Shown: in pieces, positions 1-64,000 of the stretch
Layout of the letters: each line of letters begins with the position of its first letter
Numbering within the stretch: position 1 is the stretch's first letter
Sequence record: PQ850628.1
Source of the DNA: Escherichia phage StefiGeyer_Bas88
Reading direction: 5' to 3' (one strand)
Length of the DNA stretch: 64,000 bases
Notes under the pieces: generated by a model
Databases searched by the model: none
What the model saw: only the letters and a program-made list of their open reading frames with translations
What the model was told of the DNA's origin: nothing
Made by a program: the position numbers and the translations under genes

Positions 1-1025
1 AGGGAAGATATAACACTTTACACATCGACGCATCTCGTTCCAATGCTATATATGGTGCATCAGCTGATGAAATCATGGGTCGTAACTTTGTTGGTGTTTG
101 GACTATCCGTGCTCATGGTGGATTCACTGCTGCTAATACTTCTTGGTCTGTTATTAACAGTGATGCCTCAGAACCTCCTAGTGGTACACCGATTACTGGT
201 GGTTTGGTTTCTTCTAAATACCTAGTGGGTGGTGTAGATAAGTACCGTTCTTCCCTTCAACTACAAGGTGCTAACGAAGTCGATCTATCTACAAGACTTA
301 CAACAATAAACGATAGGTATGCAATTGGGGCAGCTACTTGGGATTTTAAACTGGATGGTAAACTACTTTTTAATAAATCACTTACCCCCAATGGGATAGG
401 CTATTCTCCAGGGAATACATACCTAACCCTAGCTAATACATGGATGACCTCTCCTTACAGTGGATATGTTGGTTTCGTTGGTGGTGGTGTTGGGGTTTCT
501 GCTGGCGGTTGGAGAAACTTTATTTCTTTAGGGTCTTTGATTTTCCCTGATACAAGTCATCCTACTGCTGTTATTTCTCAGGTTTATGATTATGACCTTT
601 CTACAGGAAACCAACCTAATGGAGATATTGTCAGAAATACCTATTTCATTGCTGAGAGCTATGATATCACTTTTGGAAACAACAGTGGGACTACCAATTA
701 CATCTTCAGTAAGTCTCCAGTCTCTGACGAACGGCTAAAACATAGCATTAAGGAAGAAGGGACAGCCACAGCTCTTTCTAACTTAAATAAGATGGAGTAT
801 AAAACCTTTATCTATAATTATGATGAGAAAGCAACTACAAGGCGTGGATTTATTGCCCAGCAACTTGAAGCTATTGACCCTCAATATGTTAGGAAGTATA
901 AAACCTTCAAAGGTACTGATACCCTAGCTTTAGATGAGAATGTGTTGCTTTTAGATGCAATTGCTGCTATTCAAGAGCTTACCAAAAAGGTTGAGGCTTT
1001 AGAAGCAAAATTGGCAGAGAAGTAA
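1..1025 (+). CDS. tail fibre/tailspike, C-terminal part (5'-truncated at window edge) with self-cleaving intramolecular chaperone domain
   Basis: Reading frame is open from the window start. C-terminus has SDERLKHSIKE...GFIAQQLEAIDPQYV followed by a coiled coil, the signature of peptidase-S74-type chaperone domains of tail fibres and endosialidases. Confidence 0.6.
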   Translation, partial: GRYNTLHIDASRSNAIYGASADEIMGRNFVGVWTIRAHGGFTAANTSWSVINSDASEPPSGTPITGGLVSSKYLVGGVDKYRSSLQLQGANEVDLSTRLTTINDRYAIGAATWDFKLDGKLLFNKSLTPNGIGYSPGNTYLTLANTWMTSPYSGYVGFVGGGVGVSAGGWRNFISLGSLIFPDTSHPTAVISQVYDYDLSTGNQPNGDIVRNTYFIAESYDITFGNNSGTTNYIFSKSPVSDERLKHSIKEEGTATALSNLNKMEYKTFIYNYDEKATTRRGFIAQQLEAIDPQYVRKYKTFKGTDTLALDENVLLLDAIAAIQELTKKVEALEAKLAEK

Positions 1026-1028
1026 TAT

Positions 1029-1049
1029 AAGCCCCTTCGGGGGCTTTAG
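1029..1049 (+). terminator. stem-loop after tail fibre gene
   Basis: AAGCCCC-TTCG-GGGGCTT hairpin right after the stop codon; weak T-run. Confidence 0.35.
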
Positions 1050-1117
1050 TAGTAAGTCTGTTCAAGAAGTAATGAAACTACTATATCACAAAAGGAATAC
1101 ACATAGGAGATACGAAG

Positions 1118-1336
1118 ATGAAAATGATGAAACAAATCAGTTATGGGTTAGCTTGTGTTGCTACCGGTTTTGCTGTGTCAGTGGCTGTTCCTGTTAACGC
1201 TGTGCATCCTCTGGTAACACAACCTGCACCAGTTGAGAAATTGAGTGCATCATGCAAGCAGCGTACAATTCAAAATAATCTTGTGGTTATTTGTCCGGAC
1301 TCTGATTCTAGTGCTCTGAGAAATATGCTTCAGTAA
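1118..1336 (+). CDS. small exported/membrane-anchored protein next to endolysin (lysis accessory candidate)
   Basis: RBS AGGAGA upstream of ATG; N-terminal hydrophobic segment (LACVATGFAVSVAVPVNA); position immediately upstream of lysozyme. Confidence 0.35.
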   Translation: MKMMKQISYGLACVATGFAVSVAVPVNAVHPLVTQPAPVEKLSASCKQRTIQNNLVVICPDSDSSALRNMLQ

Positions 1337-1366
1337 TTTAGGGCTGACTAGAAAGGGAGGTGAAAA

Positions 1367-1858
1367 ATGGATAATGTCGCATTGCCACCGATACAACTGA
1401 GCTTAAGCCCAGAAGGGATGGAATTCATCATGAAGCATGAAGGTATGAGAACTCGTGCTTACCAAGATTCCGCAGGTATCTGGACGATATGTGTTGGGGC
1501 TACGCGCGATATGAATGGGTATCCAGTTAGACAGGGATTAACGTATTCTATAGAGGATTGTCTAGCTCTGCTAGATAGAGACACACAAGACTCTGTTCGT
1601 GCTACTCAGAAAAATATAAGGGTTCCTTTGTTTACTAATGAGTTTGATGCTTTAACCTCTTTCAACTTTAATGTTGGCGGTACAGCTCTCGCTACTTCTA
1701 AACTAAGGAAAGTGATCAACGGAGATGTTAGAGGTGATGTTTACTCTGAGTTTTTGCGTTGGGATAAAATAACAGTCAGAGGTGTAAAACAACAGAGTCC
1801 GGGACTTCACAACCGAAGGGTTGCAGAAGCAGACCTATACACCACAGGTAAATACTAA
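1367..1858 (+). CDS. endolysin, T4/P22-type lysozyme (GH24 fold)
   Basis: HEGMRTRAYQDSAGIWTICVGAT and VPLFTNEFDALTSFNFNVG match the catalytic Glu/Asp/Thr region of phage lysozymes; strong RBS GGGAGG. Confidence 0.85.
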   Translation: MDNVALPPIQLSLSPEGMEFIMKHEGMRTRAYQDSAGIWTICVGATRDMNGYPVRQGLTYSIEDCLALLDRDTQDSVRATQKNIRVPLFTNEFDALTSFNFNVGGTALATSKLRKVINGDVRGDVYSEFLRWDKITVRGVKQQSPGLHNRRVAEADLYTTGKY

Positions 1859-1870
1859 TGGAGGTGCCTT

Positions 1871-2674
1871 TTGGCTATTGAAACTACAGCGGTAGTCACT
1901 ACCGATTTAAACCCCCTGTACCCTCGTGACAGGGATTATATTTATGAAGGGGCGGCTCAACTCCGCCTTATCAAACAAGTCTTGATTAACACATTCCCTA
2001 ACATCACTGAACCAGTGAACCTTTCTTCTGAATCCTTTAAGGCTTTGTCAGAGAAAATCACCTTTACTGGCGATGCTATGGATGTTGGTAATCTGATGAT
2101 TAAAAACCTGACTCCGGGCACTGGTGATAAAGATGCTGTAACCAAAGGTCAGATGGAAGCTTTCATGTTGAATTGGATGCAGAACAAACTGTATCGTATT
2201 GGTGCTTACTACATCACTGAAGAAGATATCAACCCCGGTGATTCTAGTTCTCTCGGTTTTGGCTCTTGGGCTAAAGTTACTGGTGTTGTTATGGGTACTG
2301 GTGTTGTCAACCCCGATGGGTCTGTTCCTAACGCCCAACGTGTTGAGTTCCAAGCAGGCGGTACAGGTGGTCGTGTGTTTAATACAGTTCGTACTGAGAA
2401 TATGCCTCTAACTACAATCAATGGTTCTAGTTTCCAAGTTAGCTCCTACTCTCACGCACACAACATTACGATGGGCCGAGGGGATGCTAGTGGTCATAAC
2501 AGCAGCCCTAACTGGTATAGTCCGGGTGGTGGTTATACTCAAGTAACTGACACAAACACTCACTCACACTCAATCTCAGGTTCTGTTAGTTTTGGTTATG
2601 ATGATATTTCTCGTCAACCTATCAACACATTACCGCCATTCCGAGCAGCACATATTTGGAGACGTATTAGCTAA
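1871..2674 (+). CDS. tail fibre-like structural protein (TTG start)
   Basis: GGAGG RBS 6 nt before TTG; Gly/Ser/Thr-rich beta-type sequence in the tail-fibre gene block. Confidence 0.35.
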   Translation: MAIETTAVVTTDLNPLYPRDRDYIYEGAAQLRLIKQVLINTFPNITEPVNLSSESFKALSEKITFTGDAMDVGNLMIKNLTPGTGDKDAVTKGQMEAFMLNWMQNKLYRIGAYYITEEDINPGDSSSLGFGSWAKVTGVVMGTGVVNPDGSVPNAQRVEFQAGGTGGRVFNTVRTENMPLTTINGSSFQVSSYSHAHNITMGRGDASGHNSSPNWYSPGGGYTQVTDTNTHSHSISGSVSFGYDDISRQPINTLPPFRAAHIWRRIS

Positions 2675-2683
2675 GGAGGTAGC

Positions 2684-5600
2684 ATGGCTCTCTATCCAAT
2701 TAAATCACTAGGCGCAGTTGGGGTTATCGCTGACCAAGCACCTACTGACTTAGCACCAAATGCTTTTACTAACGCTATTAATGCTCGGTTTGTTGAGCAG
2801 AGAGTCTTTAAGACGGGGGGCAATGCCCCTCTTTCTTATGTAGACGAAGATAAAGATCTGACTCCTCTCTCATTCCTTTCAATGCCTTTCGACTATTATA
2901 GCGCAGGTAATAGCTTTCTTGTGGTAGGTACAGATAAGAAACTGTATAAACTTACCGACGAGAGTTTAACTGATATCAGCCGTAAGGTTGCTACAGCGAC
3001 AAAGAAAGCATCAGCGACAATTAAGATTTATCCAGTAGTCTCAAATATTGTTCCTAAAGAGACTTCTGTATCTATGAATTTTAACCAGACCAAGATTCTC
3101 GAAGTTGAAGTCACCCCTACAGATGCTCAAAATGCTAATCTAGTTTGGGAAGTAAGCAACTCTTCTTATGGTAGTATTGAAGTTGACCCTACTGACTCCA
3201 AGAAGGCTACCCTAACTTCTAAGTCTGTTGAAGGTAATTTAGTTGTGACAGTGAGCACATCTGATGAATCTATCTCAGCTCAGATTGCAGTTAATATCAT
3301 TGATGGTGATTCAGGTATCTATTTGAGCCAAGACACTTTGACTATGCGTAAAGGTGGTACATCAACCCTTACAGCAATTACAGGCAAACCATCTGTAACT
3401 TGGTCTTCCTCTAACCCATCCTTAGTTTCTGTTTCTCCTAATGCTAATACAAAGACAGTTGTTCTTACAGCTCTTGGAGAAGGACAGGTAACTATAACTG
3501 CTGATAATGGAACAAAGACTGCATCTTGTACAGTAACAGCAATACCTCAAATTGATAGCATCACATTAAGTCAGACAGACATTCAAATGAGTCGTGGTAC
3601 TCAGTACATCTTAACTGCAACAGTTAGTCCAGCTAACGCACCCAACCAAACAATCACTTGGACTTCTTCTAATACCAACATTGCTACAGTAAGTGGTACA
3701 GGTACAGAAGCTACAATAACTGGATTGCTTGCGGGGTATACAGAGATTACAGCAGTTACAGCGGAAGGAGGTCGTTCAGCAGTTTGTACTGTACGTGTTG
3801 ATTTATCTTCTCGTCTGGCAAGTAGGGCTATGTCAGCAATGACTATCACTACAGAAGATCCTGTAGAAGAACCAGTGGTTGGCTCAGAAGAAGTTACTTA
3901 TTTTGACGCTGATACAATTGGCATTGATACAACAGGGATGGCGGAAGGAAACAACTTCTACGACTACTCTAACGTCATGGACTTGGAAGGTTTTGGTAGA
4001 GCAGCAATGCTTGCTAATGATCCACCTTTGACTGGAGTTACTCTTGATGTTATTGATGCCTCTCTTGATGTAGGTGAAGAGATTGTTATCACAGCTACAG
4101 CATCTCCTACTGGAAGCTATACTTACAAGTGGACAGTTGATAAGAGTGGTTATGTTTCTACTACTTCTACAACTGACTCAACTTTGAAACTTACTGCTAT
4201 TCGTAAGGGTGAGGTTAAAGTGACTTGTACTGTAAGCCAGATGGTTCAGAAAGACTATGATGCGTTTGAAGATTATCCTTGGTATCATGCGATCATCTCT
4301 AACTGTGCAGTAGCAACTACTCACTACGAAACTCCTCAGGTTAAGGAATTCGATTCTGAATACTTCACTGATCTTCCGGGATGGGGCGAGCAGACGGTTG
4401 TTGATGCAGATGGTAATCCTTCTGTTAAGAAGTATAACTGGAAATGTGAACGAGTGAGAGCTTTTAACAATAGATTGTTTGCTCTGAATATGAGAGAGTC
4501 TAATGCCTCTGGTGTTACTACTCACTACCCTCTTCGTTTGCGTTGGTCTAACTTTGCAGAGGAAAACAAAGCCCCTCAGCTTTGGGATGATTATGCATAT
4601 GACCGAGCAGTGAGTTCTGACCTAGCAGCTAACATCGTAGGACAGACAGAAGCTCTTGAGAACGGTTATGCAGGATATATTGATTTGGCTGACTCTAATG
4701 GTAGTTTGTTAGATGTTCTTCCTCTGAAAGATTATCTGTTCGTTTACACTGAGTTTGAAACTTATATCGGCTCTCCTACCAACAACACCTATCAGCCTTT
4801 GATGTTTAAAAAGCTGTTTAACGATTCAGGGATACTTGCTCCTGAGTGTGTGGTGGAAGTTGAAGGTGGTCACTTTGTGGTAACTCAGAACGACGTCATT
4901 CTACACAATGGTGCTTCTAAGAAATCTATTGCTTCTAACCGAGTGAAGAATATGATCATTAATGAGATTTGTCTGGTGAACCCAATTGCTACACGAGTTC
5001 ATCTTCATCAGGATAAGAAAGAAGTATGGGTTCTTTATGTAGGTCCGGGTGAGCCTAAGGAAAGTTTTGCCTGTACTAAAGCAGCAGTATGGAATTATGA
5101 GTTCGATACTTGGTCTTTCCGTACGATTCCTTACTCTTACTGTATTGGTCTGGTTGATCCTCCGGTTCTGGAACGTGGTCCTATCTGGGCTGATTTCCAA
5201 GAGATCACTTGGGATGACCCTTCGATTGACAAACTAGTGTGGAGAAAAGATGCAACTAACTTCCGTCAGCGAGTTACAATCATAGGTTCTTTCTTGAAAG
5301 GATTTTACCAAGTTGATATAGGAGCTTTGGATTATATCTATGACAGAACAAATGATGTGGTTATAGAGAAGCCTCTGGAAATGAGACTAGAGAGAACGGG
5401 GATTGATTTTGATAACGTCACTAATGAATGGAATCAGAAACACATTAACCGATTTAGACCTCAAGTAACAGGAACAGGGACTTATACTTTTGAAGCAGGT
5501 GGTAGTCAATTCTCTAATGAGTATGGACACAACCACTCTACTAAAGAGTTTAGGGTTGGTGTAGATCGTCACGTAGCAGTCAGACTGAACCATCCATACC

Positions 5601-5689
5601 TATTCTATAATGTTATAGATAATGATGTTAACAGTAATGCGTCTATGAATGGTTTAACCATAGAGTTTGCTGTTGGCGGTCGAAGATAA
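2684..5689 (+). CDS. tail protein with bacterial Ig-like (Big_2-type) domains
   Basis: 1001 aa; repeated Ig-like modules such as ITATVSPANAPNQTITWTSSNTNIATVSGTG...TAEGGRSAVCTVRV; RBS AAGGAGG. Confidence 0.55.
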   Translation: MALYPIKSLGAVGVIADQAPTDLAPNAFTNAINARFVEQRVFKTGGNAPLSYVDEDKDLTPLSFLSMPFDYYSAGNSFLVVGTDKKLYKLTDESLTDISRKVATATKKASATIKIYPVVSNIVPKETSVSMNFNQTKILEVEVTPTDAQNANLVWEVSNSSYGSIEVDPTDSKKATLTSKSVEGNLVVTVSTSDESISAQIAVNIIDGDSGIYLSQDTLTMRKGGTSTLTAITGKPSVTWSSSNPSLVSVSPNANTKTVVLTALGEGQVTITADNGTKTASCTVTAIPQIDSITLSQTDIQMSRGTQYILTATVSPANAPNQTITWTSSNTNIATVSGTGTEATITGLLAGYTEITAVTAEGGRSAVCTVRVDLSSRLASRAMSAMTITTEDPVEEPVVGSEEVTYFDADTIGIDTTGMAEGNNFYDYSNVMDLEGFGRAAMLANDPPLTGVTLDVIDASLDVGEEIVITATASPTGSYTYKWTVDKSGYVSTTSTTDSTLKLTAIRKGEVKVTCTVSQMVQKDYDAFEDYPWYHAIISNCAVATTHYETPQVKEFDSEYFTDLPGWGEQTVVDADGNPSVKKYNWKCERVRAFNNRLFALNMRESNASGVTTHYPLRLRWSNFAEENKAPQLWDDYAYDRAVSSDLAANIVGQTEALENGYAGYIDLADSNGSLLDVLPLKDYLFVYTEFETYIGSPTNNTYQPLMFKKLFNDSGILAPECVVEVEGGHFVVTQNDVILHNGASKKSIASNRVKNMIINEICLVNPIATRVHLHQDKKEVWVLYVGPGEPKESFACTKAAVWNYEFDTWSFRTIPYSYCIGLVDPPVLERGPIWADFQEITWDDPSIDKLVWRKDATNFRQRVTIIGSFLKGFYQVDIGALDYIYDRTNDVVIEKPLEMRLERTGIDFDNVTNEWNQKHINRFRPQVTGTGTYTFEAGGSQFSNEYGHNHSTKEFRVGVDRHVAVRLNHPYLFYNVIDNDVNSNASMNGLTIEFAVGGRR

Positions 5690-5695
5690 CAACTA

Positions 5696-5719
5696 GGGAG
5701 CTTCGGCTCCCTTTTATTG
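5696..5719 (+). terminator. rho-independent terminator
   Basis: GGGAGC-TTCG-GCTCCC followed by TTTTATTG. Confidence 0.5.
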
Positions 5720-5738
5720 TTTATAATTGGAGGTACTT

Positions 5739-6749
5739 ATGGGTGCTGGAGGTTTTCGTAAGAATACTGGAAGAAACAACACCACACTTCCCTACAACGT
5801 TGGGTTTCTAAACAATGTAGAGGATACGGATAAATACAACGTTGCAGTTTATGATGAATTGCAGAAAGTCAGTACAGCAACTAACCAGATGTTCCAAGCA
5901 ATCGACGAGATTCATGAAGAGATAGATGTTCGTATTAAAGCTCTTAATGCAATGAACCTACAGTTTGATGAACTTGAGAACCGAATTACTACAGAGATTG
6001 AAACAGCTATTGCTGATATTCAAACACAGATGGGTAATCTTTCTACTGAAGACATTTGGGATAGAAGCACTAACCCTCCGACTAAACTAGATGGTACAGT
6101 TGCAGGTTTCAAAACTTCTATTGAAGGCAATGATTTAAAGATTCAGACAGTACAAGGTATTGTGAATGAACAAGGACAAGAGATTGCTTTAGTTCAGACA
6201 GAACTTACTGCTCAAGGTACTCAGATTGCCGAAGTGGATGGTAAGGTTACTACTGTACAGAACTCTCTTTCTCAATACATGAGACTAGATAGTTACGAAG
6301 CTACATGGGGTGTCAACTCTTCTGTTAATGGTCAGTATGCTGGTGTTAAACTAACTAACAACGGTACGAACAGCCAATTCCAAGTAACGGCTAATAAGTT
6401 TATTGTTGGTGATGGCAACTCTGGTAACACTCCTTTTGTTTTTGAAGGTGGTAGAGCTAGAATGGAATTCGCTGATATCAAGAATGTCAACATTACAACT
6501 GCTCAGATTGCTAATGCTCGAATCCAATTTGCTCAGATTGATAACGTATGGATTCAAGATGGACAGATTGCTAACCTTACTGCTAACAAAATTACTGCTG
6601 GTTCTATGAGCGGTTCTAACTGGAGACTTACAGTTGGTGGAGATTTTGTTATGGGCGGTACAGGTGGGGCACAGCTGTGGATGAATGGTAACAGGATTGA
6701 TTTCTATGATGGTGGTGGTGCTTTGAGAATTAGAATAGGGAGTTGGTAA
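5739..6749 (+). CDS. tail fibre / fibritin-like coiled-coil protein
   Basis: ATG at 5739 preceded by GGAGG; long heptad-like N-terminal half, Gly-rich C-terminal half. Confidence 0.4.
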   Translation: MGAGGFRKNTGRNNTTLPYNVGFLNNVEDTDKYNVAVYDELQKVSTATNQMFQAIDEIHEEIDVRIKALNAMNLQFDELENRITTEIETAIADIQTQMGNLSTEDIWDRSTNPPTKLDGTVAGFKTSIEGNDLKIQTVQGIVNEQGQEIALVQTELTAQGTQIAEVDGKVTTVQNSLSQYMRLDSYEATWGVNSSVNGQYAGVKLTNNGTNSQFQVTANKFIVGDGNSGNTPFVFEGGRARMEFADIKNVNITTAQIANARIQFAQIDNVWIQDGQIANLTANKITAGSMSGSNWRLTVGGDFVMGGTGGAQLWMNGNRIDFYDGGGALRIRIGSW

Positions 6750-6750
6750 T

Positions 6751-7782
6751 ATGGCATATGGAATATGGTGTCAACCTGTAGGACCGGGGCCAGCCTCTCC
6801 GGCTCCTTTGTTTATCGACAGTGGGAGTACATTCCCTCAGATTAAGAACTCTATTAGTGGGAGTTTCAACTTTAATGGGGGTGGGAGATCTTTCCCTATT
6901 AATGGTTGGGATGGTAGCGGTCAGATAATTATCGTCCCTACTGGATCTCTGTGCTGGCAGTGGGAAGTTCCTCCTAACTTGGTTCCTGATGTTTATTGTG
7001 TTAATAACATTTATGTAGAGAATAACTCCTCTTTCAGAGTTAACTTAAACCAGAATCCCGGAAGTAACCCCCTGTTTGATTGTGGGTTTAACGTTTACCA
7101 AATCTACCCAAGAGCTGACAGAAATTACGGTATTACCTTCTCTAATACAGCTGATTACTTCTCTATCTCTGATGCTGGTGTTGTTGGTCAGTGTATTTGG
7201 GCTTGGCAAGGGACTATAAACGGCGCTTTACAGATTCCTGACATTGGTGGGTTTTATATGCCTAATGCTGTAGTCTTTGCTAACTGGTCTGACGGAGGGA
7301 TTGGCCTTTCTTATACATCTGGAGATAGAGTAATCCGTGTATATCAGAACAGATCTTATAATAACGGAAACTCTAACGAAGGCGGTTCTGTATTTGCTAG
7401 GGTCGCAGTATTCTGTAATGGAGCAGGAGTTCCTGAGCACAATGGTGGATTAAATATTTATTCTCCCGGAACAACTCAGTGTGTGTTCTCTACTAATAGA
7501 ACACCTTTTACTGTTGATAATTTTGTAGGTTCTGCTGGAGGTGATACTGGTATGGCATACCCAATGATACCCCTCTCCTCTGGTGTAGGTGCTATTCGGG
7601 GTAGTGGTAGTGGTTGGTACTATCAGCAAATGAGATCTCATGTAATGACAGGATCTTCTATAGGGACTGGCTATGGTAGGTACATGTTCCAGTGGTCTAC
7701 CAATTATGACCTAGGTTCTAACTCTGCCATTAACATATCAATTCCGGTAATAAATGCGGCTAAAGTTTTTGCGGGTCTATAA
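6751..7782 (+). CDS. tail fibre/receptor-binding candidate
   Basis: Gly/Asn/Ser-rich 343-aa protein within the tail gene block; no enzymatic motif recognised. Confidence 0.3.
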   Translation: MAYGIWCQPVGPGPASPAPLFIDSGSTFPQIKNSISGSFNFNGGGRSFPINGWDGSGQIIIVPTGSLCWQWEVPPNLVPDVYCVNNIYVENNSSFRVNLNQNPGSNPLFDCGFNVYQIYPRADRNYGITFSNTADYFSISDAGVVGQCIWAWQGTINGALQIPDIGGFYMPNAVVFANWSDGGIGLSYTSGDRVIRVYQNRSYNNGNSNEGGSVFARVAVFCNGAGVPEHNGGLNIYSPGTTQCVFSTNRTPFTVDNFVGSAGGDTGMAYPMIPLSSGVGAIRGSGSGWYYQQMRSHVMTGSSIGTGYGRYMFQWSTNYDLGSNSAINISIPVINAAKVFAGL

Positions 7783-7795
7783 TAAGGAGGATTTT

Positions 7796-8590
7796 ATGAC
7801 AATTCGCATGGGAGTGTCTGAGCTTGACCCTATGGTCCAGCAAGCTTCTAAGAAGTACGGCATTCCTGCTGCTCTTATCCATGCAGTCATTCAGAGGGAG
7901 TCTAGTGGTAGACCTTCTGTTGCATCAGGTACAGGGCCAGTAGGTTTAATGCAAATCAGTAAAGGGTTGGCTAAAGACTATGGATACAAACTAGAAGATC
8001 GTTTAGACCCAGCCAAAAATATTGACATGGGTGCTAGATATATTCGTGATAATTTGAAAGCTTTTAATGGTGATGTGAAGAAAGCTATGGTGGGTTATTC
8101 TGAAGGGACTGGTGGAGCAAAACAAATGTTCGCTGGTAAGAAGGGGTTTACACCTCAAGCCTTGGATTCTATGAACAACAAAAACTTCCTCCCTTTCTAT
8201 ACAGCCAATGATGCTGCTGGTCAGGTGGCTAATCCGGTTGGGGCTTTACAATCAGCACAGCCAGTGAACCAATTCTCTCCTGAGTTGGTTACTAAAGAAG
8301 GTGCTGCTAATGCTCCTACTCAAGCTGAGATTGCTGCTGCTAAGACAGGAGCTCTAGGCGGTTCTCCTGCTGAGTTCTATTCTGACGATGCAGAAGAGGC
8401 TGGGGAAGATCAGAAACCACAACAGAACTTCGGTAATGCTGCACTAGCTGCTGCTGCGATGTTAGCAGGAAAGGCTCCTAAGTCTCAAACAGTTCAGAGA
8501 GCACATGCACCAACTCAAGCAGGTTCTCAATACAGCCCACAGACACAAGCCGTTCTTAGACGTTTGGCAAGTGTTGGTGTTATTAAATAA
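7796..8590 (+). CDS. virion-associated lytic transglycosylase (SLT domain) with Ala/Gln-rich C-terminus
   Basis: AVIQRESSGRPSVASGTGPVGLMQIS matches the SLT catalytic Glu and GLMQ motif; ATG at 7796 after AAGGAGG. Confidence 0.7.
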   Translation: MTIRMGVSELDPMVQQASKKYGIPAALIHAVIQRESSGRPSVASGTGPVGLMQISKGLAKDYGYKLEDRLDPAKNIDMGARYIRDNLKAFNGDVKKAMVGYSEGTGGAKQMFAGKKGFTPQALDSMNNKNFLPFYTANDAAGQVANPVGALQSAQPVNQFSPELVTKEGAANAPTQAEIAAAKTGALGGSPAEFYSDDAEEAGEDQKPQQNFGNAALAAAAMLAGKAPKSQTVQRAHAPTQAGSQYSPQTQAVLRRLASVGVIK

Positions 8591-8602
8591 TAAGGAGGAC
8601 GT

Positions 8603-9652
8603 ATGTCTTTATTCGGGTCTGCTTCTAAGACTAAAACTACAGTGGCTCCATCCTCTCAGGTTGATGCTCTGTTAAAACAGATTGTGGCTAATGCTCAGAA
8701 TATGAACAGCAATGATGCTGGATTTATTTCTCAGCAACTAGCTGGCCTTAACCCTAACCAACAAGCTGCTCTATCTAACTTAGCTAACTCTTCCACCTTG
8801 AATCAACTGAGTAATATGTACACTCCTCGGACACAACAAGGTCTGGATCAGATGAACACTTTGGCTCAGAGATATCAAGACTTGGCTAATAGTTCAATCA
8901 GTGCTAGTGATGTTAACAAGTTCAGTTCTGGTCTAAACAGTTCTGCACTGGCTCAGGCAACAGGAAAGGCTGCATCTAACGTATCTCTTGGTAATGGTTC
9001 TGATTCAGGATCTCTTCGTAGGGCTGCTGCTCAGGGTGCTGCTTTGAATTCTGCTAATACCAACCTGTCTCGTACTATCTCTGGTAAGAACTTAGGTGTT
9101 GACGCTTTAAGATCTAACAGTTCCTTCCAGCAAGGCCTTCTGAACGCACAAACAGGGTTGGCTGGACAAAACCTTAACCTCGGCTCTCAAGGCACTCAGG
9201 CAGCTCAACAGGCTATCCAGAATCAACTTACTGCTGGTAACTTACAACAGCAGCAAGATCAGACTCAAGCTGACCTTAATTGGCAGAATGCTATTGGCAG
9301 TCAACAGTATGGATGGAATCAACTCAACAACCAATTAAATGTATTAAACTCAGTAAGTCCTGTGGCTGGTTATACAATTACTAATAAAGGAGCCTCTCCT
9401 AACACATCCCAGCAAATTCTTGGTGCTGGAGTGACTGGTCTAGGTATTGCTGGTAGATTGGGTGCTTTCACTCCTAGTCAACAAACTCAGAATGCTTGGA
9501 ACTCTTATAATGCTTCGGGTGGTCAATCTGGTATGGCTGGTCCTATGATCGGTGGGTCTAACCTGTCCAATCAGAGTAATCAGAATAACTGGTTGTCTAC
9601 AGCTGGGAGTAATATTTTGGGTGGTGTTCTAGGTGCCTTCGGGGCAAACTAA
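8603..9652 (+). CDS. Q/N/S-rich internal virion protein (paralog A)
   Basis: Low-complexity Gln/Asn/Ser/Ala-rich 349 aa; shares NQ.EAL.NL...L..LS..Y....Q.GL block with the next gene. Confidence 0.45.
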   Translation: MSLFGSASKTKTTVAPSSQVDALLKQIVANAQNMNSNDAGFISQQLAGLNPNQQAALSNLANSSTLNQLSNMYTPRTQQGLDQMNTLAQRYQDLANSSISASDVNKFSSGLNSSALAQATGKAASNVSLGNGSDSGSLRRAAAQGAALNSANTNLSRTISGKNLGVDALRSNSSFQQGLLNAQTGLAGQNLNLGSQGTQAAQQAIQNQLTAGNLQQQQDQTQADLNWQNAIGSQQYGWNQLNNQLNVLNSVSPVAGYTITNKGASPNTSQQILGAGVTGLGIAGRLGAFTPSQQTQNAWNSYNASGGQSGMAGPMIGGSNLSNQSNQNNWLSTAGSNILGGVLGAFGAN

Positions 9653-9663
9653 GGAGGTAAATA

Positions 9664-10635
9664 ATGGCAGGTTTATTCGGTGGAGGGGGTAGCTCTTCTA
9701 CTTCCAAAATGACAAGACCTGAATATATTCAATCCTATATTGACCAACTGGTTAATCAGGTGAATAACACAAGTTCAGGCGATTATGTTTATAGAGATAA
9801 TGTAGGTTTCAATCAGAACCAAACTGAGGCTCTGAATAACCTTTCTCAATCAGGAGCACTTGGTGCTCTGTCTTCTCAATATATGGATGCTGCTCAATCT
9901 GGTCTGGGATATCTCGACCAAGCCAATTCAGGCTATAACAACCTATCTAACTCTGGTCAAATTACTGGTGAACAGATTGGTGCCTTGGCTGGTCAGCTCT
10001 ATGACGATGAAGCTGTTCAGTCTGCTATTACAGCTAACAATGAACAGACACAACAGGATTTGGCTCGTAATGCTCTACCTCAGTTGGCTCAGCAATATGC
10101 TGGACAGCAAGGTTCAGGTGCTAGAATGGCTAAATCTTTTGCTCAAGGTGATGCTCTTAATCAGATGCAGAACACAGCAACCAATATTACCAACAGTGCT
10201 TATGATTCAGCTCTTAATCAAGCTCAAAGCATTCTGTCAGGTAATAGACAATCTCAAGCTTCTGCTCTAAGTGGACTCTCTGGAATTGGTAGTTCTTTAT
10301 CTAATCTAGGAACCCAAGCAGGTCAACTATCCCAGCAGCAGATGAAGAATCAGTGGGCAGCAGGTTTGCAGCAACAGCAACAGCAACAAGCTGGTCTGGA
10401 TAATGCTTATACAAATGCTCAGAATGCAGCCAATTGGGGCTGGCAAGACATTAACAATCAACTCGGTGCAGCTGGTGTTCTCAACGGTGCTTTAGGTACT
10501 ACAACTACTAATAAGGTTTCAGGTGGTGGGAGTGGTTTCTTAGGCGGTGCTATGAGTGGCGCAGCAGCAGGCTCTTCCTTCGGACCTTGGGGTGCGTTAG
10601 CAGGTGGGGTTATCGGTGGGTTGGCTAGTTCTTAA
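9664..10635 (+). CDS. Q/N/S-rich internal virion protein (paralog B)
   Basis: Tandem paralog of 8603..9652; Gly-rich termini; RBS AAGGAGG. Confidence 0.45.
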   Translation: MAGLFGGGGSSSTSKMTRPEYIQSYIDQLVNQVNNTSSGDYVYRDNVGFNQNQTEALNNLSQSGALGALSSQYMDAAQSGLGYLDQANSGYNNLSNSGQITGEQIGALAGQLYDDEAVQSAITANNEQTQQDLARNALPQLAQQYAGQQGSGARMAKSFAQGDALNQMQNTATNITNSAYDSALNQAQSILSGNRQSQASALSGLSGIGSSLSNLGTQAGQLSQQQMKNQWAAGLQQQQQQQAGLDNAYTNAQNAANWGWQDINNQLGAAGVLNGALGTTTTNKVSGGGSGFLGGAMSGAAAGSSFGPWGALAGGVIGGLASS

Positions 10636-10649
10636 TTAGGAGATTAATT

Positions 10650-12281
10650 ATGCAACAAACATCTTACGCGTATCTTCGTAGTCAAGACCCGCGAAATCAG
10701 ATTTATGGTGATCGTCAGAGAGGGGTTACGGCCTCTCCTTACATGTCCAGACCTGCTGGTCCAGCAGCTGACTTATCTATGTATCAGCGTCCAGCTCTTC
10801 CTGCTGTCTTAGGAGCTACAGTTGAACAAGCACAGGCTGACCAAGAAGCTATGATGAATCCGGGATTCAAGCAACGTCTTTATGAACAGCAGGGTATTTC
10901 CACTCCTACTAGTTTGGCTGGTATTGATGCTGGCATTAATCCGGGTGATGAAGGCTCTATGATTCCTGCTGATGTAGCTCCTGCTTCTAGCCCTCTTCCG
11001 GTTACAGCTCCTGCTAAACCAATTGAAGAGTCAGATAAAGAGTTTGCCCCTGAACAAGTACAACAGGCACAAGGTGTCATGAATACTATCGCTTCTGGTG
11101 TTCCTCAGGGTGAAGGTATGAGCGGTGCTACTCGTGCTGCTGATCAGGAACGTGTGAATCAGGATATTCTTAAAGTTGCACAATCTAAGAACCCAGCAGA
11201 TGCGTGGAAGACTATGCAGAAACAGCCTTTCTATCAAAACTCTAGTTTCTATACAGGATTGATGGGTGTGGGTCTTTCTATTATGTCTGGTAAATCTCCG
11301 ATTGAGGCATTCCAGATTGGCTCTGGTATGGCATCTCAGGATGAAGCTAAACAACAATTAGAACTGAACCGTGATAACCTGATCGAACAAGGTTACTCTC
11401 AGGATTCTGTAGCTGCTGCTGTAGCTGCTGGTGATCCTTCTCTTCTGAAGATGCGTCAGATTAGTCCTCAAGAGAAGATGGCTCTAGCCGCTCAAGACGA
11501 AGCTCGTGCTAATCAAGAGTGGGACAGACGTCAACAGATTCAAGAGAATTCGATGCGGGAACGTGCTGCTGAAACTCGACGTGCTGCTGAACAACGTGCT
11601 GATGCTCAGTTTGAGAAACAGAAAGAGTTGATTGGTTATCGTGATCAAGTTAAGGCAGACCGTGCAGAACAAGCTGCTCAAAGTTTTAACTTTAACCCGA
11701 AAGAAGTTCGTCTTGCTCAGAACACTGCTGAAGGTACGGTTGCTAAACAGTGGGCAGAGAAGGCAGGACTGTTTAACCAGTCTCATAAAGACTTGGATTT
11801 GGCAGACAAAGCAGTTAAGGATGGTGATTATCAGACTGCTCGTTCTGCTTACATGCAGGCTATTATGAACTCCGCAAGAGCTGAGATTGGTGCTAACCGT
11901 TCTCTGCAAGCTGATGACTTATCACACTTCGCAGAAGACCCATCCATTCTTGTTAAGGTAGGTAACACTTGGTCTCTTAAAGCTGGTTATCGTCCATCTG
12001 ATGCTGCTCTGTCTTATGCTCGTAAACAAGCGACGGTCGGTGCTACTTCTGCTGAGAAAGGTGTTAAAGATTCTAAGAAAGCAACTATTGAAGCTTATGT
12101 TGGTTCTGGTATGGACAAGAAACGTGCAACTGCTCTTGTTAACCGAGCTATTCCTTCTGCTGGTTTCTATGACCCTCTCGGTGTATTCGAAGCAGAGTCT
12201 GAAGCAGCTGTTGGTGGTTCAGCAACCAATCCTAAACTTAACGGTGCTTTGTCTTCTAACACTGATTGGATGACTCAGTAA
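10650..12281 (+). CDS. internal virion protein
   Basis: 543 aa, Ala/Gln/Glu-rich, in the block between the virion transglycosylase and the giant virion protein. Confidence 0.35.
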   Translation: MQQTSYAYLRSQDPRNQIYGDRQRGVTASPYMSRPAGPAADLSMYQRPALPAVLGATVEQAQADQEAMMNPGFKQRLYEQQGISTPTSLAGIDAGINPGDEGSMIPADVAPASSPLPVTAPAKPIEESDKEFAPEQVQQAQGVMNTIASGVPQGEGMSGATRAADQERVNQDILKVAQSKNPADAWKTMQKQPFYQNSSFYTGLMGVGLSIMSGKSPIEAFQIGSGMASQDEAKQQLELNRDNLIEQGYSQDSVAAAVAAGDPSLLKMRQISPQEKMALAAQDEARANQEWDRRQQIQENSMRERAAETRRAAEQRADAQFEKQKELIGYRDQVKADRAEQAAQSFNFNPKEVRLAQNTAEGTVAKQWAEKAGLFNQSHKDLDLADKAVKDGDYQTARSAYMQAIMNSARAEIGANRSLQADDLSHFAEDPSILVKVGNTWSLKAGYRPSDAALSYARKQATVGATSAEKGVKDSKKATIEAYVGSGMDKKRATALVNRAIPSAGFYDPLGVFEAESEAAVGGSATNPKLNGALSSNTDWMTQ

Positions 12282-12300
12282 GACCTAAGTCCTATCTCTT

Positions 12301-12312
12301 ATAATGTATATA
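12301..12312 (+). promoter_or_regulatory. phage-specific promoter-like motif TAATGTATATA
   Basis: Motif about 35 nt upstream of the 12347 ATG; same motif recurs in gene-matching orientation at 21691, 21762, 27855 and 32887. Confidence 0.3.
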
Positions 12313-12346
12313 GGAGGTAGGACATTTTTATTTATAAGGAGAAATT

Positions 12347-15300
12347 ATGGCTAACTTAAAACCGTGGGAAGAAGCTTCTAAAAGCCCTGCGTATTTGAAT
12401 GCCTCCCCTGAGCAACAGTCTCAGATGCGAGAACAGTATAAAGCAGCGGGTGGAACGATTCCTGAGGCTGCTCCAGCTCCTAAACAAGAAGAGCAACCGG
12501 GGTTGGTTGGTGATTTTGCCCAAGGTGTGTCCAACGCTATTCAATCAGGTGGTGCAAACATTGCAGCTAGTGCTGCTAGAGGTATTGGTGGATTAGTTGA
12601 GATTGGAGAAAATCTAGCTGGTACACAGACAAGTTACGGTAAGCGTATTCAAGACAACTCTAAAAACTTACTAGAAGAACGTCTCTCTCAAATCGAAGAT
12701 GGTGTAGGTAAATCTGTAGGTCAGTATGCTGGCGTTGCCGCTGATATTGGTCTTACGGTTGCTAACCCAGCTGTAGCTGCTGCTGTTATTGCAGCTCGTG
12801 AAACAGGTAGAGCTTATGCAGACCAAACTCCAGAAGAGGGTGAAGAGAAGTCTGTTCTTGATGCTGGTTTAGTTGGTGGTGCTAACTTTGCAGCTCAGAA
12901 GATTCTTCCGGGGATGACAGGCACTGCTTCTACTACTCTAGGTCGTGTTGGTCAGAGTGTAGCATCTAACGCAGTGGCTGGTGCTAAAGGTGGTGCTCTT
13001 GTAGGTGCTGCTGAAGCACAGAACAAATATGGTGATGACACTACTCTTGCTAATATTATTGAAGGTGCTGTAGAAGAAGGTGCGATGGGTGCTGCTTACG
13101 GTGGGGCTATTGGTGGGGTTCATGGATTGATAAGTCGTCCTAGTCCTCAAGTCTTTGACCGTACTCCAGAACACGTTAAGACTGACATTGCCGCTGAAGA
13201 TGAAGCTATTCGCTCAGCTAAAAATGCAGACGAACTAAGAGAGGCTTACTCTAAAGCTGATAATGCTAACACAGCTTCTGCTCTTAATCTCCTCGATGAG
13301 AACGGTTTCCGTGTTACTGATGCTGTGGCTATGGACTCTCCTGCTGCTCAGCGTATCCTTAATACTGATCAAAGTCGTGCTGAGAAGGCTGCTACTATTC
13401 TGGAAGATCGTTCTAATGTTCCTGGTTTAAATCCTCTTGCTGCTCCTAATAAGAAGCAAGGTAAAGCTAACGCAGACAACGAACATAACCAGAAACAAGC
13501 TGTGGCAATGAAAGATGCAATGGCTGATTATACAAAAGACAACACTAAATCTTTGTCTGATGTTCTGGATAATCTTGATCGTGAATTAACAGCTGCTCGT
13601 GCCAGTGGTGATTTTACTGGTAGTGCTATGGACATTAAGAATCGTACCCAAGCAGATCGTGATTTTATTGATGCTTATAAGACTTTCTATAACGAAGCTA
13701 ATCGATTCAAAGCTCGTGATGGTGAAGACTTTAATAACTTCATAGAGAAAGCTACAGAGCTTCAGAAACTAGCTGATAATGTATCCCCAGAAATGAAAAC
13801 TGCTATTGGTGGTTTGAAGAAACTTAAAGGAATGCCTGAAGGTTTCAACCCAATCCAAGATGCTTTCACTCTGAATAACACAGCTAAGTTGATGAGTAAT
13901 CAAGACCGTGGTTGGACTTCTCTGACTGCTGATGGTTTTAAAGAAGCTGCTCCTCCAGTTCTGATTAAGAATCCTCTTGGTGCTGCTAAGCATGTTCTTA
14001 ACCGTTTCCGTTCTGACCGTGCTCGCTCTCAACGTGAAAGCCAGCAGGCTGCTAACAGTGAAGCTATTCGTTCTCTTGCTCGTAGTGATATGGAAGTAAC
14101 TCGTGCTCGTGCTCAGGCTGATGAAGCCCGTGCTGCGATGGAGAAAGAACCTGAAGTTGATGACATTAAATTTAAGACTCAAAATGACATGGAAATCGAA
14201 CCGGTTCGGGAGCCTTCTGCTACTACTGTGACGGAAGAAATTTCCTCTCCAGAAACCTCTCCTTTAACTGCTCGTGATTTGGTCGCACAGAGACGTGCTT
14301 TGAAGGAAGCTGAAGCTAGACGTCAAGAAGCCGAAGCTAACAAGGTTCAGGAAGAACCAACTCCAGAGCCAGTTCCACAAGAACCAGTTACTACCGCAAG
14401 GGATTTAGTTGCCCAGCGTCGTGCTGTTGCAGAAGCTCGTAAACGTCAAGAAGCAGAAGAGGCTAGCAAGGCTGCTGAGAGCGTTCCTGAGGAGCCTATC
14501 GTTCAAGCCGAGCCATTACCTACCCGTGCTCCTAAAGCTCCTGAGGTTGAGCCTGAGCCTGTTAAACCAGCTACTGGAATAGAGCGTCTGGCTGCTATGT
14601 CAAGTGCTGCCCGTCAAGCTACTAAAGATCGTGCAGATCGCTTTGCTCGTTCTCTGTATACGGCAGGTGCTAAGGCTAAAGCCACAGCTGAGAACTTCCT
14701 TTCTTATAAAGGTGACCCGAAAGAGTTGATGCGTCGTATCCGTCAGGAAGACCAAGCCAACAATGCTGAACGTCATGCTGAGATGGCTCGTAATCAACTT
14801 GCTTCTCAACAGGGTATTGCTGCTGCTAAGTCACAACGTGTTCGTTCTTCGTTTGCTGATTGGGTTAAGGAACGTGGTCTACCTTCTGATATTGCTACCA
14901 AGGCATTACGTGCTGAGGAGAAAGGTATTGGTGGGAACGTGACTAGTCTAGACTCACTGAAGCGTAGGTCTGAACGTCTGTATCAGAAACAACGTGATGA
15001 TGAATTTAATAGGATGTATGAAGAAGCTCTTGCAGAGAATAAGAAGCTTGATAAAGCTGATGCTCCTAAGCTGGTTGACCAGAAGAAAGAGTTACACAGC
15101 GAAATCAATTTACTTCTTGATGCAGAGCCATTACGTCCAGCTCAAAAAGATGCTATGCGTAAGTTGATGGAAGACTTTGTAGATGGGAAGTTTAAAGCTT
15201 CAGAGAAGGCTGGAAGGGAAGATGCTTTGGAAGTGGGACAGATGAAGGATATATGGGATGGCTTCATTAACACATATAACCGTGAAGTTAACATGTTCAA

Positions 15301-16765
15301 CAAAGCTAATAAGAACTCTCAGTACGAAGCAGCAGCTAAACATTTGCAAGCACGTCAAGAACGTCTTGAGACGCTCCGTAACAGGGCTAAAGCTCGTAGT
15401 GATGCCAAGGCAGCAATAGAGACAGAAAGACAGTCTCTCGAGGCTATAGCGGCTCAGAAATCGGAGATGGAGAACCTGTTGAAAGATTTACCAGAGTCGG
15501 TACGTGAGTCTCAGGAAGGTCGTACACTGAAACAGTTAGCAGCTCACCACGATAAGAACTCTCCTGTACCACCGGAGCGTTTCCGTAGTATTATCGAACG
15601 TATCCACAACGCAGAAAGTGATTACATTGACCGTAAGCGTCGTCTCACTGAAGCGGAAGAAGATGCTCGAGAAGCTAAGTGGAATAAGATGTACGAACAG
15701 GCGGAAGAGATGAACCGTAAATACGACATTGATTCCCGTGTACAACGTGACAAGAAGCTCAAAGAAGCTCAGGAAGCAGAGAACGATCGCATGGCAATAC
15801 AACGCCAACGTGATGACATTCATAAGCGCCTGATGCGTTCTATGGAGGATAAAGGGATTCCTAAAGAAGATGCAGAAGTCTTTGCAGGTTCTTATATGGA
15901 TAACCGTTACTCTCTTCTGGAGAAACCTATGACTCCTACTGAGCACCAGAATGCTCGTTCTCGTATTGAATCTGATATTTCAAAGTTTGCTAAGGATTTT
16001 GAGAAGATGACACCTATCGAGAAAGATATTGCTAAGGCAACTGGTGACATGGATGGTAAGGTAGAGGTGGATGCAGATACTTCGAAAGCTATCGAAGATG
16101 CGAAGAAGGTAGATTCTGAGTTGAAGAAACTTCAGGATGAAGAGTTGGAAATGGAGAAAGTTCGTTCGGCATTGCCAGAAGATGAAAGATCTCAAGCCTC
16201 CTCTGATATACTGGAAAGCATTAAGAAGCAGGAAGATGACTTTGCTAACAAAGCAGAGAAAGCTTTTATCGAAGGGAAAGACTTGCAGGAGCTGGCTAGT
16301 GTAGCAGAGGTTCTAGATAGAGTTCATGGTGCTGACAAGGCTGGTAACAATCGTCGCTTTGTACGTGCATTACAAACTGCTGCGGAGAACAAGAAACAAT
16401 ATGGAGATAATCCAGTGGCTTGGTTTAGTGCTGATGATTACTCTGCTATTGCGAAACTTGGTGCTGCTTCAGCGGGTGGTAACAAATCTAGAGCACTGGA
16501 GAAAATCTTTGGTTCTACTGCTGAACAAGCTAAAGGGAAACTTTTAGGGCGGGATGATGTAGCGAAGATTAGACGTGTGATTGAAGAGAATCCTGATGTT
16601 AAGATTCCTTCTTACAAGACAACTACTCGACAAGAGTATTTACAGTTCTTGGAGAAGTATAATGACGAGGGAGAATTGAAAGTCAAACGTGGTTCTCTGT
16701 CTGACAAGTTGGAGAGGAGTAAGCGTCAAGCTAAACTCCGTGTTAGAGTTCGAGCTAAGGAGTAA
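12347..16765 (+). CDS. giant internal virion/ejection protein with charged coiled-coil core
   Basis: 1472 aa; long E/K/R/A-rich helical region; internal protein repeat TARDLVAQRRA(L/V)..EA..RQEAE; Pro/Glu linker. Confidence 0.45.
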   Translation: MANLKPWEEASKSPAYLNASPEQQSQMREQYKAAGGTIPEAAPAPKQEEQPGLVGDFAQGVSNAIQSGGANIAASAARGIGGLVEIGENLAGTQTSYGKRIQDNSKNLLEERLSQIEDGVGKSVGQYAGVAADIGLTVANPAVAAAVIAARETGRAYADQTPEEGEEKSVLDAGLVGGANFAAQKILPGMTGTASTTLGRVGQSVASNAVAGAKGGALVGAAEAQNKYGDDTTLANIIEGAVEEGAMGAAYGGAIGGVHGLISRPSPQVFDRTPEHVKTDIAAEDEAIRSAKNADELREAYSKADNANTASALNLLDENGFRVTDAVAMDSPAAQRILNTDQSRAEKAATILEDRSNVPGLNPLAAPNKKQGKANADNEHNQKQAVAMKDAMADYTKDNTKSLSDVLDNLDRELTAARASGDFTGSAMDIKNRTQADRDFIDAYKTFYNEANRFKARDGEDFNNFIEKATELQKLADNVSPEMKTAIGGLKKLKGMPEGFNPIQDAFTLNNTAKLMSNQDRGWTSLTADGFKEAAPPVLIKNPLGAAKHVLNRFRSDRARSQRESQQAANSEAIRSLARSDMEVTRARAQADEARAAMEKEPEVDDIKFKTQNDMEIEPVREPSATTVTEEISSPETSPLTARDLVAQRRALKEAEARRQEAEANKVQEEPTPEPVPQEPVTTARDLVAQRRAVAEARKRQEAEEASKAAESVPEEPIVQAEPLPTRAPKAPEVEPEPVKPATGIERLAAMSSAARQATKDRADRFARSLYTAGAKAKATAENFLSYKGDPKELMRRIRQEDQANNAERHAEMARNQLASQQGIAAAKSQRVRSSFADWVKERGLPSDIATKALRAEEKGIGGNVTSLDSLKRRSERLYQKQRDDEFNRMYEEALAENKKLDKADAPKLVDQKKELHSEINLLLDAEPLRPAQKDAMRKLMEDFVDGKFKASEKAGREDALEVGQMKDIWDGFINTYNREVNMFNKANKNSQYEAAAKHLQARQERLETLRNRAKARSDAKAAIETERQSLEAIAAQKSEMENLLKDLPESVRESQEGRTLKQLAAHHDKNSPVPPERFRSIIERIHNAESDYIDRKRRLTEAEEDAREAKWNKMYEQAEEMNRKYDIDSRVQRDKKLKEAQEAENDRMAIQRQRDDIHKRLMRSMEDKGIPKEDAEVFAGSYMDNRYSLLEKPMTPTEHQNARSRIESDISKFAKDFEKMTPIEKDIAKATGDMDGKVEVDADTSKAIEDAKKVDSELKKLQDEELEMEKVRSALPEDERSQASSDILESIKKQEDDFANKAEKAFIEGKDLQELASVAEVLDRVHGADKAGNNRRFVRALQTAAENKKQYGDNPVAWFSADDYSAIAKLGAASAGGNKSRALEKIFGSTAEQAKGKLLGRDDVAKIRRVIEENPDVKIPSYKTTTRQEYLQFLEKYNDEGELKVKRGSLSDKLERSKRQAKLRVRVRAKE

Positions 16766-16772
16766 ACGAGAA

Positions 16773-16811
16773 AAGCCCCCAACCTGAAAAGGAAGGGGGC
16801 TTCTTTATTTC
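16773..16811 (+). terminator. rho-independent terminator ending the + strand late block
   Basis: AGCCCCC...GGGGGCT hairpin followed by TCTTTATTTCT. Confidence 0.5.
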
Positions 16812-16903
16812 TAGCTGCACTTAAAGGTAGCAAATCACCTAAATTTTAAATATTAGAATCCATCGAACTCATCATACATCCCAGTTTTCTTCTTCGAAAT
16901 CAA

Positions 16904-17170
16904 TCATAAGATCTCCCAATCATCTGCAAATAAATCACCTTGAGATGGAACCCATCCGGGCTGTATAATACCTTGAGCATTCTTTAAAACTAAATGAGGG
17001 GCAATATAGAACTGACCTATAATATCAGCTTTTTCATAAAGAGAACCCGGTAGAGCTTCTTCTACTTCATACCCACCTGCTTTAAAGACAAACTGGTTTG
17101 CACCGTTCCATCCAGAGCGGGTGATCTTTTTCCCTTCTTTTACTTTAATAAGCGCTGAACTAAAATCCAT
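16904..17170 (-). CDS. DUF2829/Tad2-like small protein (candidate anti-Thoeris signal sponge)
   Basis: 88 aa; MDFSSALIKVKEGKKITRSGWNG at the N-terminus and PGWVPSQGDLFADDWEIL at the C-terminus resemble the DUF2829 family signature as I recall it; AGGAGA RBS. Confidence 0.45.
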   Translation of the reverse strand: MDFSSALIKVKEGKKITRSGWNGANQFVFKAGGYEVEEALPGSLYEKADIIGQFYIAPHLVLKNAQGIIQPGWVPSQGDLFADDWEIL

Positions 17171-17178
17171 TTGTTCTC

Positions 17179-17481
17179 CTAGATTAAATCATAATACTTA
17201 ATAATATCGGAGAGCTTAAACTCTCGAATGTCATTCTTGTCGTTGTCCCAAGCGGTCATTATCCAACAAGGTTTGCCCCCATTATGATAACGGGAAGAAG
17301 CAACTGAGGTTCGTATAGGAATAACGGAGCGGTCTGCAACTTCGCCTCTCCAATTACGATAGCTAAAGCGAAGAGTTTGTGTCGTAGATACTTGATCATT
17401 TGTATTTTCCTTGTTCATAGATTCAAAGACTTCCTTCTCTTCAGGAGTCTCTAGATTTTTTAAATTCGCGTCTTGCATCAT
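17179..17481 (-). CDS. hypothetical protein (start uncertain)
   Basis: ORF overlaps the HNH gene 3' end; internal ATG starts likely; no motif recognised. Confidence 0.3.
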   Translation of the reverse strand: MMQDANLKNLETPEEKEVFESMNKENTNDQVSTTQTLRFSYRNWRGEVADRSVIPIRTSVASSRYHNGGKPCWIMTAWDNDKNDIREFKLSDIIKYYDLI

Positions 17482-17845
17482 TCTCTTCCTTAGTTTTAAT
17501 CTTATGGCAAGGTTCTTTACACAAGACTTGAAAGCCATCTACCTCAACCAAAGCTCTCTCAATGATTTCATCCCAAGATGCTTCATGGTCCACTGGAACA
17601 ATAGGATTAATGTGGTCAACAGCTACTTCCTTAAGAGGAGAGTCATTACCACACATGGCACACTTGTAGTGCATTGCCAGCTTGCCAGTCTTAGGGTTGA
17701 TCTTACGTTCTGTCTGAGCTTCTTTGAGAGCATCAAACATAGGCTTCCACTTTCTAGTCAGAGAACGAATCCCTGACTTGATGAAGGAATTGTAACGTGC
17801 TTCAGTCCACTGGTTTGAACATCTTGTTTTCTCAGCCTTCGCCAT
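17441..17845 (-). CDS. HNH endonuclease
   Basis: MHYKCAMCGNDSPLKEVAVDHINPIVP...QVLCKEPCHKIK: Cys pair, DH, N and CxxCH of the HNH motif; ATG at 17845. Confidence 0.65.
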   Translation of the reverse strand: MAKAEKTRCSNQWTEARYNSFIKSGIRSLTRKWKPMFDALKEAQTERKINPKTGKLAMHYKCAMCGNDSPLKEVAVDHINPIVPVDHEASWDEIIERALVEVDGFQVLCKEPCHKIKTKEENDARREFKKSRDS

Positions 17846-18023
17846 AACCAACATCCATCTCAGCGTCTTCCCAAATACGTTTGTTAATACGATGTGATTC
17901 TTTTTCAGCACGAGGGATACGTCCAGTACGACGATCAAATGCTTGATGTTTAATCTTCTGGTCTTTGCGAGACTCACGATTAGAGGAATTTTCATCATAC
18001 GAACGATAGTCAAATTTACCCAT
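17832..18023 (-). CDS. small highly charged protein
   Basis: RBS AAGGAT before ATG at 18023; 63 aa rich in R/K/E/D. Confidence 0.3.
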   Translation of the reverse strand: MGKFDYRSYDENSSNRESRKDQKIKHQAFDRRTGRIPRAEKESHRINKRIWEDAEMDVGYGEG

Positions 18024-18036
18024 TATAATATCCTTA

Positions 18037-18855
18037 TTACCAAGTTTTATCTAACCATGACCATTCAAAGAGGTCACCTTCAGCTTGTCCGACGAAGAGC
18101 AATCGAGCATTTTCTAACATCTTAGCTTCTGCTTCTTCCTCGAACCTCTTATAGTATTCCATTCGTATAATATGATAAAGAGTCCACTTATCGAATACCT
18201 TCTCAATAAGTTTGATAGCAGCTTTGCTACCAATACCCTTACGACGCATAACTAAGTTACCGCCCCACATCATTTCAACTTTCTCACCACATCCGGGGAT
18301 GTTGTCTGTACTGTCCCCAATCAACATCTGATAGAAGAAGTTCTGCCATGCTACTTCCTCTGGTACATAATGAGGGGGTACTTCTTTCTGTCGTTCACCA
18401 CAAGCCCAGCGATAATGCCATCCGGGAGTGATTAACAAATCCTTATCACGAGTACAGATGATTGTGTTCTTTTCTATACGCTGTCGTTCAGCGAGTGCAT
18501 CATCTGCTTCTCTGCCAAACACTTCAACATACTGGTAATGTTCTTTGATATAATCACTAACGTTCTGCCAGTGATGTGGCCTTTCTCCCGGAGGTCGGTT
18601 AGCTTTATAACCTTGCTGCTTGGCAACATCGAAGCGGAAGTTTCCACCTTCGCTGAAATAAAAGATTGTTCTTTCACAACCAGCTCTTGAGATGATTACA
18701 TCAATCTTATGTTGGAGACGTTCAATCAAGAATCCATAATCAACTGGAACACGACCTGTGTCTAGGAAAGGATGCTCTTGTGTAAGAGCACCAACCTCAT
18801 ACCGTAGAACATCTGCATCCACAATTGCTACTTCAGGATAGATTACATCAGACAT
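18037..18855 (-). CDS. 5'-3' exonuclease / flap endonuclease (T7 gp6 / T5 D15-like)
   Basis: IVDADVLRY N-terminal motif and LIGDSTDNIPGCGEK...GIGSKAAIKLI helix-hairpin-helix typical of FEN/RNase H-like exonucleases. Confidence 0.7.
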   Translation of the reverse strand: MSDVIYPEVAIVDADVLRYEVGALTQEHPFLDTGRVPVDYGFLIERLQHKIDVIISRAGCERTIFYFSEGGNFRFDVAKQQGYKANRPPGERPHHWQNVSDYIKEHYQYVEVFGREADDALAERQRIEKNTIICTRDKDLLITPGWHYRWACGERQKEVPPHYVPEEVAWQNFFYQMLIGDSTDNIPGCGEKVEMMWGGNLVMRRKGIGSKAAIKLIEKVFDKWTLYHIIRMEYYKRFEEEAEAKMLENARLLFVGQAEGDLFEWSWLDKTW

Positions 18856-19444
18856 AGAGACCTCTCCGTGTCCCTTCAATAATCCACTCCAAATCCTCCA
18901 CTGCCTCTTCTACAGAACGGTCATTAAAGAGGAGGTAGGTTGGTAGGTTTGTTCCTTCAATATAAGAACGGGAGTCCCCTTCAAAGGAGCATCCATCTCG
19001 GAGAATCTGAACTACTCGAACATGGAAACGTTTTTCCAGTTCTTCAACTTCTGCTTTAAACCCACCATCAGAGAATACAATAACATCATTCTGTGTTGGG
19101 ATGCGTTGTTGAATACTGCTAACAGCAAGTTTACCCATGCAGGTATCACCAAACATTGGTTTCAGGTAGTTCTCACTAGTCGCAATCATTAAATCTCGAA
19201 CTGTCTTACCGCCCCATTCAGGACGGCTATATTCTTTCCACTCACGGTCGTTGTATAGCTCCATGAACTCATAAAGAGGAAGTCCTAATGCAGCAGCAGC
19301 CACTCGATACATAGGCTCCTTAAAAGCCTTTACATGCGGTCTAAACTCAGTGTTACCGACGGTCTTCTCTAACCAAGCATTAGCGATTGTATCTTTACCA
19401 CAACCCGGTGGTCCATTCAGAATTACTACTAATGGTTTACTCAT
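18848..19444 (-). CDS. deoxynucleoside monophosphate kinase (T4 gp1-like)
   Basis: P-loop NGPPGCGKDT, the GKDT variant typical of phage dNMP kinases; start overlaps the sigma-factor stop (TAATG). Confidence 0.55.
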   Translation of the reverse strand: MSKPLVVILNGPPGCGKDTIANAWLEKTVGNTEFRPHVKAFKEPMYRVAAAALGLPLYEFMELYNDREWKEYSRPEWGGKTVRDLMIATSENYLKPMFGDTCMGKLAVSSIQQRIPTQNDVIVFSDGGFKAEVEELEKRFHVRVVQILRDGCSFEGDSRSYIEGTNLPTYLLFNDRSVEEAVEDLEWIIEGTRRGLYV

Positions 19445-20094
19445 TATTGAATCATCCCTTGAAGATCTTCTTTATCAAAGTGCTTCTCTACTACAGCTTC
19501 ATACAGATCACGATTCTCTGCATATCGGCGATAGAAGGTTCCGTGTGAAATTCCTAACTGCTGCTGAATATGATCATGAGGTATTCCAAGGAAGAGCATA
19601 GAGAACATGCTTGCCATTTTCTTGGTATCCATAATATCACTTAAGTCTTGGAAGAAGAAAAAGATTCTAGATTCCAAGAATGGGTCTCCAGTAGAGTCAT
19701 GCTTATCCATCGCAATCTCTAAAGGACTTTCCCATGAGTTCATCTCAGGGGGTCTAAACATATCAGCCTCTGGAATAGAGTAGATACGTCGGTCTCCAAC
19801 TGTCTGACGGTTAGAACGAATTGACCAGATGATATTCTTAACACGATAAGTCATGTGTTCAATATCTTTTTCATCAGTGAGCAGAAGTTCTTCTTGCTTT
19901 GCAAACACAAAACGCCAAGCGTTCAGTAACACTTCCTGAGCAACATCCTCTGCTTCGTGATAATCTTTAATGTCATACATAAAATAGCGATGCACAACTT
20001 TCCAATTCTCTCGATAGAATTCATCGAAGGTTGGATAATATTTAATAGGAATGCCATGAATACGATAGCGTGTGGGTGTTGTCTTCTTCTTCAT
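19444..20094 (-). CDS. phage-encoded sigma factor (sigma70-family, ECF-like size)
   Basis: [14 protein letters not shown] resembles sigma region 2.2; C-terminal [20 protein letters not shown] resembles region 4.2 helix-turn-helix. Confidence 0.5.
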
Positions 20095-20118
20095 AAGTCG
20101 TCCTTAACTTACTTTATA

Positions 20119-20343
20119 TTAAACTACACAGAACAAATACATTGCTGTGTCAGGACAAGGGATGGCTGTCTGAATACCACTTACCTTAATCCACATATCT
20201 TCTTCAGGGTCGTAATAGGCCCAATAGGATTGATCTCCATCTACAAAGAATTTAAAAGTTCGTCCCCAAACCTGATTATTATATTCCCATACTGCATGAA
20301 GTTGAGTAACACCTTCTGGTATTGTAAGTTCCGCTCTGATCAT
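20119..20343 (-). CDS. hypothetical protein
   Basis: 74-aa ORF with ATGA overlap to the o-spanin stop. Confidence 0.3.
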   Translation of the reverse strand: MIRAELTIPEGVTQLHAVWEYNNQVWGRTFKFFVDGDQSYWAYYDPEEDMWIKVSGIQTAIPCPDTAMYLFCVV

Positions 20344-20600
20344 TGTATTCCTCTCTCCTTGAGAGCTTTCAGTAAACCATTATGGTTAGCAGCACAGGTT
20401 GTGTAGTTGTCCTGATACCACTCTAATGTTGTTGCAAATGCCACTCCCTGTGCACTCTGAAGCAAAGGGAGATCAACATCACACTCAGCTTTTAGGTTTG
20501 TTGGTAAGGGTATTAGCTGCCTGCTGTTGTCGCTCATTGAACAAGCTGACATACTCATCGCTAGCGCACACATTGTAAAAAACTGGCTTAGTCTTCTCAT
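20340..20600 (-). CDS. rz1: o-spanin (Rz1-like outer-membrane lipoprotein), overlapped architecture
   Basis: Signal peptide ending in a lipobox-like MSAC; Pro-rich mature part (LIPLPTNL...DLPLL); starts inside the i-spanin gene in another frame and extends past it. Confidence 0.5.
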   Translation of the reverse strand: MRRLSQFFTMCALAMSMSACSMSDNSRQLIPLPTNLKAECDVDLPLLQSAQGVAFATTLEWYQDNYTTCAANHNGLLKALKERGIQ

Positions 20601-20832
20601 AATGCATCTCTTTGTAAACAGTTTCCGTGTTCTTCTTCCAGTTAGTTAAACTAGTTAGAACTTTCTGAGCTACTTCATCAGCAGCCTTAGCTCTCTCAAT
20701 CTCAATCTCTTGTTGTTTCTTCTCTTGGTCAAGAGTGTTACTATCATTTCGATATTGTTCAAACTTCATTCCACCAAAGAATACAAGAGCTGTAAAGATT
20801 AAGAAGCCGATATTGTTTTGAAGCTTTTCCAT
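20485..20832 (-). CDS. rz: i-spanin (Rz-like)
   Basis: N-terminal TM helix (IGFLIFTALVFFGG) then charged coiled coil; GGAG RBS before ATG at 20832; overlaps o-spanin gene. Confidence 0.55.
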   Translation of the reverse strand: MEKLQNNIGFLIFTALVFFGGMKFEQYRNDSNTLDQEKKQQEIEIERAKAADEVAQKVLTSLTNWKKNTETVYKEMHYEKTKPVFYNVCASDEYVSLFNERQQQAANTLTNKPKS

Positions 20833-20843
20833 TTTAACTCCAA

Positions 20844-20868
20844 CGAAAAAAGCCACCCGAAGGTGGCT
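20844..20868 (-). terminator. rho-independent terminator (- strand)
   Basis: AGCCACC-UUCG-GGUGGCU followed by UUUUUU on the - strand transcript. Confidence 0.55.
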
Positions 20869-20891
20869 AAGCTATTACAAGGAGAGATTCA

Positions 20892-21632
20892 TTAGAAAGG
20901 GCTGTCATCTTCTTCAAAGGTAGATTGCGGCTCTTCATTAATAGTAGGGATACTTGGAGTCGCGTCTTTCTGTTCAGTGTCAGAAGCGCGAGTAACTTCA
21001 CGACCAGCCAGAGGAATGTTTTTAGCATCATTAGCTTGGGTCAGGAGGTTACGTTGGAATGGGAACATAGCTTGATAAGCAGCCAAGTTAGCGTCAGTTT
21101 CAGCATACGGTTCGAAGAAGATCAACTCACTACGAGGAGCACCTACAGCATCACGATACTTAGTTGGGATGGGGGTGATGCTCTTGATAGAGTTTTTCTT
21201 CTCACCAGCTTTGTTGGTGTAAGAATTAACCAGAATGTTGACAGGCTGACCAAGCAGCATATCTTTGAACCAACCCAAATCACCTTTCAGTGCTTGAACA
21301 CTTGGGTCGATCATTTTAATTAGGTTCAGAATACCAGAGTTCTTAGCTCGTGGGTTTACATCGAAGGATTTAAACTGACAAGCAGGACGTGGGTCCAATG
21401 CCTTACCATCATTATCTGTACCAGTCGCGTCAACACCAATCAGTTCAAATGCCAAGTCCATACGGAAAGCGGGGTTCTTAGGAGTAACTGCTTTGGTCTT
21501 AGGGTCAATCCAAGGGTCACGATTGTGAACACCTAAACCTACTACACGAACAATGCGTGCTTCGTACTCGCCATCAGGGATTACATCGTAGTTGGATTTA
21601 CGGGATACAGACAGTTCAGGGATCATAGACAT
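20892..21632 (-). CDS. single-stranded DNA-binding protein candidate with acidic SSB-like C-terminal tail
   Basis: 246 aa ending FEEDDSPF, resembling the DDDIPF tail of SSBs; AAGGAA RBS. Confidence 0.35.
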   Translation of the reverse strand: MSMIPELSVSRKSNYDVIPDGEYEARIVRVVGLGVHNRDPWIDPKTKAVTPKNPAFRMDLAFELIGVDATGTDNDGKALDPRPACQFKSFDVNPRAKNSGILNLIKMIDPSVQALKGDLGWFKDMLLGQPVNILVNSYTNKAGEKKNSIKSITPIPTKYRDAVGAPRSELIFFEPYAETDANLAAYQAMFPFQRNLLTQANDAKNIPLAGREVTRASDTEQKDATPSIPTINEEPQSTFEEDDSPF

Positions 21633-21690
21633 ATTAATATTTCCTTATATAAATTTAAGATTGTTGCTCTCTTTGAGCGGTTGGTATACT

Positions 21691-21701
21691 ATATACATTA
21701 C
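21691..21701 (-). promoter_or_regulatory. phage promoter-like motif (GTAATGTATAT) facing SSB-like gene
   Basis: Motif on - strand about 60 nt upstream of the 21632 start. Confidence 0.3.
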
Positions 21702-21761
21702 ACCTATACAGATAAGGTTCTATTATACTATAACCTTTTTGGTAGTAGATAACAGTAAGTA

Positions 21762-21774
21762 GTAATGTATATAT
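21762..21774 (+). promoter_or_regulatory. inverted copy of promoter-like motif
   Basis: GTAATGTATATAT on + strand, forming an inverted pair with 21691..21701. Confidence 0.25.
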
Positions 21775-21974
21775 GGTATAGCTAGTAAAGCTATTGCAGG
21801 CTTGTATATTGGGCAATCATCGTAACCCTTGCAAGTACCGAAGGGCAGGAGACACCTGCGAGATAAAAATAGAGAATTAAGGAAACCCTTGATTTAGGTT
21901 GAGGACTCCTAGGACTTTGATTCTCTATTAAAATCAAAAGAAAACTAATTAACTTAACTTAAAAACAATAACTT

Positions 21975-22595
21975 CTACCATTCTAAAAGACCTTTAAAGC
22001 TAGTTTGTTCTACTGTTCTCTGAAAAGGTGAGTTAGATTCAGCTTGTTTACTTAACATCTCTTGTACTTCGCTGGTAATTGGATAATCTTTTTGTAATAA
22101 AGAAGCTACCCACTCTTTCCTACTTTCTAGTTCTTTTCTAATCTCTTGCAGAGATACAGCTCTATAATCAATTTGTTCCATAGAAGTACAAAAGTATCTC
22201 CAATCTTTAATAGTAGAATTATGAGTATGAGCATAGATATTATACTTCCCTCTCATTTCATCAGAGTGAATAGGAATATGAGTTACCCAAAACTCTTTGT
22301 ACTTATAATCACCACTGATGTGTCTAAAGACTTTCATCATATCAGGGAGAAGTTCTAATCTGTCATGGTTTCCTAGGACAAGATGTTTCTCTCCTTTTAC
22401 TTCAGCGATAATATCAAGTGCATATTTCTCAAACACCCAATCACCTGTAAAGAAAGTTTTATCACGTTTAGTAACATGGTCAAAAGCTGCTAGGATAGCT
22501 TTGTCATGTTCTTCAATACTACTAAACTTCTTCCTAAAGTTACAGATGTTACGATGGCCTAGGTGACCATCACCTGCAAAATAAACTTCAGCCAT
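21975..22595 (-). CDS. calcineurin-like metallophosphoesterase
   Basis: GDGHLGH ... FTGDW ... LVLGNHD metal-binding motifs. Confidence 0.65.
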   Translation of the reverse strand: MAEVYFAGDGHLGHRNICNFRKKFSSIEEHDKAILAAFDHVTKRDKTFFTGDWVFEKYALDIIAEVKGEKHLVLGNHDRLELLPDMMKVFRHISGDYKYKEFWVTHIPIHSDEMRGKYNIYAHTHNSTIKDWRYFCTSMEQIDYRAVSLQEIRKELESRKEWVASLLQKDYPITSEVQEMLSKQAESNSPFQRTVEQTSFKGLLEW

Positions 22596-22755
22596 TCTCG
22601 TACGTGTCCTCGTAATATGAGTAGTTGAAGGATTCGGCTTTCGTTTCAGCCTCCTCCCTATCGTCTGTTTCCAGAATCACTCTCCAGCCAAAACCTTCAG
22701 GATATTCAGCCCCTTCGTCTAGCCAGACTTTAAACCTTTTAGATAGTACAGCCAT
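22588..22755 (-). CDS. small acidic hypothetical protein
   Basis: ORF with internal ATG start; no motif. Confidence 0.25.
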   Translation of the reverse strand: MAVLSKRFKVWLDEGAEYPEGFGWRVILETDDREEAETKAESFNYSYYEDTYENG

Positions 22756-22942
22756 CGCAGATATAATCTCCGCTGAGAGACTCTTGTAAGAGTCGGGATT
22801 GTTCATCTGACACCAGCTTATCAACCTCTTCTTTCAGAGCCATAAGGTCAACAAAAGTCAGTAGTTCATGCCGATCAGCAATCACTTGGTATTTGTAATC
22901 ACTGATATGTCCTACAGTTTGTGTGACGTAAATATTAGACAT
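22739..22942 (-). CDS. hypothetical protein
   Basis: 67-aa ORF in tight gene array. Confidence 0.3.
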   Translation of the reverse strand: MSNIYVTQTVGHISDYKYQVIADRHELLTFVDLMALKEEVDKLVSDEQSRLLQESLSGDYICDGCTI

Positions 22943-23166
22943 TACAACAACTCACTCTGTTTATTATTGATGATAGTCATCGCTGTGACTGGATTATTTG
23001 TTCCGAGATACTCTAGAACAGGTGGACTACTAGCTGGTTTACCAGCCTCTACATAATTTTTAACCTTGCCACCAAGAATCGCTAGAGAAGCCTGAGCTTC
23101 GGATTCATCAGTATGAACTCGGTCAACTGTCTTCTTTCCAATCTTATAAGTGTGAACGTAAATCAT
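22942..23166 (-). CDS. hypothetical protein
   Basis: 74-aa ORF. Confidence 0.3.
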   Translation of the reverse strand: MIYVHTYKIGKKTVDRVHTDESEAQASLAILGGKVKNYVEAGKPASSPPVLEYLGTNNPVTAMTIINNKQSELL

Positions 23167-23174
23167 TTTAATCC

Positions 23175-23357
23175 TTAGTAACGGGTGTTAGTACGACTCC
23201 AACCCTCAACGTAACAGCGACCACCTACAAACTTAGTAGGTGCATTAAACTCTTTTGAGATTCGAGTCTCGCAATCTTCTTTACTATAGTCTCCAAGAGC
23301 ATCCATCACCCAAAGAAATAGAGCAATAATAATAGACCAGATTAGGAACTTCTTCAT
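23175..23357 (-). CDS. small membrane/exported protein
   Basis: N-terminal hydrophobic helix MKKFLIWSIIIALFLWVMDALG. Confidence 0.35.
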   Translation of the reverse strand: MKKFLIWSIIIALFLWVMDALGDYSKEDCETRISKEFNAPTKFVGGRCYVEGWSRTNTRY

Positions 23358-23746
23358 CGTATCACCAGAGGCTCTTCAGAGTACACAGGAGAAGCTATTT
23401 CTACTGGAGGTGCTGCTCTAAGGTCGTTAAGTCTTACGCCCTTCAGCATCCCTTCTAGGTGGTCCATTTTAGGAATACCAACAGGGAAGTCATCAATCCA
23501 AACATCCACAAAGAAACCTAAGCTCTGAGTAACAGAATCCTTCTGAACACCATTGCAAAAGATAACCGGGATATCTAGACTAGCAGCATCTGCCAGTAGT
23601 TCTTCATTTGTATACCCATTAGGTTCAGCGAATCGGTAAGTCACGATACGAACATCATGACCACGGGACTTCATAAGTCCTACGATATGTGTCCACATCT
23701 CTTTGTCCGCTGTAAAAGTGTCGTCATAATCTAAGCCAATCTTCAT
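23354..23746 (-). CDS. HAD-superfamily phosphatase (nucleotidase/polynucleotide phosphatase-like)
   Basis: N-terminal MKIGLDYDDTFT carries the DxDxT motif of HAD phosphatases. Confidence 0.5.
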   Translation of the reverse strand: MKIGLDYDDTFTADKEMWTHIVGLMKSRGHDVRIVTYRFAEPNGYTNEELLADAASLDIPVIFCNGVQKDSVTQSLGFFVDVWIDDFPVGIPKMDHLEGMLKGVRLNDLRAAPPVEIASPVYSEEPLVIR

Positions 23747-23761
23747 ACCAGCCCCTTAGAC

Positions 23762-23786
23762 AAGAAAAGCCACCCGAAGGTAGCTT
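23762..23786 (-). terminator. rho-independent terminator (- strand)
   Basis: AGCUACC-UUCG-GGUGGCU hairpin followed by UUUUCUUG. Confidence 0.45.
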
Positions 23787-24027
23787 ATTTATTTTGTGTT
23801 TCCAGCTCGATAATACGAACCTTCAATCCATTGATCTCTGCATCAGCAGCTTCTAGCTTAATCAAACTTTCTTCAGCGTTAGCTTCAATCTGGATAACAG
23901 CAGTAGTCAGTTCATACAAAGCTTGACGTAAGGTATCCTTACCCATAGAGTGAATCTGTGCAAGGAGATGTTGTTTACCTTCGGTTGTTTCCAGAGTTTC
24001 TTTTAATTCTTTAGAGGTTAGAGTCAC
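23785..24027 (-). CDS. coiled-coil hypothetical protein
   Basis: 80 aa, heptad-like helical sequence. Confidence 0.3.
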   Translation of the reverse strand: MTLTSKELKETLETTEGKQHLLAQIHSMGKDTLRQALYELTTAVIQIEANAEESLIKLEAADAEINGLKVRIIELETQNK

Positions 24028-24409
24028 TATTAATTCCTTTCGTAGATTTTGAGAACTGTACCACCATCTGCTTCAATCTGAGCAACGACTTCATCGCACT
24101 CTTCATCAGTATAAACCAGTTGGTTATGAAATTTACCAGTGGAATCTTGGTAATAGATGTTCCACTTTGGGGCGGGTTTACGAATCAGGTCCATCATTTA
24201 GCTTTCTCCTCTCGTTCTACCCATGTTTGAAATAATTCACCATAAGCTTTAGCGTCTTCAAAACGACCTTCATCCTGTGCGAGCTTTTGTTGCTTCAAGC
24301 ACCATTCAGAACTTTTTACTTCTTCCACTTCCTTGTCTCCTTAAAAAGAACTAATCAATAAGACTAGTTCATTTCGTAATACCATTCAACTCTTCCACTG
24401 AACTAATCA

Positions 24410-24721
24410 CTACTTCTCCACCACAAAGAGGTTAACTTCAATGAAAGTTTCGTATTGTGTTGACTCCTGCTTACGGGTGTAGTAGAAATGACGACCTTCT
24501 AATGCACCTCCGTACTGAGTGGCACATCTTTTAACCATCTCTTTTATCACATCTACAACTGATACGCCTTTCCACGGACGTAACCCATGAGTAGGAATTT
24601 CTGCTGTGCAGGTTACTTGTGTGTAACCCACATCTTGGAGAGGTATATCAAGAATCAGTTTTGCCCAAGCATCAAAATTGAGCTTGGGATTATATTTAAC
24701 TTCAGTTTTGATATCAATCAT
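24410..24721 (-). CDS. hypothetical protein
   Basis: 103-aa ORF directly downstream of the polymerase gene. Confidence 0.35.
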   Translation of the reverse strand: MIDIKTEVKYNPKLNFDAWAKLILDIPLQDVGYTQVTCTAEIPTHGLRPWKGVSVVDVIKEMVKRCATQYGGALEGRHFYYTRKQESTQYETFIEVNLFVVEK

Positions 24722-26568
24722 TAGTGAGTATGATTCCAGTTAAGCCCAATCTTACAATCTGATGCAAGAGGGCATTCCATCTTGAGGTATTCACCCGCTT
24801 TACGAACACACTCCTCAGTGAGAGTGCGAAGTTTGTTAACATCGTCACGATGTACAGTGAACTGACCTTCATCATGCATGTCGATAACCTTCGCACAACG
24901 AACACCATCACGCTCAATCCATTTATTGAGGAATAGCATTGCATACTTCATAACAATCGCCCCAGCGCTCTGTAAGAGCGTATTTAAGGCTTTGTGTGTC
25001 ATGACCTTTCCTGTACCGTCACGTCTCATTGTAATACGACGACCGTCAACACCGTAGATGTATCCACTTTGTGCTTTCTCTGTCATACGTTCAATAAGGA
25101 TTGCAATACAAGGGTTCTCTGCTAAGAATCTAGCTCTCATTATAGAACCTTCATCAGCCCCACCACCAACAATACTACCTAGCTTAGCATCACCAGCTCC
25201 GTAGTTGAATGCGTAGATAAACGTCTTAGCATTATCACGGGTAGGCAAGCCAGCAAGTTTCTGGTTATGGGAGTGAATATCACCCTGTAAGAGAATATCT
25301 CTGTACAATACGGCAGATGCTAAACCGCGTTCAGCTTCTCGTTTCTTAGCTGGGTTATTCTCTTGTTCTGCCTCTGCCAACATCTCACGACACTCTTTAA
25401 TAAGGTAGTGAGCCAGCATACGCAGTTCTAACCCTGAACCATCATAACCAAGAAATACTTCATGACCAGAAGGTATGTAATATTTCAGAGCACCTATCGG
25501 TTTGTCTTTCTTGCCCGGTTTTCCCACTTCGTAGATAGTGTTTGTACCTTTTCGTACGTAACACCCATCAGGGATATGGTTGGTAATGATGATAGGATTG
25601 TGATTACTATCACTTGAGGTACAGTCAGACTGAAATAGACTGCGGCACTCGTGACCAAACAAACCGCGAGAAGGAATATTAACAACAATACGGTGTTTAA
25701 AACGAAATGTCGGAGTAGCGCAGCTATTAGCTTCGGCGGACAACTTACCATCTTCTCGTTCCTTGTCTATAAGACCATTAATCAAGCCAAGCCTATGAGC
25801 CGCTACAACACGTCTCTTAAGCAAACTTCCCACACCCCCTAGCTCACCCCCAAGACCTTCTTCAAGCGTCTCCTCGAGGTTTGTAGGAGCTGTAGGCCAT
25901 TTGTTTGACATGGCTAGAGCTTTCTTAATTTCATCAAAGGTTACAGGCTTCTTCCTGTTCGGATTCAAACCTAAACCGCTAACGTACGCTTTCATGTAAT
26001 TGACAGTGTGATAACGGAAGTGTTTATCCAAGAACCGACGAATGTCAGCGTCAATCATCTCAGCTGTCTGTTTTTCTTTAGCGTTTCCTCGCATCCAAGC
26101 AGAATACCAAGCAGCATATGTGCCATACTTCTTCATCGCTTTACGGATTTCGTAAGTATTCCAAGGTTTCTTGGATGTGTTCCACTCTGGAGGAATAAAG
26201 CCTTCGTCCATCAAGGCTTCTTTGATACGTGCATCTTTCGATGGGTCGAAGTCTACATACTCAACGCAAGTAAACGCCCCACCGATATCTTCTCTTTTAA
26301 GACCAACTCTGTCACAATAGAGCTGAGGCCACTTCTGTAAAGCACCTGACTTCTTAAAAGGTTTCGAATAAGTTGAACCATCCACCCGCATTTTGGGGAG
26401 GAGAGGAATCAGTTCTTTATCAATATTGACAATAATCTCTTTGAGAAGGTGAACAAACCACCGAGCGTTTCTTCTGTGGAAGTTGACGCCATGCTTCGCC
26501 TGCTTTGAGATTATATCAGCGACTGTCATCTCCGTTATGAAAGGTAACTTATCAGGGTTATCCATCAC
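24721..26568 (-). CDS. family-A DNA polymerase, polymerase domain only
   Basis: Motif B RDNAKTFIYAFNYGAGDAKLG and motif C MHDEGQF; no 3'-5' exonuclease motifs in this ORF. Confidence 0.8.
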   Translation of the reverse strand: MMDNPDKLPFITEMTVADIISKQAKHGVNFHRRNARWFVHLLKEIIVNIDKELIPLLPKMRVDGSTYSKPFKKSGALQKWPQLYCDRVGLKREDIGGAFTCVEYVDFDPSKDARIKEALMDEGFIPPEWNTSKKPWNTYEIRKAMKKYGTYAAWYSAWMRGNAKEKQTAEMIDADIRRFLDKHFRYHTVNYMKAYVSGLGLNPNRKKPVTFDEIKKALAMSNKWPTAPTNLEETLEEGLGGELGGVGSLLKRRVVAAHRLGLINGLIDKEREDGKLSAEANSCATPTFRFKHRIVVNIPSRGLFGHECRSLFQSDCTSSDSNHNPIIITNHIPDGCYVRKGTNTIYEVGKPGKKDKPIGALKYYIPSGHEVFLGYDGSGLELRMLAHYLIKECREMLAEAEQENNPAKKREAERGLASAVLYRDILLQGDIHSHNQKLAGLPTRDNAKTFIYAFNYGAGDAKLGSIVGGGADEGSIMRARFLAENPCIAILIERMTEKAQSGYIYGVDGRRITMRRDGTGKVMTHKALNTLLQSAGAIVMKYAMLFLNKWIERDGVRCAKVIDMHDEGQFTVHRDDVNKLRTLTEECVRKAGEYLKMECPLASDCKIGLNWNHTH

Positions 26569-26581
26569 CCACTCCTTATAA

Positions 26582-26935
26582 TTATTGGTATATTAAATCA
26601 GTGAACGCTTGGTTATCCTCGACAATATCTAACTGTTCATAGGATTCCGTTAATTCATCCACATAAAAGACTGCTGGAATATCTTCTGCTCGCTGTCTAC
26701 GAGTTTCTCTTTGTTCATTGCTGTTTCTCTGAACCTGTGCAAGTTTCATACCCCACACCTGCTCATACAACTCAGGATACTTATCACTAACCACTACAAA
26801 GTTTCGAGCTGGTTGGTTTCGGTTAATCTTCGCTGTTAATTCAATAAACTGACGAAACTCTTGAATGGAGAGGTTGTCATGAATATTGTCCCATTTGAGA
26901 ACGCAGTGACGTTCTAGGCGTTGAGGTACTGGCAT
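26582..26935 (-). CDS. hypothetical protein
   Basis: 117-aa ORF; no motif. Confidence 0.35.
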   Translation of the reverse strand: MPVPQRLERHCVLKWDNIHDNLSIQEFRQFIELTAKINRNQPARNFVVVSDKYPELYEQVWGMKLAQVQRNSNEQRETRRQRAEDIPAVFYVDELTESYEQLDIVEDNQAFTDLIYQ

Positions 26936-26938
26936 AAC

Positions 26939-27208
26939 TTACTCCACTGTCGGGAAAGGTTTCAGATTGTTCATAGCTGTACGAACATCAGCACAGATTT
27001 CAAGATCACGATAAGAAAGGAATTTTCCATCCTTACCACGAATCATTACATTAGTTCGTGCTGTTTTATTAGGCAATAAAGAAATCCCTCCAATCAGATG
27101 GTTGGTAGGGTGTTGTCCTTGATTAACCTTGTAATCATGAGTCTGAGCATCACCATTAAAGAGATGATCACGGATTTGGATTAAGCTGATCTTCATATTA
27201 TGCACCAA
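26939..27208 (-). CDS. small protein, TARTNV...NLKPFP family (paralog 2)
   Basis: Shares TARTNV.(I/L)RG.DGKF.S.RD ... NLKPFP with the adjacent gene. Confidence 0.4.
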   Translation of the reverse strand: MVHNMKISLIQIRDHLFNGDAQTHDYKVNQGQHPTNHLIGGISLLPNKTARTNVMIRGKDGKFLSYRDLEICADVRTAMNNLKPFPTVE

Positions 27209-27449
27209 AGTTAGGGAAAGGTTTCAGGTTTTCAATAGACTTAGCAATACGCTTAGGAACACTCTTATCACGGAAGGAGATGAACTTGCCATCAGGACCA
27301 CGAAGAGCCACGTTAGTACGAGCTGTTGTTGGGTTAAATTGAATCATCTCAACAGAGCTTGTAACATTGCTCACGGGGAAGGTGTAGCTTTCAGTTACAT
27401 CCAGAAAAGGAAAGAAATCAGTTACAGTGATATAAGTTACTTTAGACAT
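27198..27449 (-). CDS. small protein, TARTNV...NLKPFP family (paralog 1)
   Basis: Tandem paralog of 26939..27208. Confidence 0.4.
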   Translation of the reverse strand: MSKVTYITVTDFFPFLDVTESYTFPVSNVTSSVEMIQFNPTTARTNVALRGPDGKFISFRDKSVPKRIAKSIENLKPFPNFGA

Positions 27450-27469
27450 ATTTATTACCTTAGGTTATA

Positions 27470-27500
27470 TAAAAGAAAAGGCCACCCGAAATGGGTAGCC
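27470..27500 (-). terminator. rho-independent terminator (- strand)
   Basis: GGCUACCC-AUUUC-GGGUGGCC followed by UUUUCUUUU. Confidence 0.5.
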
Positions 27501-27505
27501 TTATA

Positions 27506-27820
27506 TTAACTTGAGCTTAAAGCTCCTTTGCGACCGCCTGCTGATTTTCCAGCACGATCTCCACTTTTGCCGCCGTTCGAGCGATTTCCAGAGACTGATT
27601 CAACACGTAAGTTACTTGACGCATTAGAACCTCCCGACTTGATTGATCGTTTATGTCCAACATCTTTACCTCGGACAGCAGCTTTTCCATCGCGCTTTTC
27701 AACGATGCGACGTGCACGGTGGCGCTGAGCATCTCCGCTCTTGCTACCAACGCCGGTTTCACCCCTTGCGATTGCAGTTCTTCGTTCTTGTGCATAATCA
27801 CGTTTTGCCTTATCAGTCAT
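27506..27820 (-). CDS. basic Gly/Lys/Arg-rich small protein (stress-protein-like low complexity)
   Basis: Strong AAGGAG RBS before ATG; promoter-like motif upstream; an overlapping alternative frame (27517..27801) lacks an RBS. Confidence 0.35.
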   Translation of the reverse strand: MTDKAKRDYAQERRTAIARGETGVGSKSGDAQRHRARRIVEKRDGKAAVRGKDVGHKRSIKSGGSNASSNLRVESVSGNRSNGGKSGDRAGKSAGGRKGALSSS

Positions 27821-27854
27821 CATAACTCCTTAATATATCAGTGTACACTAAGGA

Positions 27855-27864
27855 GTATACATTA
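27855..27864 (-). promoter_or_regulatory. phage promoter-like motif TAATGTATAC
   Basis: Between PhoH stop and next gene start, - strand orientation. Confidence 0.3.
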
Positions 27865-27867
27865 TGT

Positions 27868-28605
27868 TTAGGATTTTTCAGATTCCATTGCTTTAACAAT
27901 AGCTTTACAGAAACCTGAACGAACAATATCATCTGACTCACCATCAACCAAAGCAGCAAACTCAAACAGGTTGTGCTTGTCAATGAAGTCAGTAGCCCAT
28001 TCCAAACCACTCTCACCACGCATGTCGTGCTGGTTAGTGTCACCCATACAGAACATCTGAGAGGTTTCACCAAGACGAGTCATAATAGAATATGCTTCAT
28101 CAGGAGTGGTGTTCTGAAACTCGTCAACAATCACAATAGCATCATTGAACGAACGACCACGGAGGTATTCCAGAGGTACGAACTCAATGTTACCATTACC
28201 AATTTGACACTCGTAGAAACCTTTACCGTAACGCTGAGTAATAACATCAACGATTGGCATCAGGTATGGTTCGAACTTCTCACGCAACCCACCGGGGAGT
28301 AATCCAAGCGAGTTACCCATACCAACAGCAGGTCGGCTTAGGATAATCTTTTGAATCTTCCCACTTTTCAGAGCATCAATAACTGTTGTTGTGATAACAT
28401 AGGTCTTACCACAGCCAGCAGGAGCATCCGTAAAGACTACTTGTTTAGTCTTGATAGCATTGAGCAGTTCGGATTGAAACTGATTCTGAGGGACTACAGG
28501 CTTAGCAAGAACAACTTCTTGATACTCACGTTTACCTTTATTAGTCACCTGTTCACCACGACGAGCTGCTTTCCGTGCTTCTCTACGAGTTTCTCTGCGA
28601 TTCAT
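27868..28605 (-). CDS. phoH: PhoH-like ATPase
   Basis: Walker A APAGCGKTY, Walker B IVIVDEF, and RPAVGMGNSLGLLPGGLREKFEPYL typical of PhoH. Confidence 0.85.
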   Translation of the reverse strand: MNRRETRREARKAARRGEQVTNKGKREYQEVVLAKPVVPQNQFQSELLNAIKTKQVVFTDAPAGCGKTYVITTTVIDALKSGKIQKIILSRPAVGMGNSLGLLPGGLREKFEPYLMPIVDVITQRYGKGFYECQIGNGNIEFVPLEYLRGRSFNDAIVIVDEFQNTTPDEAYSIMTRLGETSQMFCMGDTNQHDMRGESGLEWATDFIDKHNLFEFAALVDGESDDIVRSGFCKAIVKAMESEKS

Positions 28606-28783
28606 TTTCTACCTCCAAGTTCTTCATACGTGTAGCTACAGGATTTACACTCTGAACAATGAGTACCTATAACCTTAACTTCGACAAATTTCTTATTCTT
28701 CCCTTTCGTCGGAGAGCCTTTAGCAAGCTCTCGTATTACTTTCGAGTCCAGATGGAGAAGAGTGGATTCACATTTAAAACATT

Positions 28784-29104
28784 TCAGATAGATTTGTCCT
28801 TATGTAAACGATATACTTCAGTAGCCATACAAGCAATACGCTCGTCATGAGGGAGATGCATACCAGTAGAGCCATTCCACCCATTGAACTCTGAATCAAA
28901 GAATCCAATAGGCTCAGGATACATCTCTTGCAAAGTGGTTAAGTCATCAGCCACTTGTTGCCATTTATCATCAGACCAGATTGGGTCATCCAACCAATAA
29001 TACAAATAGGAGTGGATAAGCATCTGCGTTCTGTGTCGTTTAATCACTTCAGCAGGACTAATCTCGTTTCCGTTACCAGTCCTAAATGTATTATCATTAA
29101 TCAT
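28784..29104 (-). CDS. hypothetical protein
   Basis: 106 aa; HSYLYYWLDDPIWSDDKW faintly resembles a ligase N-terminal helix motif but is too short to call. Confidence 0.3.
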   Translation of the reverse strand: MINDNTFRTGNGNEISPAEVIKRHRTQMLIHSYLYYWLDDPIWSDDKWQQVADDLTTLQEMYPEPIGFFDSEFNGWNGSTGMHLPHDERIACMATEVYRLHKDKSI

Positions 29105-29105
29105 T

Positions 29106-29318
29106 TTAAACCTTTTCGATTTTAATTAAATCAACATCAGCCCAAATACCAACAGGTATCAGCTTCTTCTTGGATTTAAGGGCAACATCATAGATGCTTT
29201 GCCAAGGCCAGATAAACACTTCAGAGATAATCTCATAAGGTTCAATCTTGGTGGGGTATGGATTCCTGTCTGAGATACGGAAAGTAAATCGATGTTTTCC
29301 TAATACTAAACCTTTCAT
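29106..29318 (-). CDS. hypothetical protein
   Basis: 70-aa ORF in tight array. Confidence 0.3.
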   Translation of the reverse strand: MKGLVLGKHRFTFRISDRNPYPTKIEPYEIISEVFIWPWQSIYDVALKSKKKLIPVGIWADVDLIKIEKV

Positions 29319-29528
29319 TTACTTAACCTCAATAATCCCAAGTTTCCAAACATATCCGGGAGAAGAGTCCTGAACAGCTCCGTATTGAAGAACAACATCA
29401 CAAGCATCACTACCCATACCATCTAGCATCAGCTGACCACGAGTAGGACGGTCTTTGTAATAAGTTGCTTTTACTTCTGTGTCGTGAGTCCATTCACTAA
29501 AGCATAGACTTAATTTGTAGATTCTCAT
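29319..29528 (-). CDS. hypothetical protein
   Basis: 69-aa ORF. Confidence 0.3.
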   Translation of the reverse strand: MRIYKLSLCFSEWTHDTEVKATYYKDRPTRGQLMLDGMGSDACDVVLQYGAVQDSSPGYVWKLGIIEVK

Positions 29529-30004
29529 TCCAAAACCCTTTCTTCTAAATCATAAAAGATTTGATTTGTCCCATTATTCTCAACAAGCACTGTACCATTA
29601 TCTAACAGAGTAGCAACTTGTGAATAAGGAATGTTCTTTAACATCAGAGCGTTGATGGTTGGCTTATTTTTGAAGTAAGCGACCGGTTCAACATAGAAGG
29701 AAATCCCACGACTCCCTTTGATTGGGGTACTCGAAGATAAAACCCAAATCGTTTCTGGCTTGTCTATTTCCTTTTCAACACCAACCTCAACAAGTGAGTC
29801 AGCAGCGAAACCTACAGGACGACTAGAAGAGCCAAGTGCCCGAATAAATCCTGGCAATTTTGACATGTTAGACCAACTACCAGTGTTTTCATTAAACACA
29901 GGTCTTACGTCTCCATATGCCCAAACCAGATTATCATAGTCACGGGCTATGTATTTAACCCAATCAGGAACATCATACTCCCTTCCTTCAAAAATAGCTT
30001 TCAT
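29525..30004 (-). CDS. hypothetical protein
   Basis: 159-aa ORF; no motif. Confidence 0.35.
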   Translation of the reverse strand: MKAIFEGREYDVPDWVKYIARDYDNLVWAYGDVRPVFNENTGSWSNMSKLPGFIRALGSSSRPVGFAADSLVEVGVEKEIDKPETIWVLSSSTPIKGSRGISFYVEPVAYFKNKPTINALMLKNIPYSQVATLLDNGTVLVENNGTNQIFYDLEERVLE

Positions 30005-30235
30005 TTAGATAACCTTGTGCTTATAGATGTTAGGGTTGTAGTAATGCAACCAGTTTATGTATTGTTTCTGTTCGAGGTAGTGCCTGCAATCATGACAAAA
30101 AGCATGACCCAAACCTGTTTCCTCATTCAGTTTGAAATTGATAAGAAGCTTCTGCTTTCGACAGAAGCTACATGCTTTAGTGGGCTTCACGTAATGCATC
30201 CCAAGAGATTGGATATATTTTACGAAGCTCTTCAT
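30005..30235 (-). CDS. small zinc-ribbon protein (start uncertain)
   Basis: CSFCRK ... CHDCRH Cys pairs; overlaps the 3' end of the ThyX-like gene. Confidence 0.3.
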   Translation of the reverse strand: MKSFVKYIQSLGMHYVKPTKACSFCRKQKLLINFKLNEETGLGHAFCHDCRHYLEQKQYINWLHYYNPNIYKHKVI

Positions 30236-30827
30236 CAATTGTTGATGCGAACACTCGTACTTCGTACTGAGCATGGTCTGACAGTCGCTGACGACACAAC
30301 TCTGACCAACCATATAGAGAACCAGTCCATACCCACTCAGTGATCATACCCTGAGGTAATACGAATCGAGCTTGTTCTGGAGCAATGAACTTAATCAATT
30401 CATCGTACGACTCAAGAGCTGTTTCATATGCTCGGTTAATCAGAACTAGTGCAGAGTTTTGTGCTCCTGTGGTGAGGAGATTCCCTGCACCTGCATGGAG
30501 GTCCGAAGGTCTTTCAAAAATCTCTTTAGGGATGAAGAGTTCAACTGCTCCATCTTTATACCGCCGGGACATTTCGTTCCACGAGAATCCAACTTGATGC
30601 TTGCCCAACTGTCTCGCAATTGCGATTGGCGCTTTGCATCGGAAGCTAATTGTCGGATGACGGAATGGTGTGACATGCTTTTCTCTGGCAAGGAACTTGA
30701 TAAGGCGTTCATCTCGTTCATTTAACTCTCCTTCACGAGTAACCCCAAAGGAAACTCGAGCTGCATTAACAACAGATTTATCAGAACCCATTGCTTCGAT
30801 TAGTGTTGCTTGTAATTGTTCATTCAT
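30177..30827 (-). CDS. thyX: flavin-dependent thymidylate synthase (ThyX)-like, non-canonical RHR motif
   Basis: AARVSF...HVTPF.H...F.CKAPIAIARQ ... SRRY ... SDHAQYE align to ThyX; the RHRx7S motif reads KHQVGFSWNEMS here. Confidence 0.65.
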   Translation of the reverse strand: MNEQLQATLIEAMGSDKSVVNAARVSFGVTREGELNERDERLIKFLAREKHVTPFRHPTISFRCKAPIAIARQLGKHQVGFSWNEMSRRYKDGAVELFIPKEIFERPSDLHAGAGNLLTTGAQNSALVLINRAYETALESYDELIKFIAPEQARFVLPQGMITEWVWTGSLYGWSELCRQRLSDHAQYEVRVFASTIDEELRKIYPISWDALREAH

Positions 30828-30841
30828 CCTTGAACTCTTCC

Positions 30842-31057
30842 TTAATAATGAATCTTTTTATAAATCATGTTGCTTCCACTTTCTGTTTCAATCCCTTTCT
30901 GAATTGTAATCTTAGAAGCGCCAGTGTTAGCAATTTTTAAAGCTCGCTTAAAGCGGCGAGCCTCTCTCCGTGTTGTATATGAGGAGAAACTAGGGATTGT
31001 GCTATCAAAATTAAACCACTTAACTGCCCAAAAAGTAATCCAAGGTTTCTTTTCCAT
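30842..31057 (-). CDS. small basic protein, W..W/TRxEAR/K(V/I)HY family (copy 3)
   Basis: WAVKW ... TRREARRFK ... KIHY, shared with 32922..33128 and 33128..33340. Confidence 0.4.
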   Translation of the reverse strand: MEKKPWITFWAVKWFNFDSTIPSFSSYTTRREARRFKRALKIANTGASKITIQKGIETESGSNMIYKKIHY

Positions 31058-31058
31058 A

Positions 31059-31334
31059 TTAAATACCTTTCAGAGCCGTGTCTAAAAATGCACGGAGATT
31101 AGATTCAGTTTGCATACCTGATAAGCTGTAATGAGCACCACTGTTCTTATCAGGGATGACAAAGGCTGGGATACTGCGAACACCATATTCAATGGCTCGC
31201 TCTCGACCATCACCTTCAGAGATATTTACTTCTTCAACTTCTACACTGTAGTCAGCCACAACCTTCTTAAACACAGGAGCCATAGCTGCACACGGAGCAC
31301 ATGAATTACTATAAAACTTAATTACTTTACTCAT
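31059..31334 (-). CDS. thioredoxin-like protein
   Basis: MSKVIKFYSNSCAPCAAMAPVF with CxxC active site and the cis-Pro region VRSIPAF; ATG at 31334. Confidence 0.6.
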   Translation of the reverse strand: MSKVIKFYSNSCAPCAAMAPVFKKVVADYSVEVEEVNISEGDGRERAIEYGVRSIPAFVIPDKNSGAHYSLSGMQTESNLRAFLDTALKGI

Positions 31335-31524
31335 TCTATTCCTTGTTAATAAACAGGTTGATATGACGCTGGGTAGCAGGAACAACAATAAAAGATTTAT
31401 ACTGACCTTTTGCTAAGTCATGAGCAATCTTCTTTGTCTGACCAAGACCCATCACACAGCCACTAACGATAATGGCATGTGCTTGTAATTCTTCAGGTAG
31501 GTTTAGTTTCACTCTTTAGATTCC

Positions 31525-31710
31525 TTATAGCATACAAAGAATAATAACAAGAGGTAGTGTTATAGCAAAATGTACCAGAACAACACTACCTAGCTTGATA
31601 GCTTTAACATCCTCTTCTGCTGGGTTTTCTTTAATTGCTAAATTTCGAGCTTTATATATAACAGTACCAACTATTAACGACCACACGGCCCACACAATCA
31701 GTGAAATCAT
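31525..31710 (-). CDS. small two-helix membrane protein (paralog 2)
   Basis: Two hydrophobic segments; similar to the adjacent gene (IVWAVWSLIVGTVIY vs IVWSVWAILVGGIVY). Confidence 0.4.
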   Translation of the reverse strand: MISLIVWAVWSLIVGTVIYKARNLAIKENPAEEDVKAIKLGSVVLVHFAITLPLVIILCML

Positions 31711-31719
31711 ATCAAACCC

Positions 31720-31941
31720 TTATGCAGTCAACAGGTGGAGAAGGAAAGGAATGACAACAGAGAAAATTACCAGAGCAATGCTGCCATGTTTAATGGGTTT
31801 AGCATCATTCGGATTTTCTTTAAGCATCTGTTTCTGAGCCAGATAAACGATACCACCAACAAGAATTGCCCACACAGACCATACGATTGCTGAAAACATA
31901 TTCACATCCTTATAAAGAAGTTCGCCCCACCTCTTAAACAA
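31720..31941 (-). CDS. small two-helix membrane protein (paralog 1)
   Basis: Tandem paralog of 31525..31710. Confidence 0.4.
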   Translation of the reverse strand: MFKRWGELLYKDVNMFSAIVWSVWAILVGGIVYLAQKQMLKENPNDAKPIKHGSIALVIFSVVIPFLLHLLTA

Positions 31942-31962
31942 AGAGACAGGGCGGAGGTTTGA

Positions 31963-32529
31963 TTAGTAAGACACGTCACCACTAGAGTGGGACATGTTGC
32001 TCTTGACGAAGTAACAGAACTTGCCAAGACCTTCATTAATTTCTTGAAGCATACTCTGGTCTACTGGATAGGTGCACAAGTCTGAATCAAACTCGTCCAT
32101 CTTTTCAATGATACACATCAGAGTCATGCACATGTCGGAAAGCATACCGTCCATGTCGAGATCAGCACTACCTTCTCTGAACCAAGCACAACTAAGATAG
32201 CTACTAGCTGTTGCATCCACTTTGATACAGTGATAACGCATTCGCTCAGCTACTCGGTCTCCTGTTTCACGAGCATAGTCTTCTAATTCATCGAACATAC
32301 CATGAACACCTTGGAAACCAGCTCCAGAGACGTTCCAGTGGTAATTCTTTGCTTTGATGTGTAGAAGCTCAAGGTTAGCCTGCACACCGCATAGGATGTG
32401 CTCTAGACTGTTACCGCTGATCAGTTTATTCATTCCCTCAAGACGAGAGATAGAGGAGTCAGTTGTAGAGAATGGGTTACTAGAACCCACTCGTGTTAGT
32501 TCAGGTAAGTCGAAGACATTATTATGCAT
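31963..32529 (-). CDS. Dps-like ferritin-fold protein
   Basis: LELLHIKAKNYHWNVSGAGFQGVHGMFDELEDYARETGDRVAERM aligns to the Dps ferroxidase region, with the His, His, Asp and Glu ligand positions present. Confidence 0.55.
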   Translation of the reverse strand: MHNNVFDLPELTRVGSSNPFSTTDSSISRLEGMNKLISGNSLEHILCGVQANLELLHIKAKNYHWNVSGAGFQGVHGMFDELEDYARETGDRVAERMRYHCIKVDATASSYLSCAWFREGSADLDMDGMLSDMCMTLMCIIEKMDEFDSDLCTYPVDQSMLQEINEGLGKFCYFVKSNMSHSSGDVSY

Positions 32530-32869
32530 TAGGAGTCTCTCCTTCTAAGTTAGTTGAATTAGCCACATTACGAGCAATGTTATCCATGACCTGCTGTGTA
32601 ATAACAATGCAATTCTGAGGGTCTACTGATTTAGAACGCCCCATTTCAGGGTCATAGACTTTGACTCGCTTGGCTGTTGAGCCAGTAACTTGCAACACTT
32701 TGAGAAGATAACCTTGATTTCCAATAGACCATGCAACAACATCACGATTCTTGATATAACGACCAAGCATATCACGATGATAGAACTGCTGCATAACTTT
32801 AGCTTTGCTAATCTCTTCAGATGGCGGGGCCACTTTACTCAAATCTAACATAACTCTCTCCTGTTTCAT
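32522..32869 (-). CDS. hypothetical protein
   Basis: 115-aa ORF; promoter-like motif immediately upstream. Confidence 0.35.
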   Translation of the reverse strand: MKQERVMLDLSKVAPPSEEISKAKVMQQFYHRDMLGRYIKNRDVVAWSIGNQGYLLKVLQVTGSTAKRVKVYDPEMGRSKSVDPQNCIVITQQVMDNIARNVANSTNLEGETPNA

Positions 32870-32886
32870 ACAATATTCTTATACTG

Positions 32887-32896
32887 TATATACATT
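32887..32896 (-). promoter_or_regulatory. phage promoter-like motif AATGTATATA
   Basis: Intergenic, - strand, 17 nt upstream of the 32869 ATG. Confidence 0.25.
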
Positions 32897-32921
32897 TGAG
32901 AGTTATCATATCTACTACCAA

Positions 32922-33128
32922 CTAGTAATGAACCTTGCTAGTCAAGGATCCTGCACTGTTATTGTCACTTTGAAACCAACGATGAATCTCTACTTTTTCA
33001 GCGAGACCTAAAGCTTTTGTAGCTTTCTTAGCAAGACGAGCTTCTTGTCGAGTGTCGAATAATTTAAGACAATCACCACCAAGGTCTTTGTTAGCCCATT
33101 TAACGCGAACTGCCCATAATTTAGTCAT
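32922..33128 (-). CDS. small basic protein, W..W/TRxEAR/KVHY family (copy 2)
   Basis: WAVRVKW ... TRQEARLAKK ... KVHY. Confidence 0.4.
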   Translation of the reverse strand: MTKLWAVRVKWANKDLGGDCLKLFDTRQEARLAKKATKALGLAEKVEIHRWFQSDNNSAGSLTSKVHY

Positions 33129-33340
33129 TAGTAATGTACCTTTCCACTGATATAGAAACGACCTGATTTAAAGTCTTGAGCTTTGTGAATAGTGACCTTA
33201 TCAATTGTACTTTCACAGCTTAATAAGAATTTCTTATGAGCGCGAGCCTCTTGACGAGTATTCCTGATGCCCATTGATTCCGTACCACTACTCCAGCGGA
33301 TACGAACGACCCAACGTCTTTTCATTGTTCCAAACTCCAT
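33128..33340 (-). CDS. small basic protein, W..W/TRxEAR/KVHY family (copy 1)
   Basis: WVVRIRW ... TRQEARAHKK ... KVHY. Confidence 0.4.
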   Translation of the reverse strand: MEFGTMKRRWVVRIRWSSGTESMGIRNTRQEARAHKKFLLSCESTIDKVTIHKAQDFKSGRFYISGKVHY

Positions 33341-33540
33341 TATCTGTCAACCGATTCAGGGACAAACTGCATTACACATACCTGATTACGAGGGAGATTT
33401 ATTTCACAAGCAGCTTTTCTATCAGCAACCTTTGCTGATGAGTTAGGGCCTATTTGAGCCATCATTATTCCCATAGCAAACATGCCGATGATTATGCCAA
33501 TTGATAGAGATGCTACGGTTTCTTGTTTCATCTTAATCAC
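33340..33540 (-). CDS. small membrane protein
   Basis: Hydrophobic helix SLSIGIIIGMFAMGIMMA. Confidence 0.3.
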   Translation of the reverse strand: MIKMKQETVASLSIGIIIGMFAMGIMMAQIGPNSSAKVADRKAACEINLPRNQVCVMQFVPESVDR

Positions 33541-34070
33541 ACCCCTTTAGATGCAACTACACTATTGCTACCATTGTAGCGACCCTTCACTGCATATGAA
33601 TCGTCGCCAGCGTGAGAGTGTTCAAACATAACCATCTGACCAACACGCATTCCAGCACGAACTCGTAAGCTGTGATTGTGGGTAACATTATGGAACTCAA
33701 AGGTCAGCTTACTGTTGTTAAACCCTGCATCAGCCCAACCAGCATGGAGATGGTTTAAACCACAACGAGCCATTGAGGAGCGGAGTACAAACAGACTTGA
33801 AATATTATCTGGAAGGTTAAACTCTTCCATTGAGTGAGCTAAGAAGAACTGTCCCGGAGTGATAACGATACCATCTTCAGGGATTTTTACTTCTTTCCAC
33901 TTGAGGTTTTCTTTAGCATCAATGTCAACAATACCATCAGCCTGCTCTTCAACAAGGATAGTATCACCAATACGGATATCCACACTAGCAGCGTTAACAT
34001 ACTTATGCTCCGCATCTAAAAAGCCATTATCAATAACGCTGTGTAATTCTTGAGAACCTAAAAGACTCAT
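33537..34070 (-). CDS. dcd: dCTP deaminase (dUTPase fold)
   Basis: FVLRSSMARCGLNHLHAGWADAGFNNSKLTFEF matches the dCTP deaminase/dUTPase family core. Confidence 0.7.
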   Translation of the reverse strand: MSLLGSQELHSVIDNGFLDAEHKYVNAASVDIRIGDTILVEEQADGIVDIDAKENLKWKEVKIPEDGIVITPGQFFLAHSMEEFNLPDNISSLFVLRSSMARCGLNHLHAGWADAGFNNSKLTFEFHNVTHNHSLRVRAGMRVGQMVMFEHSHAGDDSYAVKGRYNGSNSVVASKGV

Positions 34071-35503
34071 GAGTTTCTGTTTCCTTGTACAGATGATGCC
34101 AAATTGTTAATCATATTACGAGCTGTTTCACGAGTTAGTGTAACACCTGCTAAGTTGTTATGAAGTTCACCAGAGAGTTCACGAGCAGTAGCCCGAAGCT
34201 CTTCACCAAGTGAAGTGTTAGAGTGAGCCAAACCATTACGACGACCAACAGGTCGAGGAGTTTCGTTAGCGTCATTAGCTAAAGATGCAAAACCAATACG
34301 AGCAGCTTCACGAGCGGCTATAGCTGCTACCCGATCTTCCGTAGGGGTTGGCAAATCACCAACCCCTACACGTTCAATATCACTAGCACGTAGACCCTGA
34401 GTAACAGATCTTACTGTTTCCCATGAACGACGAGAGCGCTGCAAATCATCCATTGATGGAGAAGAAACAGGACGAGCAGTTCCTCCTGAGACATGCCATG
34501 TATGGTTATGCATTCCAGAAGATCGTGCACTACCAAAACTACCGGTGAAAGTATCACGAGGTGCCATTGTACTAGGGGCTGCGAATCTTGCCTGTTGCCA
34601 AGAGTCACGTCTGTCAGTTCCCGGAGTCCAAGGCTGCGTAATTGCTTCAACACCAATAGTGGTTAACTCACTAGACCAATCTGTCTGTAGGTTAACTTCT
34701 TCATCCAGATAGATACGACCCGCTTCCTGAGGAATATTTAATACAGTTTCCATCATCTTCAAGGTGTAGTGGCGACGTTGATTCTGATACAAGTTTACAC
34801 CAGCCATAGGCCCAACTAAATCACTGATCAGATGAACTTCTGGTTCACCAAAAGCTCCCATTGCAAGGTGCATATACTCAGTAGAACTGCTGTAAACTGC
34901 AACTGTTGCTTCAGGCCACTTTTTGTGGACATACTTCATGTCACGACTTGTCACCACAGGGATATCATTAGTATATGCCATTGCAAACATACCTTCGTTC
35001 GACACATACATATCATCGAGAGTCATAAACCCTTGACAGATCATAGGGAAGCGACCGCTCAGAGTATCCATATCCAGAGGAAGGTTAATCATCATCTGAA
35101 TCTTCACTTCATCAATCTCAATTTCCAGAATCTCTTGGAAAGTGAAAAGTGCGTCAGCATAAGTTGTCCCACTAACAGGCTGGACTAAACGAGATGTAAC
35201 TTGAAGTCCCTTACTCTCTGTCCAAGACAAGAAGTTGTCAAGGAACAGTGCAGCATTACCCACGTTAGCAGGGCTGTTTTCCTGACGAGTGTTCCAACGA
35301 AACCCTCCTTGAACTAGGAAGATATCAACATCATTCGGAGTTCGGTTCTGGAAGAACGTATCACGGATAGCACCACCTGCAATAACAGGATAAATACCAT
35401 CAGGGACTACGTTATCTCTGATCAAATTACGAATCAGGTCAAGCCCTACGCTGAGGGCTTCTCCTTCTTGAAGGTTCAATTCAGACAATGGAATCTTAAT
35501 CAT
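34067..35503 (-). CDS. nucleotidyltransferase with CCA-adding/poly(A) polymerase-type head domain and divergent C-terminal region
   Basis: VIAGGAIRDTFFQNRTPNDVDIFL matches the GGxxRD...DxD head-domain signature of class-II tRNA nucleotidyltransferases; C-terminal ~200 aa is low complexity. Confidence 0.45.
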   Translation of the reverse strand: MIKIPLSELNLQEGEALSVGLDLIRNLIRDNVVPDGIYPVIAGGAIRDTFFQNRTPNDVDIFLVQGGFRWNTRQENSPANVGNAALFLDNFLSWTESKGLQVTSRLVQPVSGTTYADALFTFQEILEIEIDEVKIQMMINLPLDMDTLSGRFPMICQGFMTLDDMYVSNEGMFAMAYTNDIPVVTSRDMKYVHKKWPEATVAVYSSSTEYMHLAMGAFGEPEVHLISDLVGPMAGVNLYQNQRRHYTLKMMETVLNIPQEAGRIYLDEEVNLQTDWSSELTTIGVEAITQPWTPGTDRRDSWQQARFAAPSTMAPRDTFTGSFGSARSSGMHNHTWHVSGGTARPVSSPSMDDLQRSRRSWETVRSVTQGLRASDIERVGVGDLPTPTEDRVAAIAAREAARIGFASLANDANETPRPVGRRNGLAHSNTSLGEELRATARELSGELHNNLAGVTLTRETARNMINNLASSVQGNRNS

Positions 35504-35505
35504 TT

Positions 35506-36054
35506 CTACATTTTCCAGTTGAGAGATGGGGGATTCTTATAATCAAATCCAGCCATTTGGCAAAGACACATGTAAACCTTAACTGTCAAGTTAACGTCTT
35601 GCTCACAATACGTGAACATGTCTTCAGTGAAAGCATCCCATGCTTCTTCCTGCTCACCATAATCACCCTTTAGCTCACCCAGAAATTCGCCCCATTGCTT
35701 GAGGCCATGACCACGAGGGCCATGTCTTGGGTCGCCTTTGGGATATTCTGGATTGTCTCCAATACGGTCAGGCTTGAGATAACGACTCAGGCAAAGTGTA
35801 TCGAAAACATTGAAACGGAAGGGTGTTACATGAGAGTAGAATTTAAAGAGAGCTGGTAGGTCAAAATCTATGATATTGTGTCCTACAACTACATCAGCTT
35901 CCTTCAGTTTGTGAAGAGCTTCTTCAATTTGGTGAGGGCGATACCCCCACCGCTCTCCTGAGAGAATATCAAATATCCAGATACACCAGACATTTTGGAT
36001 ACCCTCATAAAGATTATCACCCTCAATATCGAAGGCGAATATTTTCTTTACCAA
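35506..36054 (-). CDS. DnaQ-like 3'-5' exonuclease (stand-alone proofreading domain)
   Basis: Exo I FDIEGD, Exo II HNIIDFD, Exo III YCEQD. Confidence 0.7.
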
Positions 36055-37838
36055 GGTCGTGCCTCCCCGTCTTGTGTTAGAAGGGAAGCTGCATCTTCAC
36101 CATTGGTTAAGACAAACGGATTAGCTTCATCAACTTCATGATCTTCTCGTTCTACAAGACGACCTGTTTCGTTGATGTATTTGGTGTAGCAAACACCTGT
36201 CTGACCATAGTTACGCTCCTTAAGGAGACGTATGATTGACAAATTCTTGCCTAACCCATCTGCTTGCTTATCTCGTTCAAAACCGATGATACACTGACAC
36301 CAACGCATCAGTGAACGTGAACCAGTGAACTGAACCTCTTTCACCTGTCCACCTTCTTCGTGAGGAGCACCACCTGCCGGAGCATTCAAGTGAGATAATA
36401 CAAAAGCAGTGAAGTCTAATTCCTTACACATACCAGCAAGCTCTGAGGCAATCTTACTGATTTCTGTATTCACTTCAGAAGGAGTTAGGTGAGATACCAA
36501 TGCAGTGATGTTATCAAGAATGATAAACTTACATTGATTCTCAACTACCCAAAAGCGAATACACTGCTTAATATCATCCCACTCATTCTGACCGAAGTTA
36601 TCATACAAGAAGAATTTATCAGCATAACGAAGTGCTTCATCACGTAGCTGAGATTCCTCATATTCAACATCAGGTCGGTGGAAAGGTACAGATGCTGACT
36701 TACCTGCAATGTTTTTAACAGACATGCCTACCTTCTCTTCCAAGAAGAAGCCACCACCATTAAACCCATGTTCAAGGCAAAGCCATGCTACCAGTTCGTG
36801 TGCTATCAGGGTTTTACCTGAACCAACACCACCACCGATTGCAACCATCTCTCCCCAACGAATGCCGAAGGTCATTTCATTCAGAGTTTTCCACGGATAA
36901 GGAATACCCCACTCTGCTTTCTTCAGAGCATCTTCTAAACAATCAAAGACAGTAACAGCACCAGCAGGTGATTCCCGCTTCGCTGAATACTTCAGATTGT
37001 TGAATAACTCTTGACCTCGACCAGCGAGTAACATGTCATTTGCATCTTTGATTTCCTTCTCTTGACCATTGTAAGCGAAGGTTCCTTTCGGAATACGAGC
37101 AAATTTAACATGGGGATATAATGCACGACCTTTAGTTAATGCAATCTCACCTGCATCATCATTATCCATGCAGAGCACAATCTCCTCAAAACCATTCAAG
37201 AAGTCACGGTTACGTGAGAGAACGGAAGAGATTGAACCTGCACCAAACGGTAGAGATACACACGCAGGTTTGATGTTTGTAGCGTTCGTGAACGCAGTGA
37301 GCACATGGAAGCCAGACATACAAGAGAGTGGGTCTTCAAAGATGAAGAGTTTCTTGTTGTACACGTCACCACGTTGTGCTTGAGCCATACCGAATAGGTC
37401 AGCTTCTTTAACACTGCCGATGTAATAGAATTTCTTGCTGTCTAGAAGCTTAACTTCATAGCCAACAATGTTTCCATCACGTTCACGAGGGAAGAAGTAA
37501 CTATCAGGAGTTTGCCCATCTGTCTGACTCAAACCGATACGACATTCATATCGTTCAGAGACAGCTTTAGGAATCAAACGACGAGTAAGCTCACCCTGAG
37601 GTAGCTCTAAGCAATCGTCTAAGATCTCTCGGAGTTCTTCAGGGGATAGTTCTTTCTTCTCATTCGGTGTAGGAGTTGTTCCCTTTTCGAAAACTTCATA
37701 ACTACCACAGCGATTACAACTGCCCCACTCTTCACCGGACTCTTCATTTCGGAAGAGAATCATGTGATTGTGGGTCTTATCACGACCATGAGAGATACAT
37801 TCTTTACAACCTGTATCCCCTAAAATGATCTTTGACAT
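36048..37838 (-). CDS. primase-helicase (T7 gp4-like)
   Basis: N-terminal zinc-binding Cys clusters, TOPRIM-like middle, Walker [10 protein letters not shown] and DnaB-family helicase motifs. Confidence 0.85.
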
Positions 37839-37874
37839 GCTCTATCCTCCTTGGAATTCCTTGAGCAGACTTCT

Positions 37875-38081
37875 TCAATAAAACGAACGTATTTCTTCCC
37901 ACACATCATCTTGAAGATTTTTAAAACCCTGTAAAGCTGATTGGGTTCTCATGATAAAGTCTTCAGAATGTTTATTGCGGTCAAGCATACTGACAAACTT
38001 GTCATAGCGGTTAATCTTCCACCGTAACTTTAAGTAGTCAGACTCGAGCTTTCTCAGCTTCTGTCGCTCAGTTACTGTCAT
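37875..38081 (-). CDS. hypothetical small protein (start uncertain)
   Basis: ORF overlaps the GGCT-like gene end; internal ATG likely. Confidence 0.25.
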   Translation of the reverse strand: MTVTERQKLRKLESDYLKLRWKINRYDKFVSMLDRNKHSEDFIMRTQSALQGFKNLQDDVWEEIRSFY

Positions 38082-38499
38082 CCTGATCACCTGCCAGATA
38101 CGCTGTCCAGTCGCCAGATTCAACCAAAACATCTTGTTCTTCGTCGATATGATAAATCCATGCTTCCACAGTCTCGCCATTATCCAGCACCACTGGAATC
38201 AGTGTACGATTGTAGAAAGTGTATGGATTGTCTTTACCACGATAACCTTCCAGACCGTCATACGGACCTTCCAGACCAGCTTGGGTTGTTTCAAAGACTT
38301 CTACACGAACAGGCTTGCCATTGCTGTCATGCACCAGAGATACACTTGGGAAGTATGCTGTGCAATACTGATACAGGTTACAGTTGTTCACTGTCCAACC
38401 TTCACCAATAGACACACCACCTGCACGAGCATTGATAGCGTGGTTGTGTTGACCTTTACGAAGAGAACCATACGTTGCAACTAATACTTTATCAGACAT
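38068..38499 (-). CDS. gamma-glutamyl cyclotransferase (GGCT/AIG2)-like protein
   Basis: N-terminal VLVATYGSLRKGQHNH matches the YGSL motif of the GGCT/AIG2 fold; 143 aa. Confidence 0.45.
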   Translation of the reverse strand: MSDKVLVATYGSLRKGQHNHAINARAGGVSIGEGWTVNNCNLYQYCTAYFPSVSLVHDSNGKPVRVEVFETTQAGLEGPYDGLEGYRGKDNPYTFYNRTLIPVVLDNGETVEAWIYHIDEEQDVLVESGDWTAYLAGDQDDSN

Positions 38500-38564
38500 T
38501 ATATTACCTTTTGTGTTTCAGTTAAATTCGAACTAGCCTCCTCTTTCGAAGAGGCTAAAGCAAA

Positions 38565-38750
38565 TTATTCTACTTCGAAGTGTTTGATCACACCAGTCAA
38601 TACATCAGATTGGAACGTACCTACTAACTCTGCGCCTCGGAAGAAATTGACATTTGTTCCAAGTGTTTCAAAGCGTTCTGCTTGAATGTCCAGAGATTGA
38701 ATATTCCCTTCTGAGTTTACTGTACGAAACATGATTGTGTATTTATTCAC
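38565..38750 (-). CDS. hypothetical protein
   Basis: 61-aa ORF. Confidence 0.25.
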   Translation of the reverse strand: MNKYTIMFRTVNSEGNIQSLDIQAERFETLGTNVNFFRGAELVGTFQSDVLTGVIKHFEVE

Positions 38751-38989
38751 AGAGTTGTTACTCCCTTATCTTCTTGTGCAATTGCGATGATACGCTCAAC
38801 ACATTCCATTGAATATTTATCACCTCGTTTAAGGAAGGTGACAATTGCAGAGAACTGATTACCAATCATTCTCTTGTTTGTGATTCCAAACTCTTCACAG
38901 AGTTGGTTAATAGCTTTACGAGAACCAACAATCAGAGGTTCTTTTTGTTCGGTCATTCCACGACTGATCAAATCTTCGATAGACAACAT
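38747..38989 (-). CDS. hypothetical protein
   Basis: 80-aa ORF. Confidence 0.3.
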   Translation of the reverse strand: MLSIEDLISRGMTEQKEPLIVGSRKAINQLCEEFGITNKRMIGNQFSAIVTFLKRGDKYSMECVERIIAIAQEDKGVTTL

Positions 38990-39009
38990 TACAAATTCCT
39001 TTTGTTTAA

Positions 39010-40257
39010 TTACAGAGTTACTGCTACTTCACTACCTTCAACAGTTACAGACTCTAACTTACGAGGGTTGTGGACTTGTTGCGGATGAACCGGAACGTTC
39101 CAGCCACTGCGGTAGAAGTTACGACCATCGCAGAACAGAATGACATTGGCAGACATTGCATTAGGTTGCAGGTTGTTATGAACATGACGAATATCTGCAA
39201 TCCAGTAACCACGAGACAACACATAACCAGTAGGTGCATTACGGATTGTCTGAGTATTCATCTGACCTTCCAGTTGCATTTCTTCAGGAACTACATCCAC
39301 TGAATCAACCGGCTGTGCGACTTGGCCTTCCAGTGCGAAGTTTTCATCATCAGCACTTTCACTGTCAGCAACCAATTCACCATCTCCATCTTCAATTGGA
39401 GCTTCAACAGGTGTTGCATAAACCACTTTATACTGAGGAGTATAGAGAGGGTTTTGAGCTTTAACAAACTCAAGGATATTGTGACGGTAGATATCCAGAG
39501 TTGTGCCAGTTAGGCCCGGTGCTGTATTAACTTCCAGTACCCATGCTTCTTGACCTTTGGTGATGATATCAACTGCACCGAAATCTAGACCCATTGATTC
39601 AACAGCTTTCACTGCGTTGATCAGAGAGGCATCGTTCGGAACGTCTGTGAAGGAACTTGAGTAAACCCAACCAGTGTGATGGTTACGAACATCTTCACGA
39701 TAGTTAGGGTCTTCACGATAACCGTTACGACGAATCTTTTTCTGAACATAGGTGATAGCACCTTTGAACACATGGACACGCCATTCACGACGTGGGCCTA
39801 GAATACCTTTGGTGTACAGTTCAGCTTGACCAACTGAATCACGAGGCTCTACAACAATGATACCTGAACCAGAGTGACCAGTCAGTTCATGACGTTCATA
39901 CACAATGTTGCCAGAGTTTGACCACTCCTGAGCAGTTGATTGAACATCTGTATACTCAACAGTTTTAACACCTGCTTGGTCCATTACACTGAAAGCGCGA
40001 CGTTTGTTCGCTGCCATATGTAAGGCTGCGGTACGGTTAAGAACAGTTGCAGAACCAAAGAAGGATTCAGGATAGCGACGGTTCCCGTAGTTCACAACCA
40101 CATCACCCTCACGAGAACGCCAGCGACTGTTCTCTGAAAGAAGACCCATTACGTTAGCGTTGATACGTTCATCACGGATAGTATCGTTAATGGCAGTTAC
40201 CAGAGCGTTAACAGAATCAGAAGGGCCATACGGAAGAACACGGATACGAGTAGTCAT
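39010..40257 (-). CDS. ATP-grasp ligase, RimK-like
   Basis: GLDFGAVDIITKGQEAWVLEVNTAPGL matches the RimK-type ATP-grasp C-terminal motif; acidic insert EDGDGELVADSESADDENF. Confidence 0.6.
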   Translation of the reverse strand: MTTRIRVLPYGPSDSVNALVTAINDTIRDERINANVMGLLSENSRWRSREGDVVVNYGNRRYPESFFGSATVLNRTAALHMAANKRRAFSVMDQAGVKTVEYTDVQSTAQEWSNSGNIVYERHELTGHSGSGIIVVEPRDSVGQAELYTKGILGPRREWRVHVFKGAITYVQKKIRRNGYREDPNYREDVRNHHTGWVYSSSFTDVPNDASLINAVKAVESMGLDFGAVDIITKGQEAWVLEVNTAPGLTGTTLDIYRHNILEFVKAQNPLYTPQYKVVYATPVEAPIEDGDGELVADSESADDENFALEGQVAQPVDSVDVVPEEMQLEGQMNTQTIRNAPTGYVLSRGYWIADIRHVHNNLQPNAMSANVILFCDGRNFYRSGWNVPVHPQQVHNPRKLESVTVEGSEVAVTL

Positions 40258-40259
40258 TT

Positions 40260-40490
40260 TTAGATACCTTTTAGTTTAAGAATTTCGTTACGACAGGATT
40301 GAATTTTAACTTCGATTTCCCAATACTTGGCGAACATCTCGTCTTCTTGGTCATCGCTTGGTGAATCAATTAGGTTAAAAGCAAACGGATACAGCTTTCG
40401 CTGCTCCGTTACCAGTTGTTGAAGTCGGAGTTGTTGATACTCCAGCATTGTCAGGTGAGGCTTAGCTCCCTTGCTTGACATGAGGCTCAA
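40260..40490 (-). CDS. hypothetical small protein
   Basis: 76-aa ORF inside the cluster. Confidence 0.3.
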   Translation of the reverse strand: MSLMSSKGAKPHLTMLEYQQLRLQQLVTEQRKLYPFAFNLIDSPSDDQEDEMFAKYWEIEVKIQSCRNEILKLKGI

Positions 40491-40695
40491 CTTTAATCCC
40501 CTTCAATTTCACATAGTCAGCCAACACGTTGTTGATAACGGTTGGGAAAGGGATTTCAACTGGAGAGTTAACCAGTCCCCCAATACCTTCTTGCATCCAT
40601 TTCTGAATAGCTCGAAGGTTATCACATCCTGTGCTTGTCATTGGGATACGTCGAGTGGTTACAACGTTATCCAACATCAATTTACGAACTTCCAT
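40462..40695 (-). CDS. hypothetical small protein
   Basis: 77-aa ORF inside the cluster. Confidence 0.3.
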   Translation of the reverse strand: MEVRKLMLDNVVTTRRIPMTSTGCDNLRAIQKWMQEGIGGLVNSPVEIPFPTVINNVLADYVKLKGIKVEPHVKQGS

Positions 40696-40706
40696 AACTT
40701 CACCTC

Positions 40707-42710
40707 TTAATGTTTACCTTTACAGTAATCTGAATTACAGATCACCCTGTTTTCTTTGTTTAGTGAGCAAATTTCTGCATCACGCCACGGAATTTGTTTA
40801 TAACAGACCGCACAAAACCCAATTGAAGTCCAGAGGGCTTTTGTGAACTCAGCTGTTCGTTGTCCGTCGTAACTGACAACTGTTTTTCGGAGAGTTGTTT
40901 GCTTTTCTGGAAATGTTTCCGCTTTCTCAGCGGGCACCTCCTTTGGGGCATTCTTTGGACCATAAACAGAGATGGCATAGGTATCGCCACCACGTTTTTC
41001 CAAATAAGAGTTTGGAACATCAGACAGCTCAATATCACCAGAACGTTTAGCTGAACTAGCCATTACAGTCATTCGGCTAAGCATACGCTGATCAACACGA
41101 ACTGCTACTTCAGGGCGACGTGGGTTAGTTGTGTCGACTGCTTTAGTCCAAATGTAACCTTCAGACAATGTAGTGTTAGTCACTTTGTCTTTGATTTCTT
41201 TGGCACAGACATAACAAATATCTTCACCACGAAGTTTACTCATTTCGTTATCAAACTCGAAATCAGTTTTAACATTGCCACATACAGCACAGACACCTAA
41301 AGGAATGTCTTCATCTTCTTCAGACGGTTTGGACAACGCTTCGAAACAGGCCGGATGCCAATATGCTTGGTAAGCGAACACAGCTTTCTTAGCATCTTTC
41401 CATTCAATGTGCTTGTCACAACCGCCACAATCACCATGAGAATGTGATTCCCAGAACTTACGGGTGACTTCCACACCATTCTTAGTGATGAAGGAGTCTT
41501 CTAAATCAAAAGGGATATCATCATCAAAATCAGCGGTGGTGCTTTGAGGCTCCTTATCGGTAGCATCAACAAACAGCCCTGAAGTGAGTACGAGGCGAAT
41601 CATACTGTCCACTTCGGAGATACAAGCAACCGTCCCGCGATACACCACCTTTGGGTTTTCGAGAGCCTTCAAGTATTCACTCTTGGCTACATTATGAACA
41701 TCACCCTCAACATACTCTTGAGCAGCATCATCATAAATATAACCAACCATCTTACCACGGTCAGTGTTGTTGTAAGCGTGGAACTCGTGAGGGATGATAT
41801 CCACACGACCGTCACGACGATACGGAAGACCACGATCGGCAGCCAGTTTATTCTGATCTTCAATCGCTTTACGACGACGAATGTCTCCGCTTGTCACGCC
41901 GGGCTTGTCGTCTTTGTTTCCGTAAATGTCGCTTGTGCTGCTGCTTGACTTGTTTGTCTGTTGGTTCTGATATAGAGAGGAGTTCGAGTAATAGCCGCCC
42001 CAGCGACTCGTTACCGTAAAAACCGGAAGCTTGTGCTCCACCTCTTGAGTCAGAGTCATACGGTTGCCAGACAAATCAAAGATGTATTCAGTTCCCACTT
42101 TACACTCAAAGTGATCATTGATACGGTTCTTGTGTGACTTGGAACGATTAAGAATCCACATCAACATATCTTCTTCAGAAGCACCAAACCAATCCAGACC
42201 ACAACGGGCCAGATGGAAAGGACGTTCATCGTTACGAATGATATGCAGAGTATTGTCTTTGGCGTCATGCCAGATTAAAGTGAACGCACCATCCAACTTC
42301 TGGATAGTCTCTGCTGCGCCGATGGTGTTGATTGAATGACAGATGTTTTCGCTATCAACTTCGAAATTCTTATGATCTGGTAACAGTTCCTGATCTAACA
42401 GTGTACCATTATGAACCAGAGTAATGTCACCATGAGAGAATGGGTGAGCATTTCGAGCATTGACAGCACCACGTGTGGCATGTCGGCTATGACCAACAAT
42501 CCACGATGGAGGAACTACATAGTTCGTAAGCCCCTTAGTAAGATTCGTGTACCCTGTCTGGAGCATGAAGGCATAGGAAGGAAGTGCTTCTTTATAAGAA
42601 AATACTTTTTCATCACCTTTACGCTGACCGAACACACCAGTTGAGTGCTGACCACGGAAGACTCCAGCATACAGAAGCTGGTTGAATACGTCTAAGTCTG
42701 TGGAGGTCAT
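40707..42710 (-). CDS. class-II (Ntn-type) glutamine amidotransferase domain protein with C-terminal zinc ribbons
   Basis: GHSRHATRGAVNARNAHPFSHGDITLVHNGTL matches the GAT-II core; C-terminal CxxC clusters (CGGCDKH, CAVCGN, CYVCAK, CAVCYK); N-terminus is MTSTD, with no Cys at position 2. Confidence 0.55.
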   Translation of the reverse strand: MTSTDLDVFNQLLYAGVFRGQHSTGVFGQRKGDEKVFSYKEALPSYAFMLQTGYTNLTKGLTNYVVPPSWIVGHSRHATRGAVNARNAHPFSHGDITLVHNGTLLDQELLPDHKNFEVDSENICHSINTIGAAETIQKLDGAFTLIWHDAKDNTLHIIRNDERPFHLARCGLDWFGASEEDMLMWILNRSKSHKNRINDHFECKVGTEYIFDLSGNRMTLTQEVEHKLPVFTVTSRWGGYYSNSSLYQNQQTNKSSSSTSDIYGNKDDKPGVTSGDIRRRKAIEDQNKLAADRGLPYRRDGRVDIIPHEFHAYNNTDRGKMVGYIYDDAAQEYVEGDVHNVAKSEYLKALENPKVVYRGTVACISEVDSMIRLVLTSGLFVDATDKEPQSTTADFDDDIPFDLEDSFITKNGVEVTRKFWESHSHGDCGGCDKHIEWKDAKKAVFAYQAYWHPACFEALSKPSEEDEDIPLGVCAVCGNVKTDFEFDNEMSKLRGEDICYVCAKEIKDKVTNTTLSEGYIWTKAVDTTNPRRPEVAVRVDQRMLSRMTVMASSAKRSGDIELSDVPNSYLEKRGGDTYAISVYGPKNAPKEVPAEKAETFPEKQTTLRKTVVSYDGQRTAEFTKALWTSIGFCAVCYKQIPWRDAEICSLNKENRVICNSDYCKGKH

Positions 42711-42817
42711 GTTGCCCCCAGCTAATACGATACCACAAATTTTCTAATCCACCTGAAGGGTAAACCCTTTCATCTAATTAACCTTTAAATGCGCCCTTTA
42801 TCAGAGCGCCCATTGTG

Positions 42818-43918
42818 TTACAGCAGTCGTTCTAATTGCATTTCCAGATGGTCTGGAATGTAATCGGTGATGTTATTATCACTGCTACCTGATTCACGCA
42901 TCAGAGCAAACATGTGACGAATTTCACGAACCGTTGCGATTCGAGTGTTTTCAATCTGAGGGGTGTAATAGGTCATGATCTCTTCATAAACAGAGTTAGC
43001 ATTACCTCGTACATATCCCAAGAAACCGTAGAAGTCACCCATGTCACGCAAGTTGATAAGGATTTCACCATCAGGTCCAGTCTGCTGTACACGAACACGA
43101 CCAACCAGAGTAACAGAATGTTCACGACAGAACAGAATATCACGAGCCAAACGATAACCGCCAGTCAGGTCATCATCATTAGGTGTGTAGTCCAGAGGCA
43201 GATACTGAATCATAGGAGCGAAGCGTAGCTCATTCAGTTTCTCAACATATGCTTCATTGTCCAAATCTGCATACTCAACAGCTAGTTTCTTGAGAACCAA
43301 GAAGCGGTTGACCAGATTAAGGAGTTGGCTTTTCTTCCACTTTGGCTCTGAGATACGAAATTCAACAGAACCAAACTGAGCCAGAGGTAATAGGTTAAGG
43401 GAGGTGTACTTGTCCCAGCTATTAACAAGAGTATTGAAGAAGGCTTCACCATCTCGGTTGAACGCTGCGGAAGCATTCATTACCTGTGCTTGAACAACAG
43501 CAAAGGCAGGACAGAAGTTGCTACGATAGCGATGGTATCCAGAACATTTGAACATCATCTTTTCATAGAACGTCCATCCAAGAATTACTTTCTTCAGGAT
43601 GTTACTATCAGCGTCACGCATATCCATATGAACGTGAGTAGAGCAGCGCCAAGTCCCTTCAGCTTCAGAGTCTTGTACTGCTTCACTCAGATTGTTAATA
43701 GCACTAAGCAATTCTACACCGTTATAAGGCCGTGCACAAACCATCTCACAGCCATCACGAAGTGAACCATCTTCAGTACAAACCCAAAGGTCTGCATCAA
43801 TTTCAGAGGTTCCTTCAACTTCCAGCTCGATGCCAATACCACACTGAAAAGCGATGCTTGGGTGCGGCTCAGCCAGACGAGCATTACGGTATCCAAAAAC
43901 TTGTGCTACGGTTGTCAT
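42818..43918 (-). CDS. amidoligase, glutamine synthetase/GCS2-like (copy 1)
   Basis: GIGIELEVEG and CSTHVHMD motifs typical of carboxylate-amine ligases of the GCS2/amidoligase family. Confidence 0.5.
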   Translation of the reverse strand: MTTVAQVFGYRNARLAEPHPSIAFQCGIGIELEVEGTSEIDADLWVCTEDGSLRDGCEMVCARPYNGVELLSAINNLSEAVQDSEAEGTWRCSTHVHMDMRDADSNILKKVILGWTFYEKMMFKCSGYHRYRSNFCPAFAVVQAQVMNASAAFNRDGEAFFNTLVNSWDKYTSLNLLPLAQFGSVEFRISEPKWKKSQLLNLVNRFLVLKKLAVEYADLDNEAYVEKLNELRFAPMIQYLPLDYTPNDDDLTGGYRLARDILFCREHSVTLVGRVRVQQTGPDGEILINLRDMGDFYGFLGYVRGNANSVYEEIMTYYTPQIENTRIATVREIRHMFALMRESGSSDNNITDYIPDHLEMQLERLL

Positions 43919-44541
43919 AACGTTTCCACCAACTCTACATTATATGATGACAGATCTGAAGAAATATGCTTGAACTTCTCCAGAAGATTTAAAGATTGAC
44001 GACCATTGTCGCCGTAACCAGCAGAAAGATCAACTTGACCTACAAGTGCCCCTTTGTAATAAACTTTACCATCGACAGGGTTGATGTAGATGAAGCGAGT
44101 AACCAGACCTTCGAAGTCAGGATTAAACAGATTATACACCAGCTCTCCCGGAATCGAACGACCCATTGAAGGAGGTGCGCCACGTAATTTGTTCCCCATC
44201 AGACCTTTAGCTCGCTGACGAACAGGGTTGATATGAGTCCAGCTTACCATGTTGTTGCCGTGTTGTAAGTATCCCACATCTGGAGATTCCAGAATAAGGC
44301 TTTGATCAAACACAGGAATGCCCTGAACAACCTGTCGTTCAAACTGCCCTTCGGCGTTCTTAGACCAGCGTTCAACTTCAAAAGTTAAGGCCATTTCTGC
44401 TTCGTGAGAGAAGTCATCTTCTCCAAAGCGGTTTGCTTGGTTCACGTTGAGTACATAAAGAGGTAAGTTAATTCCTCGTTCTGCACGTTGGGCAATCCAT
44501 GTTCCGCAATAATAATGCTGAAAATCTCTTAACAGGCTCAC
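43915..44541 (-). CDS. hypothetical protein in amidoligase cluster
   Basis: 208 aa; start overlaps the upstream stop; no motif. Confidence 0.35.
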   Translation of the reverse strand: MSLLRDFQHYYCGTWIAQRAERGINLPLYVLNVNQANRFGEDDFSHEAEMALTFEVERWSKNAEGQFERQVVQGIPVFDQSLILESPDVGYLQHGNNMVSWTHINPVRQRAKGLMGNKLRGAPPSMGRSIPGELVYNLFNPDFEGLVTRFIYINPVDGKVYYKGALVGQVDLSAGYGDNGRQSLNLLEKFKHISSDLSSYNVELVETL

Positions 44542-44550
44542 GATAACACC

Positions 44551-45357
44551 TTAGATAATCTGGAGTTTAGAGGAGAACTTATCCGCTTCTTTAACATCGT
44601 TGCTATTGATGATGTTGTGAAGCTTTTCGATAGGCAGACGGGAGTGCAGAGACATGAGAATTTCCATATCACAGCCCTGAATAACCTTATCAACTTGATC
44701 GTAAACAAACTTACGAGTGGACTGTTCACCAATCCAGAAGTTCGACAGAGAACGGTATTCAATACCATAATCTTTATAACGAATAGCAGATGCCTTGCCG
44801 TAAAGCTCTTTACGACGAGTGTCCTTATCCATAATTACCGCTGGAAGTGACAAGAAGTAATCACACAGAACACCCAGCATCATCTGAGTCTGTCGAGTTA
44901 CTTCCAAAGACCCTGCAACACCGAGGTGTACGTGACCGCCAGCAGTACGAAGACCTTTGTCTGTCGCTACCGGAGATGGGTTTTTCTGACCAGTGAAGGC
45001 GTTGAAATCAGGAGTACAGCCAAACACAAAGGCTGATGGATGGAATGATTGCAGCTCTTCAGAAGTGTACACATGAGAACTAATCCCAAGTGCAGCTTCC
45101 ATACCACGTTCATTAAGAACTTTGTTGGTCAGATCAATACCACGCTGGATGTTATCATCAAACGCTTCGAACCCTTTCTGTGGGTTAATATCGAATTCAG
45201 CCAGAACGTTGTCTTCTTGAAGACGAACATCAGGGGCCAGATCAATTTTGTTATCTTTAGAACAGCCCAGCTTACCAGCCACAGAGGTGATAATACCAGA
45301 AGCAGTACGAACAAACATTTCAGGGTCAGAACCAATAAGGAAAGCACGCTTAGTCAT
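44551..45357 (-). CDS. amidoligase, GCS2-like (copy 2)
   Basis: RTAGGHVHLGVAGS and EFDINPQ motifs; ATG at 45357 abuts the upstream gene. Confidence 0.45.
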   Translation of the reverse strand: MTKRAFLIGSDPEMFVRTASGIITSVAGKLGCSKDNKIDLAPDVRLQEDNVLAEFDINPQKGFEAFDDNIQRGIDLTNKVLNERGMEAALGISSHVYTSEELQSFHPSAFVFGCTPDFNAFTGQKNPSPVATDKGLRTAGGHVHLGVAGSLEVTRQTQMMLGVLCDYFLSLPAVIMDKDTRRKELYGKASAIRYKDYGIEYRSLSNFWIGEQSTRKFVYDQVDKVIQGCDMEILMSLHSRLPIEKLHNIINSNDVKEADKFSSKLQII

Positions 45358-46300
45358 TGTAATACTCCACAAGTTCATCAAAAAGGGAAACAACACGGGC
45401 ACCAGCTTCTTCTGGTGTCATTGAGGAAGGTACTGCTTGCATCAAGCGTTCAATAAAACTGCGAACAGTAATTCTGTCCATACGCTGATCTAATACTTCA
45501 CGTTTATGGCCTGCACACATTGACCAGAGACGCAACCACTCACTCATACTTTCGTAATAGTCAGGGTCTTGGTCACGACGACGAGCCATACTACGAAGAA
45601 CTCCGTCATTATGGTTTCGTACATAACCATCTCTGTTATCACCAACACCGAACACGTTCTGAACCCATACGTTTTCAGAAAATTCGTCAGTGGTACAGAC
45701 CAGTGGCAAGAATGCAATTGCACTCATTTCGCCAGTAAAATAGGTCGCTGCTGATTCATCATCAGTATCCACATCATGTGAATAATCCCAACGACCAAAG
45801 AAGTTACGACTTAAACCAGCTAAGCGTAAAGCTAAGCCGATTCGTTGTCGCTTGAGTAACTCTTCCTTGTCTTGAACGCCTTCCTGAAGGAACTCCATTC
45901 CCATAAAATCCCCATCCAGATAACTACGGAGGGTCATTAATCCAGTAAACACCTTGTCTGCTGGGTGGTCTCGAAGGTTCACGGCAACTGAGTTCACCGA
46001 AGTGACAGAGAACATGTTTTTATAGCAAGACATTGAGTTAAAAATGTCTGTTGCTTCAACTAAAGCTCTTTCGATATCTTTAGCTGGTACGCCATAAAAA
46101 TTGTGAGGCCAGAAGTTGATAACTCCAACTTCTGAAGTTCTATCACGAAGGCTTGAGAGATTGATACTGTCGCCATTAATGTCTGTAACAGCATACATAT
46201 GCTGACAGTTGAAAGTACCAAAACAAGCTCGCCCTCTGAACACTGACTCACCAAAGTTCTCTGATGGTGTTACCGGAGCAGTCGATGCGGAGATTGACAT
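45350..46300 (-). CDS. hypothetical protein in amidoligase cluster
   Basis: 316 aa; tightly packed with neighbours. Confidence 0.35.
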   Translation of the reverse strand: MSISASTAPVTPSENFGESVFRGRACFGTFNCQHMYAVTDINGDSINLSSLRDRTSEVGVINFWPHNFYGVPAKDIERALVEATDIFNSMSCYKNMFSVTSVNSVAVNLRDHPADKVFTGLMTLRSYLDGDFMGMEFLQEGVQDKEELLKRQRIGLALRLAGLSRNFFGRWDYSHDVDTDDESAATYFTGEMSAIAFLPLVCTTDEFSENVWVQNVFGVGDNRDGYVRNHNDGVLRSMARRRDQDPDYYESMSEWLRLWSMCAGHKREVLDQRMDRITVRSFIERLMQAVPSSMTPEEAGARVVSLFDELVEYYND

Positions 46301-46308
46301 ATTCGCCT

Positions 46309-47526
46309 CTATTTATTGAAGAATAATTTTTCCAAAATGTTTTCCCACTCTTCTGAGGGACGTACTGTATAATTACTACCTGTCAGTCCATTGGACATAC
46401 TACTGATAATGTTATACATGTTGTAGCTTCGAGCTGAAGCTGTTTCATTGTTCCAGTTATAACCGAACACAATTTTAGCAAAAGATGTTTCAGATTCAGC
46501 CACCTCTCGGATAAATTCAACCAAGAGTGACTTTTCTGTGATGATTGGGCGGGTATCTTCCGACAGATGGCAATATTGAGGCAAAAGGATTGGCAAGAAC
46601 ATCGAGTTGTTCACTCGACAATCACGAACACCTTCACTGCGATAGATCAGACTGGAGAAGTCTTCATCACGAAGATGACCTTCACCTCCAGTGTATTCAC
46701 ACTGTCGCCATTTGGTCTGGCGAGGCTCAACCATTGTACTACCAACACCCACTGTATACAGAGATGCTTGGAAGATACAGGAATCGTAATCATTCCCTGT
46801 TAAAGCAACACGTTCGTTACCGAACACATCCACTGAAGAGTTGATCAGTCGGCTGAATGCAAGAGAGGCTAAAGGAGACCAGCCCTTCTTATACATCTTG
46901 TTCAACATTTCATACACAGCAGATTTTTCATCATCTGTATAGAATGTGCGATTCAACATCAGATAGAACAGAGCACGATCAGCGGGACAGCCATCAGTGC
47001 AAACACCCATGAACCCTACTTCATGCCATACCAGACATGAGTCAGAGTCTTTGTCCATGAATGCTGCAAAGGTTTCCATAACAACACGATCAGTGATGTC
47101 AGGACGGTTGTTTTCTTCTGCCCACGTTTCCACATGAGAAGGAGGACGAGGGTCTTCATTTTCTAACCCTTCACGGAAATACTGAGTAGCGATATATTCA
47201 GTATCACCATAACGTCTTACACCGTGAGCTGGAAGATGTGTTCCGGAGTTCCAGATATACTTGATTTCAGACATAGGCAACATATTCTCAAGAACGTTCT
47301 CTTCAGCAGTGCCTTGACGAACCATCATATTTCCACTCCACACCTTGATGCGGATATTCCAGCCGAAATTACTATCGTATGTATTATAGTAATCAGGATC
47401 ACCATCTTCATCATCGTCATAATCACCACCCTGATAGTAACCTGCTTTCAGGAAACCATAACAAGGGGGCCAGACGGTTACAACGTCTTCTGATTCTTTC
47501 CAGCTTTGAAGTGTTACAGGGAACAT
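46309..47526 (-). CDS. hypothetical protein in amidoligase cluster
   Basis: 405 aa with acidic N-terminal stretch GGDYDDDEDGDPDYY. Confidence 0.35.
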   Translation of the reverse strand: MFPVTLQSWKESEDVVTVWPPCYGFLKAGYYQGGDYDDDEDGDPDYYNTYDSNFGWNIRIKVWSGNMMVRQGTAEENVLENMLPMSEIKYIWNSGTHLPAHGVRRYGDTEYIATQYFREGLENEDPRPPSHVETWAEENNRPDITDRVVMETFAAFMDKDSDSCLVWHEVGFMGVCTDGCPADRALFYLMLNRTFYTDDEKSAVYEMLNKMYKKGWSPLASLAFSRLINSSVDVFGNERVALTGNDYDSCIFQASLYTVGVGSTMVEPRQTKWRQCEYTGGEGHLRDEDFSSLIYRSEGVRDCRVNNSMFLPILLPQYCHLSEDTRPIITEKSLLVEFIREVAESETSFAKIVFGYNWNNETASARSYNMYNIISSMSNGLTGSNYTVRPSEEWENILEKLFFNK

Positions 47527-47537
47527 CTTTTACCTCT

Positions 47538-47900
47538 TTACTCTGCTACCAAAAGGCTCAGAGATTTACGAATGTAGGCAATGCTACGGAAGTTTCGATA
47601 GTTCTCTTGGAAGCGCATCTTTTCAAATTCTGCTTCCTGAAGTTCTACCTCTGCTGCATTGTATCCTGCCACAGCCAAACTCACCACATCCTGAGGTAAG
47701 ATATTACGACGACGAATAAGATATTTATTCGCCTTTAGTTTGCTTTGTGCACGAGCCATTTTGGCCTTTGCCGCCTTAATGCCATGAGCAATCCAGAGCA
47801 GTTGCTGCTCCAAATCATTCTCGTCCATGCCACCCAAATCATTTGCTACTTTATGCAGCGTAGACAGGTTCACATGGCCTTTGATGGGGCGTAGGTTCAT
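47538..47900 (-). CDS. hypothetical protein
   Basis: 120-aa helical ORF; ATGA overlap with upstream small ORF. Confidence 0.35.
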   Translation of the reverse strand: MNLRPIKGHVNLSTLHKVANDLGGMDENDLEQQLLWIAHGIKAAKAKMARAQSKLKANKYLIRRRNILPQDVVSLAVAGYNAAEVELQEAEFEKMRFQENYRNFRSIAYIRKSLSLLVAE

Positions 47901-48063
47901 AACTTCTCCTGTTTATCACATTGATTGGTCAGCCAGTTGTAAGCCCCTCTGTTGTTCTTGCTTAACTCACAAGATGCAAAAGAATAGGTTCTGACAAACC
48001 CCACGGTGGCTAAGCAAATAAAGATTGCTGCCAATAAGAACTTAACTTTCAACTTATTATCCA
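47899..48063 (-). CDS. small membrane/exported protein (not in ORF track, <60 aa)
   Basis: Translates to MDNKLKVKFLLAAIFICLATVGFV...; stop overlaps the next ATG. Confidence 0.3.
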
Positions 48064-48269
48064 TACAACCTCTTCTTTGAACTTAAAAAAGGACTCTCCT
48101 AAGAGAGCCAAGCTTTAAGGCCAATTAAATAGATATCACCCAATATCTGTGGATAACCTGCTCTTAAAATATTCTATCCGACGGATGTTCGAGGACTATT
48201 CCTCTCCCTAGCATCGGCCCCATACGGGTAAGATTAAATTAAGTTTAGGTTAGTTGAGCCAGAATAGCT

Positions 48270-48305
48270 CACATAGCCCTCTGATACTCACAAGGGCTAT
48301 AGATG
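48270..48305 (-). repeat. conserved post-stop hairpin element (copy A)
   Basis: ATAGCCC...GGGCTAT stem; about 37 nt near-identical to 53479..53518. Confidence 0.5.
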
Positions 48306-48557
48306 TTACTCTGTGGCTCCGTCAAAGCGAAGGATTGCTGTTGGAACAGGGATTACAACCATGTCAATCTCTAAACGGAAAAGATGTCCTGTACTTAGCT
48401 GAACTGCTGTTACAGGTTTAGCGATACCACCAACAGATGCTGAGGGGATTCGAATAAAGAAATCCCCCGGATATTCCGTTGCACGAAATACATCTCCCGG
48501 TGACATATCCTTTACTTGGATAATTGATTCAGGAGGGGTTTTATTAGCAATTTGCAT
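48306..48557 (-). CDS. small protein, PGDxF family
   Basis: SPGDVFRA motif shared with five other small ORFs. Confidence 0.4.
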   Translation of the reverse strand: MQIANKTPPESIIQVKDMSPGDVFRATEYPGDFFIRIPSASVGGIAKPVTAVQLSTGHLFRLEIDMVVIPVPTAILRFDGATE

Positions 48558-48790
48558 TACAGACCTTTCTTAGCACGATCTTTGGCAGTTTTACCAGTGC
48601 GGATACGATGGGAAACATTAACCAGCTCACCACCTTCGACGATGGTCACGCTTTTATTTTTCGCAATATCAAACACAGATTTCTCTGTGCCGCCCAGACG
48701 AATCTGGCGAGGTTCGCTGAAGGTTTGGGTTGATTTGGACTGGAACTGGAACGGCTGGCGGATGGCATCAATTGCGCTAACTTTAGACAT
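48557..48790 (-). CDS. hypothetical protein
   Basis: 77-aa ORF. Confidence 0.3.
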   Translation of the reverse strand: MSKVSAIDAIRQPFQFQSKSTQTFSEPRQIRLGGTEKSVFDIAKNKSVTIVEGGELVNVSHRIRTGKTAKDRAKKGL

Positions 48791-48818
48791 GTTTCTATTA
48801 CCTTATATTAAAGAGAGA

Positions 48819-49232
48819 TTAAACAACGAATTGGAACGCTTCGTATCCAAACTTATAAGAGAAGTCGTGCTTAAACTTCACTACACGACCACGATCACGG
48901 AAAGATTTCAGACGGCTGCTGAACCCAGCCATTGGCTCAGGGTCAATAGGACTACGAATCTTCATAGCTACAGAATGCAGCTTGAAGCGTTTACCAGTGC
49001 TACAGGCCATCATCACATACTCCATACGAGTAGTCCAGATGTTGAGCACCATGCTTGTTTTCTCCGCTGACCAACCAGTCTTACGGGCGATTTCCTTATG
49101 GATGTTAAGCTCCAAAGGAAGAGGGAATTGCTTGTTGAATGAAGCCGGATAAAGCTTGACCAGAAGATCAATGTTTTCTTTATACGTGAGGTAGGCCAAT
49201 TTCTTGCTTACGTTGGGGAATTTCCCAGACAT
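48819..49232 (-). CDS. ProQ/FinO-domain RNA-binding protein candidate
   Basis: KKLAYLTYKENIDLLVKLYPASFNKQFPLPLELNIHKEI...MVLNIWTTRMEYV...GKRFKL aligns to the ProQ/FinO N-terminal domain pattern. Confidence 0.4.
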   Translation of the reverse strand: MSGKFPNVSKKLAYLTYKENIDLLVKLYPASFNKQFPLPLELNIHKEIARKTGWSAEKTSMVLNIWTTRMEYVMMACSTGKRFKLHSVAMKIRSPIDPEPMAGFSSRLKSFRDRGRVVKFKHDFSYKFGYEAFQFVV

Positions 49233-49430
49233 TTTTGAAGCTCCAAAACAGCGCCGAAAAGAGAGGCGTCATAGTAGCTAAAGGGAGGAGAGAAGAGGGC
49301 TTATTTACTTGCCTTTTTCTGTCCGTTAATGTACCAGATAACTGAGCCATCAGGCTGTCGTTGACCGAAGCCTTTCAAGTTAACCATTTCTTCTTCAGAG
49401 TAGGCACGTTTTCTCACTGATTTTCTCCTG

Positions 49431-49688
49431 TCAATAGAAGGTGTGTGTAGAGTCGTCGTTCATAGATAACCAAACAAAGAAGACAATCACACAGAAAGCA
49501 ATAATACCGAGAATTGCAAGGATTATAGTGTTAGCTAATGTGATATCTAACACGCTTTGCAGATACATAAAGAACTGTACGACACCACATATCATTAGCA
49601 CGACACCAACAACAATGAGGAGCCAATATGTGCAGAGAAGGGCTGCATCCAATAGTGACACATATTTTGGATGATCTTTACGTTTCAC
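49431..49688 (-). CDS. small membrane protein (2 TM)
   Basis: Two long hydrophobic helices. Confidence 0.35.
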   Translation of the reverse strand: MKRKDHPKYVSLLDAALLCTYWLLIVVGVVLMICGVVQFFMYLQSVLDITLANTIILAILGIIAFCVIVFFVWLSMNDDSTHTFY

Positions 49689-49944
49689 TAACCTTCTCCA
49701 CTAAATCCAGAGTTGCTGATTCAAATACAACACCAACTGGCATATTAGGTGCCATATTACGAACGTACCCACTCTGCATAGACACGGCTCGAGAGTATTC
49801 AGAACCGTTAGAGCTTTTGTTTACCTTCATGTAAAGGGTTTGTTCTTTATCTTCTTTAAGGGTAAAGAAAGAGCCGGGAAGAATCCCCTGAACAGTCAGA
49901 GGGATATCTGCAACATGAGTCTTATTGATAGTAAGAACTGTCAT
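49678..49944 (-). CDS. small protein, PGDxF family (divergent)
   Basis: GILPGSFFTL ... LYMKV pattern. Confidence 0.3.
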   Translation of the reverse strand: MTVLTINKTHVADIPLTVQGILPGSFFTLKEDKEQTLYMKVNKSSNGSEYSRAVSMQSGYVRNMAPNMPVGVVFESATLDLVEKVSET

Positions 49945-49947
49945 TGC

Positions 49948-50202
49948 TTATTCCTTAATAATTGCTTCAGCTTTAATAGGAATAACAGCAACATCTTTAC
50001 GAGGCGCTGTCGCTCGGCCTGTGTTAAGACAGGCTACAAGTCTATGCTCGTCCGCACCCTTAATGCACAAGCGAGTGGAGAACTCTGTAGAGAGTAAGAT
50101 GTATAAATCACCATCTTCACTGTTAGGGTACATGAAGCAATCCCCAAGTCGCAAAGCACTGAGAGGTATTGAATTTTTACCTGCTGGCATGTTAACTTTC
50201 AT
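49948..50202 (-). CDS. small protein, PGDxF family (divergent)
   Basis: ALRLGDCFMY ... LYILL pattern. Confidence 0.3.
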   Translation of the reverse strand: MKVNMPAGKNSIPLSALRLGDCFMYPNSEDGDLYILLSTEFSTRLCIKGADEHRLVACLNTGRATAPRKDVAVIPIKAEAIIKE

Positions 50203-50478
50203 TTAACCACCTTTAGTTATGGACCAATTTATGAGAGAACTCTCGGAAGAATGCTTTCATAAATAGGGGGAGGGGACGAATCCTCCCATATCCTATTAAT
50301 TAATGTTGCATGTAAGACCTAACAATCCGATGCTGTAGTGGATAGCGTAAAATGCTTACCGGCATTAAACCCAGCCCATGAGGGGCTTATGTGATTAAAA
50401 TGCTCAACATTGAGCGGTTAGTTGATAGGAGATCTGAAGTCCTATCTCAAAGGACTCTCGTAAGAATCCTTCACGATA

Positions 50479-50733
50479 TTACTTAGTAACAAAGATTGTC
50501 ACCTTATCCATTACCCAGCCTATCAACATAAGGAAAGGTAAGAAGAGGATAAAGATCAGCATAAAAGGCCAGAAGAATATCACCGTCCAAATAGAATATT
50601 CATCAGGCTTACCACTCCATGAGGAATGGAAGAAGTTGTAGAGTGTATTGGTTTTGAAGCACCATTTAACTACAATGGCTGCTAACCACCAACCAATAAC
50701 ATAAATCAGGAGGACATACGCTGCTGTAACCAT
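50479..50733 (-). CDS. small multi-TM membrane protein
   Basis: Three hydrophobic segments, Trp/Phe-rich. Confidence 0.35.
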   Translation of the reverse strand: MVTAAYVLLIYVIGWWLAAIVVKWCFKTNTLYNFFHSSWSGKPDEYSIWTVIFFWPFMLIFILFLPFLMLIGWVMDKVTIFVTK

Positions 50734-50960
50734 TCACCGTTCCATTGATAGTTGCGAGTTACCACGTTTCCGTGGATAAGGAAGTGCTGGCGGCGAAGGA
50801 TATCTTTAACGTTGTAATAGGCAGCGTTTCCGATATGACCTTCTTTGATAAGCCAGCGCAGATTACGAATATCAACCAACAACATCTTTACTTGCTGTTG
50901 GCATGAAGTTTGAGCCGCTGTTTCAAGTAGAGCTTTCGTATCAGAATAATGACCAGACAT
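50706..50960 (-). CDS. hypothetical protein
   Basis: 84-aa ORF. Confidence 0.3.
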   Translation of the reverse strand: MSGHYSDTKALLETAAQTSCQQQVKMLLVDIRNLRWLIKEGHIGNAAYYNVKDILRRQHFLIHGNVVTRNYQWNGEWLQQRMSS

Positions 50961-50961
50961 A

Positions 50962-51288
50962 TCACCACTCCTTACCTGTTGTTGTCACAGAGCCACCACA
51001 CAGCTCACCACGAGAGATGAAGTCATAACGTGACCAATCACCTTGCGTCTCCATGTCACGCTCTGCATAAGCCTTCTCGTCAACAGCACCGCCATTGGAA
51101 CAAGAAGCACCAGCATAACGCATATCAATTTCTCCACTAGGAATCTTCTCTCCGCTATGCCAACGGGAAACACAGACACCTTCTACAGATAATGCACACC
51201 ACCCATCAGGACGATGCTGTACGCAGCCTGTAAGAGCTACACAGGTGATAAAGATACAGGTTAAGGTAATTACACCACCCCAGCTCAT
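50962..51288 (-). CDS. lipoprotein (Cys-rich)
   Basis: Signal peptide ending in lipobox LTGC. Confidence 0.45.
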   Translation of the reverse strand: MSWGGVITLTCIFITCVALTGCVQHRPDGWCALSVEGVCVSRWHSGEKIPSGEIDMRYAGASCSNGGAVDEKAYAERDMETQGDWSRYDFISRGELCGGSVTTTGKEW

Positions 51289-51425
51289 GATCCCTCCTGA
51301 AGCGCCTTACGGCGGCTATCTCGCCAAGCCATCCATAGGTAGGTTTTAAGTTCTTCTCTTTCTTCTTCGCTGAACAGAGGAGAAGTAAAGATATCATCGA
51401 ACCACTCATTAAACTCAGGGGTCAT
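51285..51425 (-). CDS. small ORF coupled to lipoprotein gene (not in track)
   Basis: GGAGGG RBS, MTPEFNEWFDD..., stop overlaps the next ATG. Confidence 0.3.
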   Translation of the reverse strand: MTPEFNEWFDDIFTSPLFSEEEREELKTYLWMAWRDSRRKALQEGS

Positions 51426-51443
51426 AAACCCTCCTACGTTGAT

Positions 51444-51520
51444 TGGTGCACCCTACAGGATTCGAACCTGTAACCAACGACTTAGAAGGTCGCTGCTCTG
51501 TCCAATTGAGCTAAGGGTGC
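51444..51520 (-). tRNA. tRNA-Arg(UCU): tRNA-Arg, anticodon UCU, CCA encoded
   Basis: Folded by hand: acceptor GCACCCU/AGGGUGC, D-stem GCUC/GAGC, anticodon stem GCGAC/GUCGU with loop CUUCUAA, T-arm ACAGG-UUCGAAU-CCUGU, 3' ACCA. Confidence 0.85.
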
Positions 51521-51529
51521 TGAGTTTGT

Positions 51530-51739
51530 TTAACTGAAGATACGCAAGGCCACATCGTGACCGATATGACCGGGAACTTTATGCTGTTCTATTTTCAAAC
51601 AGCGTTTACAGATACGAGATACACGAGACTCTTTTCTCTCGACTGGAGTGTCTTTAGCGTGAGTGATTTGAAGGTTTTCAGTGATCACCCACTCGTGTTT
51701 ACATCCAGAATCTTCGGGCTTTTTCTTACGAAAGAACAT
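51530..51739 (-). CDS. small zinc-finger-like protein, MIKW/HEW family (copy 3)
   Basis: Internal start MFFRKKKPEDSGCKHEW ... CKRC; related to two upstream unannotated ORFs. Confidence 0.35.
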   Translation of the reverse strand: MFFRKKKPEDSGCKHEWVITENLQITHAKDTPVERKESRVSRICKRCLKIEQHKVPGHIGHDVALRIFS

Positions 51740-51747
51740 AACACCCC

Positions 51748-51912
51748 TTAAATCAGGTCTGTTTTCTTGTGCAGACCACACACTTTACAGCGAGAGTAGA
51801 TACGCAACCCTTGTCGCTCTCTGTCAGTAAGTTTATTTGTGATCGTCAGTTCATAAGTAGAAAGATCTTCCCACTCATGGAAATGAAATAGACGTTTGAA
51901 CCATTTAATCAT
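51748..51912 (-). CDS. small zinc-finger-like protein, MIKW family (copy 2, not in track)
   Basis: MIKWFKRLFHFHEW ... CKVCG; AAGGA RBS. Confidence 0.4.
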   Translation of the reverse strand: MIKWFKRLFHFHEWEDLSTYELTITNKLTDRERQGLRIYSRCKVCGLHKKTDLI

Positions 51913-51921
51913 AATGATTCC

Positions 51922-52083
51922 TTAGATTACATCACGATGACTAACATCACCACACACCTTACACTGAATAACGTAACGTGTACCCTTGTCATTGTTCCCA
52001 TCTGAATCTGTATAGACCAGAGGACGGGTGTTAATAATCTTCCAATCATGACAATGGAAGACACGCTTTAGCCACTTAATCAT
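51922..52083 (-). CDS. small zinc-finger-like protein, MIKW family (copy 1, not in track)
   Basis: MIKWLKRVFHCHDW ... CKVCG. Confidence 0.4.
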   Translation of the reverse strand: MIKWLKRVFHCHDWKIINTRPLVYTDSDGNNDKGTRYVIQCKVCGDVSHRDVI

Positions 52084-52084
52084 A

Positions 52085-52342
52085 TTAAGCACACGCCGGT
52101 AGTTCGATTAACTGAGGAGTACGACAAGGACCCTCTTCATACACACCGATTAACGTTGGCATGTAAGGCCCAGCGCACTGGTATTCGTCGAACAGCTCAT
52201 TATAAGTAGGCTTCCACTTCCACGCCCACACATAACCCATTCGATCAATAGCAATGTAACGAGTATTCAGAGGAACCTGCATCATTACATCACCAACTGC
52301 TATTACTTTCGTAATAACTGCTGCTCGGAAGTTTGTCTTCAT
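52085..52342 (-). CDS. hypothetical protein
   Basis: 85-aa ORF. Confidence 0.3.
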   Translation of the reverse strand: MKTNFRAAVITKVIAVGDVMMQVPLNTRYIAIDRMGYVWAWKWKPTYNELFDEYQCAGPYMPTLIGVYEEGPCRTPQLIELPACA

Positions 52343-52590
52343 GGCGCTTTAATCTCAATCTGAACGTTGACAACAAATACAGTATGGTTTGCACTGTACA
52401 CCGAAGTGCCTATGATTGGCTTGTCATCGCTGAGGATTTCAACAGCGTGCTCAAGGTTAATCTTCAGATGAAGACGACCTGATTCCATGAAGAAATCACC
52501 AGCACGTATCTCACCAAACTTGGCTGGCACACCGATAGAAGGTATCAGTATGTCAGTACGACCTTTACGGTCAAATAAACGATTGAACAT
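52339..52590 (-). CDS. small protein, PGDxF family
   Basis: EIRAGDFFMESGRLHLKI. Confidence 0.35.
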   Translation of the reverse strand: MFNRLFDRKGRTDILIPSIGVPAKFGEIRAGDFFMESGRLHLKINLEHAVEILSDDKPIIGTSVYSANHTVFVVNVQIEIKAP

Positions 52591-52599
52591 ATCAACCCC

Positions 52600-52809
52600 T
52601 TATGTGATATCAACCTCAAACCAACAGGTAAGAGCTTTTTCGTTGTTGCGCTTTGGTTCAAAGGATTTAGTAACTGATAACACCCGTCGCTGTTGTCCAT
52701 CAAACCAGATAGTTTCATTTCTTTCAGGAAGTAGGTTGTGTGCAGCACAAACGATTTCACCTAGCACAACCTGTCTGCCATCTTGTTTACGAACTAAACG
52801 AATGTTCAT
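52600..52809 (-). CDS. hypothetical small protein
   Basis: 69-aa ORF. Confidence 0.3.
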   Translation of the reverse strand: MNIRLVRKQDGRQVVLGEIVCAAHNLLPERNETIWFDGQQRRVLSVTKSFEPKRNNEKALTCWFEVDIT

Positions 52810-52851
52810 ATCAACCTCTCTTATTAGTTTAAGTAAGAGCTACCTCTTAAT

Positions 52852-52883
52852 TAAAACAACAAAGGCCACCCCGAAGGGCAGCC
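52852..52883 (-). terminator. rho-independent terminator (- strand)
   Basis: GGCUGCCC-UUCG-GGGUGGCC (two G-U pairs) followed by a U-rich run. Confidence 0.4.
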
Positions 52884-52888
52884 TCTTA

Positions 52889-53086
52889 TTAAGCACTACG
52901 CAACTTGTTATTCAAGAAGCGATCATCTGCGTTATAGATGAATGCAAAGAATAATTCTTTGGCTACATCCCTGTCACAATTAAGGCATTTAGAAACCTGT
53001 AACAACAGGCCATTGCGACTGTTAGGATGATCAATTATCGCAAGACGAATAATCTCACGAATACCAACATCATGCTCAGCCGCCAT
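52889..53086 (-). CDS. hypothetical small protein
   Basis: ORF with ATG at 53086. Confidence 0.3.
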   Translation of the reverse strand: MAAEHDVGIREIIRLAIIDHPNSRNGLLLQVSKCLNCDRDVAKELFFAFIYNADDRFLNNKLRSA

Positions 53087-53478
53087 AGAACCAATCACCT
53101 TGACGTTTACGGATGTTAGTTGTCAGACGAAGCATGGCAGACTCAATCTTCAGAGCACCATTTGCTACTGCATCCATACGTTCAGGACGGTTCATACGCT
53201 TGGTTGACTTCTTCATAACGTTCTCTCTTTGTTAGTGGAGGCAGGGTTGCCAGTTAATATAAAGGGAAGCCCTACACGTTAAGGCTTCCGCTTGTACAAA
53301 CTGTCGAGAACTTTCTACCCCTAGATTGTTCTCTATCCCAAACCGATACATACCCCTACATATCGGAATGCCATTCGAAAATTAACAGGTTTTAGTCTAT
53401 CACCGGATGTTTGAGACGAGTCTCGCCCTAGCGGTGAGCCATATGGCATTGAGATTATAGTTAATTGAGGAACATCCT

Positions 53479-53518
53479 CACATAGCCCTCTGATAAGCAC
53501 AAGGGCTATAAGTTGATG
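53479..53518 (-). repeat. conserved post-stop hairpin element (copy B)
   Basis: Near-identical to 48270..48305, again directly after the stop of a PGDxF gene. Confidence 0.5.
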
Positions 53519-53743
53519 TTACTTGTTGGTCAGTCGTACATTAGGCACAAGTCTGATTGCTGCTGTTTTCCTCTCTCCAGTAACCTTACCAGTAGAGAGA
53601 TTAACGTAATAAGCAGTGACTTCACCATCACCAGCTGTACGCATATAATAACTGCTTCCAGTTCTGTCAAACTGAAAAACGTCTCCCGGCTTTACATCAC
53701 CAAGAGTTGTGACGCTTTGCTTTTTATCAATATCAATCTTCAT
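53519..53743 (-). CDS. small protein, PGDxF family
   Basis: DVKPGDVFQF ... VPNVRLTN. Confidence 0.4.
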   Translation of the reverse strand: MKIDIDKKQSVTTLGDVKPGDVFQFDRTGSSYYMRTAGDGEVTAYYVNLSTGKVTGERKTAAIRLVPNVRLTNK

Positions 53744-53974
53744 TTAACCACCAATATTCGTTACTTGTACATTAGGTACAGAGATAACTTCATGATCTTC
53801 AGGTATCTGGAACAAAGTCCCCTGACCAAGACCAACGACACGGTGCATACCCTGCACATAGGTGTCTGTCTTTAGGTAGAGGTGTTCAGTGTTATTTTGT
53901 AATCGGAATACGTCACCCGGACGTAACTCACTAAGCTTTTTAGTAACAACTTCAGAGGAGAGATTGATTTTCAT
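53744..53974 (-). CDS. small protein, PGDxF family
   Basis: ELRPGDVFRL ... VPNVQVTN; tandem with 53519..53743. Confidence 0.4.
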   Translation of the reverse strand: MKINLSSEVVTKKLSELRPGDVFRLQNNTEHLYLKTDTYVQGMHRVVGLGQGTLFQIPEDHEVISVPNVQVTNIGG

Positions 53975-54162
53975 TTGATCAACACCAAATCAGTACGACG
54001 TTCGAAGGAAGGAGAGGATTCACCATTCCACTGAACAAGATAACAGAGAACACCATCAATCGTTGTTCTCCGACGAATAACACCTGTTTGAGTACCGCCA
54101 ACAAGGCGAACAGTGTGACCAGTGGTGAACTTAACCCTTGAGCGCATCCTCTGTTTCCTCAT
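53971..54162 (-). CDS. small basic beta-rich protein (start uncertain)
   Basis: C-terminal VKFTTGHTVRLVGGTQTGVI...CYLVQWNGESS looks like a small SH3/KOW-like domain. Confidence 0.3.
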   Translation of the reverse strand: MRKQRMRSRVKFTTGHTVRLVGGTQTGVIRRRTTIDGVLCYLVQWNGESSPSFERRTDLVLIK

Positions 54163-54436
54163 TCTGGCGTTTAATTTCTTCAGTGAGTTGCTTATTGAGA
54201 TCTTGAATACGCTTAATCTCCCAACCCAAAGAAGCCAAACGATCATTACGTGCTTCAATTTGCTCCTGCATCTTGACCAACTTGGAACGAATATCAGCAT
54301 TAAAGACTTCCTCTTGCTTAAGAAGGAACTCATAACGACGCTTCCAGCTTGCTGACTTATTACTTAAAGCAATAAATCCTAGAGTAGAAATCGTTACAGT
54401 GAGTACGAGAAGGAACTTATAAACCTCTAAAGTCAT
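54131..54436 (-). CDS. membrane-anchored coiled-coil protein
   Basis: N-terminal TM helix then charged coiled coil. Confidence 0.35.
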   Translation of the reverse strand: MTLEVYKFLLVLTVTISTLGFIALSNKSASWKRRYEFLLKQEEVFNADIRSKLVKMQEQIEARNDRLASLGWEIKRIQDLNKQLTEEIKRQNEETEDALKG

Positions 54437-54637
54437 ATCTTTATCCTCTTAAAGTAAGATATTATAAGAAATATTATTTAGAATTTATTATTTCTAAACT
54501 TAATTTCTATCAATAATTTTCAGAGGTCTATATACAGTCATTACCTCTGGTTCCGAATCACTACCACTTCTTACAGAGAAAATCATAAGTAGGTGATTTA
54601 TAAGGGAATTTAGTTTGTCAATCTTGGCACCTATGAA

Positions 54638-55024
54638 TCAGTCACGGGCACTATTATTGAACACTAAATCACCACAATACATTGGATTGGTATACCACTT
54701 TGGCACCCCTTCGCTCTTACTCTGAAAGTATGTACCGCTATATAAAGGCACATAACTTTTCTTCAGTGCACGTCTTGCAAGCTGCTCGCTCTCCCTGATT
54801 GACTTCTTCGTCAGAGGGTTATCATCACGAATTAGCTTTACATAACGTTTAAAAGGCTTCTCCTTCTTTAATAAGACGGGTATCCACTCGAACTGGTTTC
54901 GTTGTTTTATAACCTGCTCGGCAGTCAGTTTTCGTTGTGACATTCTGTTTATTACGGTATCCGCTACTAATGCTTTGCAAGCGGTTGGCTGATTCCCTGC
55001 CTCATAATAAATAGTCAATGTCAA
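54638..55024 (-). CDS. SleB/CwlJ-type cell-wall hydrolase-like protein
   Basis: LTIYYEAGNQPTACKALVADTVINRM and NQFEWIP resemble the Hydrolase_2 family pattern. Confidence 0.35.
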   Translation of the reverse strand: MTLTIYYEAGNQPTACKALVADTVINRMSQRKLTAEQVIKQRNQFEWIPVLLKKEKPFKRYVKLIRDDNPLTKKSIRESEQLARRALKKSYVPLYSGTYFQSKSEGVPKWYTNPMYCGDLVFNNSARD

Positions 55025-55073
55025 AAGTAGCTGGGCTGTCGTTATCAGAACTTACTACCCCCTTGTTTTACGG

Positions 55074-55103
55074 GCATAAAAAAGCCCCATCCGAAGACGG
55101 GGC
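55074..55103 (-). terminator. rho-independent terminator (- strand)
   Basis: GCCCCGUC-UUCG-GAUGGGGC followed by UUUUUAUG. Confidence 0.5.
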
Positions 55104-55260
55104 GACCTGAAAGAGTGAACATGACCTCACTCATTTAAGAATCCTCTCAAAGACTCTTAAAAAAGCGGCCTCGTTAAAGGCCCGGTCAAATGACCATCCA
55201 ATAGGGATTGAACCATGCCAATGATTCACAAAGGGCTTTCCCTTTAGGTATCACTAGCTA

Positions 55261-55286
55261 CGCAAAAAGCCGCACAAAGGCGGCAG
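55261..55286 (-). terminator. rho-independent terminator (- strand)
   Basis: GCCGC-CUUUGU-GCGGC followed by UUUUUGCG. Confidence 0.45.
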
Positions 55287-55344
55287 ACACAAAGACGCCC
55301 AAGAAGAGCGTCATAGTAGTTGACTACAGGTGTAGAGAAGAGGC

Positions 55345-55788
55345 TTACTTTACTCTCGCTTCCTTGATAGGGTCGATGTATTTTTCGACTCCCCATTTAT
55401 GCTGACTATCAGCGTAGAAAACATCAGGTGCACATTGGCTGGTAGTAGGGAAAGCTTTCGGTGGCTTAGTGCTACCTTTATTCTTCTGCTTACCCTTAGT
55501 GCGACCATTGCAATAAATCTCTAAACGTTTCTCTTCTTCTGTTTTCGCTGCACCGTTAGTTAACAGTGAACGGCTATGATCAGCTTTAAGAAGCGCATCA
55601 GCACGATGAACGCGACGCCCTAACACCTTTGCTACGGTAGAGGGTTTATGTTCTTGAGCGGCTTGTTTGATAGCCCTGCGTTTAATGCTACGTTTGCTAA
55701 TGTGGTTAGTAGCGACTGGCTTATCTTTTTCCAGTTCACTCATCGAGAACACACGCCCGCCTTTCATGCTGATTTTAGATTTAGCCAT
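55345..55788 (-). CDS. basic (Lys/Arg-rich) early protein
   Basis: 147 aa, highly basic. Confidence 0.35.
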   Translation of the reverse strand: MAKSKISMKGGRVFSMSELEKDKPVATNHISKRSIKRRAIKQAAQEHKPSTVAKVLGRRVHRADALLKADHSRSLLTNGAAKTEEEKRLEIYCNGRTKGKQKNKGSTKPPKAFPTTSQCAPDVFYADSQHKWGVEKYIDPIKEARVK

Positions 55789-55858
55789 TGCTTTATTCCT
55801 TTCGCTGATAAATTATATCGTGCAAGCCTTACCACATAGCAAGGCTTAACCAAATAAC

Positions 55859-56068
55859 TTAATCAATCAAACTAAACGACTTCCAGCTACGCGTAATTGC
55901 TACCCGTTCGCCATCAAAGAGAACACTTACAGAGATCAGTTTACCGCGACAACTGGATACCGTGGTAATACGTCCGGTTAATGCCTTGCCTTTATTCAGG
56001 TAGTGATAGCGGACACGACGCCCTAACAAACGAGTAGCTTTCTTCTCTAACGTGCTTAAGCTGGTCAT
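55859..56068 (-). CDS. hypothetical small protein
   Basis: 69-aa ORF. Confidence 0.3.
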   Translation of the reverse strand: MTSLSTLEKKATRLLGRRVRYHYLNKGKALTGRITTVSSCRGKLISVSVLFDGERVAITRSWKSFSLID

Positions 56069-56289
56069 TAAATAACCTCCCTATATTGGAGTGATCTTAC
56101 ACGACGATACATTACAGAAGATGCACTAATCGCCGCTTGTTTTCTTTCGTGCTCATGCTGATTTTTGTGCAGCTTATCCATCTCGGCATCATTACGACGT
56201 CGTTGTAAGATTCTACTACACTTGCGATGGTTGTTATTAGCACGCGCTTTCTTACAGATAGGGCAAAGGTGGGATTGAGTTAAGATCAT
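56068..56289 (-). CDS. small basic Cys/His-containing protein
   Basis: HLCPICKK ... HRKCS motif, Arg/Lys-rich. Confidence 0.3.
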   Translation of the reverse strand: MILTQSHLCPICKKARANNNHRKCSRILQRRRNDAEMDKLHKNQHEHERKQAAISASSVMYRRVRSLQYREVI

Positions 56290-56510
56290 TTGCGCAGTCC
56301 TAGTTTACGAAGGAATCGGCCTAACTTAGTTTCTTGCGTGATAGTGTAAGTAACAGAGTTATCAATCAAGGCTTGTTCTTGAATCGGCGACGGATACCAT
56401 TCACCGGTAAGAATGCACTTACACTCGATTCCATATTTATCGGTTTTTCGATAGGTCATGTTGTTGATGACGTTACGATACATCTTAACTTCTGTTTTCA
56501 ATTTTGGCAT
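56286..56510 (-). CDS. hypothetical small protein
   Basis: 74-aa ORF. Confidence 0.3.
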   Translation of the reverse strand: MPKLKTEVKMYRNVINNMTYRKTDKYGIECKCILTGEWYPSPIQEQALIDNSVTYTITQETKLGRFLRKLGLRK

Positions 56511-56564
56511 GGTGTTTATCTCTTTTTAGTTTCTTTGATTAGTACACTGAATCAATACACTAGT

Positions 56565-56598
56565 AAAAGAAAAAGGCGCTACCCTTTCGAATAGCGCC
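56565..56598 (-). terminator. hairpin terminator
   Basis: GGCGCTA...TAGCGCC perfect 7-bp stem flanked by A/T runs. Confidence 0.45.
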
Positions 56599-56619
56599 TT
56601 ATATGTTCTTTATTGTAAG

Positions 56620-57522
56620 TTATGCAGCTTGTTGGCGTGCTGCCATGATTGCGGCAGCTTTGCGCAATACTTCTTCCTCATCTGCCGCCGCCTTCTCGTT
56701 CGCTTTGACAGTTGAAGCATTTGAGATACGACCGCGAAGGTTAGACAATTTTTCAGTCATTTCGTTGATCGCTTTCTCCATTTCATCAGCGTATGAATCC
56801 AGAGATTCAAGCTCTTTGGCTGAGGCATTGATCAGATAGTCATCGCTGATAGATACAGTTGATGCGGTTACTTTCTTAAGGAGTGAATCAAAAGTTTTCT
56901 TAACTTTGCCTACCTCTTCACTCAATGCGATAGTGTTATCAGAAGATGCACCGTTGCGCTCATCAGCCAGTAAGGCCGCTTCAATACGGATTGCAGCCAA
57001 ACGATCAGTTAAGGCGTAAATATCCTGGCTGAAGTTTTCGCCAACTTTCTGGTTGATTTGGTTGGCAACTGGCACGTTGTCGTTGCAGCCTTTATAGAAA
57101 GCTGGATTATCGACCTGTACATCTTCACCTTTAGCAAAGCGTTCGAAGGAGTTAGACCAGCGGGCACGGTTTTGCTCCATTTTGGTTTTAACCTGTTCCG
57201 GTTTAGCATCTTCTTTCGCTTTCGCTTCACCTTCCAGATTAATCCATTTCTTTTTACCGTTCGCCCCGTCGCTGTTGTACTTGATAGGAGTGAGGAAAGA
57301 GATTGCAACCGCAATCACATCTAAATCACGGTAACGCTCAGTCAGTAAGAAATCTACCGCCCCCTGCAATACATCCAGCTTCTTACCGTTAGCACGGAAG
57401 TGCTGCAAATGACCTAACAGGAAGTTAGAAACATCTTGCTTAATCGCTGCGTTGTTGCTACGGATATTGTTAGCCAGTGCGTTAAAGCCAGATTCGTTAA
57501 CCAGATTGAAAGATTTAGCCAT
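56620..57522 (-). CDS. first gene of the leftward early block, function unknown
   Basis: 300-aa helical protein downstream of the tandem sigma70-like promoters. Confidence 0.4.
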   Translation of the reverse strand: MAKSFNLVNESGFNALANNIRSNNAAIKQDVSNFLLGHLQHFRANGKKLDVLQGAVDFLLTERYRDLDVIAVAISFLTPIKYNSDGANGKKKWINLEGEAKAKEDAKPEQVKTKMEQNRARWSNSFERFAKGEDVQVDNPAFYKGCNDNVPVANQINQKVGENFSQDIYALTDRLAAIRIEAALLADERNGASSDNTIALSEEVGKVKKTFDSLLKKVTASTVSISDDYLINASAKELESLDSYADEMEKAINEMTEKLSNLRGRISNASTVKANEKAAADEEEVLRKAAAIMAARQQAA

Positions 57523-58435
57523 GATAATTTACCTTTTAATTAAAACGCTCTATGCGCCGCTCTCTATGAGCTATTCAAGTCACAATGACTTAACACTAAT
57601 CACTAACTATTAGTAACCAGTGGTAAATCAGGCGGACTTATCAGGAGTTAACCTTGCCGCCTAACTTGCCGTGATGTTTCATCTGGTATCTTTAATTAGT
57701 CGCTATAAACTAAGCCGACCTGATAGCGATGATCAATCATCACAATAAGGCAGTGTGCCCGACTCTAATTAGTTACTTTATTGTAACCGTCGGTAATATC
57801 GTTTACTTTGCTTTCGCTCCCGCCTATCCTTTTATACCAACTCTCAATCGCTAACCATCGCCCACTACGGGAGGTTATTGCGAAAGAGTCATTAGCCGCC
57901 TGATACATTGACGTTTTATATCTTTCAGCAGGTTTACTACATAAACTGATTATGTACGCCATCAATAGTGGCCTCAAATCATTCACTTCGTAAACGTTCA
58001 CACTAAACCTTATTGTTAAATAGCAATTTGCCACTTTTTAACCACTCCCCGCCGCTCTCAATTGAGCGTTAATTAGTCGGACTTGTCTACCCTGATTAAC
58101 TTCTTTCACCGTAGCGCCTTGTTAGCGATGACCGCCGCTACCCTTAACCGTGGGCGATTAGCTTAAGTCTTTGCGTGCACTCGATGAATCCGCTTATCAG
58201 TGGTGACGTTTCCAGTAAGGGATTGTAAAACTGTTTACCCTGATAATTTAGGGAGTTTTACGCCGTTTTATCTGGTATACTTTCCGATGGTTATTATCAT
58301 CAAGTATATTTAACCGATATAGGAGAATGTTTAAATTGTTAAAGAGCGGTAAATCTATCAACGTGCTTTCTCACGTTATGCAACTGTTAGCCGTTGTTAC
58401 GCTGTTCACTTAGCGGTGACTTGCTTAGTGAGTGC

Positions 58436-58468
58436 TCATTATGAATCATCTCGTTTAGCGTGTCAACC
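58436..58468 (-). promoter_or_regulatory. sigma70-like promoter P1
   Basis: - strand reads A-tract, TTGACA, 17-nt spacer, CATAAT. Confidence 0.5.
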
Positions 58469-58604
58469 ACTTTTTTAAATCTTTTTCTCGTCTATTCTTT
58501 CGAATGACCAGTTAATCACGTATTGGATTAACAAGATTGTAAGCGGTTGCGCTTAACTTTCTGATTCATATTTTTAAAGAGCGGTGTTTCTTACTGCTTA
58601 GTGA

Positions 58605-58637
58605 ACATTCTATCAGAGTGTTTCACCTTGTCAACTC
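58605..58637 (-). promoter_or_regulatory. sigma70-like promoter P2
   Basis: - strand reads A-tract, TTGACA, 16-17-nt spacer, TAGAAT. Confidence 0.45.
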
Positions 58638-58836
58638 TTTTTATCATCTTCTTTTATTCTATTCCCTTATCTCGCTTGAATCTTTGCGAAAGGGCAAGAT
58701 GATAAATTGTTAAAGAGCGTTAAGTCTATCGCCGTCTTCCTCGGCGTCATGCCTTGAGTGTTCCCACTCCTTCCAGTTTAAGCCTTTTTACATGATGCTA
58801 ATCATCTATCTGGAAGTGTTCTGTACTGCTGAGATC

Positions 58837-58868
58837 ACATCTTATCATAATGATTCGACGTGTCAACA
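58837..58868 (-). promoter_or_regulatory. sigma70-like promoter P3
   Basis: - strand reads A-tract, TTGACA, then a weaker -10 (TAAGAT). Confidence 0.35.
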
Positions 58869-58926
58869 ATCTTTTTCGATTAATGTATCTTGATAAACTA
58901 GCGACCAGTAAGGCCGCTAACCTATC

Positions 58927-59127
58927 CTAGTTCATACGTTTAAAGGTTAAATCTTTATCTGTACTTACCAGCGATAGCACCGCAATAGATTTGCCTTTAT
59001 CGGCATCTTCTATCATCTCCTTAGCTTGCTGTAGCGTACTACCGACTATTCTCATAATCATGTTAGTAACGTTAATGCTAGTGCAAGTGATTTGTGTGTC
59101 TTTGCTTGAGAAGGTATAGATGTTCAT
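58927..59127 (-). CDS. small early protein
   Basis: GAGGA RBS before ATG at 59127; TTGATA/CATAAT promoter-like pair about 59140..59166 upstream. Confidence 0.35.
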   Translation of the reverse strand: MNIYTFSSKDTQITCTSINVTNMIMRIVGSTLQQAKEMIEDADKGKSIAVLSLVSTDKDLTFKRMN

Positions 59128-59627
59128 TGATAAATCCTCATTATGGCATGGTTGGGAGTTTATCAAGATACACTAATCGAGTTTTTAAAGAGCTAGTAAA
59201 CAAAGTTTGCCTTGAGAGAATCTAGTACACTGTTAAACGCTGATTTCTTTGAAGTATCGACCTTATAGGCCGCTAAATCCACGCATGGAAGAAGAATCGA
59301 CTAGGATAATCAACTAAGTGCCTTATAGTAATGACGCTTGTTAGCACCACTCCTAAGCAAACCTTGTTTTTAAAGAGCAAGGCTAAAAGTCTAGCCTATC
59401 AGGCTTGCTACCGACTGCATAACTAAACCTGAGATTCAAATATAAATCTATCAAGCAAAGAAAGCAATACCTTTTTCTAAAATAATTTCACTTTCTTTTA
59501 GGTATAGATGAGCACGCGCACGAATAACATCAAGGGAGGAAGAAAACAAGCATTATAATCAAAAGCTAGGCATGTAGGAGGCGTTCTAACGAGATAAACA
59601 GGGGCAAGATGTGCAATCACCTTAGAA

Positions 59628-59655
59628 ATGAAAAAAGCGCCTCAAAAGGGCGCTT
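59628..59655 (-). terminator. rho-independent terminator (- strand)
   Basis: AGCGCCC-UUUUGAG-GGCGCU followed by UUUUUU. Confidence 0.5.
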
Positions 59656-59674
59656 AGAGAGTCTTACGGGTTGG

Positions 59675-60001
59675 TTACGGATTGGTGCAAGTGCCGTTAC
59701 CTGATGCTATTTCGTTCATCGACTCATCGAACAACGTCATGCTAGACCGCATCATGTGATCAATAGTAATTTGCTTGCCTGTAGTTTCATTGACTAGCAT
59801 TGCATGCTTGCCATCAACGACACGATGATCATAATCATTCAGGTCAATCAATACTACCTTGCTAGACTTTTTGCCAGTGTCGTAATTGTCCATTAGATAG
59901 GTGCATTGCAGACCATCAAGGCTAGCCTCATTGAATACGGCAGCATGTGACACGGAAGAAACAGCGAACAAGGCAGCACATACAGCTAATTTAATTTTCA
60001 T
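59675..60001 (-). CDS. secreted (periplasmic) protein
   Basis: Signal peptide MKIKLAVCAALFAVSSVSHA. Confidence 0.45.
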   Translation of the reverse strand: MKIKLAVCAALFAVSSVSHAAVFNEASLDGLQCTYLMDNYDTGKKSSKVVLIDLNDYDHRVVDGKHAMLVNETTGKQITIDHMMRSSMTLFDESMNEIASGNGTCTNP

Positions 60002-60106
60002 AATCCAACCCTTACAAGGAACGTGCAACATAAGAAATCATGTCATAGGTAAATAACATGATACAGAAAGCAATCAGGCAATGCAAGAAATATTTATGAA
60101 TCACCA

Positions 60107-60355
60107 TTAACGATCCTCGACGGTTAACAGTTCTTCCAGTGATAGACCGGATTTAACCAGCAAATCACGATATTCGTTAGCATCCATCGGATCAAGGCCG
60201 GACAACCGGGCAATAGTCATGCGTGCATGTGCTGAAGACAAGGAAGCCAAAGCACGGATAGGAATCAGTACAAGCCCATATTTACCGCTGATAACCAAAT
60301 CACCATGCTGGATGCACATATGGGAGTTTATTACGGTTGCAAATGATTCGTTCAC
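60107..60355 (-). CDS. hypothetical small protein
   Basis: 82-aa ORF; start overlaps upstream stop. Confidence 0.3.
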   Translation of the reverse strand: MNESFATVINSHMCIQHGDLVISGKYGLVLIPIRALASLSSAHARMTIARLSGLDPMDANEYRDLLVKSGLSLEELLTVEDR

Positions 60356-61221
60356 TGGATAGCCTCACAATTAGCAAAGTTAATAAAGGTTGTATAAACT
60401 GCTACACCGTCATTGTAAGCAGTGGTAGCGAGTACAGTTTCACTCACATCGCCATAGCTAACGAGATTAGTTACAAACTGTAATTTCTCTTTCTCAATCT
60501 TCTGATATAGAGAATAAGTAACCATGTCATGATCACTATCAGCACGATTTAAATTAATAACCGACTGAATGCCTGATTTCTCACCTAACGGGGTAAGAGT
60601 GACACGCACATCTTTTACGGTTACAGAGTTAAAATGCACCTTCCAGAATGAATCATTACCATCACTGCCAACGTCACGGCAGACCATATCAGGAGCATTC
60701 TTAAACGTGCTAACAAAAGATTGCAGACCAGTAGAAAGAGAGTCTTTTGCCTGAACATTGGTAGCGATAGCACTAACACCGATAGCTGCAACCAGTGCAT
60801 AACTTGCAAGGTTGACAGACTTCATAATCTTACTTGCAATAGAAGGCTTGCTATCTTTCTTCTTCTTGTTCTGAATAGCTTCAACCATAGCAGACAAGCG
60901 GGATAATACTGCGTTAACATCGCGGCAAGATTCAGGCCAATCATTCTGAGTCCAACTATCTAAATTAGCCTGAATGTAACAGTTGATAGCATCTTGCATA
61001 TCTGTAAAACCATTCTCTTTCATTGACTGCTCATCTTCACACTGTAAGGCGTTCGCAGCGGAATCTATGATAAGACAAGCCAGAATGACAGAGTTTTTAA
61101 AGCTGGTACGAGCTTGCTGATTATTCATCCATTGAGAAGGCACACCAACGGAAAGACCTAACGGAGAAAGTACATCATTTGCTTGATTCAAGTATTTAAT
61201 TGCTAACTTTGACATTTTCAT
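60352..61221 (-). CDS. membrane-associated protein with central TM helix
   Basis: 289 aa; central hydrophobic helix SVNLASYALVAAIGVSAIATNV. Confidence 0.4.
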   Translation of the reverse strand: MKMSKLAIKYLNQANDVLSPLGLSVGVPSQWMNNQQARTSFKNSVILACLIIDSAANALQCEDEQSMKENGFTDMQDAINCYIQANLDSWTQNDWPESCRDVNAVLSRLSAMVEAIQNKKKKDSKPSIASKIMKSVNLASYALVAAIGVSAIATNVQAKDSLSTGLQSFVSTFKNAPDMVCRDVGSDGNDSFWKVHFNSVTVKDVRVTLTPLGEKSGIQSVINLNRADSDHDMVTYSLYQKIEKEKLQFVTNLVSYGDVSETVLATTAYNDGVAVYTTFINFANCEAIQ

Positions 61222-61399
61222 TAATCCTTTCGGTTGATGTGAACTACAAACTACAATCGCAACTATATATTAAAGGAAAAACTTGTCAACCACTTATTTT
61301 CAAACTATTTCATAACTCACTGAATTTAAAAGGAATTTAATTTACTAAACTTTCTTACTCAGAGGTACAGCTTACTGACAGAATGTTACTTTATAACAC

Positions 61400-61510
61400 T
61401 AATAGAACGGGTAGCAGACCAACGGGATAGATAGATGGGTAAGACGTGCCGCATAGGTTAGCCAATGGGTAAGAAGCCTAACGAGGAAGGGGAAACGGGT
61501 AGGGTATAAT
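61400..61510. repeat. iteron-like array I, (A/C)(A/T)GGGTAG
   Basis: ACGGGTAG, GATGGGTAAG, AATGGGTAAG, ACGGGTAGGG within about 100 bp. Confidence 0.55.
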
Positions 61511-61559
61511 GTAAGTTAGTTACAGATGACAGACCAGACCATGCGGGAGTTAATTACCA

Positions 61560-61850
61560 GTCAAATAATTTACTCAAACAACTAAAAGAAAAAGAATAAA
61601 GACACGCTGAAAAAGAAACAGACCTAAAAGATAAAGATTAACATAATCATTAAAAGAAACTATTAACCAGTCTAATGATACATACATCAATAATCCACTC
61701 ATGAAACATTAACATAAGTTATCACTATTAAACTTGGGGGATTGTGTGAATGCTTATAGTTGCATGGTGTTACTAGTAGTTATCATAGGTTATCATTAGC
61801 CTGATCATAGTCACTATTATAGCCCCTTAACAGAGTCTAGCCTTTCATCC
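61560..61850. repeat. A-tract-rich region with TTATCA boxes
   Basis: AAAAGAAAAAG...AAAAAGAAACAG...AAAAGATAAAG runs, then GTTATCACTATT, AGTTATCATAGG, GGTTATCATTAG. Confidence 0.35.
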
Positions 61851-61869
61851 CTTCTCAATATGAGTAAGA

Positions 61870-61980
61870 GAAATACGGGTGGGAAATCACTGGTTAGATA
61901 TACATGGGTAGATAATCAATGTCTAATATTAATGGGTAGTGTATTTATGGGTAGGCATGCCACTGATAGCAGGTAGGGCA
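61870..61980. repeat. iteron-like array II
   Basis: ACGGGTGGG, CATGGGTAGA, AATGGGTAGT, TATGGGTAGG, AGGTAGGG. Confidence 0.55.
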
Positions 61981-62178
61981 AGGCTTAGAGCTTAAAGGCG
62001 ATGTGATTCTGTACAGGCGATTGCATCGGTAATAACCCTTTTTTAAATGAGGACTCCCCCTTTTACCAAAACGCGCTCGGAGGGGCTAGGTCCACTCGGT
62101 CAAATCAGAATTTTAAACCCTTATATATAACTATATGCCCCAACGTTAGTTGTGGATTTAAGAGTGAGGAACAACTTT

Positions 62179-62343
62179 ATGTGGAAGATTAAGTTACTAG
62201 TTAAGCAATTCAAATGTAGTCATGAGTATTATCCAATCCGGATATCAAGAGGTGATGAACGATTACACGCTTATTACAAGAGTACATGGAGATGTGCAGA
62301 CTGTGGTAAGGTGAGGAATAGTAAATGGGTGGATAGGCCTTAA
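62179..62343 (+). CDS. small Cys/His-containing protein
   Basis: GAGGA RBS before ATG at 62179; CSHE ... CADCGK motif. Confidence 0.35.
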   Translation: MWKIKLLVKQFKCSHEYYPIRISRGDERLHAYYKSTWRCADCGKVRNSKWVDRP

Positions 62344-62460
62344 TGGGTTTGTATGGGGTGGCCTTAATGTGACATGGCCTTTATGGAGTCCCCCTTACAT
62401 CAGCGTACATGGGTTCATACATGGGTGGGCCTTTAGATGAATACGCCTTTATGGGTTAGC
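62320..62460. repeat. iteron-like array III, GGCCTT(T)A(A)TGGG units
   Basis: At least seven (A/T)ATGGGT(G/T/A) copies spaced 10-30 bp, several preceded by GGCCTT. Confidence 0.55.
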
Positions 62461-62488
62461 CACTCTCGTTTATCAGAGGAGATATAAA

Positions 62489-62755
62489 ATGATTCTAGAC
62501 TTTTTATCAGAGTTACTTCCTTTCTTCCGCACTGAGACATGTGCATTCAAAGTTGAAGAAGATGGGGACTTTGAAGTAATAACTTGTTTGGGTAGATTAG
62601 TAGACCTAGATGACGATGAAGATTTTGATGCTACGATGGACATTAGTTCATTGGGCTGGTTGTACATGAGATGCTTTGTGAGTTACAAGGCTGAGACGTT
62701 TAAAGATTATCGTTATAGTGATAACGTAAATACTGAAGGAGAGAATGATGAATAA
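62489..62755 (+). CDS. small acidic protein
   Basis: GAGGAG RBS; Asp/Glu-rich 88 aa. Confidence 0.4.
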   Translation: MILDFLSELLPFFRTETCAFKVEEDGDFEVITCLGRLVDLDDDEDFDATMDISSLGWLYMRCFVSYKAETFKDYRYSDNVNTEGENDE

Positions 62756-63401
62756 TATGACAGGAACTACTACACTGAATGCAATCTATGAGAACATGGG
62801 ATGTAAAGGCGAGGTTGTTTACAATGGTAATCTCCGTCCTTTATCAGAGGACATTCTCTATCTGAATCGTGTTCATGAAACTACTGGAGGTAAATCCCAA
62901 GTTGAGATGGTAAAACAACTGGCTCATGGTTCTGTGTATGGTTATGCTCCTTCAACCCGTGAATTGTGGGAAGGTTTGATTCCTAGTACAGAAGCGAAAG
63001 ATGTGAAAGATTATTTCACTGTAGCAAAAGAAGTTAAACGCAAGTGTCCATCCAATCTAGAAGTTGTTCCGTATGTAGCTGACAAACATGCACACCTACC
63101 GGATTATGCCCGTGAGATGATTGAGATGATAGAAGAAGCCGAGTATGAAGCTCTGAATAATTATTTAAATTCAAAAGATCAATGGTCACGTAATGTAGTA
63201 ATTGATGAAGAAGGTAATGAAGTAGTTACGTGGGTACATGCTAGTGAACAAGCTCTGGACCCCGAGCTTGAAGAATACAAAAAATTTTTGGCGTCCTCTT
63301 CTTTTGATGTAGAGAATGACAAATCTGTTCCAGTGACTTGGGAAGGTGAAACTGTAGCTCTCCAGACTTTGTTCAACCTGCACGTAGGTAATGTAGATTA
63401 A
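62745..63401 (+). CDS. hypothetical protein
   Basis: 218-aa ORF with RBS; followed by a terminator. Confidence 0.4.
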   Translation: MMNNMTGTTTLNAIYENMGCKGEVVYNGNLRPLSEDILYLNRVHETTGGKSQVEMVKQLAHGSVYGYAPSTRELWEGLIPSTEAKDVKDYFTVAKEVKRKCPSNLEVVPYVADKHAHLPDYAREMIEMIEEAEYEALNNYLNSKDQWSRNVVIDEEGNEVVTWVHASEQALDPELEEYKKFLASSSFDVENDKSVPVTWEGETVALQTLFNLHVGNVD

Positions 63402-63410
63402 TAAAAGGTG

Positions 63411-63438
63411 TTGCCTCCTCTAGTGGGAGGCTTTTTGT
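63411..63438 (+). terminator. rho-independent terminator (+ strand)
   Basis: GCCTCC-TCTAGTG-GGAGGC followed by TTTTTGTT. Confidence 0.5.
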
Positions 63439-63466
63439 TATAACGATAATGTAGAAGGAGTATAAG

Positions 63467-63934
63467 ATGTTTGGAGAAAAAGGAGAACTCACGCCTGCAC
63501 AGGTAGCTGAGGTTACAGGAAGATTACCCGGTGTAACTGATGAATTGGAAAACCGTGGTATGGAGCCAAGCACAGGGAAGTTCCAAAAGGGAAATAAGTT
63601 CGGACGACCCAAAGGTAGTAGAGGTAAGTTGACACAGCTCATGTTGGACCGAGTTGCTGCAAGTCATCTGTCCCCTGATGAAGTGTTGATTCAAATTTAT
63701 GAAGATCCAAATATTCCACCTGATCTTAGATTCAAGGCTGCAAGTAAAGTTGCAGATCTGGTATATCCGAAGGCAGCTTCTGTTGAGATTAAGATTGAGG
63801 AAGAGAATGTAATTAATGAAGATTCACTGAACGCACAAATCAAGGACTTCTTGGCTGGAGCATTAGGTGCAGATGTGCTACCTCCAGAGGACTCTGAGGA
63901 CGCTGAAAAGGAGGAGGAAGCGGACGAGAGTTAA
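63467..63934 (+). CDS. possible small terminase subunit-like protein (GRPKG motif), acidic C-terminus
   Basis: KFQKGNKFGRPKGSRGK resembles a basic motif I recall in small packaging proteins; AAGGAG RBS. Confidence 0.3.
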   Translation: MFGEKGELTPAQVAEVTGRLPGVTDELENRGMEPSTGKFQKGNKFGRPKGSRGKLTQLMLDRVAASHLSPDEVLIQIYEDPNIPPDLRFKAASKVADLVYPKAASVEIKIEEENVINEDSLNAQIKDFLAGALGADVLPPEDSEDAEKEEEADES

Positions 63935-64000
63935 TAGGAATAAAGGGGAGGGTTCTTTTCGCGAGGGATCTCTCCCTTTTCTATTTTAATTGGAGGAAAC

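Follow-up and report, generated by a model that had tools for sequence, protein, structure and literature searches.

A family of small SH3-like proteins in the early region of a Suseptimavirus-like coliphage: candidate binding modules with diversified targets

Genes of the family and their surroundings

The window analysed here, the whole 64,000-nucleotide stretch of Escherichia phage StefiGeyer_Bas88 (PQ850628.1), represents a Suseptimavirus-like phage of the phiEco32 group (Gordonclarkvirinae). The six small open reading frames (ORFs) considered, named A to F, and the features that flank them are the following:

48092..48109, minus strand: terminator-like hairpin (terminator scan), just downstream of member A
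48306-48557, minus strand: member A, 83 aa; two motif copies, PGDVF (residue 20) and PGDFF (residue 30)
49678-49944, minus strand: member B, 88 aa; motif ILPGSFF; orthologs include phiEco32 gp95
49948-50202, minus strand: member C, 84 aa; motif LRLGDCF; orthologs include phiEco32 gp97
52339-52590, minus strand: probable member D, 83 aa; motif IRAGDFF; 11-residue N-terminal extension
53519-53743, minus strand: member E, 74 aa; motif VKPGDVF; pI 9.6; orthologs include phiEco32 gp114
53744-53974, minus strand: member F, 76 aa; motif LRPGDVF; orthologs include phiEco32 gp115; modelled for structure
58438..58866, minus strand: cluster of three strong sigma70-like promoters (promoter scan; 10-11 of 12 consensus positions), directed leftward, towards the family

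The original prediction described six related small ORFs of 69-88 aa; all six were located on the minus strand, and the motif they share is backed by alignment and HMM statistics. The upper end of the size range is that of B, while the smallest protein is E, so that the range becomes 74-88 aa. E and F form the tandem pair that had been proposed, the start of E immediately adjoining the stop of F, and their C-termini, LVPNVRLTNK in E and SVPNVQVTNIGG in F, conform to the predicted VPNV(R/Q)(L/V)TN. B and C constitute another tandem pair, which the earlier description did not flag, with 3 nt between the stop codon of C and the start of B.

Shine-Dalgarno-like sites and coupled start and stop codons are found at the family genes, all six ORFs are annotated as genes in relatives (Bas87, SU7, ECBP2), and the genes around them are likewise small and early; in the neighbouring segments scanned (48557-48790, 52085-52342, 52600-52809 and 54131-54436) no Pfam family was detected above threshold. 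Member A is the final gene ahead of the hairpin at 48092..48109, which likely marks the end of the early gene block, and the SU7 record annotates a terminator at the equivalent position. At the other side, the family region lies downstream of the sigma70-like promoters at 58.4-58.9 kb, which, judging from their sequence, probably drive early transcription in this phage. The temporal classes of phiEco32 put the syntenic region in the early class (PMC8948821, PMC9965538), and the proposed early-region location agrees with the early, sigma70-transcribed class of that phage (PMC8948821, PMC9965538, PMC4281155).

Homology, copy number and selection

The strict motif [LI][KR]xGD[VFC]F of the original prediction is present in C, D and F but not in A, B or E, and the literal PGDxF occurs in A, E and F only and is absent from B, C and D. 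When every ORF of 40 aa or more on either strand of the window (395 in all) was scanned with the relaxed form [LIVM]xxG[DS][VFC]F, exactly six matches were obtained, at residues 17-28, which are the six ORFs described above, against 0.30 expected from shuffles; the motif is thus statistically supported. Its true near-invariant positions are G20 and F23 (F numbering), present in all six window proteins.

The six are diverged paralogues of 17-30% identity. A phmmer search with F returned the other five as the top five among the 395 ORFs, and an HMM trained on members A, E and F recovered B (1.3e-4) and C (1.7e-4), the next match being at 0.87. In single-sequence hhalign comparisons with a profile made of phiEco32, MN05, 7-11 and N4 proteins only, and so of foreign genera, A, B, C, E and F each aligned over 62-75 columns and reached a probability of 96.6-98.4% (P 5e-15 to 7e-10), the individual values including 98.3% for E (P 2e-14), 96.8% for A (P 2.1e-10), 96.6% for B (P 6.2e-10) and 96.6% for C (P 6.9e-10). 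As a control, 20 other early-region proteins gave P >= 0.046 against the family profile. The same five members matched PHROGs at E values of about 1e-22 to 1e-33, with cross-matches between the PHROGs of different members: A matched phrog_6570 (E 3.6e-22) and also 12612, 7832 and 16423, B phrog_12612 (E 6.7e-30), C phrog_7832 (E 6.1e-22) and E phrog_9955 (E 2.9e-26). At the sequence level, A, B, C, E and F are firm homologues of one family.

Member D is probably a divergent member, and by synteny it corresponds to phiEco32 gp109. It scored 9.3 bits against the family (E 0.024 among 395 ORFs), a score reached by none of 2000 shuffles; its single-sequence hhalign comparison with the family profile (P 1.6e-4) lies at least 2.5 orders of magnitude beyond the 20 control proteins, and the profile of its orthologs matched that of the family at 93% (E 3.3e-7) with the motif in register. 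It could be argued that D is not a true member and only has in common, by chance or convergence, a short GDFF-containing segment, as the profile alignment covers only residues 16-56, the single sequence reaches just 15-51% probability overall (15-18% against foreign-genus profiles), its sole PHROG is phrog_22099 with no cross-matches, the AF2 model yielded no usable fold (pLDDT 40) and the distal-loop glycine G52 is absent. These arguments are countered by the profile-profile and shuffle results, by the distance from the controls, by the best match of D in phiEco32 and MN05 being the syntenic firm member gp109 (E 0.005-0.007), and by the fact that a short beta2-beta3 loop and the lack of the distal-loop glycine are features common to the subgroup of gp98, gp109 and ECBP2_0111 (gp98 and gp109 likewise have no G52), which makes non-membership of D rather doubtful.

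The family proved larger than had been predicted: it amounts to 5-9 copies per genome across Gordonclarkvirinae, with nine in phiEco32, eight in MN05, seven in ECBP2, six in the window, and five each in Bas87 and SU7, and it extends to phages 7-11 (four) and N4 (one). Searches of public data (1.84 billion proteins) retrieved 411 clusters; 121 of 145 top representatives are of the stand-alone size (<= 100 aa) and at least 11 proteins among the top representatives are two-domain fusions. One metagenomic relative is encoded directly upstream of a Gad2-like gene. Orthogroups follow synteny (B, gp95; C, gp97; D, gp109; E, gp114; F, gp115 of phiEco32), and the presence or absence of copies varies between close relatives: E is missing from Bas87 and SU7, and the clade of A was found in the tree only in Suseptimavirus-like genomes. 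Orthologs are under purifying selection (dN/dS 0-0.29; 0.04-0.24 for A, 0.12-0.17 for B, 0.03-0.08 for C and 0-0.08 for D), and dN/dS among orthologs gave no sign of positive selection or of a gene-wide arms race. That the motif is a chance likeness among unrelated small ORFs, or that these ORFs are not genes, as the low pairwise identities (15-29%) might suggest, is practically untenable, having been refuted by the homology statistics (phmmer, HMM, motif shuffles, hhalign controls and cross-genus tests), purifying selection, annotation in relatives and the clusters in public data.

Fold and possible functions

AF2 modelled F confidently as a six-stranded SH3-like barrel (pLDDT 83.6, pTM 0.70). 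Independently predicted BFVD models of paralogues, including those of other Kuravirus phages, and of N4 gp21 superpose on it with TM 0.70-0.88, among them the SU7 ortholog of B (TM 0.72) and the ECBP2 ortholog of E (TM 0.77); C has a longer beta2-beta3 loop. Conservation is confined to I3, L14, L17, G20, V22, F23, L32-L34, V46, V47, L49, G52, V63 and V71, with an entropy of about 3 bits in the remaining columns, so that conservation covers core hydrophobics and two glycine turns, the surfaces being hypervariable. G20, F23, a Y/F-x-K strand, G52 in the distal loop and Val63 are near-invariant in 111 representatives and 23 phage members, while pI ranges from 5.2 to 9.6 and no conserved polar patch marking a common binding site was seen across members.

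Since the core and the two glycine turns are conserved and exposed positions are free to vary, the proteins are most likely non-enzymatic binding modules, a notion argued from the missing catalytic residues and from fold analogy because no conserved polar patch is present. Homology, fold, copy-number dynamics and purifying selection are shown by the analyses above; it can further be hypothesized, with a probability of roughly 0.5, that the six ORFs, diverged paralogues of one phage SH3-like family, act early as non-enzymatic binding modules with diversified targets. The six genuine genes encode stand-alone small beta-barrels of about 75-88 residues and six strands, forming a phage-specific family that would have arisen through rounds of tandem duplication older than the split between Kuravirus and Suseptimavirus, with gain and loss of copies since then. 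Transcription would be early, by the host sigma70 RNA polymerase, in tightly packed and probably translationally coupled gene strings. One scaffold would thus offer many surfaces. Each protein would bind a partner of its own, a macromolecule of either the host or the phage, within minutes of the onset of infection, and would serve to take over the host or to neutralise its defence. The fused two-domain relatives suggest that proteins encoded in tandem may work next to each other. The original prediction had likewise suggested diversified effectors of host takeover or anti-defence; the conserved core with a hypervariable surface and the variation in presence and absence fit this idea, but positive selection was not detected. 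The literature searched contains no paper on the family and no experimental characterisation of any member, and no match to a characterised protein or conserved functional site was found.

The top fold matches are domains of ribosomal proteins or translation factors that bind RNA. They point to the principal rival of the binding-module hypothesis, in which the proteins bind nucleic acid or the ribosome, in the manner of the SH3-like domain of L2, the KOW-like domain I of EF-P/eIF5A, Sm/Hfq or HspQ, and at an early stage of infection reprogram translation, the stability of RNA or the nucleoid; taken by itself, this role appears unlikely.

A narrower version of the preferred hypothesis considers the proteins as antitoxin- or inhibitor-like neutralisers of host abortive-infection toxins or of restriction or other defence proteins. 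Gordonclarkvirinae and relatives of N4 are reported to be markedly resistant to restriction-modification (RM) and other defences by no known mechanism, and the former have no known genome-modification pathways or restriction inhibitors according to the BASEL authors (PMC11990801); the family occurs in both groups, its copy number differs between close relatives and the metagenomic neighbour of the Gad2-like gene would also fit. This evidence is, however, purely correlative, no positive selection was detected, and DNA modification (dCTP deaminase plus nucleotidyltransferase) has been proposed as the more likely explanation for the RM resistance (PMC11990801), so that this version is quite improbable. 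A more speculative extension, which we regard as a long shot, is that of a scaffold library in which the members act as inhibitors of distinct defence or restriction proteins of the host. This would explain the unusual RM and defence resistance of Gordonclarkvirinae (5-9 copies) and of N4-like phages (gp21), which have no known counter-defence, with neighbours of the E/F type and fused relatives working as pairs.

Lastly, the proteins might be RNA-polymerase-binding Tudor-like factors that modulate host transcription, comparable to the RNA-polymerase-interacting domain of CarD/TRCF or the UvrD C-terminal domain. This is very improbable, as the phage proteins that mass spectrometry detected with RNA polymerase purified from phiEco32-infected cells were reported to be gp36 and gp79 alone, with no family member (PMC12276001), and neither the six proteins nor the relatives scanned matched CarD_TRCF in Pfam.

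Gordonclarkvirinae are abundant, broad-host-range coliphages in use in therapy studies. To our knowledge, no explanation exists for about two thirds of their genes, among them nearly all of the early ones. The assignment of 5-9 early genes per genome to one SH3-like family turns a block of "hypothetical proteins" into one tractable question and provides a defined gene set for deletion or expression in BASEL phages such as Bas87, which grows on an E. coli K-12 strain with the O16 O-antigen restored. If the members bind a diversity of host factors or defence proteins, new small inhibitors could come from them; if they are not binders, a clean family definition for annotation remains.

Comparison with known systems

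The family is real and uncharacterised and does not amount to a new kind of system. Although common to N4 and 7-11 and present in some 400 public clusters, it has no Pfam or NCBIfam model, no sequence relative in the PDB and no solved structure, and the PHROGs concerned (6570, 12612, 7832, 9955, 16423, 7431, 8365 and 22099) are all of "unknown function".

Among cellular proteins, FeoA and the C-terminal domains of DtxR/IdeR have the SH3-like fold in common with the family, but the phage genes are in no feoB or metal-regulator context, and FeoA (PF04023) gave no match at E <= 10 for the six proteins and does not appear in the list of families obtained with 111 relatives at E <= 1. The C-terminal domain of ribosomal L2, domain I of EF-P/eIF5A and the KOW domains of Spt5 are parts of larger proteins that bind RNA and carry KOW or basic motifs that are conserved, whereas the phage proteins are stand-alone, variable in charge and devoid of KOW signatures. 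No sequence relationship relates the family to the Tudor-like RNA-polymerase-binding domains of CarD and UvrD (C-terminal) or to the antitoxin VapX, no toxin gene adjoins the family genes, and PADLOC detected no match to defence systems.

Relationships to phage proteins are closer. N4 gp21 (YP_950499, 74 aa), uncharacterised and with no paper found on its function, is clearly homologous in sequence (E 1.7e-12 to 7e-14), with a superposable model (BFVD A0MZB1, TM 0.70) and the layout of the family (MKV...G.CF...YYMK...VNLQTGHL...V.PV); it differs in being a single copy in a member of Schitoviridae, located among gp17-gp25 and not in a sigma70-driven early block. In Salmonella phage 7-11 (Grimontviridae), gp110, gp112, gp131 and gp133 are members by HMM (E 5.8e-10 to 1.1e-4), also multi-copy and in a rightward early-type region, but more divergent and of an expression class that is predicted only. 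The phiEco32 proteins gp95, gp96, gp97, gp98, gp104, gp109, gp113, gp114 and gp115 belong to the same family (E 8e-14 to 1.8e-3 with a window-type profile, next match 1.9); together with the orthologs in MN05, ECBP2, SU7 and Bas87 they are all annotated as hypothetical proteins, and because they carry no known function the comparison yields no mechanism. They resemble the window members in size and early-region synteny, and in place of counterparts of gp96, gp98, gp104 and gp113 the window has the clade of A.

Genomic setting and coding status

Positions 48000-54500 of the window match phiEco32-like podophages, including TH43, TH42, ECBP2, Bas87 and SU7, over 87-99% of this stretch with 92-96% identity; ECBP2 and SU7 are classified in Gordonclarkvirinae, genus Suseptimavirus. 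Experiments performed with phiEco32 define the early class as the leftward-transcribed genes at the far right of the genome, and nearly all of these genes in phiEco32-like phages are annotated as hypothetical (PMC8948821, PMC9965538, PMC4281155). The following elements of the region are considered here.

48306-48557, minus strand, ORF A
49678-49944, minus strand, ORF B
49948-50202, minus strand, ORF C
51444-51520, minus strand, tRNA-Arg (anticodon TCT), lying among the early genes; the same arrangement occurs in phiEco32, SU7, ECBP2 and MN05
51530-51781, minus strand, ORF whose C-terminal part is probably a further member of a tiny-gene family
51748-51912, minus strand, tiny gene (54 aa)
51922-52092, minus strand, tiny gene (56 aa)
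52339-52590, minus strand, ORF D
53519-53743, minus strand, ORF E
53744-53974, minus strand, ORF F

All six lettered ORFs are annotated as coding sequences in relatives, and each has a Shine-Dalgarno-like sequence. Their junctions are tight or overlap: E starts right where F stops, 3 nt lie between C and B, and the stop codon of D runs into the following start. Values of dN/dS between 0 and 0.29 across the ortholog comparisons evidence purifying selection, F, E and A being the quickest-evolving members.

A promoter scan located four near-consensus sigma70-like promoters on the minus strand, directed leftward, at 58438-58866 and 61262-61289 (10-11 of 12 positions). Three of them are grouped inside 430 bp, an arrangement that agrees with the published triple early promoter of SU10 and phiEco32, and terminator-like hairpins are overrepresented in the same region (27 vs 12.6 expected in the terminator scan).

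Other small genes occur nearby. The tiny genes form a second tandem family at 51530-52092 (minus strand), directly 5' of the tRNA, with the pattern W(F/L)KR(L/V)FH(F/C)H(E/D)W ... CK(V/R)C(G/L), suggestive of a small zinc-ribbon-like module; the Pfam scan returned a weak PHD_4 match and nothing else. The mechanically called 120-aa ORF at 53971-54333 (minus strand) is probably an over-extension, since Bas87 annotates only a 58-aa product, here approximately 53971-54147, the C-terminus of which is SH3/Tudor-looking with a weak Mtf2_C match. The 101-aa gene overlapping it (54131-54436, minus strand) bears the label "DNA helicase" in several relatives, which looks unfounded because its only matches are weak ones to coiled-coil-type and unknown-function Pfam models.

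Homology of the six proteins and predicted fold of F

The original prediction of six small ORFs sharing a PGDxF-type block gave the correct coordinates, and all six lie on the minus strand; their measured size is 74-88 aa rather than 69-88 aa, and the strict motif is present in three ORFs and absent from the other three. A relaxed form, [LIVM]xxG[DS][VFC]F, covers all six: it has 6 occurrences in the 395 window ORFs of at least 40 aa, precisely in these ORFs and around residue 17-28 in each, against 0.30 expected. The shared motif is statistically supported, and profile matches agree. With F as a phmmer query against the 395 ORFs, the top five matches were A, B, C, D and E, and an HMM trained on E, F and A recovered B at 1.3e-4 and C at 1.7e-4, noise beginning at 0.87. 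The six proteins are spread over six PHROGs (6570, 12612, 7832, 22099, 9955 and 16423), and five of these cross-match one another's profiles as well as PHROGs 7431 and 8365.

A non-circular test used a profile into which only sequences of other genera had entered (phiEco32, MN05, Salmonella phage 7-11 and N4); A, B, C, E and F aligned to it over nearly their full length (hhalign 96.6-98.4%, P 5e-15 to 7e-10); twenty other early-region proteins, used as controls against the family profile, gave P >= 0.046. The early beta-rich small ORFs 53971-54147, 55859-56068 and 52600-52809 had no family match in the profile comparison. The latter two (minus strand, 69 aa; P 0.81 for 55859-56068 and 0.29 for 52600-52809) show mosaic turnover of the early region, as 52600-52809 is found in Bas87 with no ortholog in SU7 or ECBP2, and 55859-56068 shares just 56% identity with its counterpart in ECBP2.

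D is a probable, divergent member. Among the 395 window ORFs it scored E 0.024, which 0 of 2000 shuffles reached, and alone against the family profile it gave an hhalign P of 1.6e-4; the profile of its orthologs matched that of the family at 93% (E 3.3e-7), with the register kept on the GDFF strand. In both phiEco32 and MN05 its best match is gp109, a firm member in syntenic position, and like the gp98/gp109/ECBP2_0111 subgroup it has a short beta2-beta3 loop and no distal glycine. The AF2 model of D, from a shallow five-sequence alignment, reached a pLDDT of only 40. A has two copies of the motif at a spacing of ten residues (PGDVF at residue 20 and PGDFF at residue 30), the second taking the position of the conserved Y-x-K strand; either a small internal repeat or chance could account for this.

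Structure prediction, which had been proposed as a check on the set, yielded for F six strands in AF2 with a 45-sequence alignment (mean pLDDT 83.6, pTM 0.70). Searched against BFVD, the model matches structures that were predicted independently for other Kuravirus paralogues (the orthologs of E and B among them), for N4 gp21 and for many uncharacterised 70-90 aa proteins of phages infecting Morganella, Proteus, Serratia, Vibrio, Erwinia and Pseudomonas. A Foldseek search of the PDB gave nothing at E <= 1e-3.

Extent and copy number of the family

Local profile searches of individual phage genomes gave the following counts; N4 gp21, too, is clearly homologous (E 1.7e-12).

Copies of the family per genome
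phiEco32: 9 (tandem gp95-98, gp104, gp109, tandem gp113-115)
MN05: 8
ECBP2: 7 (extra copy ECBP2_0111 immediately upstream of the ortholog of F)
Window: 6
Bas87 and SU7: 5 each (without E)
Salmonella phage 7-11: 4

ECBP2_0111 (ECBP2 genome 15234-15473; E 4.8e-13) has no counterpart in the window, and E of the window is missing in Bas87 and SU7, a copy-number polymorphism among very close relatives. In a neighbour-joining tree the orthogroups (B/gp95, C/gp97, D/gp109, E/gp114 and F/gp115) track gene order, which dates the duplications to before the Kuravirus/Suseptimavirus split. The clade of A was found in Suseptimavirus-like genomes only; phiEco32 gp91, its positional counterpart, is not a family member. 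Neither was gp79, an RNA polymerase regulator of comparable size, among the family-profile matches in phiEco32.

When 1.84 billion representatives were searched exhaustively with HMMER, 411 clusters matched at E <= 1e-3. Among the best representatives, 121 of 145 are stand-alone proteins of up to 100 aa and at least 11 are real two-domain fusions with two full copies each. The long proteins (470-3153 aa, several partial stretches) were all regarded as spurious; of those scanned, three have Pfam domains (RCC1, aBig_2 and GH94; repeat or unrelated multi-domain) and two have no Pfam match. Word-indexed homologue searches returned close Kuravirus-type relatives only, and named members are all annotated as "hypothetical protein".

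Metagenomic members lie in runs of small phage genes, in one case as two adjacent paralogues. In a 122-kb phage-like contig (sample 3300059473) a 79-aa member follows another 79-aa gene and is directly upstream of a gene matching PF26128 (Gad2, anti-Gabija nucleotidyltransferase). Genes for an RNA ligase and a pentapeptide-repeat protein are close by, which makes the neighbourhood accessory or anti-defence-like.

Functional readings and relation to known proteins

Conservation across 23 diverse members from phages is confined to buried hydrophobics (I3, L14, L17, V22, F23, L32-Y33-L34, V46, V47, L49, V63 and V71) and two glycine turns, G20 and G52; the remaining positions have an entropy of about 3 bits and the loops differ in length. 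These 23 members have no conserved polar cluster, making an enzyme or one common ligand site unlikely. A constant scaffold with free surfaces, present in many copies with tandem duplication, indels among close relatives and an early location, is consistent with small binding modules whose targets have diversified. The two-domain fusions hint that neighbouring proteins, E and F for example, may act jointly.

The main rival, that the proteins bind RNA, DNA or the ribosome, is suggested by the top fold matches and is most plausible for the basic members, which include E and phiEco32 gp96 and gp109. The pI spans 4.9 to 9.6, which argues against one nucleic-acid-binding or DNA-mimic role for all. 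An anti-defence function is attractive as a correlation, as Gordonclarkvirinae and N4 relatives are reported to be markedly resistant to RM and other defences with no known mechanism, but the authors of that study prefer DNA modification (PMC11990801), and a scaffold-based library of defence inhibitors is rather improbable. Fun/Z was the sole tested defence inhibiting Gordonclarkvirinae, and only the genus Kuravirus (PMC11990801); beside this pattern, Suseptimavirus-type genomes have the clade of A, and the window is without counterparts of gp96, gp98, gp104 and gp113. Binding to RNA polymerase, in the manner of CarD and UvrD, is disfavoured by the observation that the enzyme from phiEco32-infected cells had gp36 and gp79 only (PMC12276001). 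A role in the virion is unlikely, no early product of 8-10 kDa being listed in the SU10 lysate proteome.

The six proteins had no meaningful match in Pfam, NCBIfam or PADLOC, no family recurred in a Pfam scan of 111 relatives, and a PDB sequence search with two profiles found no relative. FeoA, KOW and CarD were rejected on their HMMs, and antitoxin families on their defining gene context. Literature searches (paralogues, duplication, toxicity, N4 gp21 and accessions) found no description of the family, nor any paper on its SH3-like fold, its expansion or the link to N4 gp21. The proteins, D probably included, belong to an already existing, unnamed and uncharacterised set of PHROGs, and both stand-alone SH3-like binders and multi-copy small early genes are already familiar kinds.

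Follow-up and report, generated by a model that had tools for sequence, protein, structure and literature searches.

The DNA analysed here, called the window throughout, is a stretch of 64,000 nucleotides from Escherichia phage StefiGeyer_Bas88 (sequence record PQ850628.1). Over the 3 kb surrounding the gene of interest, it is 98% identical to Escherichia virus TH43, 94.5% to ECBP2 and 92% to SU7, which is classified in the Gordonclarkvirinae, genus Suseptimavirus, within the phiEco32 group of virulent podophages. Judged by these identities, the window is that of a Suseptimavirus-like (phiEco32 group) virulent coliphage, which agrees with a first-pass annotation that had described the gene as phage-borne. 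Genes are read from the plus strand at 75..16765, and from 17441 on nearly all large ORFs lie on the minus strand. The gene of interest sits amid many small minus-strand ORFs to which annotation has assigned no function. It belongs to a minus-strand unit of ~2 kb that consists of small early-type genes between terminator-like hairpins. What looks like a transcription unit begins past the hairpin at 50287..50268, at a place where the SU7 record lists a promoter, and contains, in this order, three small ORFs, a 38-aa ORF, the FinO gene, two further small ORFs and a terminator (48109..48092) with its U tract. The features of the region are the following.

53396..53523, minus strand: copy B, a paralogue of the core of copy A (P1, P3, P4, loop and P5), from nhmmer (E 7e-12), alignment and covariance model

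50261..50478, minus strand: region C, conserved and non-coding, just upstream of the operon, ending in a GGGAGG..CCUCCC hairpin, from conservation, folding and alignment

49301..49417, minus strand: 38-aa ORF with a GTG start, homologue of phiEco32 phi32_94, upstream flank of an indel, from the sequence

49241..49244, minus strand: Shine-Dalgarno motif GGAG, 8 nt 5' of the ATG, read from the sequence

48819..49232, minus strand: FinO/ProQ-family gene with a single-domain product of 137 aa, from the ORF, Pfam ProQ, PHROG 18901, AlphaFold and Foldseek

48557..48790, minus strand: 77-aa ORF, homologue of phiEco32 phi32_93, candidate for co-transcription, downstream flank of the indel, from the ORF

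48306..48557, minus strand: 83-aa ORF of a small paralogous family with a PGDVF motif, from the ORF

48070..48313, minus strand: structured RNA of ~240 nt at the operon 3' end (copy A), from conservation, RNAalifold, pair counts and covariance model

48085..48109, minus strand: intrinsic terminator GGCUCUC-UUAG-GAGAGUC followed by CUUUUUU, from a terminator scan

The interval 48819..49232 is an exact ATG-to-stop ORF on the minus strand and encodes 137 aa. The SU7 record carries an annotated ribosome-binding site at the place matching the GGAG motif. The product is basic (pI 10.0, net charge ~+13, 24 Lys+Arg versus 11 Asp+Glu) and matches PHROG 18901 with an E-value of 1.7e-62. Third codon positions account for 15 of the 19 nucleotide differences from the SU7 orthologue and for 17 of the 21 from the ECBP2 orthologue, with three amino-acid changes in each comparison, and amino-acid conservation over 21 phages is 95–99%. 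This pattern of substitution indicates that purifying selection acts on the gene. Neighbouring ORFs, the 77-aa ORF included, gave no informative Pfam family.

The gene is an accessory one within its group: ~21 of ~108 related records carry it. In the phiEco32 group it behaves as a single-gene indel. Positions 873–1024 of the phiEco32 sequence match window positions 49405..49252 (upstream flank) and positions 1084–1319 match 48790..48555 (downstream flank), so that the flanks are 59 nt apart in phiEco32 versus 461 nt, with the ORF inside, in the window. A tblastn search against phage genomes returned 21 near-identical copies, as well as relatives of 28–41% identity in Salmonella 7-11-like, Erwinia Ea21-4-like, Aeromonas LAh-like and Shewanella phages. 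Phage Bas87 of the BASEL collection has a copy of 98.5% identity. An exhaustive search of 1.84 billion representatives yielded 45 clusters at E ≤ 1e-3 and 11 at E ≤ 1e-10, and the closest non-trivial relative of the window protein was found on the P0026 contigs. In these contigs, in 7-11-like phages and in Erwinia phages, the homologue adjoins genes for PRPP synthetase and NAMPT. Relatives of the 7-11 type have a further C-terminal domain of ~100 aa. No second FinO-like ORF was found within the window.

The first-pass annotation had assigned the product to the ProQ/FinO family on account of a residue pattern in its N-terminal part. The pattern is present in outline (LAYL at 12–15, YPASF at 28–32, PLELNIHKEI at 39–48, L63..W66..Y72 and GKR at 80–82), with two of the quoted spacings off by one. 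The profile search and the structure prediction which had been suggested as checks both came out in favour of the domain. Pfam PF04352 (ProQ/FinO) matched aa 18–87 over profile positions 5–78 of 109 with E = 4e-6 and 27.2 bits, the gathering score being 27.0. At 0.2 bits over threshold, this match alone is borderline. Phage relatives of 28–34% identity scored 37–69 bits on the same model. The 137-aa protein gave no match to any further Pfam domain. Searches with the single protein reached little: a PDB search gave noise only (E > 1), and a word-indexed homologue search returned its own cluster only, such that an alignment of the phage relatives was needed to reach further. The NCBIfam and PADLOC models gave no FinO, defence or anti-defence match and one weak match to L31 far under its cut-off.

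We therefore built profiles from alignments. Profile A1, made from five sequences including phage relatives, matched ProQ (5nb9; 2.6e-14), RocC (1.8e-9), FinO (1.7e-6), NMB1681 and Lpp1663, and nothing else. Profile A10 consisted of 24 members from the exhaustive search, all from the subfamily of the window protein itself. It matched seven solved FinO-domain sequences from five proteins with E-values from 2.8e-11 to 2e-4 (ProQ 5nb9, 2.8e-11; FinO, 2.9e-7), and nothing else significantly. An AlphaFold model built on a 40-sequence alignment had a pLDDT of 90.7 and a pTM of 0.84 and showed a FinO fold, with predicted helices at 10–27, 44–52, 56–66, 70–79 and 98–110 and strands at 81–83 and 93–95. 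A further, confidently modelled helix (114–128) follows the FinO domain and is common only to the phage subfamily. When the model was compared with the PDB by Foldseek, the top 26 matches were all FinO-domain structures (RocC, NMB1681, FinO and Lpp1663) with probability 1.0, and the next match had E > 2. Membership in the FinO domain family is well supported, because transitive homology, the profile searches and the predicted fold all back the borderline Pfam match. We conclude from profiles and model that the 137-aa protein is, with good support, a divergent, minimal FinO-domain protein.

To map the RNA-contact residues, we used explicit alignments against the RocC–terminator crystal structure (PMC9674577). 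Residues Y72, R82, T67 and S55 of the phage protein align with Y87, R97, T82 and S70 of RocC. The Tyr/Arg pair of the 3'-nucleotide pocket (RocC Y87/R97, ProQ Y70/R80), which in RocC holds the 3'-terminal nucleotide of the RNA (PMC9674577), is kept as Y72 and R82 and is invariant in every alignment. Also kept, as S55, is the Ser/Thr helix N-cap (RocC S70) which reads hairpin phosphates (PMC9674577); the modelled helix begins at residue 56. Over the 24-member subfamily, Y72, R82, W66, R69 and E71 are invariant. Other positions are changed. The Gly in the pocket's beta-turn (RocC G52), a residue called 'nearly completely conserved' for the family (PMC9674577), is Asn43 in the window protein (LELNIH versus LAIGxH) and Gly in the other 23 subfamily members. 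In place of the N-cap Arg (RocC R75) stands Ser60. Within the family, ~80% of proteins have Arg here, and the R75D exchange in RocC caused an affinity loss of more than 100-fold (PMC9674577); across the phage subfamily it varies between R, H, S, G, N and others. K71 and S72 of RocC have A56 and E57 as their counterparts. In the Suseptimavirus protein, moreover, the near-invariant G87 is Ser and the beta-hairpin has a three-residue insertion. Among the subfamily members examined, the Asn at the pocket Gly, the Ser at G87 and the hairpin insertion occur in Suseptimavirus orthologues only.

A FinO-family protein in a phage is less new than the first-pass annotation had implied, although its domain assignment was right. 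The SU7 orthologue of 98% identity (A0A8F3C9D8) is labelled 'ProQ/FinO domain-containing protein' in UniProt. Annotated phage homologues include G0X555 of Salmonella phage 7-11, proteins of Erwinia phages ('proQ', 'sRNA-binding protein'), those of Aeromonas LAh phages and p031 of Shewanella phage KASIA. Some phage relatives are annotated as 'RNA chaperone', and the annotated homologues are small early-region genes of virulent phages. FinO-fold proteins in BFVD come from phage 7-11 (two), Cronobacter GAP52, Aeromonas 4_4572, Sinorhizobium phiM9 and one Rhizobium phage. The KASIA genome paper (2021) stated that FinO-like proteins are found 'rarely in phage genomes', and in a 2023 review (PMC9977716) family members encoded by phages receive only a generic mention. 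The phage protein is thus, by its sequence, a divergent addition to a known family, already recognisable by automatic annotation. In the accessible literature, in which most subscription-journal papers are missing, we came across no experiments on a FinO protein from a phage.

The same annotation had remarked on several conserved hairpins in the region, and this remark holds. Between 46 and 56 kb we counted 19 terminator-like sites versus 7.4±3.2 expected, 13 of the 19 being on the coding (minus) strand, and RNA structures supported by covariation lie nearby. The operon ends in one of them, copy A (core: 48174..48231). This element is non-coding and conserved in 102 phage records, with 84–89% identity across Kuravirus and Nieuwekanaalvirus and 70–75% in 7-11-like Salmonella phages, despite the fact that the FinO homologues of the latter are only ~30% identical to the window protein. 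The stop codon of the 83-aa ORF falls within a conserved GUAAC at its start. Copy A comprises a hairpin P1, a long-range UAACCU/AGGUUA pairing, a hairpin P3 and a helix P4 around a 7×7 internal loop with a hairpin P5. RNAalifold predicted a multi-helix structure for the copy A alignment, with compensatory double changes in 12 of 59 pairs. Copy B lies 5 kb upstream, is a paralogue of the 5' two-thirds of copy A and is followed by a terminator-like hairpin (53289..53265).

For a pair test, we aligned 17 sequences of copies A and B and specified four helices (22 pairs) by hand. Standard pairs were found in all 372 cells (100%) and double changes in 8 of the 22 pairs. The covariation score was 0.357 versus 0.125±0.016 for shuffled alignments, and none of 500 shuffles reached it. 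Slid controls of the four helices gave 32–48% pairing. In the 7×7 loop, CUAGGG(A/C) stands opposite (G/A)AACAUC and shows perfect non-Watson–Crick covariation (A..G or C..A) in 17 of 17 sequences; one metagenomic sequence is an exception. Several G–U pairs mean that the structure can form on the minus (sense) strand specifically.

A covariance model of the core scored copy A with 81 bits and copy B with 60 bits. It also found the 7-11-like copies, the second copy of phiEco32 and, on a phage-like contig assigned to a Flavobacterium MAG, a divergent member. One sequence outside the set from which the model was built was found as well, in the N4-like phage phi G17, where it lies in a CDS-free stretch of 1.3 kb together with a tRNA. 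When the window was scanned with Rfam 15, the tRNA alone reached its gathering score, and a permissive scan of 47900–49500 gave two weak sub-threshold matches and no more. By these scans, copy A matches no described RNA family.

Some candidates were discarded. A contig from IMG/VR was a chance pattern match inside a coding region, and five GC-rich soil contigs were chance matches that had neither P3 nor P4. Copy A contains an invariant, perfect DnaA-box 9-mer, TTATCCACA, at 48156..48148, which would fit an origin of replication. We rejected this reading as the main explanation because the helices show compensatory changes and many G–U pairs form in the minus-strand sense only, because the conserved UAACCU has the 5' half of this 9-mer as its pairing partner, and because the phi G17 relative has a disrupted version of the 9-mer (TTATCACAG).

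Region C is a second conserved non-coding stretch, present in 149 phage records that include N4-like G7C-type phages. Its minimum free energy had a z-score of −3.67, it folded better than 200 of 200 shuffled sequences, and its alignment contains compensatory changes. The SU7 record has a promoter annotated just downstream of it. As far as the databases and the accessible literature show, the structured RNAs copy A, copy B and region C are undescribed; we found no paper on them, with phiEco32 transcription studies lying outside the coverage.

Copy A ends in the intrinsic terminator at 48085..48109, which is annotated as a terminator in SU7 and has compensatory changes in its stem. An A-rich UUUAAAG lies 5' of the hairpin and is able to pair with the U tail. 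What FinO domains recognise is the foot of a terminator hairpin and a 3' U tail of four or more residues (PMC9674577, PMC7367173). The terminator hairpins bound by ProQ have at least four U, and on their 5' side there is often an A-rich tract, which forms pairs with some of the tail (PMC7367173). A comparable A-rich flank was absent from the eight other stronger minus-strand terminator-like sites that we inspected in the region. The operon's own 3' RNA would accordingly rank as the best candidate ligand of the phage FinO protein by analogy with ProQ, because its terminator has this ProQ-style form and an A-rich flank unlike the inspected neighbours.

We hypothesize that the gene is an accessory phage gene for a minimal FinO/ProQ RNA-binding protein whose terminator or 3'-end binding serves phage transcripts; on profiles, residues and model, this is the reading we consider probable. 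During infection, the protein would clamp the bases of intrinsic-terminator hairpins together with short 3' U tails. Bound RNAs would be shielded from 3' exonucleases, helped to pair with targets, or both, and the prime candidate would be the ~240-nt structured RNA that ends the protein's own operon. We infer that the phage protein may have RNA chaperone activity and exert post-transcriptional control. It would supplement or replace host ProQ and form no obligate pair with the RNA, because this RNA and its relatives occur in many phages that do not carry the gene.

How closely the protein and the RNA belong together can be judged from their distribution. In 7-11-like Salmonella phages, which are distant relatives, the FinO homologue and the RNA lie on the same strand ~6 kb apart. 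RNA of the copy A type is, however, also present in gene-less phages of the Kuravirus, Nieuwekanaalvirus and G7C-like groups, and in the DNA examined near the FinO genes of Erwinia, Aeromonas, Shewanella and PKM.Lu.22.1 phages and of the P0026 contigs, the RNA motif was not found. Since the RNA is more widespread than the gene and was not found near these other FinO genes, co-occurrence gives no support to a dedicated pair. Its presence in gene-less phages therefore suggests that any partnership is facultative, with host ProQ as the obvious alternative partner. A stronger form of the idea would make the FinO protein the partner of an undescribed modular family of structured RNAs, in which copy A, copy B, region C and their relatives in phiEco32-like, 7-11-like and N4-like G7C-type phages would each be the terminator-capped 3' end of an early unit. 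Protein and RNAs would then constitute a chaperone and small-RNA takeover system, and host ProQ would fill the role of the protein in gene-less phages. We regard this form as rather unlikely.

The protein might instead be directed at the host. It would bind host RNAs of the ProQ/FinO class, such as type I antitoxin sRNAs, 3'-UTR sRNAs and mRNA 3' ends, or compete for them with the ProQ of the host, and so rewire RNA stability or disarm RNA-based functions. Its fold and pocket are as in ProQ, a binder of hundreds of terminators by shape and not by sequence. The gene is a dispensable single-gene cassette, as is typical of accessory genes for host interaction, its homologue lies beside the NAMPT and PRPP-synthetase auxiliary genes in other phages, and the conserved phage RNAs do not need it. 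However, no host target can be named from the sequence, and there was no match to anti-defence or defence models. The idea is also compatible with the action on phage transcripts that we favour, as a binder which reads shape would see phage and host terminators alike. As a separate explanation, a mainly host-directed role is in our view rather unlikely.

The changes in the RNA-contact residues bear on another alternative, in which the FinO fold is kept and terminator binding is degenerate, the protein having drifted to protein binding via its extra C-terminal helix or to some other nucleic-acid shape. Asn43, Ser60, A56, E57, the hairpin insertion and G87S speak for such a drift, and together with the 0.2-bit Pfam margin they count against the reading we favour. 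The phage-specific helix 114–128 and the further C-terminal domain of the 7-11-type relatives would fit such a drift as well. On the other hand, the pocket residues and W66, R69 and E71 are invariant throughout the subfamily, the protein is strongly basic and the gene is under purifying selection. Asn is able to adopt the turn geometry of Gly, and the Arg position is variable throughout a subfamily that is conserved as a family all the same. Loss of terminator binding is in our view improbable, and we place it below the host-directed action. Finally, that the ORF is spurious or resembles FinO by chance, as might be thought from the borderline Pfam score (27.2 versus 27.0) and from the name 'hypothetical' in most GenBank records, is refuted by the Shine-Dalgarno motif, the third-position substitution bias, the amino-acid conservation in 21 phages, the profile matches to every solved FinO domain and the confident FinO-fold model.

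Among the protein partners of bacterial small RNAs, the FinO/ProQ type makes up the third major class, and the functional work known to us all concerns chromosomal or plasmid copies. If the reading as a terminator binder for phage transcripts is true, a lytic phage comes with an RNA 3'-end binder of its own although ProQ is present in its host. The polymorphism for presence or absence of the gene among near-identical phages makes its contribution directly testable in a type of phage that is readily handled. Which contacts a FinO domain needs can be tested on the Gly-to-Asn and Arg-to-Ser exchanges that nature has already made. Whatever the role of the protein, the RNAs nearby may represent a new class of structured RNA in phages; they are 70–89% identical in nucleotide sequence between phages, where the FinO homologues have only ~30% amino-acid identity.

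Among known systems, the best structural match of the phage protein is the FinO domain of RocC from Legionella pneumophila, solved with the RocR terminator (PDB 7RGU/7RGT; PMC9674577). Foldseek gave E 7.7e-4, a target-normalised TM-score of 0.62–0.74 and probability 1.0, and the Tyr and Arg of the 3'-nucleotide pocket, the conserved Thr and the N-cap Ser are common to both. The two proteins differ in that they are only ~20% identical, that G52, R75, K71 and S72 of RocC are N43, S60, A56 and E57 in the phage, and that the phage protein has no RocC-type C-terminal region but a 3-aa hairpin insertion and the extra C-terminal helix.

The best sequence-profile match is the N-terminal FinO domain of E. 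coli ProQ (PDB 5NB9), both with profile A1 and with profile A10. E. coli, the host of the phage, encodes ProQ. Full-length ProQ has ~230 aa with a FinO domain, a basic linker and a C-terminal Tudor-like domain, whereas the phage protein has 137 aa and neither linker nor Tudor-like domain. In one of the explicit alignments (A6), R32, K35, K54, R58 and R62 of ProQ are not conserved and correspond to L38, E41, A56, S60 and N64 of the phage protein. NMB1681 of Neisseria meningitidis (3MW6) and Lpp1663 of Legionella (6S10) are minimal FinO-domain proteins. Like the phage protein, they consist of the FinO domain alone with short extensions, and they were matched by fold and by profile. In contrast to the gene on a virulent phage, however, they are chromosomal, with global or unknown regulons, and their identity in structural alignments is 15–26%.

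FinO of the F plasmid (1DVO), which acts with FinP, and FopA of pCol1B9, which acts with Inc, are likewise encoded by mobile elements. They provide the precedent for a FinO protein that serves one element-encoded structured RNA ending in a terminator (review PMC9977716). FinP and Inc are cis-antisense RNAs for the control of conjugation or replication, and no antisense pair is evident in the phage. The candidate RNA of the phage is instead a 3'-end element on the sense strand, which is also found without the protein.

Downstream of the FinO gene and in its neighbourhood, the minus strand carries conserved non-coding elements and a family of small ORFs (window coordinates):

48070..48313 (core 48174..48231), minus strand: copy A, a structured RNA of ~240 nt that closes the FinO operon at its 3' end
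53396..53523, minus strand: copy B, a paralogue of the copy-A RNA core, 5 kb upstream of copy A
53265..53289, minus strand: terminator-like hairpin with copy B
50261..50478, minus strand: region C, a third conserved non-coding element
48306..48557, 53519..53743, 49678..49944 and 49948..50202, all minus strand: paralogous ORFs of ~75-88 aa
48148..48156, minus strand: perfect DnaA-box 9-mer TTATCCACA in copy A

Copy A was detected in 102 phage records, comprising phiEco32-like and 7-11-like phages, at 70-100% identity. Compensatory changes are numerous, non-Watson-Crick covariation (A..G / C..A) also occurs, and the element includes a ProQ-style terminator. No Rfam family matched copy A. When copy B was compared with copy A, helices P3, P4 and P5 were all fully compensatory; copy B is also present in SU7, ECBP2, NJ01, KBNP1711 and phiEco32. 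Region C (MFE z-score -3.67) shares the motifs CAACUAACC and UAUCCAC with copy A and was found in 149 phage records, among them N4-like G7C-type phages (77-82%) and PKM.Lu.22.1 (71%).

Copy A and copy B are each directly preceded by one of the paralogous ORFs, whose family motif is (D/L)xxxGD(V/I)F...YM(K/R)...TG. The UAA stop codon of the preceding ORF falls within a conserved GUAAC at the 5' end of the RNA. In EP335 and the 7-11-like phages, too, the RNA comes after homologues of this ORF family.

The DnaA-box 9-mer was unchanged in all 13 copy-A sequences compared. A role at the DNA level is possible for this perfect box. However, the 9-mer pairs with UAACCU and is disrupted in Escherichia phage phi G17, and for these two reasons we consider it probably a component of the copy-A RNA.

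In 7-11-like and Erwinia Ea21-4-like phages and in uncultured phage contigs (L002, L003, L007, L008 and L050-L052 among the related records), the FinO homologues adjoin genes for PRPP synthetase and NAMPT (NAD salvage); TerC/TerD genes also lie near them in the uncultured phage contigs. The homologues of the window protein in 7-11 and PKM.Lu.22.1 have an extra conserved C-terminal domain of ~100 aa, and Salmonella phage 7-11 seems to possess two distinct proteins with a FinO fold (BFVD entries G0X555 and G0X575). In phiEco32 (L006) the FinO gene is absent and its position is occupied by a 59-nt filler (1025..1083) containing the inverted repeat GCGTAGGGAATTCCCTCTACGC. The window also carries a tRNA-Arg gene (anticodon TCT; 51444..51520, minus strand) amid small early-type ORFs, which is annotated in SU7 as well.

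Two further loci carry relatives of the RNAs:

L053 (Escherichia phage phi G17), 1270..2600: 1.3-kb stretch free of CDS by annotation
L024 (contig JBOFGJ010000684.1), 3083..3140, plus strand: divergent RNA core

In the phi G17 stretch, the covariance model matched a copy-A-like RNA at 1338-1386 with 43.5 bits. The stretch also has an element resembling region C (1440-1680), a tRNA (2319-2392) and additional GC-rich hairpins. It has the appearance of an 'RNA island', here in a phage family unrelated to that of the window. The contig with the second locus is phage-like and was assigned to a Flavobacterium MAG; P4 of its RNA core reads AUAGCG/CGCUAU, and apart from this divergent core the contig showed no similarity to the window. 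We conclude that the core motif reaches past enterobacterial phages.

Follow-up and report, generated by a model that had tools for sequence, protein, structure and literature searches.

Three very short reading frames lie on the minus strand directly upstream of the single tRNA gene found in the 64,000 nt of Escherichia phage StefiGeyer_Bas88 that were analyzed here (record PQ850628.1; the whole stretch is called the window). The locus raises the question of whether frames of this size are genes, whether they are copies of one another, and what their products might do during infection. An earlier note, made from the letters alone, had described a tandem trio of zinc-finger-like ORFs of about 54 aa. 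Positions 51000-52700 of the window are 92-96% identical to E. coli podophages including AnnaHegner_Bas87, vB_EcoP-101114UKE3, ECBP2, SU7 and EK010, and by this similarity the window is assigned to a phiEco32/ECBP2-like podophage of the subfamily Gordonclarkvirinae. All three frames, termed ORFs A, B and C, were recovered by direct reading and from the ORF list (Table 1). A six-frame scan of the 64 kb for the pattern [C/H]-x-H-x-W...C-x-x-C returned exactly three sites, which are ORFs A, B and C.

Table 1. Small reading frames and the tRNA gene considered in this study (positions are those of the window)
Feature	Position	Strand	Start and stop codons	Length	Ends of translation	pI	Remarks
ORF A	51922..52083	-	ATG 52083; stop 51924-51922	53 aa	MIKWLKRVFHCHDW...QCKVCGDVSHRDVI	9.0	
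ORF B	51748..51912	-	ATG 51912; stop 51750-51748	54 aa	MIKWFKRLFHFHEW...RCKVCGLHKKTDLI	9.4	
ORF C	51530..51739	-	ATG 51739; stop 51532-51530	69 aa	MFFRKKKPEDSGCKHEW...ICKRCLKIEQHKVPGHIGHDVALRIFS	9.6	
tRNA-Arg, anticodon UCU	51444..51520	-					ARAGORN; Rfam tRNA, 72 bits
ORF D	62179-62343	+		54 aa	MWKIKLLVKQFKCSHEYY...WRCADCGKVRNSKWVDRP		GAGGA Shine-Dalgarno 9 nt upstream
Tandem pair, first paralog	53744-53974	-		76 aa			E=2e-5 within pair; common '...L.PGDVF...' motif
Tandem pair, second paralog	53519-53743	-		74 aa			E=2e-5 within pair; common '...L.PGDVF...' motif
Middle-region tandem pair, first paralog	31720-31941	-					E=2.5e-14 within pair, all-versus-all phmmer
Middle-region tandem pair, second paralog	31525-31710	-					E=2.5e-14 within pair, all-versus-all phmmer
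Middle-region trio, first paralog	33128-33340	-					E~3e-6 within trio, all-versus-all phmmer
Middle-region trio, second paralog	32922-33128	-					E~3e-6 within trio, all-versus-all phmmer
Middle-region trio, third paralog	30842-31057	-					E~3e-6 within trio, all-versus-all phmmer

The frames abut their neighbors, as had been proposed. The TAA of an upstream 85-aa gene (52087-52085) ends 1 nt before the ATG of ORF A, the gaps are 9 nt between A and B and 8 nt between B and C, and the tRNA gene follows the ORF C stop after 9 nt on the same strand. A ribosome-binding site, claimed for each ORF, was clear for ORF B (AAGGA, 51923-51919, overlapping the ORF A stop codon) and ORF C (AAGGGG, 51749-51744), both at good spacing, but minus-strand reading gave no obvious Shine-Dalgarno (SD) sequence for ORF A. 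Since ORF A has no obvious SD and its ATG stands 1 nt past the upstream TAA, its start is probably translationally coupled to the 85-aa gene. ORF C as called mechanically begins at GTG 51781; relatives and distant homologs alike start at the internal ATG that the earlier note preferred.

Conservation in relatives, on which the earlier note had staked the case for these frames, was found to be extensive. Searches by tblastn placed the A/B frame in 96 phage records (129 places in total, with two copies in about one third of the records) and the ORF C frame in 74. Start and stop positions of the trio are conserved, and the frames are kept down to ~40-45% amino-acid identity in unrelated phages. 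Variable sites in all three ORFs are biased to codon position 3 (8/4/28 by codon position in ORF C). Codon-level dN/dS among relatives was mostly 0-0.16 and reached 0.3-0.8 only in comparisons with ECBP2 or SU10; by ORF, the values were 0-0.16 for A (against close relatives), 0-0.46 for B and 0.02-0.27 for C, all well below 1. Judged by these patterns, A, B and C are genuine genes under purifying selection.

The opposite reading is that the trio is non-functional: the frames would have arisen by chance, be duplicates in decay, or be left over from the zinc module of a homing endonuclease. Three observations speak for it. Mass spectrometry of SU10 phage precipitated with PEG detected 34 proteins, and the homolog gp105 was not among them (PMC4281155), although such a test has little power for an early protein of 6 kDa. 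Copies also went unannotated by some depositors, and an HNH endonuclease is inserted nearby in O18-011. Neither decay nor chance accounts for strong purifying selection, for full-length frames kept across phage families and hosts, or for conserved starts and stops with SD sequences present, and in Pfam scans of the ORFs and their family HNH families showed no similarity to the trio. Frame conservation, family breadth and dN/dS thus already effectively refute non-function as far as sequence can, and it is regarded as extremely improbable.

Annotation of these genes is uneven. Two of the ORFs were indeed missed by a mechanical 60-aa cutoff, but most GenBank relatives do annotate them: all three are labeled 'hypothetical protein' as Bas87_0101/0100/0099, as EcoN5 gp110/109/108 and as EK010 ORF17-19. 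The records of SU7, ECBP2, NC-B and YW01 leave one ORF of the trio unannotated.

ORFs A and B are closely related to each other (41% identity, E=6e-14), and both match the phrog_8294 HMM over its whole length of 56 positions (A, E=2.5e-24, residues 1-53 on profile positions 1-56; B, E=1.2e-17, residues 1-54 on 1-56). On these alignments they are true tandem paralogs and members of phrog_8294. Word-index homology searches recovered close relatives only. An exhaustive profile search of 1.84 billion proteins gave an A/B family of 138 representatives (E<=1e-3, 50% identity level), nearly all of them standalone, 47-66 aa long and derived from metagenomes or unnamed sources; named homologs occur in the Pseudomonas phages ventosus and PaeP_Ls. 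A scan of viral contigs with a shallower A/B alignment gave eight loci, including the new distant loci L020-L022 with one copy each. Closer to the window, Bas87 encodes proteins identical to A and B and a C copy that is 98.6% identical.

One metagenomic protein of 182 aa (P0093) carries three consecutive A/B-type domains in a single chain (CIHTW...CDVCG, HGHRWE...CKECG and CPPHKW...CEICG), and is a fused counterpart of the tandem gene arrangement. Two further long proteins matched by the family profile (P0090 and P0126) were rejected as members; they are repeat proteins of unrelated origin, and a CxxCG-like knuckle is all that they have in common with the family.

ORF C, described in the earlier note as a related third copy, stands further apart. 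Its family is another one, phrog_13426, whose profile of 78 positions is covered from 3 to 74 by residues 2-69 (E=3.1e-37), and its homologs at ~45% identity are found in Certrevirus/Vequintavirinae myoviruses of Cronobacter (CR3/CR8/CR9), Pectobacterium, Enterobacter and E. coli. BLASTP of B against C was marginal (E=4e-4). Comparison of C with A/B by hhalign gave a probability of 4% with small profiles and 33% with deep profiles (E=4.5e-4), the latter aligning 41 columns in register across both ligand pairs described below. The deep A/B family HMM matches ORF C at E~1.5e-4 in the window and in every relative. AlphaFold models of A and C found each other's families weakly in reciprocal Foldseek searches (E 0.1-0.2) and have many BFVD neighbors in common. 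From these profile and model comparisons, ORF C is probably a distant relative of the same fold class as A and B rather than a third copy. The description as a trio of copies thus holds for the A and B paralogs, but C, which is longer and has an extra predicted C-terminal helix, is probably a remote relative only.

A fourth frame, ORF D, whose architecture parallels that of the trio, lies elsewhere in the window on the opposite strand (Table 1). It was missed by the six-frame motif scan and surfaced only with the family HMM, which matches it at E=0.003; hhalign aligns the CxxCG knuckle only. ORF D belongs to phrog_7696 (E=1e-11), is present in 92 Gordonclarkvirinae-type records and has a dN/dS of 0.1-0.2. 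The profile match suggests that it is probably a fourth, distant trio-like member. In the phiEco32 record ORF D is unannotated, and the gene deposited there, phi32_1 (296-496), uses an overlapping frame that stop codons interrupt in the window; many other records leave ORF D unannotated too.

The spacing of His and Cys had been read in the earlier note as a small zinc-binding domain, and the family alignment bears this out. Putative ligands in ORF A are H10, H12, C41 and C44. Across an alignment of 129 diverse A/B family members, position 10 is His in 110 and Cys in 16, position 12 is His in 126 and Cys in 2, position 41 is Cys in 128 and position 44 is Cys in all 129. Gly follows the second Cys in 123 of the 129, and 122 have CxxCG. 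Exceptions at the first pair have the Cys/His displaced nearby or the order swapped to H-x-C. In ORF C the putative ligands are C13, H15, C44 and C47; H15, C44 and C47 are invariant and C13 is present in six of seven sequences, being shifted by one residue in F4M1E. H53 and G57-H58 of ORF C are also invariant. Both sets therefore contain four conserved Cys/His ligands in two pairs, as expected of a zinc ribbon. Because His/Cys exchange is restricted to the ligand columns, the classical signature of metal ligands, zinc binding by the trio is a strong prediction.

Structure models place these residues in a common layout. The ORF A model (AlphaFold, pLDDT 79, from a 9-sequence alignment) has a helix at 3-8 and strands at 14-25, 31-41 and 47-52; the ORF C model (pLDDT 69) has strands at 17-26, 35-44 and 50-56 and a helix at 61-68, and so repeats the three-strand topology of ORF A with a C-terminal helix added. 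In both models of a three-stranded sheet, strand 1 starts just after the first ligand pair, and strands 2 and 3 are joined by a turn that holds the CxxC. These models support with moderate confidence a three-stranded, zinc-ribbon-like fold. The term 'zinc-finger-like' is better replaced by 'zinc-ribbon-like'. A C2H2 (beta-beta-alpha) finger was rejected: in neither model is a ligand carried by a helix; the His pair comes ahead of strand 1 and the Cys pair is found in a beta-turn.

Conservation within the A/B family is concentrated in the hydrophobic N-terminus, the ligands, W14, G34-x-R-Y, [R/Q]40 and a C-terminal K-x-x-D-[L/I]. The tip of the beta1-beta2 hairpin (positions 23-33) holds less than 1 bit of information, contains indels and is hypervariable in both sequence and length.

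The trio was compared with known zinc proteins. Pfam scans of the three ORFs and the 129 family members gave nothing at the gathering threshold; the best sub-threshold matches were to CPxCG_zf in 8 of 129 (best E=0.0098) and to DUF1660 in 1 of 129 (E=0.036). Membership in DUF1660, CPxCG_zf, zf-ChsH2 or Zn_ribbon_3CxxC was rejected on this basis. The best match in a profile search of PDB sequences had E=0.33. Classical zinc ribbons (NrdR N-terminal, TFIIS/TFIIB type) have a canonical C-x-x-C in a hairpin, whereas in the trio a short N-terminal helix leads into a first pair that contains histidine and is spaced by one residue (H-x-H or C-x-H). The trio proteins are also standalone rather than modules of a larger protein. 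No significant match of the trio family to classical zinc ribbons was found in the Pfam, PDB-sequence profile or structure comparisons.

DUF1660, a family of prophage proteins, is characterized by a G-H-x-W-like motif and a distal C-x-x-C-G. Like the trio, DUF1660, phrog_3036, phrog_4188 and phrog_7696 are small (~50-70 aa) with a hydrophobic N-terminus, a ...G-H-x-W-like motif and a distal C-x-x-C-G, and weak cross-matches to these three PHROGs were obtained with A, B, C and ORF D. Such matches point at most to a loose superfamily resemblance between the trio and DUF1660 or other small phage zinc-ribbon DUFs and PHROGs. With phrog_8294 (A and B) and phrog_13426 (C) the matches are full-length and the genes themselves do not differ; neither family is annotated for function, structure or metal binding.

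Genomic context places the trio among early genes. Its orthologs Bas87_0101/0100/0099, EcoN5 gp110/109/108, phiEco32 gp107 and SU10 gp105 lie, like the trio, upstream of tRNA-Arg in an early cluster, and the A/B orthologs phi32_107 (gp107) and SU10_0105 (gp105) fall within the published ones. In phiEco32 and SU10 the early cluster is read leftward from sigma70 promoters and contains diverse, mostly unknown genes that are likely to serve host takeover (PMC8948821, PMC4281155). Upstream of the trio in the window, four near-consensus sigma70-type promoters (10-11 of 12 matches) were found on the minus strand at 61289-61262, 58866-58839, 58634-58607 and 58466-58438; these are probably the one-plus-three early promoters described for phiEco32 and SU10. 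Strong terminator-like hairpins lie between the promoters and the trio, at 56600, 55103 and 52886. Synteny and upstream promoters together assign the trio, at the level of sequence, to the leftward early gene cluster. Neighboring genes of the trio all belong to PHROGs with no assigned function, and the early neighbors include a putative lipoprotein and a membrane protein. Downstream of the tRNA, a 108-aa ORF (50962-51288, minus strand) has a lipobox-like LTGC after a hydrophobic N-terminus and matches phrog_4281; by its equivalent position it may be the counterpart of the 'putative phage lipoprotein' phiEco32 gp106 and SU10 gp104.

An RNA-level explanation was also considered. The trio mRNA is predicted to fold with z=-3.65, but 554-nt segments of the early region (49000-57500, minus strand) scored against dinucleotide shuffles gave z-scores of -1.7 to -4.9 in 9 of 13, which suggests structure in the early mRNA generally, not an element local to the trio. 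A search of Rfam found only the tRNA. An RNA-structure or non-coding RNA explanation was rejected on these two grounds.

Gene content at the locus differs among close relatives. phiEco32 and SU10 have one A/B-type gene followed by the tRNA, SU7 has B and C, O18-011 has A and C with an HNH endonuclease before the tRNA, and the window, Bas87 and EcoN5 have A, B and C. EK010 has three genes, with a phiEco32-type allele in slot 1 and a B that is identical in protein; ECBP2 has an ORF A with a hairpin deletion, and its tRNA is preceded by an extra gene. Such differences between close relatives in the number of copies and in the occupant of each slot are expected of an accessory early-gene cassette. 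The HNH endonuclease gene of O18-011 (1937-2353 of locus L011) overlaps the tRNA start, and the extra ORF of ECBP2 (ECBP2_0102, 2097-2366 of locus L009) encodes 89 aa. Both lie between C and tRNA-Arg, and this junction is an insertion hot spot.

Adjacency to the tRNA invites a functional reading of its own, in which the trio proteins would protect, process or modify tRNA-Arg(UCU), or counter a host anticodon nuclease or a tRNA-targeting defense. The cassette adjoins tRNA-Arg, directly upstream, in all Gordonclarkvirinae relatives that were compared as well as in the window. However, no tRNA was found within 1.5-3 kb of the distant homologs (ventosus, PaeP_Ls and L020-L022 for A/B; CR9, F4M1E, POP15 and A73 for C), and other genes have been inserted between C and the tRNA in O18-011 and ECBP2. 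For both reasons the adjacency looks like lineage-specific synteny rather than function, and a coupling to the tRNA is considered very unlikely. The tRNA-Arg is presumably excised from the polycistronic early transcript that also contains the trio, and this cut would set the 3' end of the trio mRNA.

The explanation that best covers these observations is that the trio are early accessory genes for zinc-stabilized, zinc-ribbon-like binder miniproteins, to which a probability of about 50% is given. Each ORF would encode a standalone basic miniprotein of 6-8 kDa whose fold is held by one structural zinc ion. The ion would sit at one end of an antiparallel sheet of three strands, with the N-terminal [H/C]-x-H pair and the C-terminal C-x-x-C(G) knuckle as its ligands. 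A and B would be old tandem paralogs of a large phage-restricted family, and C, with its additional C-terminal helix, would be remotely related to them within one fold class. The proteins would be made in the first minutes of infection from a sigma70-dependent early transcript, and the variable hairpin would dock onto host proteins, either takeover targets or defense components, and modulate or inhibit them. Recombination would reshuffle the cassette of one to three genes to suit different hosts. The picture of a zinc-stabilized scaffold with a variable binding hairpin was drawn from the conserved scaffold and variable loop, the early accessory location, the turnover of copies and alleles, and the tiny standalone size.

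The binding function itself is only weakly indicated, as a variable loop on a conserved scaffold would also be expected of a structurally unconstrained hairpin under neutral drift. A mechanism acting on protein targets, whether in host takeover or anti-defense, is put at somewhat less than an even chance. Literature on phiEco32 gp107, on small phage zinc-ribbon early proteins and on Kuravirus/Gordonclarkvirinae transcriptomics gave no data on the trio genes. Small early phage proteins of host takeover or anti-defense, such as T7 Gp2 and Gp5.7 and phiEco32 gp79, have in common with the trio their size class, early context, standalone build and variable presence (PMC8948821, PMC5569994), but they have no sequence or fold kinship with it and are not zinc proteins, and the analogy is one of lifestyle only.

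The basic charge of the proteins (Table 1; A/B family median pI 9.3) fits binding to nucleic acid at least as well as binding to protein. The trio could accordingly be small DNA- or RNA-binding zinc ribbons that act on phage or host transcripts, promoters or the translation apparatus and tune early-to-middle expression. Analogs in principle are NrdR, with its DNA-binding zinc ribbon, and the small phage zinc-finger regulators Mu Com and P2 Ogr. Conserved positive residues flank the second knuckle (R/Q40, K42, K48-K/R50), profile matches to the eIF2-beta, S26 and S14 zinc ribbons are weak, one BFVD match is named 'translation initiation factor 2 domain protein', and there is a resemblance to NrdR. 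A nucleic-acid-binding role is judged possible, if doubtful.

The N-terminus of the A/B proteins allows a further reading, in which an amphipathic hydrophobic segment would target the proteins to the inner membrane, where they might serve superinfection exclusion or modulate envelope proteins. The segment (MIKWLKRLF; MLRLLQLLIFG in relatives) keeps its hydrophobic/basic pattern at positions 2, 4, 5, 8 and 9, is modeled by AF2 as a short, low-confidence helix (residues 1-10, mean pLDDT 57), and is encoded among early neighbors that include the putative lipoprotein and the membrane protein. At ~9 residues, however, it is far too short to span a membrane and may merely cap the exposed face of the small sheet, and ORF C lacks it, having a charged N-terminus (MFFRKKKPEDSG). 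A membrane role is considered unlikely.

If the trio proteins are zinc-stabilized binders, a widespread scaffold of ~50 aa would join the phage effectors of host takeover and anti-defense, and the variation of the cassette within Gordonclarkvirinae would offer a tractable system for finding targets, including the BASEL phages Bas86-Bas91 on O-antigen-restored E. coli K-12. A broader proposal would unite the A/B family and the loosely linked C and D families (phrog_8294, 13426, 7696, 3036 and 4188) as a large unrecognized superfamily of phage zinc-ribbon miniproteins in which a rigid His/Cys-zinc scaffold presents the hypervariable hairpin as specificity loop, encoded in exchangeable cassettes of one to four and inhibiting host defense or machinery; this is speculative and held to be rather unlikely. 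The families themselves were already catalogued in phages; what is new here is their zinc-ribbon assignment, the breadth of the A/B family and the variability of the cassette. Phage early regions commonly encode small hypothetical proteins rich in Cys and His, so the result improves annotation and carries little surprise. ORFs of less than 60 aa in this phage group include real genes that some annotations miss or mis-frame (A/B in SU7, ECBP2 and NC-B; ORF D at phiEco32 gene 1).

Other small ORFs of the window also form paralogous groups (Table 1). The 76- and 74-aa frames of the minus-strand tandem pair, which are early ORFs like the trio, both match phrog_16423, 9955, 6570 and 7832, families with no assigned function, and a weaker third relative was found at 48306-48557 on the minus strand. 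Counting the tandem pair and the trio of the middle region as well, miniprotein genes seem to have been duplicated in tandem repeatedly in this genome.

Follow-up and report, generated by a model that had tools for sequence, protein, structure and literature searches.

A repeat that reads as the rRNA boxA signal, behind tandem predicted sigma70 promoters and ahead of a conserved structured leader RNA, in the early control region of a phiEco32-like phage

The repeat that lies between the promoters of the early genes in Escherichia phage StefiGeyer_Bas88 reads, on the transcribed strand, as the boxA antitermination signal of rRNA operons. The analysis covered a stretch of 64,000 nucleotides (sequence record PQ850628.1, hereafter the window), the DNA of a phiEco32-like podophage of the Gordonclarkvirinae, and the region described here is best explained as the stretch that controls the phage's main early operon. 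Judged from its sequence, boxA most likely carries host RNA polymerase through a structured leader of ~830 nt into the early genes. The boxA identity of the repeat is novel here; the promoters themselves are not new: SU10, "like phage phiEco32", is credited in its genome paper with three sigma70 promoters in the spacer that separates genes 120 and 121 (PMC4281155). The phiEco32 and SU10 papers covered, which are those other than the primary papers Savalia 2008 and Pavlova 2012, do not mention boxA, antitermination or a structured leader.

The control region is flanked by, and contains, the following genes and signals:

59635-59655, minus strand: hairpin and T-run resembling an intrinsic terminator (terminator scan), which ends the upstream early operon
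58927-59127, minus strand: ORF of 66 aa (SD GAGGA) within the variable portion of the spacer; SU7 and PAS59 both have it annotated
56620-57522, minus strand: gp124 homologue, the first gene past the leader (300 aa, function unknown, phrog_13018)

The gp125 homologue (59675-60031) belongs to the operon that the terminator-like hairpin closes, and the annotations of SU10 and SU7 carry a terminator at the equivalent place. The equivalent spacer of phiEco32 (72787-74730 of 77554) follows the first early operon (gp128-125). The 66-aa ORF had no match in Pfam or PHROG, nine neighboring proteins scanned against Pfam gave zero family matches, and PHROGs placed the neighboring proteins only in families of unknown function, apart from one "terminase" label. 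The terminal-repeat motif of phiEco32 and SU10 was searched for in the window and not found.

The initial annotation had reported a plus-strand motif that recurs five times in one orientation, and this was borne out. The sequence TTAAAGAGC has exactly five matches in 64 kb, all on the plus strand (58339, 58574, 58710, 59185, and 59370; span of all copies 58339-59378), where 0.82 are expected and none of 100 shuffled sequences reached five. All five copies are matched exactly by TTKTTAAAGAGC, and the repeat reads (C)GCTCTTTAA(A/C)AA on the transcribed strand. The 16-nt core that two copies were said to share (AAATTGTTAAAGAGCG) was recovered within the copies at 58332 and 58703, which are 88% identical over 33 nt (repeat family D2). 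The copies, their neighboring hairpins and the predicted promoters are, in the direction of transcription:

59367-59397, minus strand: hairpin AGGCUAGACUUUUAGCCU followed by boxA-5 (UGCUCUUUAAAAA), an orphan copy also flagged as terminator-like
59182-59193, minus strand: boxA-4 (GCTCTTTAAAAA), an orphan copy with no convincing promoter upstream
58866-58839, minus strand: predicted promoter P_A (10/12), an A-tract followed by TTGACA-16 nt-TAAGAT, in which TG precedes the -10; predicted start ~58832
58730-58746, minus strand: hairpin CGCCG-AGGAAGA-CGGCG, 10 nt upstream of boxA-3 in a boxB-like position; the 42-nt flank folds at -8.3 kcal/mol
58707-58719, minus strand: boxA-3 (CGCTCTTTAACAA), at ~+115 of P_A
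58634-58607, minus strand: predicted promoter P_B (11/12), an A-tract followed by TTGACA-16 nt-TAGAAT, in which TG precedes the -10; predicted start ~58600
58571-58583, minus strand: boxA-2 (CGCTCTTTAAAAA), at ~+19 of P_B
58466-58438, minus strand: predicted promoter P_C, TTGACA-17 nt-CATAAT with an upstream A-tract (11/12), predicted start ~58431
58360-58377, minus strand: hairpin AACGUG-AGAAAG-CACGUU (helix 2, covarying), 10 nt upstream of boxA-1 in a boxB-like position
58336-58348, minus strand: boxA-1 (CGCTCTTTAACAA followed by TTTA), at ~+85 of P_C, the last boxA before the leader

The boxA consensus of the Gammaproteobacteria, GYTCTTTAANA (PMC5725501), is matched exactly by all five copies. 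It has six matches in the window against 0.48 expected, five of which fall on the minus strand of 58337-59378. Furthermore, 19 consecutive bases of the boxA-3 copy (58718; GCTCTTTAACAATTTATCA) are identical to the rrnB leader of Escherichia coli MG1655 and the boxA-1 copy (58347) has 16 bases in common with it; the comparison is a direct reading of the MG1655 leader, a BLAST search against 5,426 E. coli genomes being uninformative for so short a match. Because its transcribed strand reads as an rrn-type boxA, the repeat is taken to be an RNA element and not a small-RNA gene or the regulator binding site in DNA that had been suggested. A sub-threshold Rfam match, Ysr197, falls on two of the copies and possibly reflects resemblance to an rrn leader only; at E ≤ 10, Rfam gave chance-level matches only over 57400-59700.

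The search for the motif in related phages that the initial annotation had called for was run and found four to six copies per spacer in 15 phages. The transcribed strand of these spacers holds the seed GCTCTTT 71 times, the opposite strand only once. The 43 distinct copies were gathered by this seed, which equals positions 1-7; beyond it, position 9 never varies either, positions 8, 11, and 12 hardly do and position 10, the "N" of the boxA consensus, is free (A23/C14/T6). This constraint on the core together with a free position 10 fits recognition by NusB-NusE. The promoter region around the copies is only ~51% identical between genera, and the flanks of the copies are mosaic, with left and right flanks recombined in differing combinations around an invariant core.

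Three of the five copies lie at ~+19 to +115 of predicted sigma70 starts and the other two have no evident promoter. An upstream hairpin was present in 33 of 51 distinct boxA flanks (~65%), compared with 48% among random 42-mers drawn from these loci. None of the boxA copies is followed by a boxC (TGTGTGGG), and a search for a GU-rich boxC (UGUGUGGG, ~20 nt after boxA) found no TGTGTGGG, TGTGTG or GTGTGG on the transcribed strand of 57400-59700. Two further candidates were rejected. The sequence GCTATTTAACAA at 58024-58013, considered as a sixth boxA, breaks the consensus at position 4 and supplies the 3' side of helix 18, a conserved hairpin. The promoter of the phage sigma factor gp36, considered as the identity of the repeat, has an unrelated consensus in phi32 (tAATGTAtA, PMC8948821), and the sole 8/9 match in the region (TAATGTATC at 58881 on the plus strand, within a 32-nt inverted-repeat arm) is at chance level (19 found, 18.9 expected).

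The earlier claim of tandem sigma70-type promoters on the minus strand, aimed leftward at the early genes, agrees with a consensus scan and with conservation in relatives. Each of P_A, P_B, and P_C, as predicted, combines a TTGACA -35, a 16-18 nt spacer, a TATAAT-like -10, conservation and genes on the same strand, and the A-tract described before each promoter is present in all three. The -35/-10 pairs were found again in 14 relatives; P_C is the sole promoter module common to all 15 phages compared and P_A is also present in TH42, TH43, and PAS59. Promoter-like sites are not enriched as a class (seven against 11.2 expected in 56500-61000 in the consensus scan; across the window, 18 sites that score 10/12 or better, with ~26 in shuffles). 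A perfect TTGACA in a site of at least 10/12 occurs just five times in 64 kb, four of them on the early strand (58466, 58634, 58866, and 61289, the last upstream of the gp128 homologue). A fourth promoter had been held possible, and no such site with at least 9/12 and a 16-18 nt spacer was found; the only candidate is TTGATA-15 nt-CATAAT at 59166-59140 on the minus strand, upstream of the 66-aa ORF. The likeness drawn to the promoters at the ends of T7-type genomes is apt as a parallel to T7, but the cluster is not at a genome end, as the position of the phiEco32 spacer illustrates.

Downstream of the last boxA, the spacer is occupied by a conserved RNA whose modeled structure is supported by covariation:

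57523-58335, minus strand: large structured non-coding leader RNA of ~810-830 nt, between boxA-1 and the start codon of the gp124 homologue
57557-57566, minus strand: UAGAGAGCGG, which in the prediction pairs with CCGCUCUUUA of boxA-1 (58349-58340), a helix that would close the entire leader

The predicted fold comprises 244 pairs in 40 helices, with 98.6% of cells in the alignment paired. For the leader, z is -5.9. It contains 78 compensatory pairs, compared with 35.6 ± 3.5 in shuffles and 7-11 in slid controls. The leader is 87-88% identical to those of phiEco32, SU10, and KBNP1711 versus 76-77% for the adjoining coding sequence. G.U cells make up 11.2%, and pairing reaches 98.6% on the transcribed strand versus 87.7% on its complement, both of which argue for selection on the RNA of the transcribed strand. 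Outside the leader proper, helix 2 shows changes on both sides in three out of six pairs with 100% of cells paired (alignment A1). The closing helix 3 (UAGAGAGCGG-CCGCUCUUUA) is present in the alignment fold and in the single-sequence MFE structure, is uninformative on covariation because it is invariant, and has a local hairpin, GCUC-AUAGA-GAGC, as an alternative. The further repeats that had been noted at 57550-58075 are present (CGCCGCTCTC at 57555 and 58050, D15; TTAATTAGTCG at 57692 and 58069, D18), and GCCGCTCTC, which is the UAGAGAGCGG site, and TTAATTAGTCG form parts of the predicted structure.

No conserved ORF was found in the leader. A protein-coding leader was rejected, as the window and TH43 alone have the 89-aa ORF (57765-58034) and elsewhere the longest ORFs measure 21-54 aa and shift in position. 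A sponge of the CsrA type was likewise dropped, with just six GGA in 881 nt. No Rfam 15 family matched the leader at the gathering threshold, the sole match of that rank in the window being a tRNA at 51447, and a nhmmer search with the 15-sequence alignment against 145 loci (including T5, T7, 7-11, and 120 from IMG/VR) found no homologues beyond the kuraviruses. Of the earlier suggestion that the leaders may encode small RNAs, a conserved structured RNA stands; it is large (~830 nt) and lies mostly downstream (58335-57523) of the promoter stretch in which the small RNAs had been placed.

These elements can be combined into a mechanism, for which we infer the transcription start sites, the binding of Nus factors, the Rho sensitivity of the leader and a function of the leader RNA itself. 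Host sigma70 RNA polymerase would initiate at P_A, P_B, and P_C, and each transcript would bear an rrn-type boxA, (C)GCUCUUUAA(A/C)AA, within ~20-115 nt, often just past a hairpin. On the model of rRNA operons and of the CRISPR arrays in Salmonella, NusB-NusE(S10) would bind the boxA RNA and, with NusA, NusG, and SuhB, make a Rho-resistant elongation complex, which would cross the ~830-nt untranslated structured leader and reach gp124 and the genes behind it. Untranslated RNA is a target of Rho, and boxA shields rRNA and CRISPR-array transcripts from it (PMC7665894). The presence of a separate boxA at ~+115, +19, and +85 of the three promoters, the covarying hairpin before the last of them (helix 2) and ~830 nt with no conserved ORF directly downstream argue for this reading. 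Against it, two out of five copies (59193 and 59378) have no convincing promoter and lie behind a strong intrinsic terminator, boxC is missing, the rule of an upstream hairpin is weak (33/51 against 48% of controls) and in Salmonella phage 7-11 the early/middle-gene strand lacks a boxA match over the right-hand 50 kb that was examined. Furthermore, boxA might not be strictly needed because a heavily structured leader may itself resist the loading of Rho.

Four other explanations were weighed. The number of copies, four to six per spacer in every relative, exceeds the need of one antitermination event, and orphan copies with no promoter of their own exist; the many copies on very abundant early transcripts (a P_A transcript has up to three, and the orphans add to them) might then mainly titrate NusB/NusE away from the host rRNA operons and aid host shut-off, the protection of phage transcription being secondary. 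Friedman et al. reportedly found in 1990 that boxA transcribed from multicopy plasmids competes for NusB. Such a sponge for Nus factors, which could coexist with the main explanation, is unlikely given that all three promoters have a copy of their own downstream, which would be expected were each transcript to require modification, that a single boxA suffices for T7 and that a long untranslated leader lies directly downstream.

Antitermination by boxA RNA also accounts better for the orientation of the motif than would a double-stranded DNA site through which a host or phage regulator (an activator, a repressor, Fis, IHF) acts on the tandem promoters. The copies do sit between promoters, their core is invariant and several relatives carry a copy ~47 bp upstream of the next -35. 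The orientation is one-stranded (71 to 1), the distances from copy to promoter vary widely, the motif is an exact match of 11-19 nt to a known RNA signal and in T5-like phages, VEN, and T7 it stands downstream of the promoter at transcribed positions, all of which makes a DNA site very unlikely.

A weak intrinsic terminator or attenuator, formed by a hairpin and CUCUUU and serving to insulate the tandem promoters or to end the upstream operon, is highly improbable. A terminator scan flagged the copy at 59397-59380 with its tail, and ~65% of the copies come after a hairpin; by the features of an intrinsic terminator only that copy qualifies, the rest having no adjacent stable hairpin or U-run. 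The U-tract consists of just three U, broken by C and G, and a terminator tail would have no need of the invariant G1, C2, and C4; the hairpins barely exceed background (65% against 48%), and the copy behind P_B has no adjacent hairpin. The least probable of the four is that the spacer acts mainly as DNA, for instance as a replication origin activated by transcription, with the repeats as incidental recombination joints: the spacer, ~2 kb long, has strong promoters and hardly any annotated genes, if any, which is reminiscent of the promoter-associated primary replication origin of T7, and the repeat flanks are clearly shuffled between phages, but the compensatory changes, the G.U cells (11.2%) and the strand difference in pairing (98.6% against 87.7%) point to RNA, and the exact boxA sequence would be left unexplained.

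Antitermination at boxA offers a testable route for host RNA polymerase through >0.8 kb of untranslated RNA by means of a borrowed rRNA signal and no N-like protein. It would add a layer of elongation control to the phiEco32 model, whose scheme has so far concerned initiation only (sigma70, gp36, gp79). The leader adds a structured RNA, better conserved than the neighboring gene and lacking an Rfam family, in a phage group used in therapy and as a model of transcription. BoxA behind early promoters appears recurrent in unrelated virulent phages, including T7 and T5-like phages; if so, NusB, NusE, and SuhB would be general host dependency factors of lytic phages and boxA a useful annotation mark of early transcription units. 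More tentatively, and with the balance somewhat against it, the phiEco32-like phages might be mimics of an rRNA operon, in which promoters and boxA recruit the rRNA antitermination and RNA-chaperone complex to make a new structured RNA of ~830 nt, with boxA behind early promoters general in virulent phages. The leader RNA, closed by a helix from boxA to trailer, would then perhaps be excised as a stable ncRNA that aids host takeover, and an overlooked strategy to escape Rho and speed early transcription would extend over T7, T5-like phages, VEN, kuraviruses, and phage tRNA clusters.

The closest parallel among known systems is the E. coli rRNA leader, with which the phage shares an identical boxA core (up to 19 nt matching rrnB), tandem strong sigma70 promoters, predicted in the phage, with upstream A-tracts (P1/P2 in E. 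coli), the order of hairpin then boxA at those copies that have a predicted hairpin, and a long untranslated structured RNA downstream. The rrn antitermination complex consists of NusA/B/E/G, SuhB and S4. Unlike the boxB-boxA-boxC arrangement of the rRNA leader, the phage has no boxC and three to five boxA copies instead of one per operon, its RNA product is no rRNA and is without relatives in Rfam, and protein-coding early genes follow on the same transcript. The predicted long-range helix between the boxA region and the 3' end of the structured RNA is reminiscent of the leader-trailer helix (PMC10250234).

Lambda nutL and nutR also place a boxA and a nearby hairpin on early phage transcripts and use host Nus factors, as is proposed here. 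In lambda, boxA is a weaker variant (CGCUCUUA), boxB comes after boxA and N protein is required, whereas the present phage has a full rrn-consensus boxA with the hairpin before it. A lambda-type nut site, boxA followed by an N-binding boxB, was not found among the copies, since the hairpins precede boxA and the nine neighboring proteins lack Pfam matches. Non-rRNA uses of a consensus boxA are also known from bacterial chromosomes: the boxA upstream of Salmonella CRISPR arrays shields from Rho an untranslated transcript that is unusually long (Stringer et al. 2020; PMC7665894), the logic proposed here for the phage, and that of the suhB 5' UTR represses rather than protects (Baniulyte et al. 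2017; PMC5725501). Both are single copies, whereas this virulent phage carries several behind tandem promoters.

Among phages, T7 carries CGCTCTTTAACAA without mismatch at nt 812-824, between A1/A2/A3 and gene 0.3, and thus shares three tandem promoters for host polymerase followed by boxA ahead of the first early gene. T7 differs in having one boxA after all three promoters, a leader of ~110 nt after boxA and promoters ~0.5-0.75 kb from the end, compared with a boxA per promoter, a structured leader of ~830 nt and a cluster behind the first early operon in the present phage. T5 contains a boxA match in its pre-early region, the comparison there covering boxA alone. A consensus sigma70 promoter followed by boxA was found in the early regions of the Proteus T5-like phages PM135 and Stubb (four copies) and of Vibrio phage VEN (three copies at the left end). 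The nearest relatives, phiEco32 and SU10, are homologous (85-95% DNA identity) and share the three published sigma70 promoters in the gp124-gp125 spacer (PMC4281155).

The spacer lies between the homologues of gp124 and gp125 (numbering after phiEco32). The 2.4 kb around it is matched at 85-95% identity by 97 phage records, all from phiEco32-like coliphages (Gordonclarkvirinae), with TH42, TH43 and SU7 as the nearest relatives. The phiEco32 equivalent is a ~1.9-kb gap without an annotated gene between phi32_124 (71887-72786) and phi32_125 (74731-75096); the right genome end is ~2.8-4.8 kb away. In this group, transcription of the early and middle genes runs leftward (PMC8948821). The main features are:

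56620-57522, - strand, gp124 homologue, counterpart of phi32_124
58466..58438, - strand, promoter P_C, TTGACA-17-CATAAT (promoter scan)
58634..58607, - strand, promoter P_B, TTGACA-16-TAGAAT (promoter scan)
58866..58839, - strand, promoter P_A, TTGACA-16-TAAGAT (promoter scan)
59655-59635, - strand, intrinsic terminator of the upstream operon (terminator scan)
59675-60031, - strand, gp125 homologue, counterpart of phi32_125

The initial annotation described tandem promoters facing the early genes, a recurring + strand motif and two further short repeats. A consensus scan found no enrichment of promoter-like sites as a general class; a perfect -35 element with a score of at least 10 of 12 occurs at just five sites in 64 kb, four of them on the early strand and three inside 430 bp. 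The motif TTAAAGAGC is present five times against 0.82 expected, always on the + strand (58339-59378), and a repeat search showed that the GCCGCTCTC and TTAATTAGTCG repeats are both real. Together, these results confirm the earlier observation. The promoter reading is right but not new, as the tandem promoters have already been published for SU10 and phiEco32 (PMC4281155).

Read on the transcribed (-) strand, the motif becomes (C)GCTCTTTAA(A/C)AA and is best explained as a boxA of the rrn type. The rrnB leader of Escherichia coli MG1655 contains ...GCGGCACTGCTCTTTAACAATTTATCAGACAATCTGTGTGGGC, to which the window copies at 58718 and 58347 are identical over 19 and 16 nt, respectively. All five copies match GYTCTTTAANA, the gamma-proteobacterial boxA consensus derived by Baniulyte et al. 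(PMC5725501). The whole window holds six matches to this consensus (0.48 expected). Two sub-threshold Rfam matches to Ysr197, Yersinia sRNA 197 (58697-58735 and 58329-58405, - strand; E = 0.58 and 4.3), also fall on boxA copies, and this model may stem from an rrn leader. A reading of the repeat as a promoter for the phage sigma factor gp36 was rejected, the gp36 promoter (tAATGTAtA; PMC8948821) being unrelated to it.

Spacers from 14 relatives, which represent four genera or groupings, were turned to the direction of early transcription and compared. Every phage compared carries 4-6 boxA copies, and the main copies are each preceded by a TTGACA-type promoter. The 7-nt seed occurs 71 times on the transcribed strand versus once on the opposite strand. 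Beyond the seed, position 9 is invariant among 43 distinct copies and position 10, the N of the consensus, is A, C or T. The promoter/boxA region of the window is only ~51% identical overall to that of phiEco32, SU10 or KBNP1711. Because their left and right flanks are combined differently from phage to phage, the boxA copies seem to double as recombination joints linking promoter modules; it is by exactly such a junction that the two upstream copies of the window differ from the single copy of TH43.

Within the window, boxA follows the predicted transcription starts at about +115 (P_A), +19 (P_B) and +85 (P_C). A hairpin (58377-58360), three of whose six pairs show compensatory changes, lies 10 nt before the last boxA, and the P_A-linked copy is a paralogue of this module (hairpin, then GAUAGAYUUAMC, then boxA). 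An upstream hairpin is not universal (33 of 51 boxA flanks versus 48% of controls), and no boxC follows any boxA on the transcribed strand around the spacer. The copies at 59193 and 59378 have no convincing promoter and sit after the intrinsic terminator that ends the upstream operon. A further promoter with a perfect -35 (TTGACA-16-TATAGT, 61289..61262, - strand) upstream of the gp128 homologue (60352-61221) agrees with the published first early promoter, and no boxA was found after it.

The variable part of the spacer also contains a 66-aa ORF (59127..58927, - strand) flanked by the arms of a 32-nt inverted repeat (58876-58907 and 59149-59180, 88% complementary). If both arms were on one transcript, they would pair into a long stem enclosing the ORF; they could be a site for RNase III-type processing or else mark the two ends of a small inserted cassette. 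As a gp36 promoter, the TAATGTATC within one of the arms does no better than chance.

Untranslated transcripts are targets of Rho, and Nus factors bound to boxA shield rRNA and long CRISPR-array transcripts from it (PMC7665894). In the window, a consensus boxA stands behind each of the strong tandem promoters, and a long, untranslated, structured RNA comes next, ahead of the first gene; this layout fits the same logic. Judged from sequence, conservation and analogy, as are all functional assignments made here, the boxA copies probably serve rrn-type, N-independent antitermination. Ranked below antitermination are a sponge for Nus factors, the DNA-binding site of a regulator, weak intrinsic terminators and an element acting only at the DNA level, for example a replication origin.

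The most interesting object here is the large structured leader fed by the boxA elements (57523-58335, - strand), in which ~830 nt separate the last boxA from the gp124 start codon. No ORF in it is conserved across the relatives. The leader is 87-88% identical to those of phiEco32, SU10 and KBNP1711, as against only 76-77% for the adjoining gp124 coding sequence. A consensus fold of 15 sequences (RNAalifold) predicts 244 pairs in 40 helices, with 98.6% of cells paired. Changes on both sides occur at 78 of the predicted pairs, compared with 35.6±3.5 in column shuffles (0 of 500 reached 78) and 7-11 in slid controls. As 11.2% of cells are G.U and the complement would pair just 87.7%, the transcribed strand is the structured one. 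Folded alone, the window leader reaches -253 kcal/mol (z = -5.9). With no matching Rfam family, and no match of an HMM of the alignment outside the kuraviruses among the comparison loci searched, the leader seems to represent a new, large and structured phage RNA. Both consensus and single-sequence folds pair the CCGCUCUUUA of the last boxA with UAGAGAGCGG (57566-57557), a predicted, invariant helix that would close the whole leader. The alternative is a local hairpin (GCUC-AUAGA-GAGC), favored by one compensatory change in PAS59. The motif (A)CUAAUUA(A/G), which is the TTAATTAGTCG repeat, occurs three times (58073, 57770 and 57698) in predicted single-stranded stretches immediately 3' of helices; TH42, PAS59 and EK010 retain it only in part. 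Another large phage RNA is annotated in T5, the 719-nt stable RNAX (40848-41566) behind promoter P16-17; an HMM search found no sequence similarity between it and the kuravirus leader, and no consensus boxA lies near it.

A full-text literature search, with the two primary phiEco32 papers outside its reach, found no paper that ties boxA to phiEco32, lytic phages or T7 early transcription. In Salmonella phage 7-11, whose authors state that the antitermination strategy "remains to be defined" (PMC8948821), no boxA was found on the early/middle-gene strand within the 50 kb examined. The exact 16-mer GCTCTTTAACAATTTA matches at least 120 IMG/VR contigs, and only a handful of those listed are host rrn leaders. 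In four of these loci (L085, L115, L127 and L141) a putative tRNA-gene 5' end lies ~15-25 nt after GCTCTTTAACAATTTA, which suggests that boxA also heads phage tRNA clusters. In the T5-like Proteus phages PM135 and Stubb, the pre-early region adjoining the A2 gene contains four boxA copies in ~1 kb (6053-7045 in PM135), and three of the four come shortly after promoters that score 11-12 of 12 against the sigma70 consensus. T5 itself has one match (4988, - strand) in the first-step-transfer/pre-early region. Vibrio phage VEN has three copies at its left end (682-1290), each preceded by a TTGACA promoter, and in T7 a perfect CGCTCTTTAACAA (nt 812-824) lies between the A1/A2/A3 promoters and gene 0.3. 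A consensus boxA directly behind host-type early promoters is found in T7 as well as in unrelated phages of T5-like and T7-like type.
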